A program made the translations under genes and the position numbers. A DNA stretch of 37,084 nucleotides from a virus, in IMG/VR virus record IMGVR_UViG_3300031616_000017, positions 1-37,084 of that record. One strand, given 5' to 3'. Positions 1-37,084 of this stretch are shown piece by piece (positions within the stretch are counted from its first letter, which is position 1; every line of letters begins with the position of its first letter). The notes under the pieces are model-generated. The model was not told the origin of the DNA, searched no databases, and worked only from the letters and a program-made list of their open reading frames with translations.

Positions 1-127
1 GGGAATGCGGCCCTGGTGCAGGAATGGCGTATCGAGGCAGGCACGCGCGGCGGCGAGGATATCGTCAGCGCTCATTGCGTACCTACCTGCGCATATTGCG
101 AGCTGGTCGGCACATACGAAAAGCCAC
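1..127. repeat. Terminal overlap, identical to 36958-37084 (circular contig closure)
   Basis: Direct comparison of both window ends shows a 127-nt exact match. Genes are ATGA-coupled across the junction. Confidence 0.95.
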
Positions 128-902
128 CGAAGTTGATGATGTTTGCCCACTTGTCGCGACAATCTGCCTGGCGCTTGCGGCAACCGGGGATCAGGGAGTA
201 GGTATCGCCGATGGCTGGCGGGTAGTGGAAGGGCTCGAACACTTCGAGGGTGCCGTCGCCCTCATGGCGCTTCACTTCCTGCGGCTTCAGGCCAACGTTG
301 GCGCCGCTGGTGAATTGCAGGGTGCCATAGGCGAAGTAATCCACAACCTCGGCGCGCGCCGAATCGCGCACGATGGCACTGCTTGTGACGGCGGTAATCG
401 TTCCGGTGACGGTGAGCGGCGCGAGATCGACCATGCAACCGCCGTATTCCTGCCCGCCGAAGGGTTTCGGGCAGGCGGCGGTGTAGGTCTTTCCGACCGA
501 CTGATTCAGCGCATCGATCAGCGCCATTTCCTCGATCTTGTAGCGGCCATCGAGAAGTGTTGTCTTGCCGAGGATGCTGGCGACGATCGGCTCTTCATCT
601 TCAACCGGCGTTTTCCAGCTCGTGGCGAAAAGATAGGCGCGTGCGCTGTCGAACAGGCCGCTGCTGATCTGGTCGTAACCGATGCCGGCGAGACCGGCGA
701 TGCCCTCCATATCGATCATCGCCGGCGAGAGATTCGCCGCGGCGCTGTAGCCGGTGAATTCGTAGCCCGAGCACGACAGGTAGGTGTGGCCGCCCATGGT
801 CAGGTCGCGCGGGTGCTGCGTCAGGTAGATGGCCGAGCCGGTGGCCGGGACGATGCGCAGGCACATCACGCGGGTACGGTAGTCGGCGACGACGGATTTC
901 AT
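72..902 (-). CDS. Tail tip protein, DUF2163 / phage BR0599 family (RcGTA g13-like)
   Basis: Real start is MKSVVADYR (ATG 902..900), ATGA-coupled to the upstream gene. The C-terminal CRKRQADCRDKWANIINFGGFSYVP matches the BR0599 C-terminal signature. The 506-aa track ORF is an Arg-rich overextension. Confidence 0.8.
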   Translation of the reverse strand: MKSVVADYRTRVMCLRIVPATGSAIYLTQHPRDLTMGGHTYLSCSGYEFTGYSAAANLSPAMIDMEGIAGLAGIGYDQISSGLFDSARAYLFATSWKTPVEDEEPIVASILGKTTLLDGRYKIEEMALIDALNQSVGKTYTAACPKPFGGQEYGGCMVDLAPLTVTGTITAVTSSAIVRDSARAEVVDYFAYGTLQFTSGANVGLKPQEVKRHEGDGTLEVFEPFHYPPAIGDTYSLIPGCRKRQADCRDKWANIINFGGFSYVPTSSQYAQVGTQ

Positions 903-1768
903 GGCGTGACGAGCTCCACAATGTCGATGCTGCCGGCCTCGCGCACGTCGCCGCCGATTGCAGCGACGTCGATGCGGGAATTGAAGCGGCAGGGGATGTC
1001 GAACAGGCAGCCGGCGGTTACCGACTCGGCGGCCTGCGGCTGTGTCTGCGCGGTGCCGGCGCTGCTGTAGGCGGTGAAGGCCGTCGAGTTGATGGCAACG
1101 GTGATCGTCGTGCCGCTGGTCGCCGTGATTGCTCCGCGCAGGCCGTTGATCTGCGTCATGCCAACGACGCCGCTGATATAGACCGATTCGCCGACGGCGA
1201 AGGTGTGCGACCCGACCGTCAGCACGGCGCTGGCGGCCTGCGTGATGCCGGTGATGCTGCGCGACTTGTTGGCGGCGAAGGTAACTTGCCCGGTGATTGT
1301 CGAGACGCTCCAGTAACTCGACGATATCGAGACGCCGCCAATGCCGACCAGGACAGATCCGGCGACCGGCTTGAACAGCGTGCGCAGCGGCGGGCCGATG
1401 GCCAGCGGCGTGGCGCCGGCGCCGTACTGTTTCTGCAACTGGTAGACGCCGGCCGAGAGGCGCAATGCCGGCTGGTCGATGGCGGTCGGCGTGCCGGTGT
1501 TGGCGTTGGTGCTGAAGTCGTCCAGACACTTGACGCGGAATCCGGCGAACAGGCCGTAAGCGCGGTGGTAGAGGGCGATGATGCGCGCCCACAGGTCAGC
1601 GCTATGCAGGGTGTAATGCACGACGAAATGGCGCACCGGATAGGGGTGCAGCAGGCGGCGGAATTCCGCGCCACCGCGCGTCTGCGTGATTTCGACGGCG
1701 AATTCGTCGGCGTAGCTGGCGCCCATGCGCACGTCGATCGGCAGACGCTCTTCGAGGAAATCAGACAT
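899..1768 (-). CDS. Distal tail protein, DUF2460 / TIGR02217 family (RcGTA g12-like) with an inserted beta-barrel domain
   Basis: N-terminus is MSDFLEERLPIDVRMGASYADEF...TRGGAEFRR and the C-terminus has CLFDIPCRFNSRIDV. It sits after the tape measure gene. TGATG overlap with the TMP stop. Confidence 0.8.
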   Translation of the reverse strand: MSDFLEERLPIDVRMGASYADEFAVEITQTRGGAEFRRLLHPYPVRHFVVHYTLHSADLWARIIALYHRAYGLFAGFRVKCLDDFSTNANTGTPTAIDQPALRLSAGVYQLQKQYGAGATPLAIGPPLRTLFKPVAGSVLVGIGGVSISSSYWSVSTITGQVTFAANKSRSITGITQAASAVLTVGSHTFAVGESVYISGVVGMTQINGLRGAITATSGTTITVAINSTAFTAYSSAGTAQTQPQAAESVTAGCLFDIPCRFNSRIDVAAIGGDVREAGSIDIVELVTP

Positions 1769-3969
1769 CAGCGATACCGCCCGGCGCCAGAGATCGCCGC
1801 CATCGCCTCTCGGGCGCCCTGCCCGGCGGCGCGGCGCACGTCGGGGGCGCTGTTGCCTGTGACGTATACATTGATGGTGTGGCCGCCGCCGCTATTCTGC
1901 GCAGCGACCCCGAGCTTGCCATCGGCACCCCGGCGCAGCGGCAGGATGGCTTCGGCGCCGGCTTCGCCCATCAGGCCGATGCCTTTGGCGAAGGGGAAAA
2001 CAGTCGGCTGCGAGACGATGCTGCCGGAGTAGGCCGAGAGGCCGGGCGAGTTGTAGACGCCGCCATCGGCATTTTTGAACAGGCCGCCGAGCCAGTCCAT
2101 TGCGCCACTGAGCAGGCCGTCGCCCTTGCCGCCTTCGGCCAGGCTGCCAAACAGCTTGCGCGTCAGATCGGCCGCTACCGCTTCGGCAACCATGCGCTTG
2201 ATCGTTTCGCCGAAGCTCTGCAGCATGCCCTTGGTGCCGTTCTGGAAGGGATCGAAGAGGAAGTCGGCGAAGGACTTCTGCATGCCCTTGGCGGCGTTTT
2301 CGGCGAACAGGTCGAACTGGCTTTTCTGCGCTTCGAGGGCGGCGTCGGCTTTCTTGTTGTCGATCACCGAGAGCGCGTCGGTGATGCGGCCGCGCACGGC
2401 CAGCTCGCGCTCGAGCACGGCGATCTGTTCTTCATTCCCGGAGATGCTCTTGGCGATGGCGAGCTCTTCGACCAGACGCGCCTGGGTGATCGCGGAAATC
2501 TGCGCTTCGGTCAGGCCGTAGAGTTCGCCCTGCTTCTCCAGCTTGCGCGCCTCTTCGTCGAGCGCGTCGAGATGCGTGGCGAGCTTTTGCTGCGACTCGT
2601 CCATCGCCTTGTTCTCGCGGTCCATCGCGGCGATTTCTTTTTCGATGGTCAGGAGTTTTTCGAGCTTGCCGGCCAGGCTGGCGCGCTCGGCGGCGGTGGT
2701 CTTGATCGTGCCATCGCGGATCTCGACCATGATCTTTACTGCCTCTTTCTGCGAGGCGGTCAGGGCATCGGTGCTTTGCAGGTCGATTTCCTTGATCGCG
2801 ATCTGTTCTGAAAGGGATTTCAGGATGCGGTCGTAGTCCGAGAGCGTAGCGGCGCTGCTGCCCTTGCCGTCCTTCGGCGCAGTGCCGAAGGTCTGGCTGT
2901 TGAGCGAGGTATCTTTCGGCTTGTCGGCCTCTACAGCCTCGTTGACGATCTTGTCGCGGCGCTTGACAGCGCCTTTCAATTCCCTCTCGGCGGCGGAGAG
3001 TTCCGCTTTCAGCGAGGCGAGGCGGCGCTCGCTAAAACCCTTACCCAAGAACCCGACGTTTCCGGCATCCAGATCGGCCTGGGTTTTTTCGACCGACTTG
3101 CGCAGGTCGGCGACAGCTGTGAATGCCTTGTTTGCCTGGTCGTCGGCAAGTTTCGCCGGGTTGATTTCTCCACCCAGCGCCTTGTTCATGGCGACGCCGA
3201 TGCCGATCAGGACGCCGTAGAGCACGCCGCCCTCTTTCTGGGCCTTGAGCATCCAGTCGGTGACGTCCTTCATCGGGCCGACCGCTGCGGCGGCCAGCTG
3301 GCGCGAGAGTGCGCCCCAAGAGGCGGTCAGGCGGACGACGTTTTTTTCGTATTCGTCGGCGGCTTTCGCCTGCTCGGTGGTGACTTTTCCGATCAGCTTG
3401 TGCTGTTCGGCGAGGTCGTGCATGTAGGGGATCTGCTCGGCGGCGGTCTTGCCGAGAATGGCCATCAGGGCGGCTGTCTTGCCGCCGCCGTCGGCGAACT
3501 TCTCCTGGGCGCGGGCGATTTCGACGAAGGCTTCGGCCGGGTCCATCGTGCGCAGCGCCTGCAGATCGAGGCCGAGCGCAGCGATGGCCTTGCCGGCGCC
3601 TTTCGATTCGTCGTCAGTGCCGTGCAGGGCCTTATTAAGCTTGACGATGACGCCCTGAATTGCGTCGAAATCACGGCCGCCGATCTTCGCGACACCCTTC
3701 AGCGCGCCGAGATTCTCGACGCTGGCACCGGTTTTTTCGGCGGCTTCCTTGAGCCCCGCCATGGCTTCGACGGCGCTGGTTATCTTCCCGGTCAGGGCGG
3801 CCAGCGAGCCGATACCGGCAATGCCGACCGAGGCCATGGCGATATTCTTGAAGGACTCGACGAGGTTGACGCTGCTGCCGCTGAGTTTCGACAGCCCGGC
3901 ATTGACGCTATTGAACGCCTGCTGCGTTTCGTCTTTGGCGGTCAGGACAAATTCTGTTTTTTCGGTCAT
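1768..3969 (-). CDS. Tail tape measure protein
   Basis: 733 aa, Ala/Lys/Glu-rich coiled-coil with a glycine-rich C-terminus. It lies directly after the G/GT chaperone genes. Confidence 0.9.
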   Translation of the reverse strand: MTEKTEFVLTAKDETQQAFNSVNAGLSKLSGSSVNLVESFKNIAMASVGIAGIGSLAALTGKITSAVEAMAGLKEAAEKTGASVENLGALKGVAKIGGRDFDAIQGVIVKLNKALHGTDDESKGAGKAIAALGLDLQALRTMDPAEAFVEIARAQEKFADGGGKTAALMAILGKTAAEQIPYMHDLAEQHKLIGKVTTEQAKAADEYEKNVVRLTASWGALSRQLAAAAVGPMKDVTDWMLKAQKEGGVLYGVLIGIGVAMNKALGGEINPAKLADDQANKAFTAVADLRKSVEKTQADLDAGNVGFLGKGFSERRLASLKAELSAAERELKGAVKRRDKIVNEAVEADKPKDTSLNSQTFGTAPKDGKGSSAATLSDYDRILKSLSEQIAIKEIDLQSTDALTASQKEAVKIMVEIRDGTIKTTAAERASLAGKLEKLLTIEKEIAAMDRENKAMDESQQKLATHLDALDEEARKLEKQGELYGLTEAQISAITQARLVEELAIAKSISGNEEQIAVLERELAVRGRITDALSVIDNKKADAALEAQKSQFDLFAENAAKGMQKSFADFLFDPFQNGTKGMLQSFGETIKRMVAEAVAADLTRKLFGSLAEGGKGDGLLSGAMDWLGGLFKNADGGVYNSPGLSAYSGSIVSQPTVFPFAKGIGLMGEAGAEAILPLRRGADGKLGVAAQNSGGGHTINVYVTGNSAPDVRRAAGQGAREAMAAISGAGRYR

Positions 3970-4516
3970 CGCTGGCAGTCCCGGATTACGGTCAGGTCAA
4001 GAATCACGGCGTCGAGGTCGTCGATGCCCAGGTACTCCGCTACCCAGGGCAGCGCTTGCCAGTCGATGGTGCCGCCCATCAGGTTCCAGCCCATCACCGC
4101 GACCCGGCTTTCAAACGGCGCCGGGCCGGGGGGCAGGCCGGGCCGGCTGCTGGCGGCCAGCCAGTTGGCTAGGGCTTTCCCCGCGCCTCGGTGGCCTCCT
4201 CGTGGCGCTGGTAGGCTTCGATGACGCCGCTGGCGATTGGCTGCCAGAGGTCGGGGCGGTCGGCGACCCAGGCTTTGAAGACGGCGGCGTCGAAGGCTAC
4301 CGGCTCGGGATCTCCGCCGGGAAGCAGATCGGACTCCTGAACGCCCTCCCAGCCGACGACGTAGCGCACGGCGAATTCGATCGACATGGCGACGCCTTCG
4401 GCCCCGGCGCGGGCGATGTCGAGGGACGGCGGGCGGCGGATAGTGAACTTGAAGCCCGCCGCTTCGATGACGCTTTCGCGCCCACGCTGGAATTTTGCGA
4501 GGTCGAGTTGTTTCAT
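3966..4516 (-). CDS. Tail assembly chaperone, -1 frameshift fusion product (gpGT-like)
   Basis: The -1 frame entered at GGGAAAG (4181..4175) is open for 69 further codons. It ends in a TGA that overlaps the TMP ATG (ATGA). No other ORF fills 3969-4169. Confidence 0.7.
4169..4516 (-). CDS. Tail assembly chaperone (gpG-like), 115 aa
   Basis: Start is MKQLDLAKFQ (ATG 4516..4514), TGATG-coupled to the tail tube gene. It lies between the tube and TMP genes. The stop TAG at 4171..4169 is 3 nt after the slippery heptamer. Confidence 0.8.
   Translation of the reverse strand: MKQLDLAKFQRGRESVIEAAGFKFTIRRPPSLDIARAGAEGVAMSIEFAVRYVVGWEGVQESDLLPGGDPEPVAFDAAVFKAWVADRPDLWQPIASGVIEAYQRHEEATEARGKP
4175..4181 (-). 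promoter_or_regulatory. Programmed -1 ribosomal frameshift slippery heptamer G GGA AAG
   Basis: The minus strand reads CGG GGA AAG CCC TAG, which gives X XXY YYZ in the zero frame. This is the same heptamer as lambda G/GT. Confidence 0.7.
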
Positions 4517-5172
4517 CAGGCGCTCTGAATCGTCAGGCCGCCGAGCATGGTGATCTTGGCCGGGCTGGTGGTGACGGCCTGCTTGCCGCCGCCTGGCGCG
4601 CCGGTGTAGCCGACGGTGCCGTACCACATGGCGTAGGCGCCGTCTGGCCACAAGACCTTGAAGGACTTGTTGGCGCGCGTGGCGAAGGCGGTGATCATGG
4701 CCTGCTGGGCGACGCTGGCCGGGTCCCACTGCATGGTCATGTCCGCTGATTGTGCGGAGGCGCCGACGACGATCTGGGTGTCGACGACGTCATTGACCGT
4801 GGTGCTGTCGGTGACCTTGATTTCGCCACCGCCGAACTGGAAGTCCTGCACGCCGGTGATCGAGGTGCCGAGGGTGACCTTTTGCGCCGAGCCGCTGCTG
4901 AAGGTGTTGAACAGCGTGGTATCGAGGCCAGTGACGCCATCGATGCCGGCGATGCTGAAGGTGTTGGCAGCGGTGGCGACGACCTTGAACAGCCGGCCGT
5001 TGAGTTCGACCATGCCCTGAATCAGGAGCAGGACGATATCGCCGTTGGCGAGGCCGTGCGCGGTGCTGGTGATGACGCCAGGCGCGGCCTTGGTGATGCC
5101 GGTGATGGTCAGCGCCGCGCCGATGGCGGACTCCATGAACAGCTTGAGGCCGGCATTGATATGGATGGTCAT
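4516..5172 (-). CDS. Major tail (tube) protein with an inserted beta-barrel domain
   Basis: 218 aa, Thr/Gly/Ala-rich, placed before the chaperone genes. The C-terminal part (DMTMQWDP...FKVLWPDG..YAMWYGTVG) looks like a tube protein. Confidence 0.75.
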   Translation of the reverse strand: MTIHINAGLKLFMESAIGAALTITGITKAAPGVITSTAHGLANGDIVLLLIQGMVELNGRLFKVVATAANTFSIAGIDGVTGLDTTLFNTFSSGSAQKVTLGTSITGVQDFQFGGGEIKVTDSTTVNDVVDTQIVVGASAQSADMTMQWDPASVAQQAMITAFATRANKSFKVLWPDGAYAMWYGTVGYTGAPGGGKQAVTTSPAKITMLGGLTIQSA

Positions 5173-5184
5173 GGTTGCTTGCTC

Positions 5185-5625
5185 CTAGAGGGCCGTGCCG
5201 GGCGCGGCCGGCGAGGTGAAATAAATGGTCTGGAATTGCAGGGTGATGATGCCGACGGGCTTATCCAGGCTGTCGTCGAGGTCGATGTGGATCGAACTCA
5301 GCGTGCAGTCCTTGAGCTTGTTGCCGAGCAGGTTGCCGATCAGGACTGGCTCGACTTGCTCGGCGATGGCGTCGAGGGTGTCGTCGAGGTCGGCGGTGGC
5401 CTTGGCAACGCCCTTGATGGTGAGGGTCAGGGTGCGGCGCTGCGGGCGGTCGTCGGTGACGTTGTCGGATTCGATCTGCTCGTCGTCGGTGCTGATCAGC
5501 AGACACGGAAGATCGGCATCGCGCAGCGGGTAGATGCGCGACTGAAAGACCTTGCTGCCGGTCGTCGCTAGGCCGGTGACGGCTGCCGCTGCTGCTTCTC
5601 GGATCTGGCGGCGGACGTGGCTCAT
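5185..5625 (-). CDS. Tail terminator / tail completion protein (DUF3168-like)
   Basis: 146 aa, immediately upstream of the tube gene. The pattern VFQSRIYPL...LPCLLIS and a C-terminal beta-rich part are present. ATGA coupling. Confidence 0.55.
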   Translation of the reverse strand: MSHVRRQIREAAAAAVTGLATTGSKVFQSRIYPLRDADLPCLLISTDDEQIESDNVTDDRPQRRTLTLTIKGVAKATADLDDTLDAIAEQVEPVLIGNLLGNKLKDCTLSSIHIDLDDSLDKPVGIITLQFQTIYFTSPAAPGTAL

Positions 5626-5894
5626 GCCGCCTCCAGCTGCAGGGTGGCGAGGCCGGTGCCGTCTGTCTGCCAGTCGCGCACGGTGAAGCTGCGTGCGCCG
5701 ATGACGAACGGGAGGCCGCGCGGCTCGATCGGCAGGTCGGTGGCCCGGAGCGTGAAGCGCGGGTCATTGCCGCCGACGATGTCGAAAGCGAGCAGCGGTT
5801 TTTCGTCAAAGATGCCGGGCACGGCGACGCCGTTCAGGGTGGCGAGCACCCCGAAGTCGGCGAAAAACGGCGCGAAAGTCTCGGCAAAGCTCAT
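5622..5894 (-). CDS. Head-tail joining protein (small beta-barrel, FII/head-closure-like)
   Basis: Real start is MSFAETFAPFF (ATG 5894..5892), ATGA-coupled on both sides. Assigned by position in the head-tail module. Confidence 0.5.
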   Translation of the reverse strand: MSFAETFAPFFADFGVLATLNGVAVPGIFDEKPLLAFDIVGGNDPRFTLRATDLPIEPRGLPFVIGARSFTVRDWQTDGTGLATLQLEAA

Positions 5895-6085
5895 TGCGCG
5901 GCCGCGTCCGGTTCGGCCTTCGCGCCGGCCTTGGCGGCCTTCGCGTCGACTTCTTCGGCCCGCCGCATGCGCACGAGTCGGCCGGCATCTTCTGCCGATA
6001 CCTGCTCGGGCACGCGGAACACCTTGCCGGCCGGAAGGTGCTGCCCGGAGGCAGCGCACTTCGCGAGGATGCGGATTGCTTTCAC
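5891..6085 (-). CDS. Small Lys/Ala-rich hypothetical protein (64 aa, GTG start assumed)
   Basis: The in-frame GTG at 6085 lies 2 nt after the capsid stop. An ATG start would overlap the capsid gene by 140 nt. The stop is ATGA-coupled to the next gene. Confidence 0.4.
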   Translation of the reverse strand: MKAIRILAKCAASGQHLPAGKVFRVPEQVSAEDAGRLVRMRRAEEVDAKAAKAGAKAEPDAAAQ

Positions 6086-6087
6086 GC

Positions 6088-7950
6088 TCAGGTCGTCAGT
6101 GCGTCGAGCATGGCGCTGAACGATTCGGCATGCCGGACGGCGATGTCGACGTCCTGCAGGGCGACCACGCGGACGGTGCCGGAGGTGCTGCCGCTGTAGG
6201 GATCGACGGTCAGATCGAGCGTGCCCCACTGGCCGATGATCAGGTCATTCCAGTTGCCCTGGATCAGCGCCGAGCAGACGCCGGATGAGGAGCCCTTGGT
6301 CAGGTTGCTCGGCACCTGGTTGGAGACGCCGGTGCGCAGCCCGCCGACCGAGGTCATGCCGTTGGCGTCGGGGAAGTTTTCGCACAGGTAGCCGGCGACG
6401 CCCGAGGCCTTGAGCGTGGCGAGCAGCTTGCCGATGACCTTGGCGTTGGTCAGGATGCCGGTGGCGCCAAAGTCGGCGTTGGCGGTGGCCACGTCGCTCC
6501 ACAGTTCGACGATGTGCGCCCAGGTCGGCGCGAGGCCGTTGGTGCCGCCGGCGACGGAGCCGATGCCGGACGTGGTGATGATGCCGGTCGGCTGGTTGGA
6601 GGCGCCGGAGCCGTTGATCGCGGCCTGGTCGATGGCCAGCGCGAGGACGGTGGCCAGATCCTTGCGGACGAAGCCCTCGATATCGACGCTCGACTGCAGC
6701 AACAGCTTGCGGCTGATGTCGGTGAAGGCGCCGACGGTTTTCGGCGACATCGTCACCTGGTCAAAGGCTTGTTGCGATTCGGTCGGGGCGCCGGATTCGG
6801 CGACCCAGTAGGCGGTAGCGCCGCCGGTCTGGCGCGGGATGGCGATGTTGCCGGTCAGGCCGCCGAGCAGCTGGGCGCCCATCTTCATGATCATCATGCG
6901 GTTACGCAGGAGGTCGATAAAGTTGCTGGCGAGCAGATCGGTCGAGACGGTATGGCCGCCGGCCGTGGTCGTGCCGACGACGAGGTCGCGGCGCTGGACT
7001 TCGGCCGGGACGAAGAAGCCGGTGGCGGCGCGGCCGAGCTTGCCGCCGAAGGCGTCCGAACACTCGCGCTCGAAGGCTGCCAGCTCCTGCGCCTTGCGGT
7101 CGCCGGGATTGGACAGGGCGTTGATGGCGCGCAGGAAGCTGAACGATTTCGCTTCTTTTTGCGAGAGACCGATGTCGGCGGACTCAAGCGGCTTGTTGGC
7201 CATGCGCGCCATGACTTCGCTCTTGAACTCTTCGACCGACTTGCCGGAGGCGGCAAAGTCGGCGGCGATGTCGGCGCACTTGTATTGCTTGCCGATGGCG
7301 ATAATTTCGGCGACGCGGTTCATGGCGGATTGAGCGCCGGCAGCGCGGTGCTCTTCGACGGTGATTTCGGGCATTTTTTGCTCCTGGGAAATAGGGGGGG
7401 ATGCTTTTGTTTCGAGAATTTCGATTTCAATGCGCTCGCCGGGGGCGGCGCTGCGGCCGATGCCGACGGAGGCGTCAGCAGGTACGGAGACGAGGGATAC
7501 TTCGAAGGGCTCCCAGTCGCTGACGCGATAGGTGTCCTGGTCGCCCGTGGTCTCGACCAGCGTGGCTTTGTGGATCATGTAGCCGACGCTGACGTTGCAG
7601 CGGATGCCGTCTTTCACGTCCTGGTAGATCTCTTCCGCCCGCGCGCTTTTTCCAAAACGCACCACGGCGCGGCCGACCCGGTCGGCGCCGATCTGGACAG
7701 ATTCGATGACGCCGACGTGATCGCGGCTGTCGTGATCCATGAGCAAGGGGCCGCCGGATTTGAGGCGGTCGAGACGCATGGACTTTGCTGAAACGTCGAG
7801 GATTTCGATACCGAACCAGCGCTCGTAGGGCGTTTCGCTGGCGAAGGCCAGTTCGACGGTGCGCGTTTCTTCGTTGATCGCGGCGCGGTCAACGGCGAAG
7901 GCGCGATGCGCGGTGGTGCCGGGTTTGATCTGCTTGATTTGGCTTTGCAT
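6088..7950 (-). CDS. Prohead protease (HK97 S78/U35-type) fused in frame to an HK97-fold major capsid protein
   Basis: The N-terminal ~190 aa (LMDHD...VGYMIHKA...SLVSVPAD) look like a prohead protease. The C-terminal ~430 aa look like HK97 MCP with a delta domain (...GGLTGNIAIPRQTG...FVRKDLA...IDQAAINGSG). Confidence 0.8.
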   Translation of the reverse strand: MQSQIKQIKPGTTAHRAFAVDRAAINEETRTVELAFASETPYERWFGIEILDVSAKSMRLDRLKSGGPLLMDHDSRDHVGVIESVQIGADRVGRAVVRFGKSARAEEIYQDVKDGIRCNVSVGYMIHKATLVETTGDQDTYRVSDWEPFEVSLVSVPADASVGIGRSAAPGERIEIEILETKASPPISQEQKMPEITVEEHRAAGAQSAMNRVAEIIAIGKQYKCADIAADFAASGKSVEEFKSEVMARMANKPLESADIGLSQKEAKSFSFLRAINALSNPGDRKAQELAAFERECSDAFGGKLGRAATGFFVPAEVQRRDLVVGTTTAGGHTVSTDLLASNFIDLLRNRMMIMKMGAQLLGGLTGNIAIPRQTGGATAYWVAESGAPTESQQAFDQVTMSPKTVGAFTDISRKLLLQSSVDIEGFVRKDLATVLALAIDQAAINGSGASNQPTGIITTSGIGSVAGGTNGLAPTWAHIVELWSDVATANADFGATGILTNAKVIGKLLATLKASGVAGYLCENFPDANGMTSVGGLRTGVSNQVPSNLTKGSSSGVCSALIQGNWNDLIIGQWGTLDLTVDPYSGSTSGTVRVVALQDVDIAVRHAESFSAMLDALTT

Positions 7951-7984
7951 GAAGCCTCCTTGATGGAGGCATCAAACCGCGTCC

Positions 7985-8020
7985 GCTGTCTCGCGTTTAA
8001 GCCACGGCGCGAGAAAAGTT
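7985..8020 (-). repeat. Copy 1 of a ~35-bp hairpin element (TCTCGCG-N12-CGCGAGA), upstream of the capsid gene
   Basis: gctgtctcgcgtttaagccacggcgcgagaaaagtt compared with 11958-11992 shows 2 differences. Confidence 0.8.
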
Positions 8021-8050
8021 GCGGCAGACAGGCGCGCTATGTACGGCGAC

Positions 8051-8080
8051 GGAAAAGAAAAAACCGCCCGAGGGCGGTTT
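8051..8080 (-). terminator. Rho-independent terminator after the lyase-like gene
   Basis: The minus strand reads AAACCGCCCTCGGGCGGTTTTTTCTTTTCC, a GC stem followed by a T-run. Confidence 0.75.
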
Positions 8081-8123
8081 GTGATCTTTGTGCAGAGGTG
8101 AGCGAAAAGTGAATTGCGGGGGA

Positions 8124-8858
8124 TTAGATTTTCACGGCGAACGGCCTGCACTTCGGCGCATCGCCAAGCGCATTCGACAGCTTTTCTTGTCCGCCCCAAA
8201 TCTTCACGTTGCGGAATTTGCCGATGCGCTCGCCGAAACCACCTGCGTGACTGTAGTCATAGACGCCCAGCTTGAAATACGGGCCGACGACATCCGTGTA
8301 GGTCGTGCCGATATTGATCTGACGCGCTACTGCATACCCGTCCATATAGACATCAATCAGCCCCGCCCCGGCATTCGACCACCGCGCATGGAGCATGACG
8401 GAGTGCCACGCCCCTTGCGCCATCGGCATCGAGCCAATCAAGTTGTAATTGACGCTCTCAGTCGGTGGCTGTGACTGCGGAAGATGCGCCATCAGGTTTG
8501 CACCGTCATACAGCATCAGAAAATTTGGCGCCCTCGCGGCGTCACCGCCATCTGGCGTATCGTGGATTTGTTGCAAGCTAAACTGCCGGCCAACAGGCCA
8601 ACCGTCTGCATACCACTCGTAGGAGTACCAACGCTCATCGCCAAGCGCATCGACAGGCCCGGTGATCTCGCAGCGATTCCCGGCGCCAATCAGCGCATCC
8701 GTGTCACGTAAATGGGACACCATGCAGCCGTCTGCAATGTAGAGGCTGTCGCCAATCCCGTTTGCCAGTGCATCGCCAGTGCCGGATACGCCATTCGCCT
8801 GTAGGGAATCAACCCCTGCAAACGTTGACGACAGGGGGTAGCTAGAAAGCAGCGACAT
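8124..8858 (-). CDS. Polysaccharide lyase-like jelly-roll protein (PL7 / alginate-lyase-2-like motifs)
   Basis: The QIH motif (SLQQIHD) and the YFKxGxY motif (YFKLGVYDYS) are present in the correct order and spacing. 244 aa, with lower GC than the neighbouring genes. Confidence 0.6.
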   Translation of the reverse strand: MSLLSSYPLSSTFAGVDSLQANGVSGTGDALANGIGDSLYIADGCMVSHLRDTDALIGAGNRCEITGPVDALGDERWYSYEWYADGWPVGRQFSLQQIHDTPDGGDAARAPNFLMLYDGANLMAHLPQSQPPTESVNYNLIGSMPMAQGAWHSVMLHARWSNAGAGLIDVYMDGYAVARQINIGTTYTDVVGPYFKLGVYDYSHAGGFGERIGKFRNVKIWGGQEKLSNALGDAPKCRPFAVKI

Positions 8859-9832
8859 TACAGATCGCTCGCGGTCAGCAGCCGGGACGGATTGCTGCGC
8901 AGGCGCTGTACTGCCGTTGTCACCTGTGCGGCAGTCGGCTTAGTCCAAGCCGCGCCCCACCGAAGCATTGCCATGCAACGCGTCGATGCTGCGATGCCGG
9001 TAGCGTTTGTCGGGACTTTATAACCTGCGCCAAGCATGAAGTCATTGGTGTTTGTGGTATCGCAACCACTCGCCCCGAACGCTGCTGTGGTGCCAACCAG
9101 AACGCCATCCTCCCACCGATTGAGCGTTTTGGCGGAACCATCAATCAGAACGGCGAAGTCATGCGCTGCGCCGTCTGCCAAGTTGGCGGTGCCTGCTGGT
9201 CCAAACAGGTTTGTGGGCCCGGTCGCGCTGTACATCGCCAGATCGACCTTACCGCTCGTGGCAATGCGGAGTTTAAAACCGTTGCGGAAGTTGCTTTCAG
9301 AGTCGCCCATCAAATTGACTTGCGCAGCGGGAGCCGCCATCTTGCCGCGCCAGTAGATCAGCAGCGCTTCCCCTGCGTTGAAGTCGAAATTCAGCGAGGG
9401 TAGATGCAGAACGCTATCGAGCGTGCCGGTTACAGGCGCGACGACCGTTGCGTACCCGCCAACTGCCGCCATCTGCGCTATCGACAGGTTTGCGCCTCGA
9501 CTGGCGTTATTCCCGGCACCAGATGCGTCGTACCACGTTCCATCATCAGCAGTCAGGGTCGCCGCGTTGAGATGGCAGAAATACGCCGGATGGACTTGCG
9601 CCAGTGGAATTTCAACCCCCCCAGCCGTGGCTGTAATCTTCCCGGTGAGATTGGTAGAAGCCAGTACCGGCACGCCGGCATTCGGCACTATTTCTCCGCT
9701 GACGTAGGTGGCCCAATCGTGGTGCAGGTATAGGCGCGCGGTGGCGTATTCGATGTCGTACTCTTGTCCGGAGACGTGGAAGCTGCCGGAGCCCGCATTG
9801 CGGGTTTCGGTCATTTTTACGCGTAAGGTCAT
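8858..9832 (-). CDS. LamG/concanavalin-like jelly-roll domain protein (324 aa)
   Basis: Real start is MTLRVKMTETR with SD AGGAAAG. The segment AHDFAVLIDGSAKTLNRWEDGVLVG resembles Laminin_G_3. TAATG-coupled to the lyase-like gene. The 816-aa track ORF is an artefact. Confidence 0.55.
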   Translation of the reverse strand: MTLRVKMTETRNAGSGSFHVSGQEYDIEYATARLYLHHDWATYVSGEIVPNAGVPVLASTNLTGKITATAGGVEIPLAQVHPAYFCHLNAATLTADDGTWYDASGAGNNASRGANLSIAQMAAVGGYATVVAPVTGTLDSVLHLPSLNFDFNAGEALLIYWRGKMAAPAAQVNLMGDSESNFRNGFKLRIATSGKVDLAMYSATGPTNLFGPAGTANLADGAAHDFAVLIDGSAKTLNRWEDGVLVGTTAAFGASGCDTTNTNDFMLGAGYKVPTNATGIAASTRCMAMLRWGAAWTKPTAAQVTTAVQRLRSNPSRLLTASDL

Positions 9833-9846
9833 GATGGCTTTCCTAG

Positions 9847-11373
9847 CTAGGCGATAGTTGGCGCGGATGCAGGCATCGGCGCTGCGTAGGCCGGAAGGCC
9901 GGCGGCGGCGGCGGTGGCGTTGGCGCGGGCAAGGTCGGCGATGACGTCGTCGAGGTCGAGGCCCATCTGGCTGGCGATGGTGTAGGGGCTGGTGAGGCCG
10001 GCGCGGATGGCGGCGAGGCTGGCTTCGATGTCGCGCAGCGGATCGACCCACTGCCAGCGGCGGCCTTGCCATTGGTGGGCGGCGAACTTGTCGCGCTTGG
10101 CGGCCGGCAAAGGGGATCCGTTGGGCATGGTCAGGGCGTTGTTGAGCAGCGCGAGGCTGAGCCAGTCGCCGTGCACCTGCTCGAGCATGGCGTCGGCAAA
10201 CCAGCCCTGGACGGTCATCCACTGGTCGCGCTCTTCGATGACGCCGCTGCGGATGCTGCTGAAATTGACGCCTTCGAGGTCGTTGCCGAGGCTGTTGTAG
10301 GCTACGTTGAGACCGCTGGCCATACGGCGCAGGAAGGATTTGGTGAACGACTCCAGCATGGCGTCGGGGTATTTGCTGTCGTAGGCCTTGAAATCGTAGC
10401 CGTCGGGCAGCGTGTCGTAGTGGCCGGGCACGCTCACCTGGATCGGGTCGCCGTCGGCGCCCTCGGTGTCGGTGGCCGGCGGCAGGCCGTCCGGGCTGAC
10501 GAAGAAGCCGAGGGTGTCGGCGCCCTTGCGCGCGGCGAGCAGGGCGGACTGTTCGAATTCGCCGAGGTGGTGCATGGTCAGGATGGCCGAGCTCATCCAC
10601 GGCGCGCCGCGGATCTGTTCGGCGTATTCGACGATGTAGCCATGGATGATGTCGTCGGCCGGCACGGCTTCGCGCGTTCGGCCGCCGGAGATGCCGTCGT
10701 TCGGGTGGCTGGTGAACAGGTGGTAGGCGACTGGCCGGCGATAGGCGTCGATCTCGATGCCCATCACGATGGCGTTGCTGCTGCCGCTCTGCGTGCGGTT
10801 GAGGTTGGTGTCGAGGCGGTCGATGTCGAGGTGCTGCAAGGCGAAGCCGTAGGTGTTGCGGGCTGCTTTGCCGCGAATCTTGCGCACGAGGAATTCGCCG
10901 TCGATGGCGACGTCGCCGATGACGGCGCGGCAGAGGTCGGTAAAGCTCATGCGGCCGGTGATTTCGCAGACGCCGCGCCGCGACCAGTCGGCGAAGCCGC
11001 CTTCGATGGCGTCGTTGGCCAGGGCGTCGGCGGTGCTCGCGCTGTTCATGACGCGCGCCTGGAGCTTGAAGCCGTTCGGGCCGATGACGTTGGTTACCAC
11101 CATTTTTTTGAACTTGCGCGCGTAGTCGTTGTTTTTGGCGAGGTCGCGCGAGCGGGCGCGCAGGCGGTCGAGGTCGCCGCGTAGTTCGTTGTTGATGCTG
11201 TTTGTGGTGGCCAGCCAGCTGGCGGTCAGGCGATCGACGCGGGCGGCGCTGAAGGCGCGGTGGTTGCGCAGCGGCACGACCTTGGCGGCCTGGCGCTCGG
11301 CGTTCCACTTGGCGAGGACGACGCTGCCCGGTTGTTTGACGCGCTCGGCGTTGTACCAGTTGGGGGCGCTCAT
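9847..11373 (-). CDS. Portal protein, lambda family
   Basis: 508 aa. The N-terminus (RVDRLTASWLATTNSINNELRGDLDRLRARSRDLAKNNDYA) is typical of lambda-type portals. It lies downstream of GpA-type TerL. Confidence 0.9.
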   Translation of the reverse strand: MSAPNWYNAERVKQPGSVVLAKWNAERQAAKVVPLRNHRAFSAARVDRLTASWLATTNSINNELRGDLDRLRARSRDLAKNNDYARKFKKMVVTNVIGPNGFKLQARVMNSASTADALANDAIEGGFADWSRRGVCEITGRMSFTDLCRAVIGDVAIDGEFLVRKIRGKAARNTYGFALQHLDIDRLDTNLNRTQSGSSNAIVMGIEIDAYRRPVAYHLFTSHPNDGISGGRTREAVPADDIIHGYIVEYAEQIRGAPWMSSAILTMHHLGEFEQSALLAARKGADTLGFFVSPDGLPPATDTEGADGDPIQVSVPGHYDTLPDGYDFKAYDSKYPDAMLESFTKSFLRRMASGLNVAYNSLGNDLEGVNFSSIRSGVIEERDQWMTVQGWFADAMLEQVHGDWLSLALLNNALTMPNGSPLPAAKRDKFAAHQWQGRRWQWVDPLRDIEASLAAIRAGLTSPYTIASQMGLDLDDVIADLARANATAAAAGLPAYAAPMPASAPTIA

Positions 11374-11376
11374 CGC

Positions 11377-11937
11377 TTAAAACCTGACCATGACTTTTGA
11401 CCGGCCCGGCAAGCCGGCGGCGAGTCGGTCGGCGGCTTCTTCGCGCACGACTTCGGCCTTGAGTTTGTTGCGCAGGCCCATGAATTCGACGGGGGTGCGG
11501 AACTTCATGCGCCGGCCGGCGATTTCGTATTCGTGCGTCCAGGCGCTGGGGCCGTGCGCGACCATGGCCTGGTCGAGCAGGTCGAGCGTCTGGCGGGCGC
11601 TGCTGCGCGTGTCGAAGCCACCGGCCTGCGCGGCGAGGTTGGGCGCGATGGCGATGCTGCCGGTGCCGATGGTGTAGCGTTCGCCGGATTTTTCGACGGT
11701 GGCTTGCCAGGCGTAGGCGCCGGCGGCATAGGCGGCACTGGTCGCCGCGCTGACGCCGACCAGGTGGTCGGCGCCGTCGGCGGCGGCGGTGATGTCGATC
11801 TTGCCGGCAGCGTTGATCAGCCGGTATTTGAGCACCCAGCCGGCGCTGGCGGGGTAATCGACGAGGGTTTTTCGCCAGGCGATGGTGTCGCCGGCGACGA
11901 CCGTGGACGGTTCGCGGGTGGGTACGGTTTGAGCCAT
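11377..11937 (-). CDS. gpW-like head-tail joining domain (C-terminal ~75 aa) with an N-terminal ~110-aa beta-rich extension
   Basis: The C-terminus (ARQTLDLLDQAMV...YEIAGRRMKFRTPVEFMGLRNKLKAEV...GRSKVMVRF) parallels lambda gpW. It sits between terL and the portal gene. Confidence 0.55.
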   Translation of the reverse strand: MAQTVPTREPSTVVAGDTIAWRKTLVDYPASAGWVLKYRLINAAGKIDITAAADGADHLVGVSAATSAAYAAGAYAWQATVEKSGERYTIGTGSIAIAPNLAAQAGGFDTRSSARQTLDLLDQAMVAHGPSAWTHEYEIAGRRMKFRTPVEFMGLRNKLKAEVVREEAADRLAAGLPGRSKVMVRF

Positions 11938-11957
11938 ACCGCTGTTTTATGGTTTTT

Positions 11958-11992
11958 GCTGTCTCGCGGTTAAGCCACGGCGCGAGAAAGTT
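11958..11992 (-). repeat. Copy 2 of the ~35-bp hairpin element, overlapping the 3' end of the Mor-like gene
   Basis: gctgtctcgcggttaagccacggcgcgagaaagtt, with the 7-bp stem TCTCGCG/CGCGAGA. Confidence 0.8.
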
Positions 11993-12275
11993 TCAGCAGG
12001 GCATAGACGCGCTTGATGCTGATCTGGTAGCGGCGGGCGAGGAAGGGGATGCGCTCGCCGTTTTTCCAGTCACGAAACAGCGCCCGGTTGCGCGCCTCGC
12101 GCTGTTCGGCGGCTTCTTTTGGCGGCCCGATGTAGGGGCGCTCGCCTTTCCAGTCCTGATAAATTTCGGCCAGGACTTCGCCAGCCAGCAGGCCGGCGAC
12201 TTCGGCGCTGATGCCGAGTTTTTCGGTCATGCCGGCAACCATGCGGGCACGCACATCTTCCACGAATTCGGACAT
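11970..12275 (-). CDS. Mor-family transcriptional activator-like protein (Mu Mor/C type)
   Basis: The 101-aa protein has a C-terminal HTH (RNRALFRDWKNGERIPFLARRYQISIKRVYALLK) that aligns with Mu Mor (IRDLRIWNDFNGRNVSELTTRYGVTFNTVYKAIRR, recalled from memory). TAATG-coupled to terL. Confidence 0.65.
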   Translation of the reverse strand: MSEFVEDVRARMVAGMTEKLGISAEVAGLLAGEVLAEIYQDWKGERPYIGPPKEAAEQREARNRALFRDWKNGERIPFLARRYQISIKRVYALLKLSRAVA

Positions 12276-14131
12276 TATCTGTGAGCCTGCGAAACGACGC
12301 GGCGCCGTGTCTGGCCGCGATAGGTGGCTCCCGGTGTTGCGGTGGCCGCCGGCTGCGTGGCCGGGGGCTCGGTTTTTTGGTTTTGTGCTGCTTTTTTCAG
12401 GTCGACGCCCGACAGCCGAAGCGCTGCCAGGGCGTATTTCATGCAGTCGAGCGTTTCGTTTCTCGGCCGGGTCTGCACCCATTCGACGTAGGGGCGCGTG
12501 CCGCGGATCTTGGTGACGAGCTTTTCGGCGGTGAGCTGGGCGAAATACTCGTCGTCGAAGGCCGGGTCGCGCGGGAAGTGGATGTAGCCGGGGCCGGGCT
12601 CTTTTATCTTCAGGCGCGAGTAGATCAGGGCCTTGGCCTGGTCGTCGCCGACCATGTGCACGGTGATGCCCTTCTTGCGCTGCCGGCGCAGGCGCTGGCG
12701 GCGGGCTTTTTCGTCTTCGACGATCGGGCGGCCGGGGCCGGCGACGCCCTTCACGGCCATCGCCCAGCGCTTCCTTTCGACGAAGGCATAGACCAGGCTG
12801 GCGTTGTAGCCGGAGTCGACGGCGAGCGCTTGCGGCGCCCAGTACGAAAGCTCCTCGGCGAAGCGCGCCCAGACTTCGGGCTGTGCGGTGTCGCCGGGGG
12901 TGATGAAGTGTTCCATCACGTAGGCTTCTTCGCCGGCGTGCCAGTCGACGACGCTGCATTCGATGCGGTCTTTCTGCACGTCGGCGCCGGCGGTGCGTAG
13001 CAGCGCTTTCGGCAGCGTCGGCAGCAGTTCGTCATAGTCCTCTAGGCGGGCCATCAGGCCGACCGGCTCGACGTGGTCGCCGGCTTCGATCCACGGTTCG
13101 CCGAGGTGGGTATTGACGAAGGTGCGCAGGGTGCCGGGGCTCTTGATGGCGTCCTGCCACTCGCGGGCGAGGTCGAGCCAGCTGGGGCCGAGGCCGACCG
13201 GGGCGAGCAAGGCGGTGAGGTGGTAGCCGCGAATGTGGCGCGCCGGGTGTTCGGCGATCCAGCGGCCGTTCTCCAGCATCTTCGGCTTGTGGTGCTCGCT
13301 GATCTCGCGGCCGCAGGCATTGCACACGTACCAGGCGGCGATGATTTCGCCGTCGACCTTGCTCCATTTGATGCCGTGTGCGCTTTCCGGGCTGCCCCAT
13401 TCTAGCGCCTGCAGGGCATCGCAGTGCGGGCACGGAAGGTGGTACTTGCGCTGGTCGCTCTTTTCCCATTCGCGCTCGATCAGCGATTCGCCGGAGACGG
13501 TGGGCGTGCTGATCAGCATGCGTTTCGAGCGGGCGAAGGCCTTGGTGCGCCCTTCGGCGAGCTTGACCGGGTCGCCCTCGCTGCCGACTTCGGGCGGGAA
13601 GCGGTCGAGGTCGTCCATGATGATGGTGCGCACCGAGCGCTGGGCGTAGCTGTTCGGGCTGTTGCCGCCGGCCAGGAAGAGCACGCCGCCGGGGAAGTCG
13701 ATCATGTCGCCGCGATTGGCTGCGTCGCGCGAGCGCTGGCCGCCGAGGATGTCGCGGATGACCGGTGTCTCAAGCAATAGCGGGTTGAGCTTTTGCGCCT
13801 TCCAGGCGTCGCGCGAGTCGAGCGTCGGGAGCAGAATCATCATCGGCGCCGGGGCGTGGTCCATGGTGTAGCCGACGAAGTTGACGGTGGCCTCGGTGAC
13901 GCCGACCTGCGAGGATTTCATAACGACGATGTGCTGCACGCGGGAGTTGGCCGACAGGCTGTCCATGATCTCCTTCAAGAACGGCGTGCGCCGCGTGCGC
14001 CACTGGCCGCGCTCGCCCGACTGCTTGCCGGTGAGCTGGCGATTCGCGTCGGCCCACTCGGAAACCGAGAGCGGCTTCCGGGGGGCCATGGCGGACCAGG
14101 CGACGGCTAGGCAGTGGGAGAGTTTGCTCAT
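12275..14131 (-). CDS. terL: Terminase large subunit, lambda GpA family
   Basis: Start is MSKLSHCLAVAWSAM...SVSEWADANRQL. The Walker-like segment is IVVMKSSQVGVTE. 618 aa, ATGA-coupled upstream. Confidence 0.9.
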   Translation of the reverse strand: MSKLSHCLAVAWSAMAPRKPLSVSEWADANRQLTGKQSGERGQWRTRRTPFLKEIMDSLSANSRVQHIVVMKSSQVGVTEATVNFVGYTMDHAPAPMMILLPTLDSRDAWKAQKLNPLLLETPVIRDILGGQRSRDAANRGDMIDFPGGVLFLAGGNSPNSYAQRSVRTIIMDDLDRFPPEVGSEGDPVKLAEGRTKAFARSKRMLISTPTVSGESLIEREWEKSDQRKYHLPCPHCDALQALEWGSPESAHGIKWSKVDGEIIAAWYVCNACGREISEHHKPKMLENGRWIAEHPARHIRGYHLTALLAPVGLGPSWLDLAREWQDAIKSPGTLRTFVNTHLGEPWIEAGDHVEPVGLMARLEDYDELLPTLPKALLRTAGADVQKDRIECSVVDWHAGEEAYVMEHFITPGDTAQPEVWARFAEELSYWAPQALAVDSGYNASLVYAFVERKRWAMAVKGVAGPGRPIVEDEKARRQRLRRQRKKGITVHMVGDDQAKALIYSRLKIKEPGPGYIHFPRDPAFDDEYFAQLTAEKLVTKIRGTRPYVEWVQTRPRNETLDCMKYALAALRLSGVDLKKAAQNQKTEPPATQPAATATPGATYRGQTRRRVVSQAHR

Positions 14132-14373
14132 GCGGGGAAGGGTTCGCCGGTGACGGTGTGCACGGCGCGCTGGCCGGTGTAGGCCTGCCAACGGCGAACG
14201 TCGACGTCGACGTAGTTGGGGGAGAGTTCCATGGCGTAGCAGCGCCGGCCGGTCTGCTCGGCGGCGATGATCGTGGTGCCGCTGCCAGAGAACGGCTCGT
14301 AGATGGCGTCGCCGATCTTGCTGTTGCGCGCGTAAGGGGTGAGGCTGTCGGTGGGCAGGGTTTCGATTTTCAT
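14128..14373 (-). pseudogene. In-frame internal-deletion remnant of a ParB-domain DNA methyltransferase (81 aa)
   Basis: The N-terminus MKIETLPTDSLTPYARN (ParB-N-like) is joined directly to the C-terminal SAM-binding part EPFSGSGTTIIAAEQTGRRCYAMELSPNYVDVDVRRWQ. There is no (D/N)PPY catalytic motif. Confidence 0.7.
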
Positions 14374-14993
14374 GCGGTGGCCTTGGTTTTGAGTTCGTCC
14401 TGCTGGCGCTTGATCGCTTCGCCGATGCCGTGCAGGGCGTCGCGGGCGGACTGGGTGAGGATTTCGTGGATTTCGGCGAGGTTGGATACCGGGGCGACGA
14501 GCGGCGCGGTCTGGTCGGGGAAGACTTCGAGCGCGGCGCGCACGGCGCCGCCGATGAAGCGCATGGCGGCTTCGACGTCTTCACGGCTGATCAGGTCGCC
14601 GATCATGGTTTCGTATTCGGCCTTGGCCTTCAGCGCGCTGTATTTTTCCTTGAAGGCGCGGGCGGTTTGCAGGCTGGTGCCGATTTTCTCGGATTCTGTC
14701 TGCGTGACGGGGGGGGTTGCGGCTTGCGTCGTGGCGCGCTGTGCGGTTTTTCCGGCTGCGCTGGCGCCGTTACCCTGCCCCGCTGCCTTTTTTGCGCCTG
14801 TGCGCGTTTGTGCGTTTCGGGCGGCGACGTCTGGGCGGTTGCCGGCGGTCTGAGCGATGAGTTGTTCGCTGGCTTCGACTTCGACCAGGCCGGCGGCGTT
14901 GAGGACGAGCCGGCCTTCGGCCTTGAGCTTGGTGATGTAGCTCGGGGCGACGCCGAGGTGGCGGGCGAAGGTGGAGAAGTTGGCGGTGGTCAT
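14370..14993 (-). CDS. terS: Terminase small subunit, Nu1-like (N-terminal HTH)
   Basis: The N-terminal HTH is FSTFARHLGVAPSYITKLKAEGRL. The C-terminal half parallels lambda Nu1. It lies immediately upstream of terL. Confidence 0.75.
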   Translation of the reverse strand: MTTANFSTFARHLGVAPSYITKLKAEGRLVLNAAGLVEVEASEQLIAQTAGNRPDVAARNAQTRTGAKKAAGQGNGASAAGKTAQRATTQAATPPVTQTESEKIGTSLQTARAFKEKYSALKAKAEYETMIGDLISREDVEAAMRFIGGAVRAALEVFPDQTAPLVAPVSNLAEIHEILTQSARDALHGIGEAIKRQQDELKTKATA

Positions 14994-15003
14994 TTTTTCC
15001 GGT

Positions 15004-15288
15004 CTGTTCAGGGTTCGGGCGTCTGTTCAGGGTCTGTTCAGGGAACCCTGAACAGGTTGCGGCCAGTCGTACCAGTGCTGTTCAGGGTGTTCATGGTTCT
15101 TTTACATATCCGCGCGTAGGAGAGATTGTTAACGTGAAGCGCGCGCGAGGCGTTCGCGGGGGTGCCTGTGCCGGCGCATGCATACACTCGCACACGGGCG
15201 CATAAACCCTGAACACCCTGAACACCCTGAACAGCCGCGCCGTTACTGGGCGCAGCCTGTTCAGGGTTCCCTGAACAAACCCTGAACA
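15004..15288. repeat. Iteron array: about 11 copies of CTGTTCAGGG / CCCTGAACAG in both orientations, in two clusters flanking a ~110-bp unique core
   Basis: Forward copies start at 15004, 15023, 15034, 15078 and 15257. Reverse copies start at 15046, 15207, 15216, 15225, 15269 and 15280. Two palindromes are present: the one at 15034-15055 is perfect and the one at 15257-15278 has one mismatch. Confidence 0.85.
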
Positions 15289-15315
15289 AAACGGGTTTTT
15301 CAGGCGTTTGGTGCG

Positions 15316-17769
15316 TCAGGCGGCCCATCGGTCGTCCTTTTCGCTCTGGTTTTGCTTGAATTCGAACATGCACTGGGTGAGCCAGACGGCGGGGTCTTCG
15401 TTTTCCGGCATGGCGGTCTTGGCTTCCTGCAGGACGGCGAGCGGCGGGATGACGAAGACCTTGGGGTCGGTCTTGCCAGTGCAGTGCAGGTCGGCGTAGC
15501 AGCGGGCGCGCTTTTTCCCCCAGCCGGGAAGGCGCGCGACGGCGCCGTGGAACATGTTGCTGGCGCGCGGGCGCTGTTCGCCGTTTGATCGGCACCACTT
15601 GAGGTAGGCGGCGTAGAGGTCGGTGGCCAGGCAGGGCACCACCGGCCAGTCGGTGTCGCCGCTGATCCATTCGTTGATGAAGCGGTGCTCGCTGGGCAAA
15701 GACAGGGCGATGAGGCTTTTCTTGGCCTCGGTCATCGGCGGGCGCTTCTTCGGGTGGAAGTCGGCGAGGTCTAGGTTGAGCAGGTAGTGGTAGAAGGCTT
15801 CGACGCCGCCGTTGTCGAGCTCGATATTGACTTCGTCGTAGGTGGTGGCCGAGAGCTGCGGCGGGGTCCAGATAACGCAGTGCCGGCGGTCGTCGTTCTC
15901 GATCGGCAGCGGCTGGTTTTCGTTGGAGAGGAAGGCGACATTGACCTGGTTGCGCTGGCGGTAGGCGGTGATGCCCTTCGGATTGACGCGCACCCACTCG
16001 CCGGTAATCAGTTCCTTGAGCTCGTTCTTGATGTGCCACATTTCGGCGCGGGTGACGACTTCCTCGGCGAGGATGAAGAGCTTGGAGTCGGACCAGTCGG
16101 CGTTGAACTTGTCTTCGAGGCCGCGCTGGTTGAGCACGGTGGAGTAGTCGCCGTAGATTTTGGCGAGGGTCTGGAATATGGTGCTTTTGCCGGTGCCCTG
16201 CGGGCCGTGCATGATTACCGCGCTGCTCATCTTGGCGCCCGGATGCTGCAGCGGGTAGGCCATCCAGCATAGGAGCCAGCGATAGACTTCTCGGTGGTTG
16301 GCTTCGCCCTGGCACATGTATTCGATCAGCTCGAGCAGGCGCTCGCAGCTGCCGGCCTTGGGCTGCATCGGCCAGCCCTTCCAGGTGTTGAGCTTGACGA
16401 TCTTGTCGACGCCGGACGGGTCGAAGCCGACTTCGTCGAGGTAGTAGGCGCCGCGGTTGATCCAGGTGCTGTTGCGCTTGACGTCGTCCCAGCGCACGCC
16501 GGCCGGCAGCAGGGCGAGCATCTGGTCCTTGAGGGCGAGCTTGTTGGTCCAGTTGTCGAAGACGTATTTGCCGGTGCCGTCGTCGAGCGGGACGAAGCGG
16601 TCGATGGCGTCGAGAAGATCCATCACTGAGAGGGCGCGCTGCCGGCCTTCGGCCTTGTCGGCTTTTTCCCCTCCCCCCTTGGTGGCGGATTCCCGCGCCT
16701 GCGGAAGGCTCCAGCCAATCGTCCGGAGGTGGGCTTCGATCTGTTCGCGGACGACGTGCTGGCCTTCGGCTTGCTGGATGTCGTTGAAGTCGGTGATTTT
16801 CTTGCCGGCGCGATCGGCGGCGAAAATGGGCAGGAGATACGATCCGCCAACGGCGACGGCGGCGTTGCGGGCGGCGGTCTCGCCGGGGTTTGATTGTTCG
16901 TGAAGTTTTCCGCAGTGGCAGCAGATTGGGTCTTCCACCAAAGTAACAAGGCCGCAATGCTTGCATTTCTGCAGGTAGTCGTCGTCGGCACAGATGAGGA
17001 TCTGGCCGGTCTTGTAGCGTTTGGCGATGGCCTGGGCGACAGGCATCAGACTGCCGGCGTCGAAGGCGATGGCGACCGGCAGGCCGGTGGCTTCATGCAG
17101 GCTGGCGCCGGTGGCGTAGCCTTCGGCGATCAGGACGAGGCCGGACGGGCTGCCGCCGATAAGGTGAAAGGCGCCGACTTTATCCATGCCGCCCGGCCAA
17201 TACTGCTTGCCGAGCTTGTTGCCGCGATCCTTGCCGCGAATGATCTGCAGGCCGGCGAGCTTGCCGTCGCGCAGCATGGGGATGGCGCAGGTGCCGTTGC
17301 CCGAGGGCGAGAAGCGCAGGCCGTGGGCGGCGACGCCCTTCTTCTTGAGGTAGTCGGACTCGCCTTCGGGGGTGTATTTGTGCCAGGCGCGGGCGGCTTC
17401 TTCGGCTGCGCGGTGCGCTTCGGCGGCGCGAATGGCCTTGGCGCGCTTCATGTTGGCGTCGTGCCGGGCGCGGATGGCGTCCTTTTCGGCAGACGTCAGC
17501 GCCGGGCCGTCGCGCTTGAGGATGATCTTGGTCTTGCCGTTGTCGTTGCCCTGGTAGATGCCCCAGGCGCCGACGATGTAGCACTTGCGCTGGCCGTCGG
17601 CGTCGGTGAGGTCGATGTCGTGCAGCCAGTACCAGCCGCGCTTCTCGCGCCCGCCGTCCTCGGTAAAGCAGCGCACCGGGCGTGGGGTTCCGACTTCGAT
17701 GCCGTCGCGCAGGAGCAGGCCGCCGGCTTGAAGCTGGTCGACTACGTGGTCGTAGTTGGCGTAGCTCAT
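15316..17769 (-). CDS. Primase-helicase (Toprim primase domain plus D5/P4-type SF3 NTPase)
   Basis: Toprim motifs are LIAEGYATG and ICADDD. The Walker A is MHGPQGTGKST and the Walker B is LFILAEE. 817 aa from MSYANYDHV, ATGA-coupled upstream. Confidence 0.85.
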   Translation of the reverse strand: MSYANYDHVVDQLQAGGLLLRDGIEVGTPRPVRCFTEDGGREKRGWYWLHDIDLTDADGQRKCYIVGAWGIYQGNDNGKTKIILKRDGPALTSAEKDAIRARHDANMKRAKAIRAAEAHRAAEEAARAWHKYTPEGESDYLKKKGVAAHGLRFSPSGNGTCAIPMLRDGKLAGLQIIRGKDRGNKLGKQYWPGGMDKVGAFHLIGGSPSGLVLIAEGYATGASLHEATGLPVAIAFDAGSLMPVAQAIAKRYKTGQILICADDDYLQKCKHCGLVTLVEDPICCHCGKLHEQSNPGETAARNAAVAVGGSYLLPIFAADRAGKKITDFNDIQQAEGQHVVREQIEAHLRTIGWSLPQARESATKGGGEKADKAEGRQRALSVMDLLDAIDRFVPLDDGTGKYVFDNWTNKLALKDQMLALLPAGVRWDDVKRNSTWINRGAYYLDEVGFDPSGVDKIVKLNTWKGWPMQPKAGSCERLLELIEYMCQGEANHREVYRWLLCWMAYPLQHPGAKMSSAVIMHGPQGTGKSTIFQTLAKIYGDYSTVLNQRGLEDKFNADWSDSKLFILAEEVVTRAEMWHIKNELKELITGEWVRVNPKGITAYRQRNQVNVAFLSNENQPLPIENDDRRHCVIWTPPQLSATTYDEVNIELDNGGVEAFYHYLLNLDLADFHPKKRPPMTEAKKSLIALSLPSEHRFINEWISGDTDWPVVPCLATDLYAAYLKWCRSNGEQRPRASNMFHGAVARLPGWGKKRARCYADLHCTGKTDPKVFVIPPLAVLQEAKTAMPENEDPAVWLTQCMFEFKQNQSEKDDRWAA

Positions 17770-18446
17770 CGTGCCGTCCTCAGAGCGTCGGCCAGGGCGG
17801 CGTCGAACTGGCGCGGCCATTCGGCGGCGACGATGGCGGCGGCCTTGCGCTGGAAGTCGAAGCGGGGTTTGTACTTGGCCGGCGTGGACGGGAAGACGAT
17901 CAGCGGAATGAGGATGTGCCGGCCGTTCTGGACGACGCGCTTGTAGATTCCGCGCGGGTATTTTTTGCCGCCCTGGTCGGTCGGATCGCCGTAGAACAGC
18001 TCGACCTTGTTGCTGATCTGCACGCGGCGCGCCTTGACCTTGCCGAGCTTGCGTTCATTGTTGGCCACCGCCAGCAACTGGGCGATCAAACCCTTCGGAA
18101 TGTTGCCGAACTCATTGACCTTGATTGCCCCCGGCAGACGCAGTCCGCCAGATCCGGGATGACGCACGCCGCCAGCGATCTGCAGCAGCATGTATTTCGC
18201 CTGTGCGGCCATGAAGCCGACCGTCGCTGAAAGATTCGCCTTGTTGGCGTACTTGAGCACGCGCACTCCGCGCTTCGTGAATGGCGTCGGCTTGTCGATT
18301 GCCCGCTCGATCTCGGCCGGCATCGCCTCGGCGACTTTCTGCGCCGTGGCGTTCAGCGCGCGGCTGGCGGCGAAGGGAATCTGCCGCGCCTTGCCGGCGA
18401 GCTTCGCCTTGAGCGCATCCAGCCCTTCGATCCGAACATTGATCAT
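17766..18446 (-). CDS. Hypothetical protein (226 aa)
   Basis: Start is MINVRIEGLDALKAKL with SD GGGAG. ATGA-coupled on both sides. The N-terminus faintly resembles HK97-gp10/virion-morphogenesis proteins, but this is not secure. Confidence 0.5.
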   Translation of the reverse strand: MINVRIEGLDALKAKLAGKARQIPFAASRALNATAQKVAEAMPAEIERAIDKPTPFTKRGVRVLKYANKANLSATVGFMAAQAKYMLLQIAGGVRHPGSGGLRLPGAIKVNEFGNIPKGLIAQLLAVANNERKLGKVKARRVQISNKVELFYGDPTDQGGKKYPRGIYKRVVQNGRHILIPLIVFPSTPAKYKPRFDFQRKAAAIVAAEWPRQFDAALADALRTAR

Positions 18447-18655
18447 CGTCCACTCCCTGACTGAAGCCTCGGCGGGATCTGACGCGGCTTGCTGCCGACC
18501 TCGACCCCGCTCTCGCTGGCCCAAAAAGTACCCTCGCCGGCCATTCCAGCGCGGATTTGTGTGTTGATTTCCACCGCTCCAAACGCCTCGCGCAGCTCAT
18601 CGACAAACGCCGAAACCACCGGCATCGTCTCGCGCAGGCTTTTCACCTTGCTCAA
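18443..18655 (-). CDS. Small hypothetical protein (start uncertain: TTG 18655 or ATG 18625)
   Basis: Balanced composition (VSAFVDELREAFGAVEINTQIRAG...). ATGA coupling to the next gene. Confidence 0.5.
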   Translation of the reverse strand: MSKVKSLRETMPVVSAFVDELREAFGAVEINTQIRAGMAGEGTFWASESGVEVGSKPRQIPPRLQSGSGR

Positions 18656-18787
18656 ATGCCACGCCCTAGCGGATTCGCGATCTGCGAATGACCCGCGTGT
18701 AAGAAGCTCAGGGAGGACCCGTGGCCTGGCATGCCTTGCCGTTGACTTGAGGCGCTGCCGGCTACTCGGGGGGTGGGGATTGCATAG

Positions 18788-19000
18788 CTACCCACGGCGA
18801 ACCTCCGCGCTCTTGCGTGCGGCGTGGTCGTCGGCGCAGTCCTTGTCGCAGAAGCGCAAGCCCGGCGGCACGGAGGACTGGCAGTTGTAGCACGCGCCAC
18901 AGGCCGGCAGCAGTGTCGATGCCGCGCTGCGCAGTGTTGCGGCGATGGCATTGGCGCGGTCCATCTGTTCACGCTCCTGAGCGCGATCGATCTCATCCAT
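18788..19000 (-). CDS. TraR/DksA-family C4 zinc-finger protein
   Basis: MDEIDRAQEREQMDRANAI... followed by CGACYNC...FCDKDC. Confidence 0.75.
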   Translation of the reverse strand: MDEIDRAQEREQMDRANAIAATLRSAASTLLPACGACYNCQSSVPPGLRFCDKDCADDHAARKSAEVRRG

Positions 19001-19002
19001 GG

Positions 19003-19257
19003 TTACTCGGTTCCGCGTAGCAGGTCTAGGGGGTTGCTGGTAGAGACATAGGCCCGCTTGCGTGACTTTCCGGGCATTTCGTCATCCGCGTCATCGCCGG
19101 ACAATGCAGCTATCGCAAAGGCCCGCATCTTCTGCTTGGCCAGCAACCGGAGCAGCGCCGAATGACTCAGCCCGTCCGATTCCGCAATCGCCACCAGCGC
19201 CAGATACTCATCGGCGTTAAAGCTCACCTTGACAATAATGTCGCGGGCCATCGTCAT
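19003..19257 (-). CDS. Ribbon-helix-helix (CopG/MobC-like) DNA-binding protein
   Basis: VSFNADEYLALVAIAESDGLSHSALLRLL fits the RHH pattern. 84 aa. Confidence 0.6.
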   Translation of the reverse strand: MTMARDIIVKVSFNADEYLALVAIAESDGLSHSALLRLLAKQKMRAFAIAALSGDDADDEMPGKSRKRAYVSTSNPLDLLRGTE

Positions 19258-19423
19258 CCCATCGAAAAAGACAGCCCCACCCGGCGCGAACCGGGCGAGG
19301 CCAAAACCATGCGGGAGACAATCGCAGGATTACCGAGGGAGGGAACGGTAATAAGGGCGGCGGCCCCTGTTGTAGAATCGAAAGTTCTCACGCCATCAAT
19401 CCAGAAAACCAGCAGGGGCCGCC

Positions 19424-19690
19424 ATGGAACAAAACGTACAAGAACAGATCGCCACTCGATTGATCGTCATCGAAACAATGCTTTCGTTTCTCCTGGCGCG
19501 CGAGGCGGCGCACAACAACGTCAATCTGGAGCCCATCCACTCAGCCATGATCAGCGCGATTTCCGGGAGCGTGACAAACGCAACAGGCCGGGGAGATTTG
19601 AGCGCGAGAATCGAACAACATATCGACTCGATTTACTCGATGGCCTCTGTTTTTTTGGCACAGATGCCGACTGGGCCGCATCAAAAATAA
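19424..19690 (+). CDS. Hypothetical helical protein (88 aa) in the low-GC immunity region
   Basis: Balanced composition, AGGGG SD-like sequence, TAGAAT -10-like hexamer at 19373-19378. It conflicts with the antisense ORF 19551..19763. Confidence 0.4.
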   Translation: MEQNVQEQIATRLIVIETMLSFLLAREAAHNNVNLEPIHSAMISAISGSVTNATGRGDLSARIEQHIDSIYSMASVFLAQMPTGPHQK

Positions 19691-19764
19691 ATGCCCCTGC
19701 GGCAATATCCGCACAGATCGCCACTTTGATTGAATCAATCATGTCGTCGATTCGCTGGCTCATC

Positions 19765-19953
19765 TCAGGCGGCCTCTTTCTTTTCGGTGCCGCGCAAGAA
19801 AATATCTTGATGCTGAACTTTTACCGCCGCGGGGATGCCTCTCGACATCCAGTTGTGCACGCGCTGCACCCCGCCATCCTTGACGCTGTAGCCAAGAAGC
19901 CGAGCCACTTCAGCCGGCCCGCCTAGCGATTTAATAAGGGTTTTGTCATCCAT
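19765..19953 (-). CDS. Cro-like HTH repressor
   Basis: LIKSLGGPAEVARLLGYS...VHNWMSRGIPA is a Cro/YdaS-type HTH. The gene is divergent from the CI-type repressor. Confidence 0.7.
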   Translation of the reverse strand: MDDKTLIKSLGGPAEVARLLGYSVKDGGVQRVHNWMSRGIPAAVKVQHQDIFLRGTEKKEAA

Positions 19954-19960
19954 GAAAACA

Positions 19961-19990
19961 ATTCTAAACGACGTGTTTAGTTTTTGTCAA
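19961..19990 (-). promoter_or_regulatory. Sigma70-type promoter for the cro-like operon (TTGACA-18-TAGAAT), possibly producing a leaderless mRNA
   Basis: The minus strand reads TTGACAaaaactaaacacgtcgtt-TAGAAT-tgttttc-ATG, so only 7 nt separate the -10 from the ATG. Confidence 0.55.
19965..19979. promoter_or_regulatory. Operator TAAAC-N5-GTTTA (perfect dyad) inside the cro promoter spacer
   Basis: The plus strand reads cTAAACgacgtGTTTAg. The same dyad geometry recurs at 21090-21104 and, imperfectly, at 20002-20016. Confidence 0.6.
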
Positions 19991-20001
19991 CGCCACGTGA
20001 A

Positions 20002-20016
20002 TCAACGGAGTGTTTA
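20002..20016. promoter_or_regulatory. Imperfect operator TCAAC-N5-GTTTA overlapping the SD of the repressor gene
   Basis: The sequence is tcaacggagtgttta. It ends 1 nt before the ATG at 20018. Confidence 0.4.
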
Positions 20017-20017
20017 G

Positions 20018-20737
20018 ATGGCTACTATCAACCGCATGACACCAGATGCGAAACGATTACTTGACGCGGCGCGAGACCTCAAAAGATTAAAAAGTTACGC
20101 GGACATCGCACGACTCCTCGGCGAGTCCGACCAGACCATGACCAACTGGAAGCGCCGCGGCGTTCCCAAGGAAAAGACCGTTGAAATCTGCCAGAAGATC
20201 GGGTGCCGTCCAGAATGGCTAGAGACCGGCGAATCTCCGATGGTCGAAGAGAAGCGCCTATTACCTTCAGCCGATTTCAAAGTTTCTGAACAACGCGCAC
20301 ACTACACGCCACATAAAAACGTGGAGCCAGGCCCTGATATCAAGGGCCGGATTCCGCTAATTTCGGGGGTGAATGCGGGGATGTGGACAGTAGAAGTGGA
20401 TATTTACGAGCCAGGCTATGCCGAGCTCTGGCTCCCGATTCTGAAGGGAAACAGCGAGCATACGTTTGCGCTGCGTGTCGTCGGCGACTCGATGACTGCA
20501 CGCTTCGGGAAGAGCTACCCGGACGGGTGCATCATTCTTGTTGACCCCAGCAAGCGTGACCCGATCAATGGCGACCGAATTATTGCCAAATTAGCCGGCT
20601 GCGACGATGTCACGCTCAAGGTTTACACCGAGGAGGCTGGACGGCGATGGCTTAGGTCGCTTAACGATCATTACCCGCCTATCTACGATGAATTTACTGT
20701 CATCGGCAAGGTTATGTGGAAACTTGAGGAAGACTAG
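20018..20737 (+). CDS. CI-type repressor: N-terminal HTH plus C-terminal S24 (LexA-like) autopeptidase
   Basis: The HTH is YADIARLLGESDQTMTNWKRRGVP. The S24 motifs are VVGDSM and IIAKL...KV. 239 aa. Confidence 0.85.
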   Translation: MATINRMTPDAKRLLDAARDLKRLKSYADIARLLGESDQTMTNWKRRGVPKEKTVEICQKIGCRPEWLETGESPMVEEKRLLPSADFKVSEQRAHYTPHKNVEPGPDIKGRIPLISGVNAGMWTVEVDIYEPGYAELWLPILKGNSEHTFALRVVGDSMTARFGKSYPDGCIILVDPSKRDPINGDRIIAKLAGCDDVTLKVYTEEAGRRWLRSLNDHYPPIYDEFTVIGKVMWKLEED

Positions 20738-20739
20738 CC

Positions 20740-21006
20740 GTGGAATACCTGATGATCTGGCTCCTCTTCGGGTTCGCGGCCATGCTGATCGCCAACAGCA
20801 AAAGCCGTAGCGGCTGCGGATGGTTTATCCTGGGCCTGTTGCTCGGCCCATTCGCCCTCGTCGTCGCCGCACTGCCAACGGCACAGGACGACGCCCCGCT
20901 GAACAAAACGCACGCGCGGTGCCCGGACTGCAGAGAACTCGTTCTCATCGATGCCCGCAAATGCAAGCACTGCGGGTGCGCGCTGATCCCGCTTTCGGAG
21001 CAATAG
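20740..21006 (+). CDS. Two-TM membrane protein with a C-terminal CxxC...CxxC zinc ribbon (possible superinfection-exclusion moron)
   Basis: GTG start with SD GAGGAAG. The TM segments are LLFGFAAMLIA and WFILGLLLGPFALVVAAL. The zinc ribbon is CPDC...CKHC. It is co-oriented with the repressor and followed by a terminator. Confidence 0.65.
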   Translation: MEYLMIWLLFGFAAMLIANSKSRSGCGWFILGLLLGPFALVVAALPTAQDDAPLNKTHARCPDCRELVLIDARKCKHCGCALIPLSEQ

Positions 21007-21035
21007 CACAGCCCACAAATCCACAAGCACACAGA

Positions 21036-21059
21036 GCCGCCGATCGGCGGTCTTTTTTT
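21036..21059 (+). terminator. Rho-independent terminator after the immunity operon
   Basis: The sequence is gccgccgatcggcggtcttttttt. Confidence 0.75.
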
Positions 21060-21079
21060 GCCCGAAACTACACGCCGCG

Positions 21080-21108
21080 TTGACAACAATAAACATAGTG
21101 TTTAGTAT
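21080..21108 (+). promoter_or_regulatory. Sigma70-type promoter (TTGACA-17-TAGTAT) of the plus-strand early operon, with an embedded operator
   Basis: The sequence is ttgaca-acaataaacatagtgtt-tagtat. The operator TAAACatagtGTTTA (21090-21104) overlaps the spacer and the -10. Confidence 0.65.
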
Positions 21109-21138
21109 TACCTCAACACATCCACCGGAGCCCACCCA

Positions 21139-21324
21139 ATGCCCGCCATCACCGCCATCGAAAAAGCAGCCCTGACCGCCCGTTCGGCCGGCATGTTCTT
21201 CCTGCGCGACGCGGCCGGCTTTTCGCTTTATCGCCGGATCTCGCTGCGCCGCGTGTTTCTCGGCCGCGCCAGCACGCCCGATGCCCTGCGCCGGCTCGTC
21301 AGCCGCTGCGCGCGCTGCAAATAA
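21139..21324 (+). CDS. Hypothetical protein (61 aa)
   Basis: First ORF after the promoter, with SD CCGGAG. Confidence 0.5.
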   Translation: MPAITAIEKAALTARSAGMFFLRDAAGFSLYRRISLRRVFLGRASTPDALRRLVSRCARCK

Positions 21325-21334
21325 GGAGACCGAC

Positions 21335-21487
21335 ATGCACCACATCCCGCTCAACGTCGTTCGCACCGCCCTGCTCTACGCCAACACCCTCGCCCGCTTC
21401 CATCTCAGCGACCAGGCGCGCCCGGTGGCGCTGGCGCCCTGGTTGCGCAACCGCCTGAATCGCCGTTTCGCCATTTCGACTCATTAA
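21335..21487 (+). CDS. Hypothetical protein (50 aa)
   Basis: Strong SD AAGGAG 6 nt upstream of the ATG. Confidence 0.55.
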   Translation: MHHIPLNVVRTALLYANTLARFHLSDQARPVALAPWLRNRLNRRFAISTH

Positions 21488-21500
21488 CCGGAGACCGCCC

Positions 21501-22052
21501 ATGGCCGCCCGCCACATCCAGAACACCGCCAGCCAGGCGGTGCGCACCGCCACCGCCCTGCGCAACCTCGCCGAGCACAGCGGCATCGAGCGCGACGACT
21601 CGGCGCTGCTGCGCAAGAGCGCGCAGATCCTCGAATCTTTCGGCAAGATCAAGCGCGCCGAGGCCAAAAAAGCGAAACGCGCCGAAGTCGAGCGCGAAGC
21701 CTTCGTCATCAAAGCCACCAGCGTGGCCGCCGCCATGATCGACAATTGGCCACGCAACACGCTCGTCGAGCAGATCGCGCTGATTCGCACGCACTCGGAA
21801 TGGGGATTCGCTTCGCTGACCAGAGATGGCGGCCTTGACGCAGAGCACGGCATCAGATACCACCTCAAAGACGCCCTGCGCGACATCCCGAAAAGCCTCG
21901 CCTACCGGGCGCACAGCACCGGCAGGCCGATCGAAGAACTTATGGACGCTGCGCGAGGCGATTTCGACCGCTGGTGCAGCGCACTCCTCATCCGGAACAC
22001 TGCCGAGCAACTGCAGGCCAAAATCGACGCTCCCGCCAGGAGGGCCGCCTGA
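21501..22052 (+). CDS. Hypothetical protein (183 aa)
   Basis: Balanced composition, SD CCGGAGA, TGATG-coupled to the next ORF. Confidence 0.65.
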   Translation: MAARHIQNTASQAVRTATALRNLAEHSGIERDDSALLRKSAQILESFGKIKRAEAKKAKRAEVEREAFVIKATSVAAAMIDNWPRNTLVEQIALIRTHSEWGFASLTRDGGLDAEHGIRYHLKDALRDIPKSLAYRAHSTGRPIEELMDAARGDFDRWCSALLIRNTAEQLQAKIDAPARRAA

Positions 22053-22282
22053 TGCAAACCATCATCAACTTCCTGCGCCGCACGCTCGCGCTCTACGCCG
22101 TGCGCTGTCTCGAAATCGAACTGCACGACCAGACCACGGCCCTGCAGCACGTCGGCGACGCCGCCACGCAGCGCGCCATCAGCAGCGCCCGCGAGGCCAC
22201 GCAACGCGCCCTGCTCGCCGCCCGCCAGCGCTATATCGCCCGGCTCGCTCCCGGCCACTGCCCGACCTGGAGAACCGCATGA
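22052..22282 (+). CDS. Hypothetical protein (76 aa)
   Basis: Start is MQTIINFLRR with SD CAGGAGGG. Coupled on both sides. Confidence 0.55.
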   Translation: MQTIINFLRRTLALYAVRCLEIELHDQTTALQHVGDAATQRAISSAREATQRALLAARQRYIARLAPGHCPTWRTA

Positions 22283-22377
22283 ACACAATCGACGCCATCA
22301 TGCTCGCATGGCTCGGACTCTCGCCGATCATCGGCCTCATCGTCGGCCTCGCCGTGCGCGTCGGGAGCGGCGAATGA
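22279..22377 (+). CDS. Small single-TM peptide (32 aa)
   Basis: The sequence is MNTIDAIMLAWLGLSPIIGLIVGLAVRVGSGE. ATGA-coupled on both sides. Confidence 0.45.
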   Translation: MNTIDAIMLAWLGLSPIIGLIVGLAVRVGSGE

Positions 22378-22613
22378 ATACCCGGCCGAATGACCCCGTG
22401 CTGATCGGCATCAGCCTGCGCCCGGTCTGGATCCCCGGCCTGGAACGCGCCGTCGACCTGCTGCGCGAGCGCCACCCCGGCATGCCGGACGGCGAATTGC
22501 TTGAGCGCCTGATGGTCACCGGCATCTGCGGTGTGCTCGACTTCTACGCACCAACGGTCGAAGAGGCGCCATTCGGCCAGGTCGGGCAACAGGTTGTGGC
22601 GGTGATCGCATGA
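22374..22613 (+). CDS. Hypothetical protein (79 aa)
   Basis: ATGA-coupled on both sides. Confidence 0.5.
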   Translation: MNTRPNDPVLIGISLRPVWIPGLERAVDLLRERHPGMPDGELLERLMVTGICGVLDFYAPTVEEAPFGQVGQQVVAVIA

Positions 22614-23002
22614 TCACACACGCCCGCATCCTCGCCGACCGCCCGCAATCCGGCGTCAGCCTGGCGCGCCTCGTCTTCGACTATTTCGAGCCGACAGTGA
22701 TCGCCGCACCGAAACACACCAAAAACGTCCATCCGCTCGGTCATCCACCGAAAGATGAGCGGTTTTCGTGCAACCGCAACGGCACATCAGCAGCGATCAT
22801 CAAGGCAGCTGCTGACCGAATTGCTATTTACGGCCCGGTGATGCGCAAAAAAGGCTGGATGAATATCGCAAAAATCCATTCCGCCACGGGGATCTGCCCG
22901 GACTCCATCCGGCAACGGCTGAGGAAACTCGAAAGATCCGGGCATGTGAGTGCGCGCAAGGAACTTGACGGATCGGTATTTTTTCGGTGGATCGGAAAAT
23001 GA
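22610..23002 (+). CDS. Winged-helix DNA-binding protein (130 aa)
   Basis: The C-terminus IAKIHSATGICPDSIRQRLRKLERSGHVSARKE..GSVFFRW fits a MarR-like wHTH pattern. Confidence 0.55.
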   Translation: MITHARILADRPQSGVSLARLVFDYFEPTVIAAPKHTKNVHPLGHPPKDERFSCNRNGTSAAIIKAAADRIAIYGPVMRKKGWMNIAKIHSATGICPDSIRQRLRKLERSGHVSARKELDGSVFFRWIGK

Positions 23003-23166
23003 GCCGCGCATCCAACATCCACACCGCCAAGGTCTATCTGGCCCAGTCCCGGCACTTCACCGCCCGGGCGCGCGGCTTTTCTTTCGTGCTTCTCGGCTGG
23101 GCATCAAACGCACGGCGCCGCGCCGCAGCAGCAACCAATCAACCGCCGCAAATGAATCTGTTCTAA
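22999..23166 (+). CDS. Hypothetical small protein (55 aa)
   Basis: ATGA-coupled start, read by hand (below the track cutoff). The sequence is MSRASNIHTAKVYLAQSRHF.... Confidence 0.4.
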   Translation: MSRASNIHTAKVYLAQSRHFTARARGFSFVLLGWASNARRRAAAATNQPPQMNLF

Positions 23167-23185
23167 CCCCACCATGGAGACTCGC

Positions 23186-23797
23186 ATGAAATCCTCAATC
23201 GAAGAAATCACCGCCATCCTCGGCACCAGCATGGACGGCGGCTTCTATGCCGGTCGTATCTACGTCGGCGAGCAGCCGTTCGCCCTGATCGTCGCGCCAA
23301 AGACCGAAGGCGAGCACGACGAAACGAAGTGGATAGCCGAATACAAGGACGTACCCGGTTCCCTGTCCTACTTCGACGGTCTGGCCAACACGAAGGCAAT
23401 GGCCGAGGCCGGCAGCAAACTCGCCAAGTGGGCGCTTGATCTTCGCATCGGCGGCCTCGATGACTGGTATCTGCCGGCGCAGGACGAGATGGAGATCATC
23501 TACCGCAACCTGAAACCGACCGCCCAGCCGAACAGCTGCTACGCGCGCTCCGGCATCAACCTGTCGGCCATTACGCCAACGCGCCCATACACACCGGACT
23601 TCCCCTTGCAGACGCCGGCCGAGGCGTTCCGCGCCGGCGGCGAGCAGGCATTCGAGGCCGAGTGGTACTGGAGCTCAACGCAGCACGCCTCGGCCTCGGT
23701 CAACAGCTGGTATCAGGACTTCATCAACGGCTACCAGGACGACCACGGCAAGAGCGCCGAGCTCCGTGCCCGCGCCGTCCGCAGATTGCCAATTTAA
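23186..23797 (+). CDS. DUF1566 (Lcl C-terminal domain) protein, paralog 1
   Basis: Motifs DDWYLPAQDEMEIIYRN, YWSSTQ and AELRARAVRRL. SD GGAGA precedes ATG 23186. Confidence 0.7.
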   Translation: MKSSIEEITAILGTSMDGGFYAGRIYVGEQPFALIVAPKTEGEHDETKWIAEYKDVPGSLSYFDGLANTKAMAEAGSKLAKWALDLRIGGLDDWYLPAQDEMEIIYRNLKPTAQPNSCYARSGINLSAITPTRPYTPDFPLQTPAEAFRAGGEQAFEAEWYWSSTQHASASVNSWYQDFINGYQDDHGKSAELRARAVRRLPI

Positions 23798-23827
23798 CCA
23801 TTCATCAATTTTAAGGAGTCCTCCGAA

Positions 23828-24286
23828 ATGACCATCACCCTTGAAGCCATCAAGGCCGAGCAGACGAAGCTCGCCGAGATGATCGCCAGCATCGAAGCGG
23901 CCATGAAAGAACCACGTTTCTTCGAGTATCAGGGCGTCCGCATCCCGCTCGCGGAGGGCGAGCGTTACGTCGGCACAGTCATCAGCGCCGACGCTACCAA
24001 GCGCCACCACACCATCCTGCTGCCCGACGAGGTTGAGAATTCCAACTGGAAGAAGTCGATGGAATGGGCGGCCAGTATCGGCGGTGACCTTCCGGATCGC
24101 GTTGAACAGGCATTGCTATTCGCCACGATGAATGGCCAGTTTAAGGAAGCGGCCTACTGGTCCAACACGCAGCACGCCTCGGGCTCTATCGGCAGCTGGT
24201 GTCAGTACTTCGGCAACGGCACCCAGTACGGCCACTTCAAGAGCGCCGAGCTCCGTGCCCGCGCCGTCCGCCGTCTGGAGATTTAA
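23828..24286 (+). CDS. DUF1566 protein, paralog 2
   Basis: Motifs YWSNTQHASGS...KSAELRARAVRRL. It shares a 33-bp identical tract with paralog 1. Confidence 0.7.
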   Translation: MTITLEAIKAEQTKLAEMIASIEAAMKEPRFFEYQGVRIPLAEGERYVGTVISADATKRHHTILLPDEVENSNWKKSMEWAASIGGDLPDRVEQALLFATMNGQFKEAAYWSNTQHASGSIGSWCQYFGNGTQYGHFKSAELRARAVRRLEI

Positions 24287-24288
24287 CC

Positions 24289-24750
24289 GTGGCCACCAAG
24301 GAAACCATTCTGGCTAGAGTCGTGCGCGAGGGTGATTGCCTTGTGTGGACCGGTCACATCAATCGCAGTGGATACGGCTCGGTTTGGCACAACGGAAAGA
24401 ATCGCGACGTTCACCGGGTCTCGTACGAGCTTCATCACGGCCCGATTCCAGAAGGGATGCATGTCATGCATAAGTGCGACAACAGGCCGTGCATCAACCC
24501 GGAGCATTTAAGGACCGGGACGCGCCACGAAAACATGGTGGATATGTTTCTGAAGGATAGGCAGCGACCTCCGTTCGGAGTTAGCCATTACAACGCGAAA
24601 TTAACGGATGCAATCGCCATAGAAGTTCGTGCTCGATATAAGCCATATGACCGAAAGAATGGATCAATGGCGCTTTCTAGGGAATTCGGGGTATCTCAGG
24701 CGGCGATTCACACCCTGCTTAGAGGTGAGACATGGAAGCGTGCGGCATGA
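24289..24750 (+). CDS. HNH endonuclease (HNH_3 type)
   Basis: GTG start with SD GGAGA. Motifs CLVWTGHINRSGYG, HRVSYELHHGPIPEGMHVMHKCDNRPCINPEHL and GTRHENMVD. Confidence 0.8.
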   Translation: MATKETILARVVREGDCLVWTGHINRSGYGSVWHNGKNRDVHRVSYELHHGPIPEGMHVMHKCDNRPCINPEHLRTGTRHENMVDMFLKDRQRPPFGVSHYNAKLTDAIAIEVRARYKPYDRKNGSMALSREFGVSQAAIHTLLRGETWKRAA

Positions 24751-24848
24751 GCCACCACGACCGCGCCCAGTTGGCCAACGCGCTGCGCCGTCGCGGGCAT
24801 TCCATCAAGAGTGACCTTACCAAGACTTTCCGGAGGAAAGCAGCATGA
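24747..24848 (+). CDS. Small basic hypothetical protein (33 aa)
   Basis: ATGA-coupled on both sides. Read by hand. Confidence 0.35.
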   Translation: MSHHDRAQLANALRRRGHSIKSDLTKTFRRKAA

Positions 24849-25189
24849 TCCACCAACAACCAGCGCAGCCAGGTTCGTTCAAACACATGATCGGCAACCT
24901 GATCGGAGCCGCGCCGACATCGCCCAGCAACTCACAGCGCAATCGCGCAACGAACAATCCGGCGTGGCGGATCTCCTGCCAGATGAGCAATGTCGCATCG
25001 TTTTCCGTCAGCCGAGCGGCCATCGTCAAGGCGATCTCTGATAACGGGCCGCTTTCCCGGGTTGAGATTGTCGAGCTGGCCAGCGTCTCGATTTGCACGG
25101 CGGCCAAGCATCTCAAACTCATGAAGGCAACCGGCGAAATCAGGAATTTCGGCACTGAGACGCGGCCACGGTGGGGGTTGTGCGCATGA
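24845..25189 (+). CDS. Winged-helix DNA-binding protein (114 aa; N-terminal part low complexity)
   Basis: The C-terminus is AIVKAISDNGPLSRVEIVELASVSICTAAKHLKLMKATGEIRNFG. ATGA-coupled start. Confidence 0.5.
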   Translation: MIHQQPAQPGSFKHMIGNLIGAAPTSPSNSQRNRATNNPAWRISCQMSNVASFSVSRAAIVKAISDNGPLSRVEIVELASVSICTAAKHLKLMKATGEIRNFGTETRPRWGLCA

Positions 25190-25204
25190 CTATCTATCGC
25201 TGGC

Positions 25205-25417
25205 GTGAGCGGAGCCGCGGTTTGTGACCCTCAACCACCAGCGGGATTTACTCTTTGCGCTTGCATGGGGCCGATGTACGGGGAACCGCACTGCCTATGC
25301 AAAATGCAACAGCAAGGGCTGAAACTGAACGAAGAAGCCCGCGCCGACGATCACGCGAGAGCGAAAGATCAATGGGCGAAGTTCATGGAGCGCGGCGGTT
25401 TTGCTACGGAGAAATGA
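25205..25417 (+). CDS. Small CxC...CxC protein (start uncertain)
   Basis: The motif is CACMGPMYGEPHCLCKM. The stop is ATGA-coupled to the next gene. Confidence 0.45.
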   Translation: MSGAAVCDPQPPAGFTLCACMGPMYGEPHCLCKMQQQGLKLNEEARADDHARAKDQWAKFMERGGFATEK

Positions 25418-25656
25418 CTGTGCTGAATAAATACCAACGCTGGCTCAAAGCTGCGTTCATTTACTACTGGGGCCTCGGCGAAGACGCCGGGATGAGCGAC
25501 TACGAGTGGGACATGCTCTCGCGCAAGTTCTACGCCGAGCGCGACAAGATGACCCTGCCAGAGCACGCGCCACTGCACCGCGAGGAATTCACTGGTGGGA
25601 GCTTGTTCTGGCTGCCGAAGGATGAGTACCCGGCTTTTGTGCGCGCTAACGACTGA
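25414..25656 (+). CDS. Hypothetical protein (80 aa)
   Basis: Starts MTVLNKYQRWLKAAFIYYWG...MSDYEWDML. Its 3' end overlaps the outermost attC box. Confidence 0.55.
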   Translation: MTVLNKYQRWLKAAFIYYWGLGEDAGMSDYEWDMLSRKFYAERDKMTLPEHAPLHREEFTGGSLFWLPKDEYPAFVRAND

Positions 25657-25702
25657 GTTGTGGGGCGCCCGCAGGGCGTCCCGCACGAACGACGGGTTAG
25701 CC
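25644..25702 (-). other. attC-like site A (outermost)
   Basis: The plus strand reads CGCTAAC-gactg-agt/tgt/ggg/gcgccc-gca-gggcg[T]ccc[G]cac[G]aac-gacgg-GTTAGCC. All bulges are on the plus-strand 3' arm. Confidence 0.7.
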
Positions 25703-25743
25703 GGCTACCCGCTACGAAGCCCGGCAAAACTGGAGAAACACAG

Positions 25744-25914
25744 ATGACAACCACCGTAACCATTGCCGCCCACCTCTCGGCCGAAAAGGAAGTGCGCGTG
25801 AAACTGACCGACAACGGCAGCACGACCGAGGAATTCGCCTTGCAGGATGGCGAGAAAGCTGAGCGCTACGTCTATGACGGCCGCGAAATCAGCGTGCAGG
25901 AAGTGGTGAAGTAA
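25744..25914 (+). CDS. Cassette ORF, hypothetical (56 aa)
   Basis: SD TGGAGAA. The sequence starts MTTTVTIAAHLSAEKEVRVKL.... Confidence 0.5.
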   Translation: MTTTVTIAAHLSAEKEVRVKLTDNGSTTEEFALQDGEKAERYVYDGREISVQEVVK

Positions 25915-25916
25915 CC

Positions 25917-26081
25917 ATGCAGTCCTTTTGCTGGTGGTGCGGGAAGAAGCTGCAACTTCCGTTTTACACGGTGGTGATGGATCAACTCGGCCATCGGCAG
26001 AAGATTCACAAGTGCTGCAAGGCTGACGCAGAAAAAGAGATTCGCCCGGCGACGGCACAGCCCAAGCCGGCTAACGCTTGA
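25917..26081 (+). CDS. Cassette ORF, small zinc-finger-like protein (54 aa)
   Basis: The sequence is MQSFCWWCGKKL...HKCCKAD. Read by hand. Its stop lies just after the CTAAC box of site E. Confidence 0.45.
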   Translation: MQSFCWWCGKKLQLPFYTVVMDQLGHRQKIHKCCKADAEKEIRPATAQPKPANA

Positions 26082-26158
26082 GCTATCCGGCAGCGGCGCA
26101 CCGCGCTTGCTGCTACCAAAAGACTTATTACGCTGTCCGGTTGAGCGATTGGTTCGAC
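26069..26158 (-). other. attC-like site E (degenerate)
   Basis: GGCTAACGC ... tccggttgagcgattgGTTCGAC. The right arm is ~75% identical to that of site C, but the stem has a 3x3 internal loop. Confidence 0.45.
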
Positions 26159-26180
26159 GGATACAGAGAAAGGAAACAGC

Positions 26181-26435
26181 ATGGGAACGCTAGAAAGCAT
26201 AAAAGTGAAGCTCATCCAGCAGGGCTACAGCGGGTTGTATTGCGACGGAGAATGCGGATGCGTTGTTGATGATCTCGCGCCGTGCGGCGAATGCGAACAG
26301 GACGATGAAGGATGGATAAACCACTGCGAGCCGGGACACAAGCACATCGACCCGCGCAACGGAGAATTTATCATCAGTCCGCGCAGTACGCCGCCGACGC
26401 CGGAAGAATTCGATCGTGCGTTTGCAAACTGCTGA
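26181..26435 (+). CDS. Cassette ORF, Cys-rich hypothetical protein (84 aa)
   Basis: SD AAAGGAAAC. The motif is YCDGECGCVVDDLAPCGECE. Confidence 0.55.
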   Translation: MGTLESIKVKLIQQGYSGLYCDGECGCVVDDLAPCGECEQDDEGWINHCEPGHKHIDPRNGEFIISPRSTPPTPEEFDRAFANC

Positions 26436-26441
26436 CCTGAC

Positions 26442-26529
26442 GCCGAACGCAGAAATCAGCCCGCCGCGCGAGGCGGCAAACGAAACACCACAAGATTAAC
26501 CCGGTCGCGGCTGGATTGACGGGTTAGGC
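26442..26529 (-). other. attC-like site B
   Basis: GCCGAAC-gcaga-AATCAGCC ... GGCT[G]GATT-gacgg-GTTAGGC. It has 5-nt unpaired spacers, an extrahelical G on the plus 3' arm and a 47-nt variable centre. Confidence 0.7.
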
Positions 26530-26552
26530 ACTTTTGAAGAGAGGAAACAACG

Positions 26553-26873
26553 ATGAAACAGCAACAAACACTGATGCGGTTTGACCCGGCCACTGGCGAC
26601 AGTACCCCGTACCCGTCCCACGCAGCCCAATGGCGCGAGTTCAACGGAGAAATGGCATGGCTGTTCAACCCGTGGAATGGCGAGCGCCGCCATGCAGGCG
26701 ACGTTGGCAGCGACCGGTTCGGGCATTTAATTCTGCCACCAGGCGAACCGGTCTATGCCGAAGCGAAACCCGTGGCGTATTACGACCCGAAAGCGGAGAC
26801 GTTCATGTTCCCGCCGAAGGATGGCGCACGTCCGTTTGCGAAAGCATGGAAGCCGCTGTACGCAGGTGCCTAA
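26553..26873 (+). CDS. Cassette ORF, conserved-looking hypothetical protein (106 aa)
   Basis: SD AGAGGAAAC. The motif is WLFNPWNGERRHAGDVGSDRFGHLI. Its stop TAA lies inside the GCCTAAC box of site C. Confidence 0.6.
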   Translation: MKQQQTLMRFDPATGDSTPYPSHAAQWREFNGEMAWLFNPWNGERRHAGDVGSDRFGHLILPPGEPVYAEAKPVAYYDPKAETFMFPPKDGARPFAKAWKPLYAGA

Positions 26874-26924
26874 CGCACTAGCTCAGGGGCCGCGCAGCGG
26901 TCCCGCTGGAGCGATGGGTTAGCA
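26868..26924 (-). other. attC-like site C
   Basis: GCCTAAC-gcacta-gct/cag/ggg/ccgc-gca-gcgg[T]ccc[G]ctg[G]agc-gatgg-GTTAGCA. Confidence 0.75.
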
Positions 26925-26943
26925 GGCACTGGTAGAGGAAACC

Positions 26944-27696
26944 ATGAATTACGTAATTTCGGCGAGCTACGGGAACGACAGCATGGCGATGCTGAAATGG
27001 GCGCGCGAACACGGCCTGCAAGGCGTGACGGTGGCCTATTGCGATACCGGATGGGCTGCGCCCGGATGGGAAACGCGGGTTGCAGAAGGCGAAGCGCTGG
27101 CCGCGAGCCTTGGGTTTGAAACCGTTCAACTGGAAAGCATGGGCATGGAAGCGCTTGTGCGAATGAAAAAAGGCTTTCCCGGCAACGGACAGCAGTTCTG
27201 TACCGCGTGGCTGAAAGGCATCCCGTTTTTGCAATGGATCGACGAGGCCGACCCGGAGCGCGAAGCCGTTGTGATGATTGGCAAGCGCCGCGCTGAAAGC
27301 GAAGACCGGAAGGAAACGCCGGAATGGGTACAGAAAAGCGAGTACCACGGCGAGCGCAAGGTGTGGCACCCGCTGTACTTGCACAGCGAGCGCGAGCGCG
27401 ACGAACTGCTGATGCGGGCAGGCGTTGCGAAGTTGCCGCACAGAAGCGACGAATGTAGCCCTTGCGTGAATGCCAACAGATTGGATTTGCGCCGGCTGTC
27501 TGGTAGGCAGATTGGACGGACTGCCGCGCTTGAAACCGAAACGGGGCAGCCTATGTTCAGAGCCGCAAAGCACGGCGGGGCGAAAGGGATTGAGCAGGCA
27601 ATTCACTGGGCTAAATATTCGCCGGGCCAGTACAAGCCCGGAATGGATGACCTGTTTGAAGTTGGGTGCGGCTCACCGTTCGGGTGCGGACTGTGA
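26944..27696 (+). CDS. PAPS-reductase-family (PP-loop ATP pyrophosphatase) protein
   Basis: The PP-loop variant is SASYGNDS. Other motifs are KRRAES and the Cys motif ECSPC. 250 aa. Confidence 0.7.
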   Translation: MNYVISASYGNDSMAMLKWAREHGLQGVTVAYCDTGWAAPGWETRVAEGEALAASLGFETVQLESMGMEALVRMKKGFPGNGQQFCTAWLKGIPFLQWIDEADPEREAVVMIGKRRAESEDRKETPEWVQKSEYHGERKVWHPLYLHSERERDELLMRAGVAKLPHRSDECSPCVNANRLDLRRLSGRQIGRTAALETETGQPMFRAAKHGGAKGIEQAIHWAKYSPGQYKPGMDDLFEVGCGSPFGCGL

Positions 27697-27697
27697 C

Positions 27698-27787
27698 TGC
27701 TAACGCTGAAGTGAGGGGTGCCGCGCAATGAAAACAGAAGAGACAACCGCCGCTTGTTCGGCATCCCGCTCGACTGCCGGGTTAGGG
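27698..27787 (-). other. attC-like site D (large variable loop)
   Basis: TGCTAAC-gctga-agt/gag/ggg/tgcc-(37-nt loop)-ggca[T]ccc[G]ctc[G]act-gccgg-GTTAGGG. The lar ATG (27728) lies in the loop. Confidence 0.75.
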
Positions 27788-28051
27788 GCGGAAGAGTTTG
27801 AGGACAGTGTTTTTGACCCTTCTCCCTGCCCGTGCTGCGGAGACGATGCCGCGTTTTGTGTTGTTGATGATGACGGACTTATCGACGGCAGAGCAGGCGG
27901 CTGGTTTATTGAGTGCAACAACCCGATGTGCGGCATTACGACGCAACTTGTCTTTGCCACCGGAGACGACCCGCGAACCAGATTGCTTGAGGTTTGGAAC
28001 AAGCGAGCCCCTAACGGCGAAGTTCAGCGGCCTGCCGCGAAAGGAGAATGA
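27728..28051 (+). CDS. lar: Lar-family restriction alleviation protein
   Basis: Motifs CPCCGDDAAF...GWFIECNNPMCGITT...LEVWNKRA. There is no in-frame start downstream of attC D. Confidence 0.65.
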   Translation: MKTEETTAACSASRSTAGLGAEEFEDSVFDPSPCPCCGDDAAFCVVDDDGLIDGRAGGWFIECNNPMCGITTQLVFATGDDPRTRLLEVWNKRAPNGEVQRPAAKGE

Positions 28052-28052
28052 G

Positions 28053-28709
28053 ATGGGCAACAACGGTTGTTCGGCAGGTCCGCTGGAACGTGTTGTTATG
28101 CGCCTGGCCGCCCTGTTTGTGCAGCCGGACGGTTGCTACGCTGGCCTGCCAGGTGTTGATGCTTGGCCAGAGCATAGAGACGCGAGACTGTACCGTGGTC
28201 CGCTACCGGTGGTTGCGCACCCGCCTTGCCAGTTGTGGGGCGCCATGGCCGCAGTGAATTACGCGCAATGGGGCGGCGAGCACAACCGGCCTGGGAATGA
28301 CGGCGGATGCTTTGCCGCAGCCTTGGAAAGCGTGAGGCGGTTTGGCGGGGTATTGGAGCACCCGGCGAAAACGAAGGCGTGGAATGCGCACGGTCTGGCA
28401 ACCCCCGAAGCCATTGGCTGGCAACTGACCATCGATGGCGGATGGGTGTGCGAGGTGTGGCAAAGCGCCTACGGCCACAGGGCGAACAAAGCGACATGGC
28501 TCTACTACTGCGGAACGAACCCGCCTTTTGAACTGCGGTGGGAGAGGCCGGCAGGAACGCACCAAATTGGTTTTCACGACCAGCGGGGGAAGGCAGCGAA
28601 CAAGCCGACCCTTGGCAAGAGAGAGGCGAACGCCACGCCTTTGGAATTTCGAGACGAACTGCTGCGCCTGGCGATGATGGCGCATAACTTAAATTCAACG
28701 ACACCCTGA
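28053..28709 (+). CDS. C5-cytosine-methyltransferase-fold protein with a PCQ motif but no clear FxGxG SAM motif or target-recognition domain (218 aa)
   Basis: SD AAGGAG. Motifs HPPCQLWG (motif IV-like), VLEHP (ENV-like) and QSAYGHRANKATWLY (motif VIII-like). Confidence 0.45.
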   Translation: MGNNGCSAGPLERVVMRLAALFVQPDGCYAGLPGVDAWPEHRDARLYRGPLPVVAHPPCQLWGAMAAVNYAQWGGEHNRPGNDGGCFAAALESVRRFGGVLEHPAKTKAWNAHGLATPEAIGWQLTIDGGWVCEVWQSAYGHRANKATWLYYCGTNPPFELRWERPAGTHQIGFHDQRGKAANKPTLGKREANATPLEFRDELLRLAMMAHNLNSTTP

Positions 28710-28769
28710 CGTCGCGTTAACGCCTCGCCATGTCGCTTAATAAACCCACGAACCAACGGAGGCCGCATC
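28710..28769 (-). other. Candidate attI (crossover at GTTAAC 28716-28721)
   Basis: The box cgTTAACGC shares the xTAACGC consensus of all attC left boxes. It sits between the first cassette and the intI start. Confidence 0.4.
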
Positions 28770-29792
28770 ATGTATGAAACCGCAGAACAAAACGCGACAT
28801 CCTCGCTCGTGAAAAGCGACATGGCGCCAGCGAAGCCGCTCAAACTGCTCGACCAGGTGCGCAACCGCATCTGCGTCAAGCACTACAGCCGCAGCACAGA
28901 AAAGACCTACCTCTACTGGATCAGGTTTTATATTCATTTTCACCACATCAAGCACCCGCAAGAGATGGGCGCCGTCGAAGTCGAGGCATTCCTCTCGCAC
29001 CTGGCCACCGTCCGAGAAGTCGCCTCCGGAACGCAGAACCAGGCCATGCACGCCATCCTGTTTTTGTACAAGGAAGTGCTCGGCATCGAATTACCCTGGC
29101 TGAACAGCATCACCAAAGCCAAGCCATCGCAGCGCCTGCCGACCGTGCTCACGCAGTCCGAAGCGCAAGCCCTGCTCAAGCACACCAGCGGCCTGCCCGG
29201 CCTCGTTGTCCGCCTGCTCTACGGCACCGGGATGCGCCTCATGGAAGGCCTGCGCCTGCGCGTCAAGGACATTGACTTCGAGCGCCGGCAAATCACCATC
29301 CGCGCCGGCAAAGGCGATAAGGACCGCGTCACCATGCTTCCCGACTCGCTGATCGAACCGCTACAGGCCCGACTCGCTGATCGCCGCAAGATGCACGACA
29401 TCGACCTCGCGCGCGGCTACGCCGACGTCGAACTTCCGCACGCGCTCGAGCGCAAGTACAAAAACGCCGGCAAGGAATTCGGCTGGCAGTACGTGTTCGC
29501 CGCCGCCGACTACTCGACCGACCCGCGCACCGGCGTCATCCGCCGGCACCACATCCACGAAAAAACCATCCAGCGCCACGTCAAACAGGCCGCGAAGCGC
29601 GCCGGCATCATGAAACCGACGCACCCGCACACCCTGCGCCACAGCTTCGCCACGCATCTGCTGGAGGCCGGCTACGACATCCGCACCGTGCAGGAGCTGC
29701 TCGGCCATTCCGACGTATCGACCACGATGATTTATACCCACGTCCTCAACCGCGGCGGGCGCGGCGTCGTCAGCCCGCTGGATCGCAGCTGA
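28770..29792 (+). CDS. intI: Integron integrase (IntI-type tyrosine recombinase)
   Basis: SD GGAGG. The IntI-specific insertion is [40 protein letters not shown]. Catalytic motifs are [26 protein letters not shown] and [15 protein letters not shown]. From memory, roughly half the residues match IntI1. Confidence 0.9.
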
Positions 29793-29806
29793 TTTTCGGT
29801 GTCAAA

Positions 29807-30001
29807 ATGACCTACCTGCACAAAAAAGAACTGATCGCCCTAAGCAATGCCAAGCAGAAGCGCACCCTGCTCAACTGGCTCGCCGAGCTCGGTATCAAGC
29901 ACATCCCCGACGCAGACGGATGGCCCGTGGTAGCTGAATCGGCGATCCGTGCCAAACTGGGCGAATCGCCAAAACGCGAACCGAGGATCAACTTTGCGTA
30001 A
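29807..30001 (+). CDS. DUF4224-like small protein, probable excisionase/recombination directionality factor
   Basis: LHKKELIALSNAKQKRTLLNWLAELGIKHIPDADGWPVV fits the DUF4224 pattern. It lies directly upstream of int. Confidence 0.55.
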   Translation: MTYLHKKELIALSNAKQKRTLLNWLAELGIKHIPDADGWPVVAESAIRAKLGESPKREPRINFA

Positions 30002-30938
30002 ATTTCCGGCCCGCCTGCACGAAAAACACGGCGGCTACTACTACGTCCACAAGAACAAATGGCGCCTGCTGAGTCGCGACTACGGCGAGGCCTTGCGCCT
30101 GTATGCCGACCTGATCGCCCCGAAGCGCGCCGGCAGCGTGCCGGATCTGATTGATCGCGGCATCGAGCGCAAGGCGCTGGCCGCCAATACAAAAAAAGCC
30201 TACCGGATCGCGGCCGGAAAACTCAAGATCGCCTTCGAGGCATTCGACGCCGAAGATTTCCGGCCGACACATTTTTACCAATGGATTACCGCAAAGAAGA
30301 TCACCGGCAGCATGGCGCAGCTCTACCGCTCGGTGATGGTCGCAGCCATGGCGCTGGGGATCGAGGAAGGGTTGATCGACATCAATCCGATGCGCGAGGT
30401 GCGCCAGTGGCGCGGCGGCCAGCGCGACCGCTACCTGACCGATGCTGAATACATCGCCATCCGCGAAAAGGCCAATCCGGTGCTGCAGGCGATCATCACT
30501 ATTAGCCTGCAGACCGGCCAGCGCATCGGCGACGTGCTCAAAATCACCTACGCCGACATCTCAGACGCCGGACTCTACGTCCAGCAGGAAAAAACAGACG
30601 AGAAACTGCGCCTAGCCTGGACGCCCGACCTGCGCGAAGCGATCAAGCAAGCCAAGGCCGTGCACACCAGCCTCAAGGGCATGACCCTGTTCAGCACCCG
30701 GCAAGGGAAACCGCTGCCCTACAGCACCGTTCGCGGCTGGTGGCTGAAAGCCACGGCGCTGGCCGGCATCGAAAACGGCAACATGCACGACATCCGCGCC
30801 AAGGCCGCCACCGACGCCGACGAGCAGGGCCTCGACTCACAAGCCCTGCTCGGACATCGCAGCGAACAGACCCACCAGCGCTACCTTCGCGGCAAGAAAA
30901 TCAAGGTCGTTCAACCGCTGCCAATGGTAAAACCTTAG
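29949..30938 (+). CDS. int: Phage integrase (lambda-type tyrosine recombinase); the likely true start is TTG 29994
   Basis: Motifs GGYYYV, TGQRIGDVL, HDIRAKAATD and LLGHRSEQTHQRYLR. SD GAGGA lies 5 nt before the TTG at 29994. Confidence 0.85.
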   Translation: MPNWANRQNANRGSTLRKFPARLHEKHGGYYYVHKNKWRLLSRDYGEALRLYADLIAPKRAGSVPDLIDRGIERKALAANTKKAYRIAAGKLKIAFEAFDAEDFRPTHFYQWITAKKITGSMAQLYRSVMVAAMALGIEEGLIDINPMREVRQWRGGQRDRYLTDAEYIAIREKANPVLQAIITISLQTGQRIGDVLKITYADISDAGLYVQQEKTDEKLRLAWTPDLREAIKQAKAVHTSLKGMTLFSTRQGKPLPYSTVRGWWLKATALAGIENGNMHDIRAKAATDADEQGLDSQALLGHRSEQTHQRYLRGKKIKVVQPLPMVKP

Positions 30939-31237
30939 ACACCGCCTATAAATCTTAGACAGCACAGGCCGCAAAGCCTTGATTCATGCGGGTTTGAATA
31001 ACTCGCGATTATTGCTCAAAAAAACGCAGCAAATATAGTAAGGCTTTGAACTGTTGAGAGAAAGCTAAACTTTTGTCTAACGCAGAGCAGTAATTTTCTG
31101 GAAATCACGCCCAGTATTGGCGCGGGTTGTGGCGGTATGCTTAGACGCCGAAACGGCCGGCAATCGCCACCAGAACCGCCGCCAGCTGGGCGACGTGGCG
31201 ATCATGCCGAGGTGGCGCAGATTCGCCGGTGCGGCCA
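30939..31237. other. attP region (AT-rich, non-coding) with four TTAGAC arm-type repeats
   Basis: CTTAGAC occurs at 30935-41, 30953-59 and 31140-46, and inverted GTCTAA at 31074-79. It is the only long non-coding AT-rich stretch and lies next to int. Confidence 0.5.
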
Positions 31238-31756
31238 TCACGGGGCAACGGCCGGGGCTTGCGCAAGCAATTCCGTTTTTCGCTCGCTCGATCGGTTGCT
31301 GCCGAAATAGTAGGCCATCACTTGTTCGGCTTTGGCCGACAGGTAGCCCACCAGAGTGCCGGCCAGGGCGCTGTCCACATGAGCGTAGCCGAGTAGTGTG
31401 CCGCCCACCAGGGCGAGAAAGGCGAAAACCACCAGATAGGCGAGATTGCGCGGGGTGCCGTCCTTAACCTCGCCCTCGCGTCGGCGAGCTGAATCACGGT
31501 CGCTGGCATAAAGCTGCTCCTCGGTGATGTCGAGCTCCCGAATGCGGGTTTGCAACGCGAGCTCGGCCTGCTTGATCTGTGCGATCTGGTCGCCTGTGAG
31601 TTGCCCCTGGGTGAGCGCGTCCTGTACTTTCTTCACGGTCGGCTGATCCATGCCGAGGGCTTTCCCGAGGCTTTCGACGGCAAGGCCCGCCAGCGGCCCG
31701 CCGAGGGCCGTGGCGATGGTCGGCGCGATGCCGCTGATGATGGTTTTCCAGTCCAT
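31238..31756 (-). CDS. Holin-like protein, GTA_holin_3TM family
   Basis: Starts MDWKTIISGIAPTIATALGGPLAGLAVESLGKALG with SD AAGGA. C-terminal TM segments are present. Confidence 0.65.
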   Translation of the reverse strand: MDWKTIISGIAPTIATALGGPLAGLAVESLGKALGMDQPTVKKVQDALTQGQLTGDQIAQIKQAELALQTRIRELDITEEQLYASDRDSARRREGEVKDGTPRNLAYLVVFAFLALVGGTLLGYAHVDSALAGTLVGYLSAKAEQVMAYYFGSNRSSERKTELLAQAPAVAP

Positions 31757-31764
31757 GGCGATCC

Positions 31765-32181
31765 TTATGGTAAAAAAACACGCCGGCCGGATTTCGGCGA
31801 GACGCACTGCCAGTGGCTCCAGTGCAGCGTCGCGCTGGGGTGTTCGATCCAGATCCCGCAGCGCTCCAGCTCGTGCTGATTGCTCATGCACCAGGCGTCG
31901 ATTTCGCCGGCCGGGTCGTAGCGATCGACGGCCAGCCCTTCCTTGTGGTTTGAATGGGGCGCGCCAATCGGGCAGGACTGCGGCCGAAATCCGCCGAAGG
32001 TCTGCCCGCTGATGCCAGATCCGGTGGCCGGGTTGTCGCGAAAGACGATACCCGCTTCGCGCATGATCTTTTCCAGCGCCCAGGTGGCCGGCAGCAGCAA
32101 CGCATGCGCGTTGGCGCGGCGCTCGTCGGTCCAGTCTGGTGAATTAGCCCAGGGGCCGACATACTCGTCGAGCGTGATCAT
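31765..32181 (-). CDS. Endolysin, peptidase M15 (VanY / L-Ala-D-Glu peptidase-like)
   Basis: The metal motif is HSNHKEGLAVD followed by HWSH. ATGA-coupled start at 32181. Confidence 0.75.
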   Translation of the reverse strand: MITLDEYVGPWANSPDWTDERRANAHALLLPATWALEKIMREAGIVFRDNPATGSGISGQTFGGFRPQSCPIGAPHSNHKEGLAVDRYDPAGEIDAWCMSNQHELERCGIWIEHPSATLHWSHWQCVSPKSGRRVFLP

Positions 32182-32441
32182 TGGATTTCCTTTTTGATCG
32201 AGCCGATCTTGCTGTAATAGGTGGTGCGCTCGGCGCCACGGAAGAAGAGCGGCGGGATCCAGCGCGGCCTTGGCGTGACCGGGACGTATTCCTTGCGCAC
32301 CAGCGTGCCGTCCCGCAGTTCGATGAAAACCGAGAAGTGCGGGAACCAGCCCCAGTGCGACTTGCGCACCACGAGATGGTCGGAGCACCGACCGTAGCGC
32401 CACATGCGCAGCGCGTAGGTCAGGCAGTTGTCGAGTTTCAC
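32178..32441 (-). CDS. Hypothetical protein in the lysis cassette (87 aa)
   Basis: Coupled on both sides. No TM segment or lipobox was seen. Confidence 0.5.
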   Translation of the reverse strand: MKLDNCLTYALRMWRYGRCSDHLVVRKSHWGWFPHFSVFIELRDGTLVRKEYVPVTPRPRWIPPLFFRGAERTTYYSKIGSIKKEIQ

Positions 32442-32758
32442 TTTTCCGCCTCACGAGAAAACCGGGACTCTGCCCAGGTTTCCATGTGATAGATCGCCCG
32501 GCTGCCCATGTGGCCGGAAATACCGACCAGCGCGGCGGTGATCAGGCCGCTGATCGCCGCTGATTCGCAGAGCAGGAAGGTCAGGATGCCGGCGAAGGCG
32601 CTGGTTACGATCTCGCCGACCAGCTCGGAGAAATTCCACGGCCGCGACTCGCCCGACTTCCGCTTGCGCAGAAAATTGACGATACCGCCCCAGCCGGAGA
32701 GGACGAGCACCCATCCGTAGGTGATCAGGCTGTAGGTTGTCGGGTCTTTTTCGGGCAT
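32438..32758 (-). CDS. Holin (multi-TM)
   Basis: Starts MPEKDPTTYS with SD GAGAGGAAAAA. The TM segments are LITYGWVLVLSGWGGIV, IVTSAFAGILTFLL and LITAALVGISGHMG. Confidence 0.65.
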   Translation of the reverse strand: MPEKDPTTYSLITYGWVLVLSGWGGIVNFLRKRKSGESRPWNFSELVGEIVTSAFAGILTFLLCESAAISGLITAALVGISGHMGSRAIYHMETWAESRFSREAEK

Positions 32759-32771
32759 TATTTTTCCTCTC

Positions 32772-33419
32772 TCAAACGTCAGCGGTAACACGCACGACGT
32801 TGGTGCCGTCGGCGTAAAGGATGGCGCGCTTTCCGGCCGCCACGACGATGCCGGTGCCGGTGGCGCCGATGAACTGCAGGCCGAATCCTCCCGTGGTGTT
32901 GTTGAACACCGTCCATTGCTGCGTCGGCAGCGGCACGACGATGTTGCGTTGCGCGGTCAGCGTGCCGGTGAATTGCAGGATATTGTTACGGGCCTCGGCA
33001 GCGGTCAGCGTGGTATTGGCATCGGTCATTGCCTTGGCGAGCAGGCCGGTGATCTGCGGGGCCTGCAGGCGATAGTCGGTGTAGCTGGTGATCGTGCTCG
33101 CGCCGGCGACGATCTGATAGAGCGGGATGCTGCCGGCGGTGAAGCCAGTGGTGTTTTTGCTCACCACGCCGGCGCGGGTTGTCTCGACGTAGTTGGTCAG
33201 AGACGCGGTCAGCGCCAGCGTACCGTTGGCGATTTGCGTGAGAACGCCGTCGACGCTGATCGTGCCGCCGTAGTAGCCCCAGGTCAGACCGGAGGTGGTC
33301 GATTGCCGGCGGCCGAAGGTAGTCGCCGGGCTGGCGGCGTCGAAGAAGGCGTTGGCGGTGACTTCTTTCCCAGCCTGCGCCTGGGTAATCGCGTCAAAAG
33401 TGGCGGTCGAGTTACTCAT
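32772..33419 (-). CDS. Tail fibre / receptor-binding candidate (DUF2793-like N-terminus)
   Basis: Starts MSNSTATFDAITQAQAGKEVTANAFFD with SD GAGGT. It lies directly after the J-like gene. Gly/Thr-rich. Confidence 0.45.
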   Translation of the reverse strand: MSNSTATFDAITQAQAGKEVTANAFFDAASPATTFGRRQSTTSGLTWGYYGGTISVDGVLTQIANGTLALTASLTNYVETTRAGVVSKNTTGFTAGSIPLYQIVAGASTITSYTDYRLQAPQITGLLAKAMTDANTTLTAAEARNNILQFTGTLTAQRNIVVPLPTQQWTVFNNTTGGFGLQFIGATGTGIVVAAGKRAILYADGTNVVRVTADV

Positions 33420-33421
33420 GA

Positions 33422-36400
33422 TTACCTCGTGATGCTGGTAGTTAGCGGGTAGCCCCGGCCGACGTTGGCCGAAAGCTGATAGACCTTGACGTAGATCGTG
33501 GCCTGGTTGCTGCCGAAATCGGTGACCTGCTGCGCGCTGGTGTAGGCTGCAGTAGGTGTGGAAAGTCCGGTGAGCGTGCGCTTGACGGTGGTATAGGCCG
33601 CGCTGCTGAAGATGTCGATTTCGTAGGACTGCGTCGTCTCGCCGAGCGTCGCGTCGACATAGTCGCGCCACGCCCCGCCGACGCGCGTACGGCGCAGCCA
33701 GTCGAGCGACCAGTCGTTGCTCGTCGGGTGGCGGTTGCCGTTGAGATAGCACGGCGACAGGCACTCCAGATTGACGCCGGTGTAGGCAAAATCATTGTCG
33801 GCGGCAGAATCCAGCGCCTTGCCCGAGGTGATGCCGCGATAGGTGCGCAGCAGCCCGATACTGTTCAGGCTGGACCCGACGAAGGCCAGCCGCGTTGAAT
33901 CGAGCAGAACGATCTTGTCGCCAGCGACATGCAGGCCACAGGCCCACTCGCTGCCCTGCCGGCCGCGCAGCAGATCGGTCAGGACATAGCTGCCATCGCC
34001 CTGCAGCGTGCAGTTCTGTGCGGCGATGATCTCCCAGCGGCCGTCGATACCATAGGCGAAGTGGTTGGCGCCGCCGAGCATGGCGAGTTCGGTGACGCTT
34101 GACAACGTGCCGCTGGTCAGCACCACAGCCAGTGCGCTGGCCTTATCGATCAGGTCGGTACGCCCGGCGCCGACGCTGTTGCTGGCATAGCCGATCACGG
34201 CACCGGGCGCAGAGAAGCCCTGCAGATCGGTCCAGGTCTGCCCTTCGTCGTCGGTTCGGTAGAGCACGCCGCCCGGCCAGCCGGCCAGGTAACCGGTCAT
34301 CGCTACTGGGAAGCCCGGCAGATCGGTAGCGTCGAGCAGCAGCGGGATGTCGAGCAGCTCGTAACGCGTGGCGCCGGCCAGCGTCAGCGTTCCGCCGGTC
34401 GATTGCCCTTCCTCGCCGAGCGCGGCCGGGGCGTAGATCGCGGCGCTGTTGTATTTGGCCGTGCATTCCAGCCGGCCGTCCTGCGTGTAGGTGATGGCGG
34501 TCAGGCGCAGGGAATAGACCGCCTCCGTCGCGTTGATCGTGATGACATCGGCCGGCTCCAGCTGGTTGTAGGTCGGCGGCAAGCGGAAGGTGAGGTCATA
34601 GCGCTCCAGCCAGTAGAGGTACAACAGCATTTCGGCGGTGGCTGCCGATTCGCCGCCGATCATCACGATGGCCATATCGATGCTTCGGATATTCACGGCA
34701 TCTGTGTTCAAGCGTTCGGCGTACTGCTCGCCGGTATCGTATTCCCGGCTGGCATCGAGGTACTTGATGCTGACGCGGGCCGGCAGAACGCTATCCATTT
34801 CGCGGGTGTTGGTGATGCTGACGCCGGATTTTTCACCAGCGCCGCGGGCGTCGAGATCGATCGCCGGGATCGTTGCCACGCTGCTTCCACCACGCAGGCG
34901 GAAGACGATCTGATAGCCAGACTGCACGGCATCGAATGGCCAGGCGCCCTGCAGTGGCTCCAGCGCCGAGCGGATCGCTGCAACGCTGGCGACGCGGTAG
35001 CCGCGGACGGTTTGTGTGAGCGCGCTGGTATTGATATCGCCGACATCCAGCAGATTGCTGGCGAGAAGCTCGGCCTGGACAATGCTCGATAACGAGGTTG
35101 TCCCCGATGCCAAAAGGTCGAATTTTACGTTTCCGACCCGGCTGGTATAGGCGAAGTTGAACCAAGCGCCGTTGTAGCGAACGACGCCCATGACTGTCGA
35201 TAATGCCGTCCATGTATTCCCATCATCACGGGAATATTTCGACCTCACTCCGTTCGCGACGACCCATATGCCATCGCCAAAGGCGAGCGATGAGTTGCTT
35301 CCGCCGGTACTGCTGTTGGTTTGAAGATTCCAGGTCACCCCATCGTCGATTGATGTTGCTATTTGACCCGTCTGCCCAAGCGCCATGAAAATGCCGTTAC
35401 CATAGGCGACATCCTGCCACCCAGGAACTGATGGCGGCATGGAAATCGTGGCCCACAGAGCCCCATCATTCGAGGTCGAACAAACCGTACCATTAAATGC
35501 CACGGTGCACACGGTGGTGCCTGACCACGCCAGCCCAAGCCATTGATATAGGGCGATTGCGGAACTATAGGTAAGCCATGAAATTCCATCGAATGACGTG
35601 AACGTCGAAGTGACGCTCATCCCGGTCGCTACAAAAATAGACCCTGTCCAGACAATTGCCGAGCGCGATGGGAATGGAAGGTCAGCGCCCATAAACCAGG
35701 CAACACCGTCGAAGGAGTAGGCTGTTTTTGTCACCCCGCCAGAGTTACCGGTGGCGATGAACTTATCCTTCCCCCAAATAATCCTGTTCCAGCTAAATGC
35801 CGGCATCTGGATATTGACGAAAGACGCGCCGCCGTCGTTTGAGAGGTGTCCAATTCCTGCGGCGGCATTGTAGCCGAGGGAGACGACGATCTGCCCGTTA
35901 CTGGCAATAAAGTAATCCGGGTCTTGACTTGCTACGGTAACGGTCGTCACCGATATCGACGACGAACCGGCTACGACAACCTCGACCTTGATCGGCGCAC
36001 CAGCCAGGCTGTTGCCATGATCGGCGAGCGGGTAATCCTTGAGCACCAGATAGGCCAGTCCGCGATAGGCTGGCGTGTTGGCGACGCCGAGCGTGGCCTG
36101 CATGCGATCATCCGGCAGCTGCGTATCGCTGCCCTGGTGCAGTGTGAAAAGACCGGAGACAGCATTGCTGGCCGCGATCGTGGCGTAATCAGAACCGCCA
36201 GCGTCATAGATCAGTTTCGACCCGACCCAGATCCGCCGCACGCCGACGATCGGCCCTTCGCACAGGCCGACGGCGAAGGTGGCGAAATAGGAATAGGTTG
36301 TCGTCGTGCTGGTCGGGCCGCCCTTGCCGCCCTGCGACTCGGTGCGCGCGACTTCCTTCAGGGCGTTGTTTTCGAGCCAGAAGACGTTGCCGTAGAGCGC

Positions 36401-36622
36401 GACAGTGCCGTAGACGCGCGGGATGACGGCGCCATAGGTGCTGGTCTGGACGGAGAGGTCGGAGAGGCGCGGCCCCTCCATGTGCGGGCCTTTTGGGGGG
36501 TCGAGCAGGCCGCCGACGCCCATTCCAATCTGGGCGCCATAGAGCGCGCCAGACGGGCCGCCAATGAAGAAGCCGGCGACGGCACCAACAACGCCACCGA
36601 CAGCCTGACCGACGCTACTCAT
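33422..36622 (-). CDS. Host-specificity (J-like / RcGTA g15-like) tail tip protein with an inserted Asp-box (BNR) beta-propeller region
   Basis: Starts MSSVGQAVGG (ATG 36622), ATGA-coupled to the NlpC/P60 gene. The N-terminus is ...PRLSDLSVQTSTYGAVIPRVYG. Internal repeats follow the SxDxGxxW pattern. Confidence 0.85.
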   Translation of the reverse strand: MSSVGQAVGGVVGAVAGFFIGGPSGALYGAQIGMGVGGLLDPPKGPHMEGPRLSDLSVQTSTYGAVIPRVYGTVALYGNVFWLENNALKEVARTESQGGKGGPTSTTTTYSYFATFAVGLCEGPIVGVRRIWVGSKLIYDAGGSDYATIAASNAVSGLFTLHQGSDTQLPDDRMQATLGVANTPAYRGLAYLVLKDYPLADHGNSLAGAPIKVEVVVAGSSSISVTTVTVASQDPDYFIASNGQIVVSLGYNAAAGIGHLSNDGGASFVNIQMPAFSWNRIIWGKDKFIATGNSGGVTKTAYSFDGVAWFMGADLPFPSRSAIVWTGSIFVATGMSVTSTFTSFDGISWLTYSSAIALYQWLGLAWSGTTVCTVAFNGTVCSTSNDGALWATISMPPSVPGWQDVAYGNGIFMALGQTGQIATSIDDGVTWNLQTNSSTGGSNSSLAFGDGIWVVANGVRSKYSRDDGNTWTALSTVMGVVRYNGAWFNFAYTSRVGNVKFDLLASGTTSLSSIVQAELLASNLLDVGDINTSALTQTVRGYRVASVAAIRSALEPLQGAWPFDAVQSGYQIVFRLRGGSSVATIPAIDLDARGAGEKSGVSITNTREMDSVLPARVSIKYLDASREYDTGEQYAERLNTDAVNIRSIDMAIVMIGGESAATAEMLLYLYWLERYDLTFRLPPTYNQLEPADVITINATEAVYSLRLTAITYTQDGRLECTAKYNSAAIYAPAALGEEGQSTGGTLTLAGATRYELLDIPLLLDATDLPGFPVAMTGYLAGWPGGVLYRTDDEGQTWTDLQGFSAPGAVIGYASNSVGAGRTDLIDKASALAVVLTSGTLSSVTELAMLGGANHFAYGIDGRWEIIAAQNCTLQGDGSYVLTDLLRGRQGSEWACGLHVAGDKIVLLDSTRLAFVGSSLNSIGLLRTYRGITSGKALDSAADNDFAYTGVNLECLSPCYLNGNRHPTSNDWSLDWLRRTRVGGAWRDYVDATLGETTQSYEIDIFSSAAYTTVKRTLTGLSTPTAAYTSAQQVTDFGSNQATIYVKVYQLSANVGRGYPLTTSITR

Positions 36623-37032
36623 ACCGTATCCTTGAAACGATACACGCGCACGATGCGCGCGGCCCACACATCGGCCATGCGGTGCTCGCAGACCTTGCCG
36701 ACCTGCGCGTAGCTGTGGATGAGGTTGGCGCCGGCATCGATGGCCAGGTGCTGCGGGTCGCCGGTGAAGCGCATCAGCAGCACGTCGCCGGGCTGGCGTT
36801 CGAGGATCGGCACGCCGTGCAGGCAGGGCTGCTCATCGAGGGCGGACTGCAGCAGGTTACCGGACGGGCTGCGTCCATAGCCGGCCACGTCGCGATAGTC
36901 GGCACCGATGGCCTGGGCGACGGCAACGATCAGACCGGCGCAGTCGAGCGCGCGGCCGGGAATGCGGCCCTGGTGCAGGAATGGCGTATCGAGGCAGGCA
37001 CGCGCGGCGGCGAGGATATCGTCAGCGCTCAT
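36619..37032 (-). CDS. NlpC/P60-family tail-associated cell-wall peptidase (RcGTA g14-like)
   Basis: Motifs GRALDCAGLI (catalytic Cys context) and ...GDVLLMRF...QHLAI. 137 aa. Its start lies inside the terminal overlap. Confidence 0.8.
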   Translation of the reverse strand: MSADDILAAARACLDTPFLHQGRIPGRALDCAGLIVAVAQAIGADYRDVAGYGRSPSGNLLQSALDEQPCLHGVPILERQPGDVLLMRFTGDPQHLAIDAGANLIHSYAQVGKVCEHRMADVWAARIVRVYRFKDTV

Positions 37033-37084
37033 TGCGTACCTACCTGCGCATATTGCGAGCTGGTCGGCACATACGAAAAGCCAC
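36958..37084. repeat. Terminal overlap, identical to 1-127
   Basis: Direct comparison. Confidence 0.95.

Follow-up and report, generated by a model that had tools for sequence, protein, structure and literature searches.

An integron with inverted cassette genes, probably active, in a lambda-like temperate phage

The window analysed here, a virus record of 37,084 nt, carries an exact 127-bp terminal overlap and therefore closes as a circular 36,957-bp genome of a temperate tailed phage, encoding terminase, portal, capsid, tape measure, tail and lysis proteins, a primase and a CI-like repressor with a LexA/UmuD-like domain (phrog_4, E 1.5e-41). The carrier is best explained as a lambda-like phage of a Rhodocyclaceae-type betaproteobacterium. 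An integron integrase gene (intI), preceded by an attI site and an array of cassettes (Table 1), occupies the distal end of the phage's rightward early operon, immediately before xis, int and attP. An earlier note on this sequence had proposed a complete integron in a temperate phage genome, and the finding of intI, attI and attC sites together in a complete circular phage upholds that proposal.

Table 1. Integron features and neighbouring phage elements. R1 and R2 are two attC covariance models described in the text; crossovers fall at AA↓C.
Feature	Position	Strand	Evidence and remarks
Candidate early rightward promoter (TTGACA-17-TAGTAT)	21080–21108	+	consensus scan only
Array, six cassettes	25650–28687	-	boundaries are AA↓C of each R' box
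attC A	25644–25702	-	R1 36.4 bits, R2 55.4; crossover 25649/25650; last in array
attC B	26069–26158	-	R1 35.6 bits, R2 51.7; crossover 26074/26075
attC C	26442–26529	-	R1 22.9 bits (E 0.0045), R2 46.3; crossover 26447/26448
attC D	26868–26924	-	R1 33.1 bits, R2 49.4; crossover 26873/26874
attC E	27698–27787	-	R1 19.7 bits (E 0.04, weak), R2 52.6; crossover 27703/27704
attC F	28009–28101	-	R1 38.6 bits, R2 56.5; crossover 28014/28015
Cassette 6 (attI-distal)	25650–26074		425 bp
Two small ORFs, cassette 6	25744–25914, 25917–26081	+	antisense to attC top strand; SD-like motif upstream of 25744; no match in family searches
Cassette 5	26075–26447		373 bp
Cys-rich ORF (84 aa), cassette 5	26181–26435	+	SD motif
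Cassette 4	26448–26873		426 bp
ORF (106 aa), cassette 4	26553–26873	+	65% homolog in L018 array, + strand
Cassette 3	26874–27703		830 bp
PAPS-reductase-like protein, cassette 3	26944–27696	+	PF01507 E 1.1e-6; phrog_424 E 9.8e-25
Cassette 2	27704–28014		311 bp
Lar-like restriction-alleviation protein (weak), cassette 2	27728–28051	+	phrog_599 E 4e-6; PF14354 E 3.3e-4
Cassette 1 (attI-proximal)	28015–28687		673 bp
phrog_12600 protein, unknown function, cassette 1	28053–28709	+	phrog_12600 E 2.6e-68
attI	28686–28769	-	12-locus alignment
intI, integron integrase (340 aa)	28770–29792	+	NCBIfam TIGR02249; PDB 2A3V alignment
xis-like gene (DUF4224)	29807–30001	+	PF13986 E 1.5e-7; excisionase phrog_8896 E 1.3e-9
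Phage tyrosine integrase Int	29949–30938	+	PF00589 E 8.7e-16; phrog_1
attP core, approximate	30985–31023		comparison with L001 and L002

The intI product, already recognised in the earlier note as an IntI-type recombinase, scores 473 bits against the NCBIfam 'integron integrase' model (cutoff 265) and also matches PF13495 and PF00589. Its alignment with VchIntIA (E 3.5e-87) is full-length, with a single gap of one residue; this alignment covers the stretch that had been quoted as an insertion found only in integron integrases and keeps the blocks surrounding the catalytic R, K, HxxR, H and Y residues, and Xer proteins align merely as two stretches flanking the insertion. The gene is under purifying selection (dN/dS 0.10–0.35 against relatives), and no LexA box was found near it. 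The phage has its own integration module, as had been claimed: the xis-like gene and second tyrosine integrase are identified by their family matches, and attP by two relatives, of which an integrated prophage (L001) loses similarity to the window at 31023 and a circular form (L002) remains similar to 31241. Int likely starts at TTG 29994, giving 314 aa, the size of the gene calls in relatives. That IntI is not the integration enzyme of the phage also holds, since IntI is in every case followed by a distinct Int or serine recombinase and prophage forms are ordered IntI-xis-int and then host genes, with the prophage/host junction beyond int.

Five palindromes had been proposed as attC sites, and for these the coordinates are exact and the AAC...GTT boxes, 5–6-nt spacers and one-sided bulges are present; the array nevertheless contains six, the overlooked attC F having been revealed first by a structural scan and spanning the start of the cassette 1 ORF. 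It is the top match in the window to R1. This covariance model, for which six class 1 attC sites were the sole input, also calls all five of the others and, with filters off across the whole 37-kb genome, gives no significant match beyond the six. The training set of the second model, R2, partly consists of the window's own six sites, so that attC C and E, weak under R1, score strongly only with a model trained partly on them. Given the sixth site, the cassettes number six and measure 311–830 bp, not 373–1017 bp as first estimated. In attC A the top strand is the minus strand and the bottom strand carries the AA↓C crossover; its fold has the R box, 5/6-nt spacers and C, C and A bulges on the minus-strand 5' arm. 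The layout of attC B (GCT-C-AACCGG-A-CAGCG) is that of class 1 aadA-type sites, attC C has an imperfect R' box (GTTCGGC) and the TAA of the attC D box is the stop codon of the cassette 4 ORF. A shared 3-3-GGG layout does occur in three sites, but these are the first, fourth and fifth (at 25644, 26868 and 27698) rather than A, C and D. Folding energies of the hairpins were no better than those of shuffled sequences (z -1.8 to +1.0). When 104 distinct sites, drawn from the window and from the first 31 related loci, are aligned by fitting to the model, 91.6% of cells are paired and there are 496 both-side changes, compared to 171 in shuffles; attC identity is thus supported by architecture and covariation, not by stability.

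The attI site takes up the 82 bp upstream of intI; from its crossover, ~80 conserved bp reach the intI start codon and contain repeated ATGTCGC(G/A)T(T/A)AAC motifs. Its crossover is the invariant AAC at 28686–28688, to the right of which the 12 aligned loci are conserved and to the left unrelated; the GTTAAC box previously suggested (28716–28721) does lie inside attI, but the conserved/variable junction is elsewhere, at this AAC. Most of the phage-type clade loci checked carry a AACTTAAATTCAACGACAC motif ~83–85 bp upstream of intI. At two other loci (L009 and L034) attI is duplicated and the 5' end of intI truncated, a sign of larger rearrangements there.

Relative to intI the attC sites have canonical polarity, with the top strand opposite intI and the recombining (bottom) strand being plus. 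A class 1 integron (L032) agrees in the strand of its attC sites relative to intI, as do 128/128 R1 matches in the 35 genome-collection loci searched (MAGs and isolates). All cassette genes lie on the strand opposite to normal, antisense to their own attC and in the same direction as the phage early genes, intI, xis and int. Among phage-clade cassettes, plus-strand ORFs match 51 PHROG families and minus-strand ORFs one; chromosomal arrays are the mirror image, their minus-strand ORFs matching 27 Pfam families and plus-strand ORFs one. On these family matches, inverted cassette genes are the rule in the phage-specific IntI/attI clade. An independent gene caller placed every gene upstream of intI on the plus strand in L114, L117 and a contig of ERZ1426748, and in L118 all save one HTH gene ~9 kb upstream. 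Most plus-strand ORFs in the window are preceded by SD motifs, and the Lar-like ORF, whose start codon (27728) sits in the variable loop of attC E, fits only cassette boundaries defined on the minus strand. Gene orientation was absent from the earlier note.

The cassette ORFs have GC3 values of 0.56–0.75, compared to 0.75–0.90 in the phage core genes, and no family match was obtained for four of the seven, which lie in three of the six cassettes. A 38% homolog of the cassette 5 ORF adjoins an attC in L034. The Lar-like assignment is weak, at 21.3 bits against a PF14354 gathering score of 28.6, and below Pfam and NCBIfam cutoffs. Three plus-strand ORFs overrun their own cassette boundary by 7–37 nt, so that their C-terminal tails would change on cassette movement; the Lar-like ORF ends 37 nt into attC F, and the last seven codons of the cassette 1 ORF come from attI. 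The latter ORF, which probably starts at ATG 28098 within the R'' box, encodes a protein with > 7,700 homologs, and its homology with a cassette in a Dechloromonas prophage stops exactly at 28688. Cargo across the sister phages includes DNA methyltransferases, Mom-like and PAPS-reductase-like proteins, and would by family names be rich in DNA-modification and anti-restriction genes. Our reading of these names is that the integron may act as a rack on which the phage swaps early or counter-defence genes.

IntI and attI of the window belong to their own clade and share their own motif, and the loci inspected are all phage or prophage; the tree separating phage-type from chromosomal IntIs is a crude neighbour-joining tree without support values. 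IntIs in the genome collection are almost all ≤ 66% identical, the exceptions being two MAG contigs at 78–81%, outside the inspected set, and three more MAG loci within the clade. Two relatives (L114 and L011) are essentially identical, with at least one point difference, but for a single 424-bp cassette, which L114 carries twice, inside the array and beside attI, with junctions at AA↓C. Another pair (L007 and L006) has flanks that are 99–99.9% identical and differs in cassette content, with breakpoints within attC sites, and the closest relative of the window (IntI 92%) has a different first cassette. Such cassette-precise differences between near-identical relatives indicate that the integron system is active in the lineage, and by extension from these relatives the window's own copy is probably active too. 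The phage is thus one member of a whole family of phages that carry integrons.

We consider it likely, with a probability of roughly 0.85, that this is a genuine and probably active integron resident in a lambda-like temperate phage, with inverted cassettes that are presumably read together with the early genes. As in any integron, IntI would be expected to cut out cassettes through attC x attC recombination and to integrate them at attI. Since the cassette genes are antisense to attC, a Pc promoter within intI or attI cannot express them, and the array is presumably not transcribed from that side. Instead, a phage early transcript from a repressor-controlled promoter at ~21.1 kb may cover the cassettes and then intI, xis and int. 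The candidate promoter lies downstream of the CI-like repressor gene (20018–20737) and a terminator-like hairpin (21036–21051), and a simple consensus scan found no strong plus-strand terminator between it and 30987; in the same kind of scan, promoter-like matches in the region were no commoner than in shuffles (4 vs 4.0). Cassette genes and integrase would then be switched on together at infection or SOS-driven induction, at the time when phage DNA is replicated.

A piece of a host chromosomal integron might instead have been taken by imprecise excision and now be inert cargo, as has been proposed in print for at least the Vibrio anguillarum prophage (PMC9892861); the position beside int and attP, where host DNA would enter by such excision, fits this. 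We regard it as improbable, however, because IntI and attI form a clade that is of phages or prophages in the loci inspected and is distant from almost all genome-collection IntIs, the integron lies within and not beyond the int boundary in prophage form, the cassette genes are inverted and phage-type, unlike those of chromosomal arrays, and there is array turnover among 99–100% identical phages and purifying selection on intI. It is only slightly less doubtful that IntI mainly provides a second integration route, inserting the circular phage at attC or attI of a host integron, with cassette shuffling secondary. In formal terms a circular genome that bears attC sites amounts to one giant cassette, a Vibrio prophage is flanked by attC sites (Qi et al. 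2023, PMC9892861) and the altered attI and intI of L009 and L034 would be in keeping with such events. Yet every integrated relative seen adjoins ordinary host genes beyond int (the 3' end of a Glrx-like gene in one, tig-clpP in others) and not an attC array, and near-identical phages differ by single cassettes.

Fusion of a bacterial integron contig to phage DNA during assembly is conceivable in that the source is metagenomic and many related contigs end just upstream of attI, although breaks there are expected from a variable array. The terminal overlap closes the contig on itself, and the synteny of early genes, array, intI, xis/int and lysis/tail genes repeats in L114, L115, L011, L007, L006 and ERZ1426748, which derive from independent samples and assemblers. 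As the intI-xis-int order recurs in independent assemblies, both as circular phage and as prophage beside host genes, the assembly is not a chimeric join, an artefact to which we give almost no weight. It is equally hard to credit that there is no integron at all, only an Xer-like recombinase with another job and hairpins that are terminators or intergenic phage repeats: folding energies are unremarkable and the sites intergenic, as terminators are, but no T-run follows the hairpins, a class-1-only model matches them strand-specifically, their one-sided C...A bulges and 5/6-nt spacers are those of aadA-type attC, indels among relatives are cassette-precise at AA↓C and the IntI-specific insertion is present.

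Compared with canonical integrons (class 1 and the sedentary chromosomal integrons of Beta- and Gammaproteobacteria), the phage integron likewise has an IntI that bears the family-specific insertion and an attI that lies just upstream of intI. Its attC sites share the R''/L''/L'/R' boxes, the unpaired spacers, the bottom-strand extrahelical bases and a top strand opposite intI, its cassettes measure 0.3–0.8 kb as well, and duplication of a cassette beside attI is also common to both. It differs in that the genes are antisense to attC, there is no LexA box at intI, it resides on a tailed phage and carries phage-type cargo, and IntI and attI have a separate clade and motif. In 'inverted integrase' integrons such as that of Treponema denticola, intI and the cassette genes also run in the same direction; there it is intI that is flipped, upstream of the array, and the genes are normal relative to attC, whereas in the phage intI, attI and attC keep their canonical geometry and it is the genes within the cassettes that are flipped. 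The lambda PL operon, which is repressor-controlled, carries anti-restriction and other accessory genes (ral etc.) and ends in xis-int-attP, offers a functional analogy as an early operon with accessory genes and the same ending. Lambda has no site-specific cassette system; there, illegitimate or homologous recombination accounts for changes in the accessory genes.

The earlier note knew of no complete integron described in the accessory arm of a tailed phage, yet complete integrons have been reported, as rare captures, in three phage genomes: Shewanella phage M16-3, Vibrio anguillarum phage Va_90-11-286_p16 and E. coli P1 isolate L-II (Qi et al. 2023, PMC9892861). Like the window, these temperate phage or prophage records hold a complete intI and attC cassettes. 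M16-3 has its integron at the prophage end, with IntI and attI nearly identical to those of a chromosomal Shewanella integron, the Vibrio phage integron is a subset of the host chromosomal array and that of the P1 isolate is a clinical class 1 integron (PMC9892861). Their IntIs are only 45–55% identical to that of the window, the cassette genes of M16-3 lie on the minus strand, as is canonical, and a LexA site is annotated there, and for none of the three has a lineage specific to phages or an inversion of the cassettes been described; the literature searched yielded no resident phage lineage whose cassettes are inverted. Clusters of attC sites without an integrase (CALINs) have also been reported in phages (Qi et al. 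2023, PMC9892861), and we found one in a prophage of Dechloromonas sp. TW-R-39-2. Unlike the window these have no intI or attI beside the array, but they likewise place attC-bounded genes in the phage early region, and the Dechloromonas CALIN shares both the inverted gene orientation and an 82% homolog of the cassette 1 protein.

Integrons are commonly viewed as bacterial systems in which a promoter of the platform drives cassettes that have none of their own, and the few phage cases in the literature are seen as accidental captures. Unlike that view, the integron studied here points to a lineage that belongs to phages. The two ends of the window overlap exactly by 127 bp (bases 1-127 = 36958-37084); the assembly is therefore circular, and the window is a complete temperate tailed-phage (Caudoviricetes) genome of 36,957 bp. 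A PHROG search placed structural, packaging, lysis, replication, immunity and integration modules all on this one circular molecule (see table). A plus-strand gene block extends across the cassettes as far as intI, the excisionase-like gene and a second tyrosine integrase. A search of GenBank phages turned up nothing related to the backbone; the integrated form is known from relatives of the phage. In the prophage form of a relative at 92% IntI identity (L001 2424-2693; window 30985-31023), insertion is at the 3' end of a host glutaredoxin-like gene, a replacement 3' end apparently being supplied by the phage.

Features of the phage genome and its integron, with the search supporting each (R1, covariance model built from class 1 attC only)
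Feature	Coordinates	Strand	Evidence
Tape measure	1768-3969	-	PHROG
Major head/protease	6088-7950	-	PHROG
Portal	9847-11373	-	PHROG
Large terminase	12275-14584	-	PHROG
Primase	15316-17820	-	PHROG
CI-like repressor with UmuD/LexA-like domain	20018-20737	+	PHROG
HNH endonuclease	24199-24750	+	PHROG
attC A	25644-25702	-	R1 36.4 bits
attC B	26069-26158	-	R1 35.6 bits
attC C	26442-26529	-	R1 22.9 bits, weak with this independent model
attC D	26868-26924	-	R1 33.1 bits
attC E	27698-27787	-	R1 19.7 bits, weak with this independent model
attC F	28009-28101	-	R1 38.6 bits, best in window
PAPS-reductase-like cassette gene		+	PF01507, phrog_424
Lar-like cassette gene		+	phrog_599; below Pfam cutoff
phrog_12600 cassette gene		+	E 2.6e-68
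intI	28770-29792	+	NCBIfam TIGR02249
Excisionase-like gene (DUF4224)	29807-30001	+	Pfam/PHROG
Second tyrosine integrase, Int	ends 30938	+	Pfam/PHROG
Tail proteins	33422-36667 and 32772-33764	-	PHROG

The intI product had been described in the earlier note as an IntI-type recombinase with the insertion found only in integron integrases, and this identification is borne out. It scores 473 bits against a cutoff of 265 with the NCBIfam model TIGR02249 ('integron integrase') and aligns over its full length with VchIntIA (PDB 2A3V; E 3.5e-87), with one 1-aa gap and none across the IntI-specific insertion, and XerA, XerC and XerD match it in two pieces flanking residues ~209-257, which form that insertion. 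The 2A3V alignment shows conserved blocks at each of the catalytic residues (R, K, HxxR, H and Y), in agreement with the claim that all of these are present. The protein is 55% identical to IntI1 and falls below the cutoff of the NF011946 equivalog model (391.6 against 435), and a search for a Tn402- or Tn7-type context found no transposon genes near the integron; with neither IntI1/2/3 orthology nor such a context, the integron lies outside the class 1, 2 and 3 mobile integrons. Within its clade intI has a dN/dS of 0.10-0.35. It had also been proposed that IntI is not the enzyme of phage integration, and we concur, as separate xis and Int genes follow it and the integration module has been swapped, with intI kept, in a relative at 78% IntI identity (L114). 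There a 543-aa serine recombinase (11376-13007) comes after intI in place of xis and the tyrosine Int, intI and attI staying where they were; with a large serine recombinase as the phage integrase of L114, intI is not tied to the phage integration module.

For the attC sites, R1 was built from six class 1 sites only (aadA2, orfF, dfrA12, psp, aadA1 and cmlA1, from AB571791 and P1 L-II), a choice that avoids circularity; equal-length sites with N-padded loops were used because full-length alignment with MAFFT misplaced the 3' arms. All five sites claimed in the earlier note were matched by R1 on the minus strand, together with a sixth that had been overlooked, site F, which is located between the Lar-like and phrog_12600 ORFs. 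With filters off R1 found no further significant attC in the whole genome, the next match being a bare GC hairpin (E 0.085). A second model (R2), trained on 111 matches from the window and related loci and thus not independent for the window's six sites, scored these at 46-57 bits and its next best match at 17 bits. Folding of both strands with DNA parameters, a check suggested earlier, gave the expected shapes, and the boxes, 5-6-nt spacers and bulged stems described from the sequence are all seen in the folds: the AAC/GTT boxes pair, the unpaired spacers are of 5 and 5-6 nt, and single-base bulges are confined to the minus-strand 5' arm (for example GTT-C-GTG-C-GGG-A-CGCCC), the same C...A bulge pattern in the 5' arm as on the top strand of aadA-type attC (GTT-C-AAGCCG-A-CGCCGC). 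The hairpin energies, however, are no better than those of shuffles, and stability was for this reason not used as evidence. In an alignment of 104 distinct attC sites fitted to the model, 91.6% of cells pair and both-side changes number 496 versus 171 in shuffles, none of 500 of which reached 496. Our own box-plus-stem scanner proved too permissive to serve as attC evidence (dozens of matches on both strands), and its only uses were the initial detection of site F and a check on class 1 sites.

Across the 130 bp upstream of intI in 12 loci (IntI 71-92% identical to the window's), conservation extends leftward from the intI start codon to an invariant AAC at 28686-28688, beyond which the sequences are unrelated. 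This AAC is the predicted attI crossover, which puts attI at ~28688-28769. The site holds repeated ATGTCGC(G/A)T(T/A)AAC motifs, and the GTTAAC at 28716-28721 formerly taken as the attI box does lie within one of these repeats, but is not where the crossover falls. The motif AACTTAAATTCAACGACAC occurs ~83-85 bp upstream of intI in most of the phage-type IntI clade loci checked, and is matched in other loci only by a few weak occurrences elsewhere, with 3-4 mismatches. Outward from attI the six cassettes measure 673, 311, 830, 426, 373 and 425 bp; the range of 373-1017 bp given in the earlier note needs amending, the 1017-bp 'cassette' being split by site F into 311 + 673 bp. For the ORF of cassette 1, the one adjoining attI, ATG 28098 is the probable start, as its homologs begin there; this codon lies in the stretch 28092-28100, within GTTATGC, the R'' box of attC F. 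Box sequences supply the ends of several cassette ORFs as well: the TAA of CTAAC at 26871-26873 is the stop codon of one, and three cross the cassette boundary by 7-37 nt.

The polarity of the window's attC sites is canonical, with the top strand opposite intI as in the class 1 control locus (L032), where the plus strand holds intI1 and the minus strand holds both the attC top strand and the cassette genes; likewise, R1 gave 128 matches in 35 genome-collection loci (MAGs and isolates), every one of them on the other strand from intI. The standard model (PMC5027507) has promoterless cassettes inserted in the orientation that is read from the platform promoter Pc. All supported cassette genes of the window are on the plus strand, opposite to the Pc-readable orientation. 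These comprise the three with family matches and another cassette ORF that has a 65% homolog on the plus strand of a related array, and an SD-like motif precedes most of the window's plus-strand cassette ORFs. Because the ORF at 27728 starts inside attC E, this site belongs to the cassette on its right, the boundaries being read on the minus strand. The same inversion is seen across the clade when the longest ORFs per strand are compared between 14 phage-clade loci and 16 chromosomal arrays: in the former, 55 plus-strand ORFs gave 51 PHROG families at E<=1e-5 and 57 minus-strand ORFs gave one family, whereas in the latter 59 plus-strand ORFs gave one Pfam family and 59 minus-strand ORFs gave 27, including Cass2, tautomerase, GNAT and TIR. 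An independent gene caller placed the genes upstream of intI all on the plus strand in L114, the ERZ1426748 contig and L117, and in L118 all except one HTH gene ~9 kb upstream. A classifier of strand by longest ORF and GC3 was noisy in this high-GC DNA, miscalling two window cassettes, and was therefore replaced by the homology tests.

A consensus scan found no minus-strand promoter-like site near attI or intI, which only attI precedes. On the plus strand there is a promoter-like TTGACA-17-TAGTAT (21080-21108) downstream of the repressor gene and a terminator-like hairpin, a simple consensus match of a kind no commoner in the region than in shuffles. No strong plus-strand terminator was found until just past int, and no LexA box at intI (CTGT-N8-ACAG with <=1 mismatch, within 25-31 kb), a box through which intI is often, though not always, placed under SOS control in integrons. 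The layout mirrors the order of the lambda PL operon (repressor, accessory early genes, xis, int, attP). From these features we propose that the cassettes, intI, xis and int would form a single repressor-controlled early transcript, so that cassette genes and integrase would be switched on together, at infection or upon SOS-driven induction. We infer that control of intI passes via the LexA-like phage repressor, and that it is the inversion of the cassettes that lets the phage early operon express their genes.

Cassette families across the phage clade include several DNA methyltransferase families, Mom-like modification proteins, PAPS reductases and a DHH phosphoesterase; these functions are family labels, that of the Lar-like protein being sub-threshold, and by these labels the clade-wide cargo resembles a set of genes for anti-restriction and DNA modification. 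The cassette-1 protein is one of a very large family of phage proteins, unnamed and highly conserved; it has no sequence match in Pfam, NCBIfam or PDB, and its PPCQ motif is not accompanied by C5-methyltransferase similarity. The products of two window ORFs, at 26181-26435 and 25917-26081, are small, rich in Cys and bear CxxC-type motifs; neither has a family match, and one has a 38% homolog adjoining attC in a related locus (L034). A cassette-1 homolog sits in the ordinary early region of Ralstonia phage PQ43W, without attC, and an 82% homolog is one cassette of an array in Dechloromonas sp. TW-R-39-2 (CP045202.1). This array (L202 9254-12286) has nine attC (R2 33-60 bits) among plus-strand genes at the end of a prophage early region, in the same inverted layout as the window, to which its homology ends exactly at 28688; no intI was found within 10 kb. 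That ordinary phage early genes are found both inside and outside cassettes bears on the origin of cassettes.

Homologs of the window's IntI at 75-92% identity are numerous, many of them on 34-47 kb contigs, and relatives are carried by 27 IMG/VR contigs. The 92% relative occurs both as a circular phage, in which intI-xis-int is followed by lysis and tail genes, and in integrated form, its int bordering host genes (Glrx-like, degP, rseC, rpoE, nadB, fab); two 78% relatives are prophages adjoining tig-clpP-clpX-lon. A crude NJ tree groups the viral and prophage IntIs into a single clade that excludes almost all those of the genome collection; three MAG loci lie inside this clade, and two IMG/VR loci lie outside it (L024 with the chromosomal group, L023 with IntI1). 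Genome-collection IntIs are at most 66% identical to the window's save for two MAG contigs, from Rhodocyclaceae (81%) and Azoarcus (78%), which suggests a Rhodocyclaceae- or Azoarcus-like host group. A metagenome scan found no relative closer than 79%.

Cassette turnover can be read from closely related pairs. Apart from a single 424-bp cassette with a Phage_gp49_66 gene, L114 and L011, from different samples, are essentially the same sequence, with at least one point difference; the cassette is present twice in L114 (8485-8908 and 9495-9918), within the array and beside attI, and once in L011, beside attI only, with junctions at AA|C. Judged from the sequences, this is the footprint expected of excision and re-insertion at attI. 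In a second pair (L007 and L006), whose flanks are 99-99.9% identical, the arrays differ in which cassettes they hold and in how these are ordered, and the breakpoints fall within attC. Many independent assemblies, among them L001-L004, L010, L012, L021, L022 and L030, have a contig end 40-400 bp upstream of intI, in or shortly beyond attI, as would be expected if cassette arrays vary within populations. Two loci, L009 (11263-13430) and L034 (11297-11790), have further attC-bounded cassettes downstream of intI and the xis-like gene, then a second attI accompanied by ~50 nt from the start of intI; this second copy is 77-83% identical to the first and in L009 precedes the phage int gene. The result is two arrays and one intact intI.

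The earlier note knew of no complete integron described in a tailed phage, which the literature contradicts: in a screen of 10,705 phage genomes, Qi et al. 2023 (PMC9892861) identified three integrons that are complete, along with one In0 and 17 CALINs, the three being a Vibrio chromosomal array subset, a P1 class 1 mosaic and one in a cryptic Shewanella prophage. Beyond those records, a tblastn search of 50,697 GenBank phage records with the window's IntI found only some fragments and Virus Rctr41k, and no match exceeded 55% identity. Virus Rctr41k (L200, KX853513; 41 kb) has an IntI-like gene at 4680-5678 (48% identity, annotated xerD) among co-directional genes that include methyltransferases; R1 with filters off found no attC in it. 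The literature searched describes neither a phage-specific integron lineage nor inverted cassette arrays.

Taken jointly, we give a probability of about 0.6 to the reading that this is a phage-adapted class of integron, with an IntI clade and an attI type to itself and a wide spread among prophages of Rhodocyclaceae-like Betaproteobacteria, in which 'backwards' cassettes plug into the early operon and serve as a shared, fast-swapping pool of early and counter-defence genes (for example methyltransferases, Mom-like, PAPS-reductase-like, Lar-like), and which is one source of attC clusters in integrase-less prophages. If so, there is a separate cassette pool whose genes would be wrongly oriented for expression from Pc in canonical arrays. 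The reading can be put to the test: a Dechloromonas lysogen that carries a related array is in culture, and there are many complete phage genomes to draw on. Among the known systems, the Shewanella prophage integron has the canonical gene orientation and a LexA site, whereas the window has inverted genes and lacks a LexA box. On the same joint reading, such a class would be the phage counterpart of the integrons in which bacteria stockpile defences against phages, both sides of the arms race using the one cassette system.

Follow-up and report, generated by a model that had tools for sequence, protein, structure and literature searches.

A temperate phage genome carries a complete integron whose six cassettes are reversed, with the recombination site placed ahead of the gene. 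The window that we analysed, the 37,084 nucleotides of the IMG/VR virus record IMGVR_UViG_3300031616_000017, is a complete phage genome of ~36.96 kb, with an exact terminal overlap of 127 nt that indicates circular assembly. The integron, which looks functional, is placed at the end of the early-left operon, just upstream of the excisionase (xis) and phage integrase (int) genes. Its integrase gene intI, attI and the attC sites have a normal mutual geometry, in which the strand encoding intI is the attC bottom strand and attI is located immediately at the 5' end of intI. Taken together, it is highly probable that this regular geometry is combined with genes on the bottom strand, predicted read-through from an early phage promoter, and a putative exchangeable counter-defence cargo. 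An earlier note on this DNA had observed that the cassette genes run against the canonical orientation and had ascribed their expression to the phage early transcript; the observation is confirmed and the interpretation supported, all of its structural steps having been tested and having held.

attC sites and strand assignment

Six attC-like hairpins spanning 25644-28101 are found on the plus strand. All six contain an R box, an unpaired central spacer, an L stem and a variable loop, and their single-base bulges (G, sometimes a middle base, and the T nearest the loop) all reside on the 3' arm of the plus strand. We searched both strands of the 37-kb window with R1, a covariance model from 39 attC sites adjoining chromosomal intI genes, 37 of the canonical IntI branch and two (L030, L034) later placed in the phage-type branch. 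R1 returned exactly six sites, at 34.8-59 bits (E 5e-6 to 1e-11) and zero on the minus strand, the next best score anywhere in the window being 11 bits:

25644-25702, plus (bottom strand): attC A, outermost in the array; 59 bits, E 1e-11; extrahelical G, G and T on the 3' arm
26069-26158, plus: attC B; 34.8 bits, E 5e-6
26442-26529, plus: attC B'; 37.9 bits, E 9e-7
26868-26924, plus: attC C, site C of the earlier note; 48.2 bits, fold z-score -2.97
27698-27787, plus: attC D; 55.8 bits; 31-nt loop insertion from 27727; start codon of the Lar-like gene (27728) in the variable loop
28009-28101, plus: attC E; 45.9 bits; loop holding the Lar stop codon, the ribosome-binding site AAGGAG and the ATG at 28053

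The strand was calibrated on the class 1 integron AB571791 (intI1 on plus, dfrA12 and aadA2 on minus), in which R1 matches three sites on the plus strand, the aadA2 and dfrA12 sites lying at the 3' ends of the respective minus-strand genes. Since R1 matches the same strand in the control, the recombinogenic bottom strand of the window is its plus strand, and intI and attC are oriented relative to each other in the normal way. The signature of the bottom strand is a G in L'' and a T furthest from L'', with a 6-bp stem between them (Nivina et al., 2016), and the plus-strand extrahelical bases of the window fit this rule. The hand-made call of the earlier note, which read the plus strand as the bottom strand from these bases, is thereby borne out, as is its placing of intI as in a regular integron: 126 of 126 R1 matches in L001-L029 and 149 of 149 in L030-L107 fall on the intI strand.

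Cassette genes and the attI-intI region

The cassettes, bounded by the AA/C positions of successive sites, and the genes that follow them are:

25650-26074, plus: cassette 6, ORFs 25744-25914 and 25917-26081; bounded by AA/C of attC A and B; codon score +33.9 versus 0.0; same ORFs in a Logan contig
26075-26447, plus: cassette 5, ORF 26181-26435; homologue on plus just 3' of an attC in L028 (tblastn 8e-11)
26448-26873, plus: cassette 4, ORF 26553-26873, whose TAA stop doubles as the TAA of the next left box; 65% identical homologue on plus just 3' of an attC in L014
26874-27703, plus: cassette 3, PAPS-reductase-family ORF 26944-27696; PF01507 (PAPS_reduct) 1e-6, phrog_424 1e-24
27704-28014, plus: cassette 2, Lar-like ORF 27728-28051; phrog_599 4e-6; PF14354 3e-4, below cutoff
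28015-28687, plus: cassette 1, adjoining attI; ORF 28053-28709, phrog_12600 2.6e-68, the strongest family match of the array, a family that carries no functional assignment; 69% DNA match in Ralstonia phage PQ43W
28688-28769, plus: attI region, conserved among relatives as C-TTAAATTCAACGACAC...ATGTCGC...GGAGG
28770-29792, plus: intI, integron integrase; TIGR02249 473 bits versus a cutoff of 265, full length; candidate catalytic motifs, judged by eye, in the translation
29807-30001, plus: excisionase; phrog_8896, 1.3e-9
29949-30938, plus: phage tyrosine integrase; phrog_1 5.8e-39, PF00589

The junction of attI and cassette lies between 28687 and 28688 (GCGCATAA followed by C-TTAAATTC), as homology in a 12-locus alignment begins exactly at AAC; the same junction is found in L110-L116. 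This alignment ruled out GTTAAC at 28716 as the junction. Seven relatives have phage integrase homologues downstream of intI, and in the called-gene tables of close relatives the genes immediately following intI are a DUF4224 gene and a phage integrase gene.

All seven cassette ORFs lie on the plus strand, four of them without a family match. It could be argued that an ordinary bacterial integron was captured, with real, Pc-driven genes on the minus strand and plus-strand ORFs that are shadow frames in GC-rich DNA. Long minus-strand ORFs at 26878-27606 (242 aa) and 28096-28704 (202 aa) would fit such an origin, as would the classification of cassettes by longest ORF, which is ambiguous in this window (two plus, one minus, three ambiguous). 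However, none of ten minus-strand ORFs matched a PHROG family, whereas three plus-strand ORFs match phage families, one of them at 2.6e-68. On the plus strand, the attC sites contain or are directly followed by good ribosome-binding sites and start codons, and an independent gene caller chose the same plus-strand ORFs for the same sequence in the Logan assembly. The promoter scan gave no minus-strand match near attI or intI, and, by the longest ORF per cassette, the relatives yield 70 PHROG families on plus versus one on minus. The captured-integron origin is thus largely refuted and extremely unlikely, and the same evidence upholds the claim that all credible ORFs are on the plus strand.

attC-first cassette units and their mobility in close relatives

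Two relatives, L001 and L002, are 99% identical and differ by three cassette indels, and in all three the joint coincides precisely with the left-box AAC of the plus strand. Given these joints, the mobile unit comprises the attC site followed by the ribosome-binding site, ORF and stop codon and then RYYYAA; read on plus, it runs from the C through the remaining attC, (RBS), ORF and stop to RYYYAA, so that the site stands 5' of its gene. Two of the indel cassettes have clear plus-strand genes, for an Rv2179c-like exonuclease (1.3e-53) and a Mom-like protein. IntI-type crossover at the left-box AA/C therefore moves whole attC-first units, as shown in these close relatives. The earlier note had joined each attC to the gene downstream on the strength of the Lar start codon; this codon is indeed located within the variable loop of attC D, and the best support for the claim comes from the indel joints instead. 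Exact-protein look-ups of the window cassettes in other arrays found none, returning identical sequence only. The units are not perfectly self-contained, since three ORFs overrun the cassette boundary, by 7 nt, by 37 nt (Lar-like, into the next cassette) and by 22 nt (phrog_12600, into attI), and their C-termini would change on relocation.

These joints bear on two further explanations. The hairpins might be terminators, REP-like repeats or fossils within an immobile block of phage genes, next to an integrase that is decaying, consistent with fold energies no better than shuffled sequence at four of the six sites and with an Rfam search of the hairpins that returned no matching family. We consider this very unlikely in view of R1 scores of 35-59 bits, where the background reaches 11 bits at most, an architecture that matches chromosomal attC sites nearly base for base, a full-length intI with candidate catalytic motifs, the presence/absence polymorphisms with AA/C joints in 99%-identical relatives, and one contig (L115) that starts exactly at the attI junction. 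Alternatively, canonical cassettes could have been inserted by top-strand recombination, for which insertion of a cassette in the wrong orientation has been reported (Nivina et al., 2016). Such an event would invert the attC site too and bring the extrahelical bases onto the plus-strand 5' arm, whereas the six window sites and the 126 in L001-L029 keep canonical polarity relative to intI, and the indel joints at the left box coincide with the bottom-strand cleavage point. The strand calls refute this origin, leaving it a negligible chance.

A phage-type IntI branch and its cargo

Mapped onto an IntI tree, cassette orientation separates a phage-type branch (73 plus, 16 minus) from the canonical branch (4 plus, 127 minus; Fisher p = 5e-37), where calls were made with a crude classifier and the 16 phage-type minus calls could be either misassignments or true canonical cassettes. 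The reversed layout is confirmed as common to the whole phage-associated IntI branch, beyond the window. Our literature search for a published account of an attC-first cassette layout found none. Cassettes of the relatives are rich in DNA methyltransferases and include Mom-like proteins, PAPS reductases and nucleases. Judging from family hits, the cargo of this phage and its relatives appears to be dominated by DNA-modification and restriction-alleviation genes; if true, the array would be an exchangeable counter-defence module of the phage, a reading drawn from family names only.

Promoter context and expression

The region upstream of the array contains:

19765-19953, minus: cro-like DNA-binding gene, divergent from the repressor gene; phrog_8008 3e-20
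19990-19961, minus: promoter TTGACA-18-TAGAAT, from the promoter scan
19965-19979 and 20002-20016: operator-like palindromes TAAAC-N5-GTTTA in the cro/cI intergenic region
20018-20737, plus: CI-type repressor with an S24 (LexA/UmuD-like) autocleavage domain; phrog_4 1.5e-41, partial match to TIGR00498 (lexA); GDSM and AG motifs visible in the translation
21036-21059, plus: terminator-like hairpin with T run at the end of the repressor transcript, GCCGCCGATCGGCGGT then CTTTTTTTGC
21080-21108, plus: pL-like early promoter TTGACA-17-TAGTAT; its spacer contains the third operator palindrome (21090-21104)
21139-25656, plus: early-gene run from promoter to array, including two phrog_4245 paralogues and an HNH endonuclease

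A pattern search found three copies of TAAAC-N5-GTTTA in the window versus 0.2 expected by chance, and essentially all predicted genes from the 21080 promoter to int are on plus. The terminator scan listed no strong intrinsic terminator on plus over this interval, with weak terminator-like sites at 24523, 25938 and 27836. The operon context in favour of a common transcript consists of the operator shared with the 21080 promoter, the plus-strand genes to int and the family matches of xis and int.

With attC 5' of each gene, the genes would be readable only from a phage promoter further upstream; one located in attI or intI would supply the cassettes with antisense RNA only, so that cassettes, intI, xis and int would be co-transcribed from the repressor-controlled promoter at 21080. 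We infer that cassette and integrase transcription starts from this operator-bearing promoter, assuming read-through of ~7.7 kb (21108 to intI), and regard the expression model of the earlier note as reasonable on these terms. Cassettes and integrase would be switched on at infection or when the S24 repressor cleaves itself during SOS-driven induction, and incoming cassettes would be inserted at the array end farthest from the promoter, immediately in front of intI.

Internal or non-sigma-70 promoters may also contribute. The structure could even be as described with the cassettes expressed from internal promoters or as lysogen morons, rather than by early-promoter read-through. Two weak sigma-70-like matches lie on plus within the array (26347 and 27530), a 30-nt stretch that begins at the right box of attC A recurs without change in an unrelated L007 cassette and might serve as a regulatory module, and antisense cassettes of chromosomal integrons usually bring their own promoters. 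However, the number of promoter matches in the region corresponds to chance (4 versus 3.4 expected), and the gap from attC to start codon is 20-50 nt in most cassettes, with two start codons inside attC, leaving little room for a cassette promoter. The co-directional embedding in a long plus-strand operon also recurs in 18 related loci. We judge expression independent of the early promoter to be unlikely, though with some weight, and favour read-through from 21080.

Comparison with known systems

With regular integrons (class 1 and the chromosomal integrons of Beta- and Gammaproteobacteria), the phage integron shares an IntI with the integron-specific insertion (TIGR02249), attC sites with R boxes, a central spacer, extrahelical G and T six base pairs apart and a variable loop, an attI abutting the intI 5' end, an intI on the strand opposite the attC top strand, and a bottom-strand crossover at AA/C. 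The chromosome-derived R1 accordingly scores phage attC sites at up to 70 bits, relatives L001-L029 included. Unlike in regular integrons, it is the bottom strand that encodes the phage cassette genes, each of them preceded by its attC and read towards attI and intI, whereas control integrons have the canonical gene strand in 127 of 131 callable cassettes. A Pc promoter cannot serve the phage cassettes, no LexA box was found near intI, and the platform lies inside an operon, adjoining xis and int.

Antisense cassettes in large chromosomal integrons, e.g., toxin-antitoxin cassettes, likewise have an ORF opposite to the Pc-driven direction. These are a minority within otherwise canonical arrays and have their own promoters, whereas in the phage the whole array and IntI branch are reversed and embedded in a co-directional operon. 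In the inverted-integrase integrons of the Treponema denticola group, the gene-then-attC order stays canonical and genes are read away from attI. They resemble the phage integron in that integrase and cassette genes are co-directional; however, their intI shares its strand with the attC sites (PMC4889954; PMC13323075), whereas in the phage the intI-attC relation is regular and the gene-attC relation is reversed.

Temperate phage genomes with intI, attI and attC sites are known from a study that found only three complete integrons in temperate phages (Qi et al., 2023; PMC9892861). The IntI of their Shewanella prophage shares 95% identity with the chromosomal IntI of S. oneidensis MR-1, the others being headed as Vibrio chromosomal-integron fragments and as a class 1 mosaic of a P1 phage. 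Neither a dedicated phage lineage nor a reversal of gene strand is described.

The predicted circuit resembles both a lambda-type early-left operon and LexA-controlled intI genes in that the integrase would be induced by DNA damage. The lambda-type early-left (pL) region combines divergent repressor and cro genes with a repressor-controlled promoter and a long operon ending in xis-int. In the phage, the SOS input would be cleavage of the phage repressor rather than a LexA box at intI, and the accessory region of the operon would be an integron array rather than a set of fixed genes.

Phage Genome and Integrase

The window ends in an exact 127-nt terminal overlap (1-127 = 36958-37084), which shows that a complete phage genome of approximately 36.96 kb was assembled as a circle; the phage was therefore sampled in an excised or replicating form. 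PHROG matches to a repressor/cro switch, an excisionase, and an integrase, together with structural genes, mark a lambdoid temperate phage. Positions 8-1768 and 32236-37023 match the viral contigs L006 and L007, which have the structural genes in common with the window.

Phage genes of the window
19765-19953, cro-like gene, divergent from the repressor (PHROG match)
20018-20737, repressor with S24 domain (phrog_4, 1.5e-41)
23174-23797 and 23828-24286, two adjacent paralogues upstream of the array, both matching the C-terminal part of phrog_4245
24199-24750, HNH endonuclease, after these paralogues and upstream of the array
28770-29792, + strand, full-length intI, directly upstream of xis (TIGR02249, 473 bits, cutoff 265)
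29807-30001, excisionase, xis (PHROG match)
29949-30938, tyrosine integrase, int (PHROG match)

The TIGR02249 alignment to the window IntI covers 1-314 of 315, and the additional domain specific to IntI is present. Between the repressor gene and a terminator at 21036 lies a gene for a small predicted membrane or zinc-ribbon protein (phrog_8436, 20740-21006), a position like that of lysogen-expressed genes such as lambda rexAB.

The attC Sites Lie on the intI Strand

Folding and inspection by eye revealed six hairpins within 25644-28101. In each, the R boxes (RYYYAAC ... GTTRRRY) pair with one another, 5-6 nt of unpaired spacer separate them from the L stem, and the loop measures between 3 and about 35 nt. 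In all six, the single-base bulges are always on the 3' arm of the + strand. The extrahelical bases of a bottom-strand attC sit on the arm opposite its 5'-AAC-3' triplet, with the same G...T spacing as in the window sites (Nivina et al., 2016, PMC5027507). A simple scan for AAC...GTT hairpins with constrained folding picked up the sites and showed on which arm the bulges lie, but its output was noisy, so a covariance model of attC (R1) was substituted for it. Because the DNA of the window is GC-rich, folding energy alone is a poor criterion, two of the six sites folding better than shuffles, and an Rfam scan of the window returned no matching family.

Related IntI loci were drawn from genome and viral collections, each turned so that intI is on the + strand. 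The R1 seed comprises 39 short hairpins from loci L030-L096, of which 37 belong to the canonical branch of the IntI tree and two come from L030 and L034. In the seed alignment, 88.6% of the cells are paired, compared with 33-44% when the partners are slid, and 14 pairs show changes on both sides. With filters off, R1 found exactly six sites in the whole window, near intI and all on the + strand, at 34.8-59 bits, the next match scoring 11 bits. In a control class 1 integron (intI1 on +, dfrA12 and aadA2 on -), R1 matched three sites, all on +, and those of aadA2 and dfrA12 each follow the 3' end of the respective - strand gene; with intI on +, an R1 match on + thus means the bottom strand. The matches fall on the intI strand in 126 of 126 cases in L001-L029 and 149 of 149 in L030-L107. 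The intI-to-attC geometry of the window is thus the regular one, the bottom strand being the intI strand at 6/6 sites as in the controls. In an inverted-integrase integron, intI would share the attC top strand; here that strand is -, and intI is on +. The earlier note had read the + strand as the attC bottom strand and intI as placed regularly, and both the R1 calls and the class 1 control agree with it.

The attI Junction

Aligned across 12 related loci, the sequence preceding intI stays conserved leftwards from the intI start as far as AAC followed by TTAAATTCAACGACAC and is unrelated beyond that point, the homology beginning exactly between AAC and TTAAATTC, 82 nt upstream of intI. This alignment places the attI/cassette junction of the window between 28687 and 28688; a GTTAAC at 28716, considered as the attI crossover, was dropped for it on the same grounds. 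The same junction is present in seven further contigs, and contig L115 begins exactly at AACTTAAATTC. A candidate attI thus adjoins intI, and cassettes appear to join there.

Many assemblies of close relatives (L110-L115) end no more than about 220 nt ahead of intI, as population-level cassette heterogeneity in the assembly graph would produce. Look-ups of the closest IntI relatives returned no array with the cassettes of the window, many contigs stopping at most a few hundred bases upstream of intI. Two loci, L028 and L005, carry extra + strand attC matches downstream of intI and then a second attI-like copy (L028:11294-11705, L005:11610-13431). In L028 these are an attC (11294-11368), a homologue of the window ORF at 26181 (11386-11619), and the attI-like copy (11628-11705); such extra sites look like tandem arrays or a second platform minus its integrase.

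Cassette Genes Follow Their attC Sites

Cassette ORFs of the window, all on the + strand
25744-25914
25917-26081
26181-26435
26553-26873
26944-27696
27728-28051
28053-28709

A canonical cassette has its ORF on the attC top strand, followed by its attC and reading away from attI. Here, 7/7 ORFs lie on the bottom strand, each with its attC in front. The + ORFs include matches to the PAPS_reduct family (Pfam, 1e-6; phrog_424, 1e-24) and to phrog_12600 (2.6e-68), as well as a Lar-like ORF (phrog_599, 4e-6), and two small ORFs have protein-level homologues in other loci, also on + and just past an attC. Independent gene calls on a Logan assembly of the same sequence comprise exactly these seven ORFs, and none of the ten - strand ORFs of the array region matches any PHROG family. 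The start codon of the Lar gene is within the loop of attC D, and the loop of attC E contains the Lar stop, the ribosome-binding site AAGGAG, and the ATG at 28053.

Three ORFs extend past their cassette boundary. The left R box with its spacer, CTAAC-G-nTGA, carries stop codons in two frames (25644-25656, 26069-26081, 26868-26873), and upstream + ORFs terminate at the TAA of the left box or the TGA just beyond, which may explain why overrunning ORFs end within a few codons.

A PDB sequence search with the 218-residue phrog_12600 protein gave no match. Exact-protein look-ups of two cassette proteins returned the same sequence in another assembly and no other array context, and the DNA of cassette 4 and its homologue in L014 is too diverged to tell which attC accompanies the gene. 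A 30-nt stretch from the right box of attC A, GTTAGCCGGCTACCCGCTACGAAGCCCGGC (25696-25725), is identical in a cassette of viral contig L007 (9539-9568), whose attC interior and ORF are unrelated to those of the window. The stretch has no further copy in the 107 loci and could be a scar of recombination or else a 5'-UTR or regulatory module common to both cassettes.

The Mobile Unit Carries attC at the 5' End of the Gene

The viral contigs L001 and L002 have flanks that are 99% identical and different arrays, and at three places one contig carries an extra cassette. At each indel, the sequence left of the left-box AAC belongs to one site and all after AAC to the other, the joint being the bottom-strand cleavage point between AA and C on the + strand. 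What was gained or lost is accordingly a unit made up of C, the rest of the attC, a spacer with the ribosome-binding site, the ORF with its stop, and RYYYAA. Two of the three indel cassettes have clear + genes, encoding an Rv2179c-like exonuclease (1.3e-53) and a Mom-like protein. In these relatives, the joints thus show cassette movement by an IntI-type crossover at the conserved triplet. The structure of this unit and the polarity of its attC rule out top-strand insertion as the source of the reversed layout. Two further proposals of the earlier note, that the credible ORFs are all on the + strand and that the mobile unit has its attC 5' of the gene, are thereby upheld, the former by the family matches, homologues, and independent calls, the latter by the indel joints.

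Distribution over the IntI Tree

For each R1-delimited cassette, the gene strand was assigned from ORF length and a codon-usage score, and the loci were afterwards placed on a neighbour-joining IntI tree with midpoint rooting.

Cassette orientation by IntI branch
Phage-type branch (window, most viral contigs, L028-L030, L033, L034): 73 plus, 16 minus, 18 ambiguous
Canonical branch: 4 plus, 127 minus, 21 ambiguous

The difference between the branches is pronounced (Fisher p = 5e-37), as called by a crude classifier that the PHROG contrast supports. Longest-ORF calls alone gave 106 minus versus 3 plus in the lower-GC controls, but shadow ORFs made such calls ambiguous for the phage loci; the codon-usage score and a PHROG scan of both strand sets were therefore added. 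In this classifier-independent check of the longest + and the longest - ORF of every cassette in viral loci (E <= 1e-5), the + set (n=82) matches 70 PHROG families, whereas the - set (n=81) matches one. Most families in the + set are DNA methyltransferases, joined by PAPS reductase, Mom-like, DHH phosphoesterase, and exonuclease families; Pfam agrees on C5 methylase, N6/N4 methylase, PAPS reductase, and DHH/DHHA1 in cassettes of relatives. By their family names, the cargo genes would seem to serve in anti-restriction and DNA modification.

Two contigs that IMG/VR lists as viral, L024 and L020, deviate, both having - strand cassettes. The IntI of L024 belongs to the phage-type branch, which makes this contig an exception. 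In L020, the attC sites are long and uniform and the IntI belongs to the canonical branch; this contig is probably a chromosomal integron that was wrongly labelled as proviral.

In 18 related loci, the array lies inside a long run of + genes and is followed by intI and at least one further + gene, after which the strand usually switches where the sequence continues. Phage integrase homologues stand downstream of intI in seven loci, and in called-gene tables of close relatives, intI is immediately followed by a DUF4224 gene and a phage integrase. A protein search with IntI found more than 100 clusters at >=75% identity; the best 120 matches are all from metagenome assemblies, every named one a MAG, with no cultured host among them. 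One IntI protein, 92% identical to that of the window (L110, L111), occurs in two contig contexts, one with int followed by bacterial genes (Glrx-like, DegP-type protease, RseC, ECF sigma factor) and the other with int followed by phage holin and tail genes, apparently a single phage in its integrated and its circular state. In contig L116 (IntI 84% identical), a HicA/HicB toxin-antitoxin pair (3493-4091) sits on the - strand inside an otherwise + early operon.

Expression

The only strong + strand promoter match upstream of the array, TTGACA-17-TAGTAT (21080-21108), lies just past a terminator-like hairpin closing the repressor transcript. Its spacer contains TAAACATAGTGTTTA. Three copies of the palindrome TAAAC-N5-GTTTA exist in the window, compared with 0.2 expected, and the two outside this spacer are in the cro/cI intergenic region. 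Predicted genes at 21139-30938 are essentially all on +, and a terminator scan of that strand found weak sites only. A LexA box at the intI promoter is common, not universal, in regular integrons; allowing at most one mismatch, no CTGT-N8-ACAG was found between 9.2 and 34.1 kb. A simple consensus scan for Pc found no - strand promoter match in 28600-29800, and any Pc transcript from intI/attI would be antisense to the genes because of the array geometry. In the simplest model, a single repressor-controlled early-left transcript would span the cassettes, intI, xis, and int, and would be induced upon self-cleavage of the S24 repressor. Integrase expression would then be under the phage repressor in place of LexA, with the newest cassettes furthest from the promoter.

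Implications and Comparison with Known Integrons

Taken as a whole, we propose tentatively, with slightly less than even confidence, a phage-borne integron lineage with attC-first cassettes, early-operon reading, counter-defence libraries, separate cassette pools, and transcription-coupled shuffling. If true, this would be a distinct lineage, represented in metagenomes by more than 100 IntI clusters at >=75% identity, with the cassette built the other way round, attC before the gene, and the array read along with intI, xis, and int by the phage early operon. The arrays would be exchangeable counter-defence libraries of DNA methyltransferases, Mom-like/PAPS-reductase-type enzymes, Lar, and nucleases or phosphoesterases, giving phages a modular gene-exchange system of their own. 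Gene orientation would separate the phage and bacterial pools functionally despite common attC types. Since the coding strand is the recombinogenic bottom strand, early transcription would expose the folding strand, and cassette shuffling could be coupled to infection or induction.

In the integron model, promoterless genes are inserted in one orientation and hence can be expressed by Pc, and the strand selectivity of attC is explained as the guarantee of that single orientation. The layout described here contradicts this central assumption: throughout an entire IntI branch, genes of the opposite strand go with the same machinery and attC polarity. How a gene is oriented relative to its attC is therefore evolvable per cassette pool rather than fixed in integrons. 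Typologies and tools that record just intI versus attC would class such elements as regular and overlook the reversal.

Qi et al. (2023, PMC9892861) describe only three complete integrons in temperate phages, with no discussion of gene strand. There, the IntI of a Shewanella prophage is 95% identical to a chromosomal IntI, and the headings for the remaining two name fragments of Vibrio chromosomal integrons and a class 1 mosaic. Our full-text literature search returned no account of a reversed-gene phage integron, which is not proof of absence. The phage arrays would mirror, from the phage side, the recently described anti-phage defence cassettes of bacterial integrons. Compared with regular integrons, the element in the window is regular in its intI-to-attC relation and different in its gene-to-attC relation.
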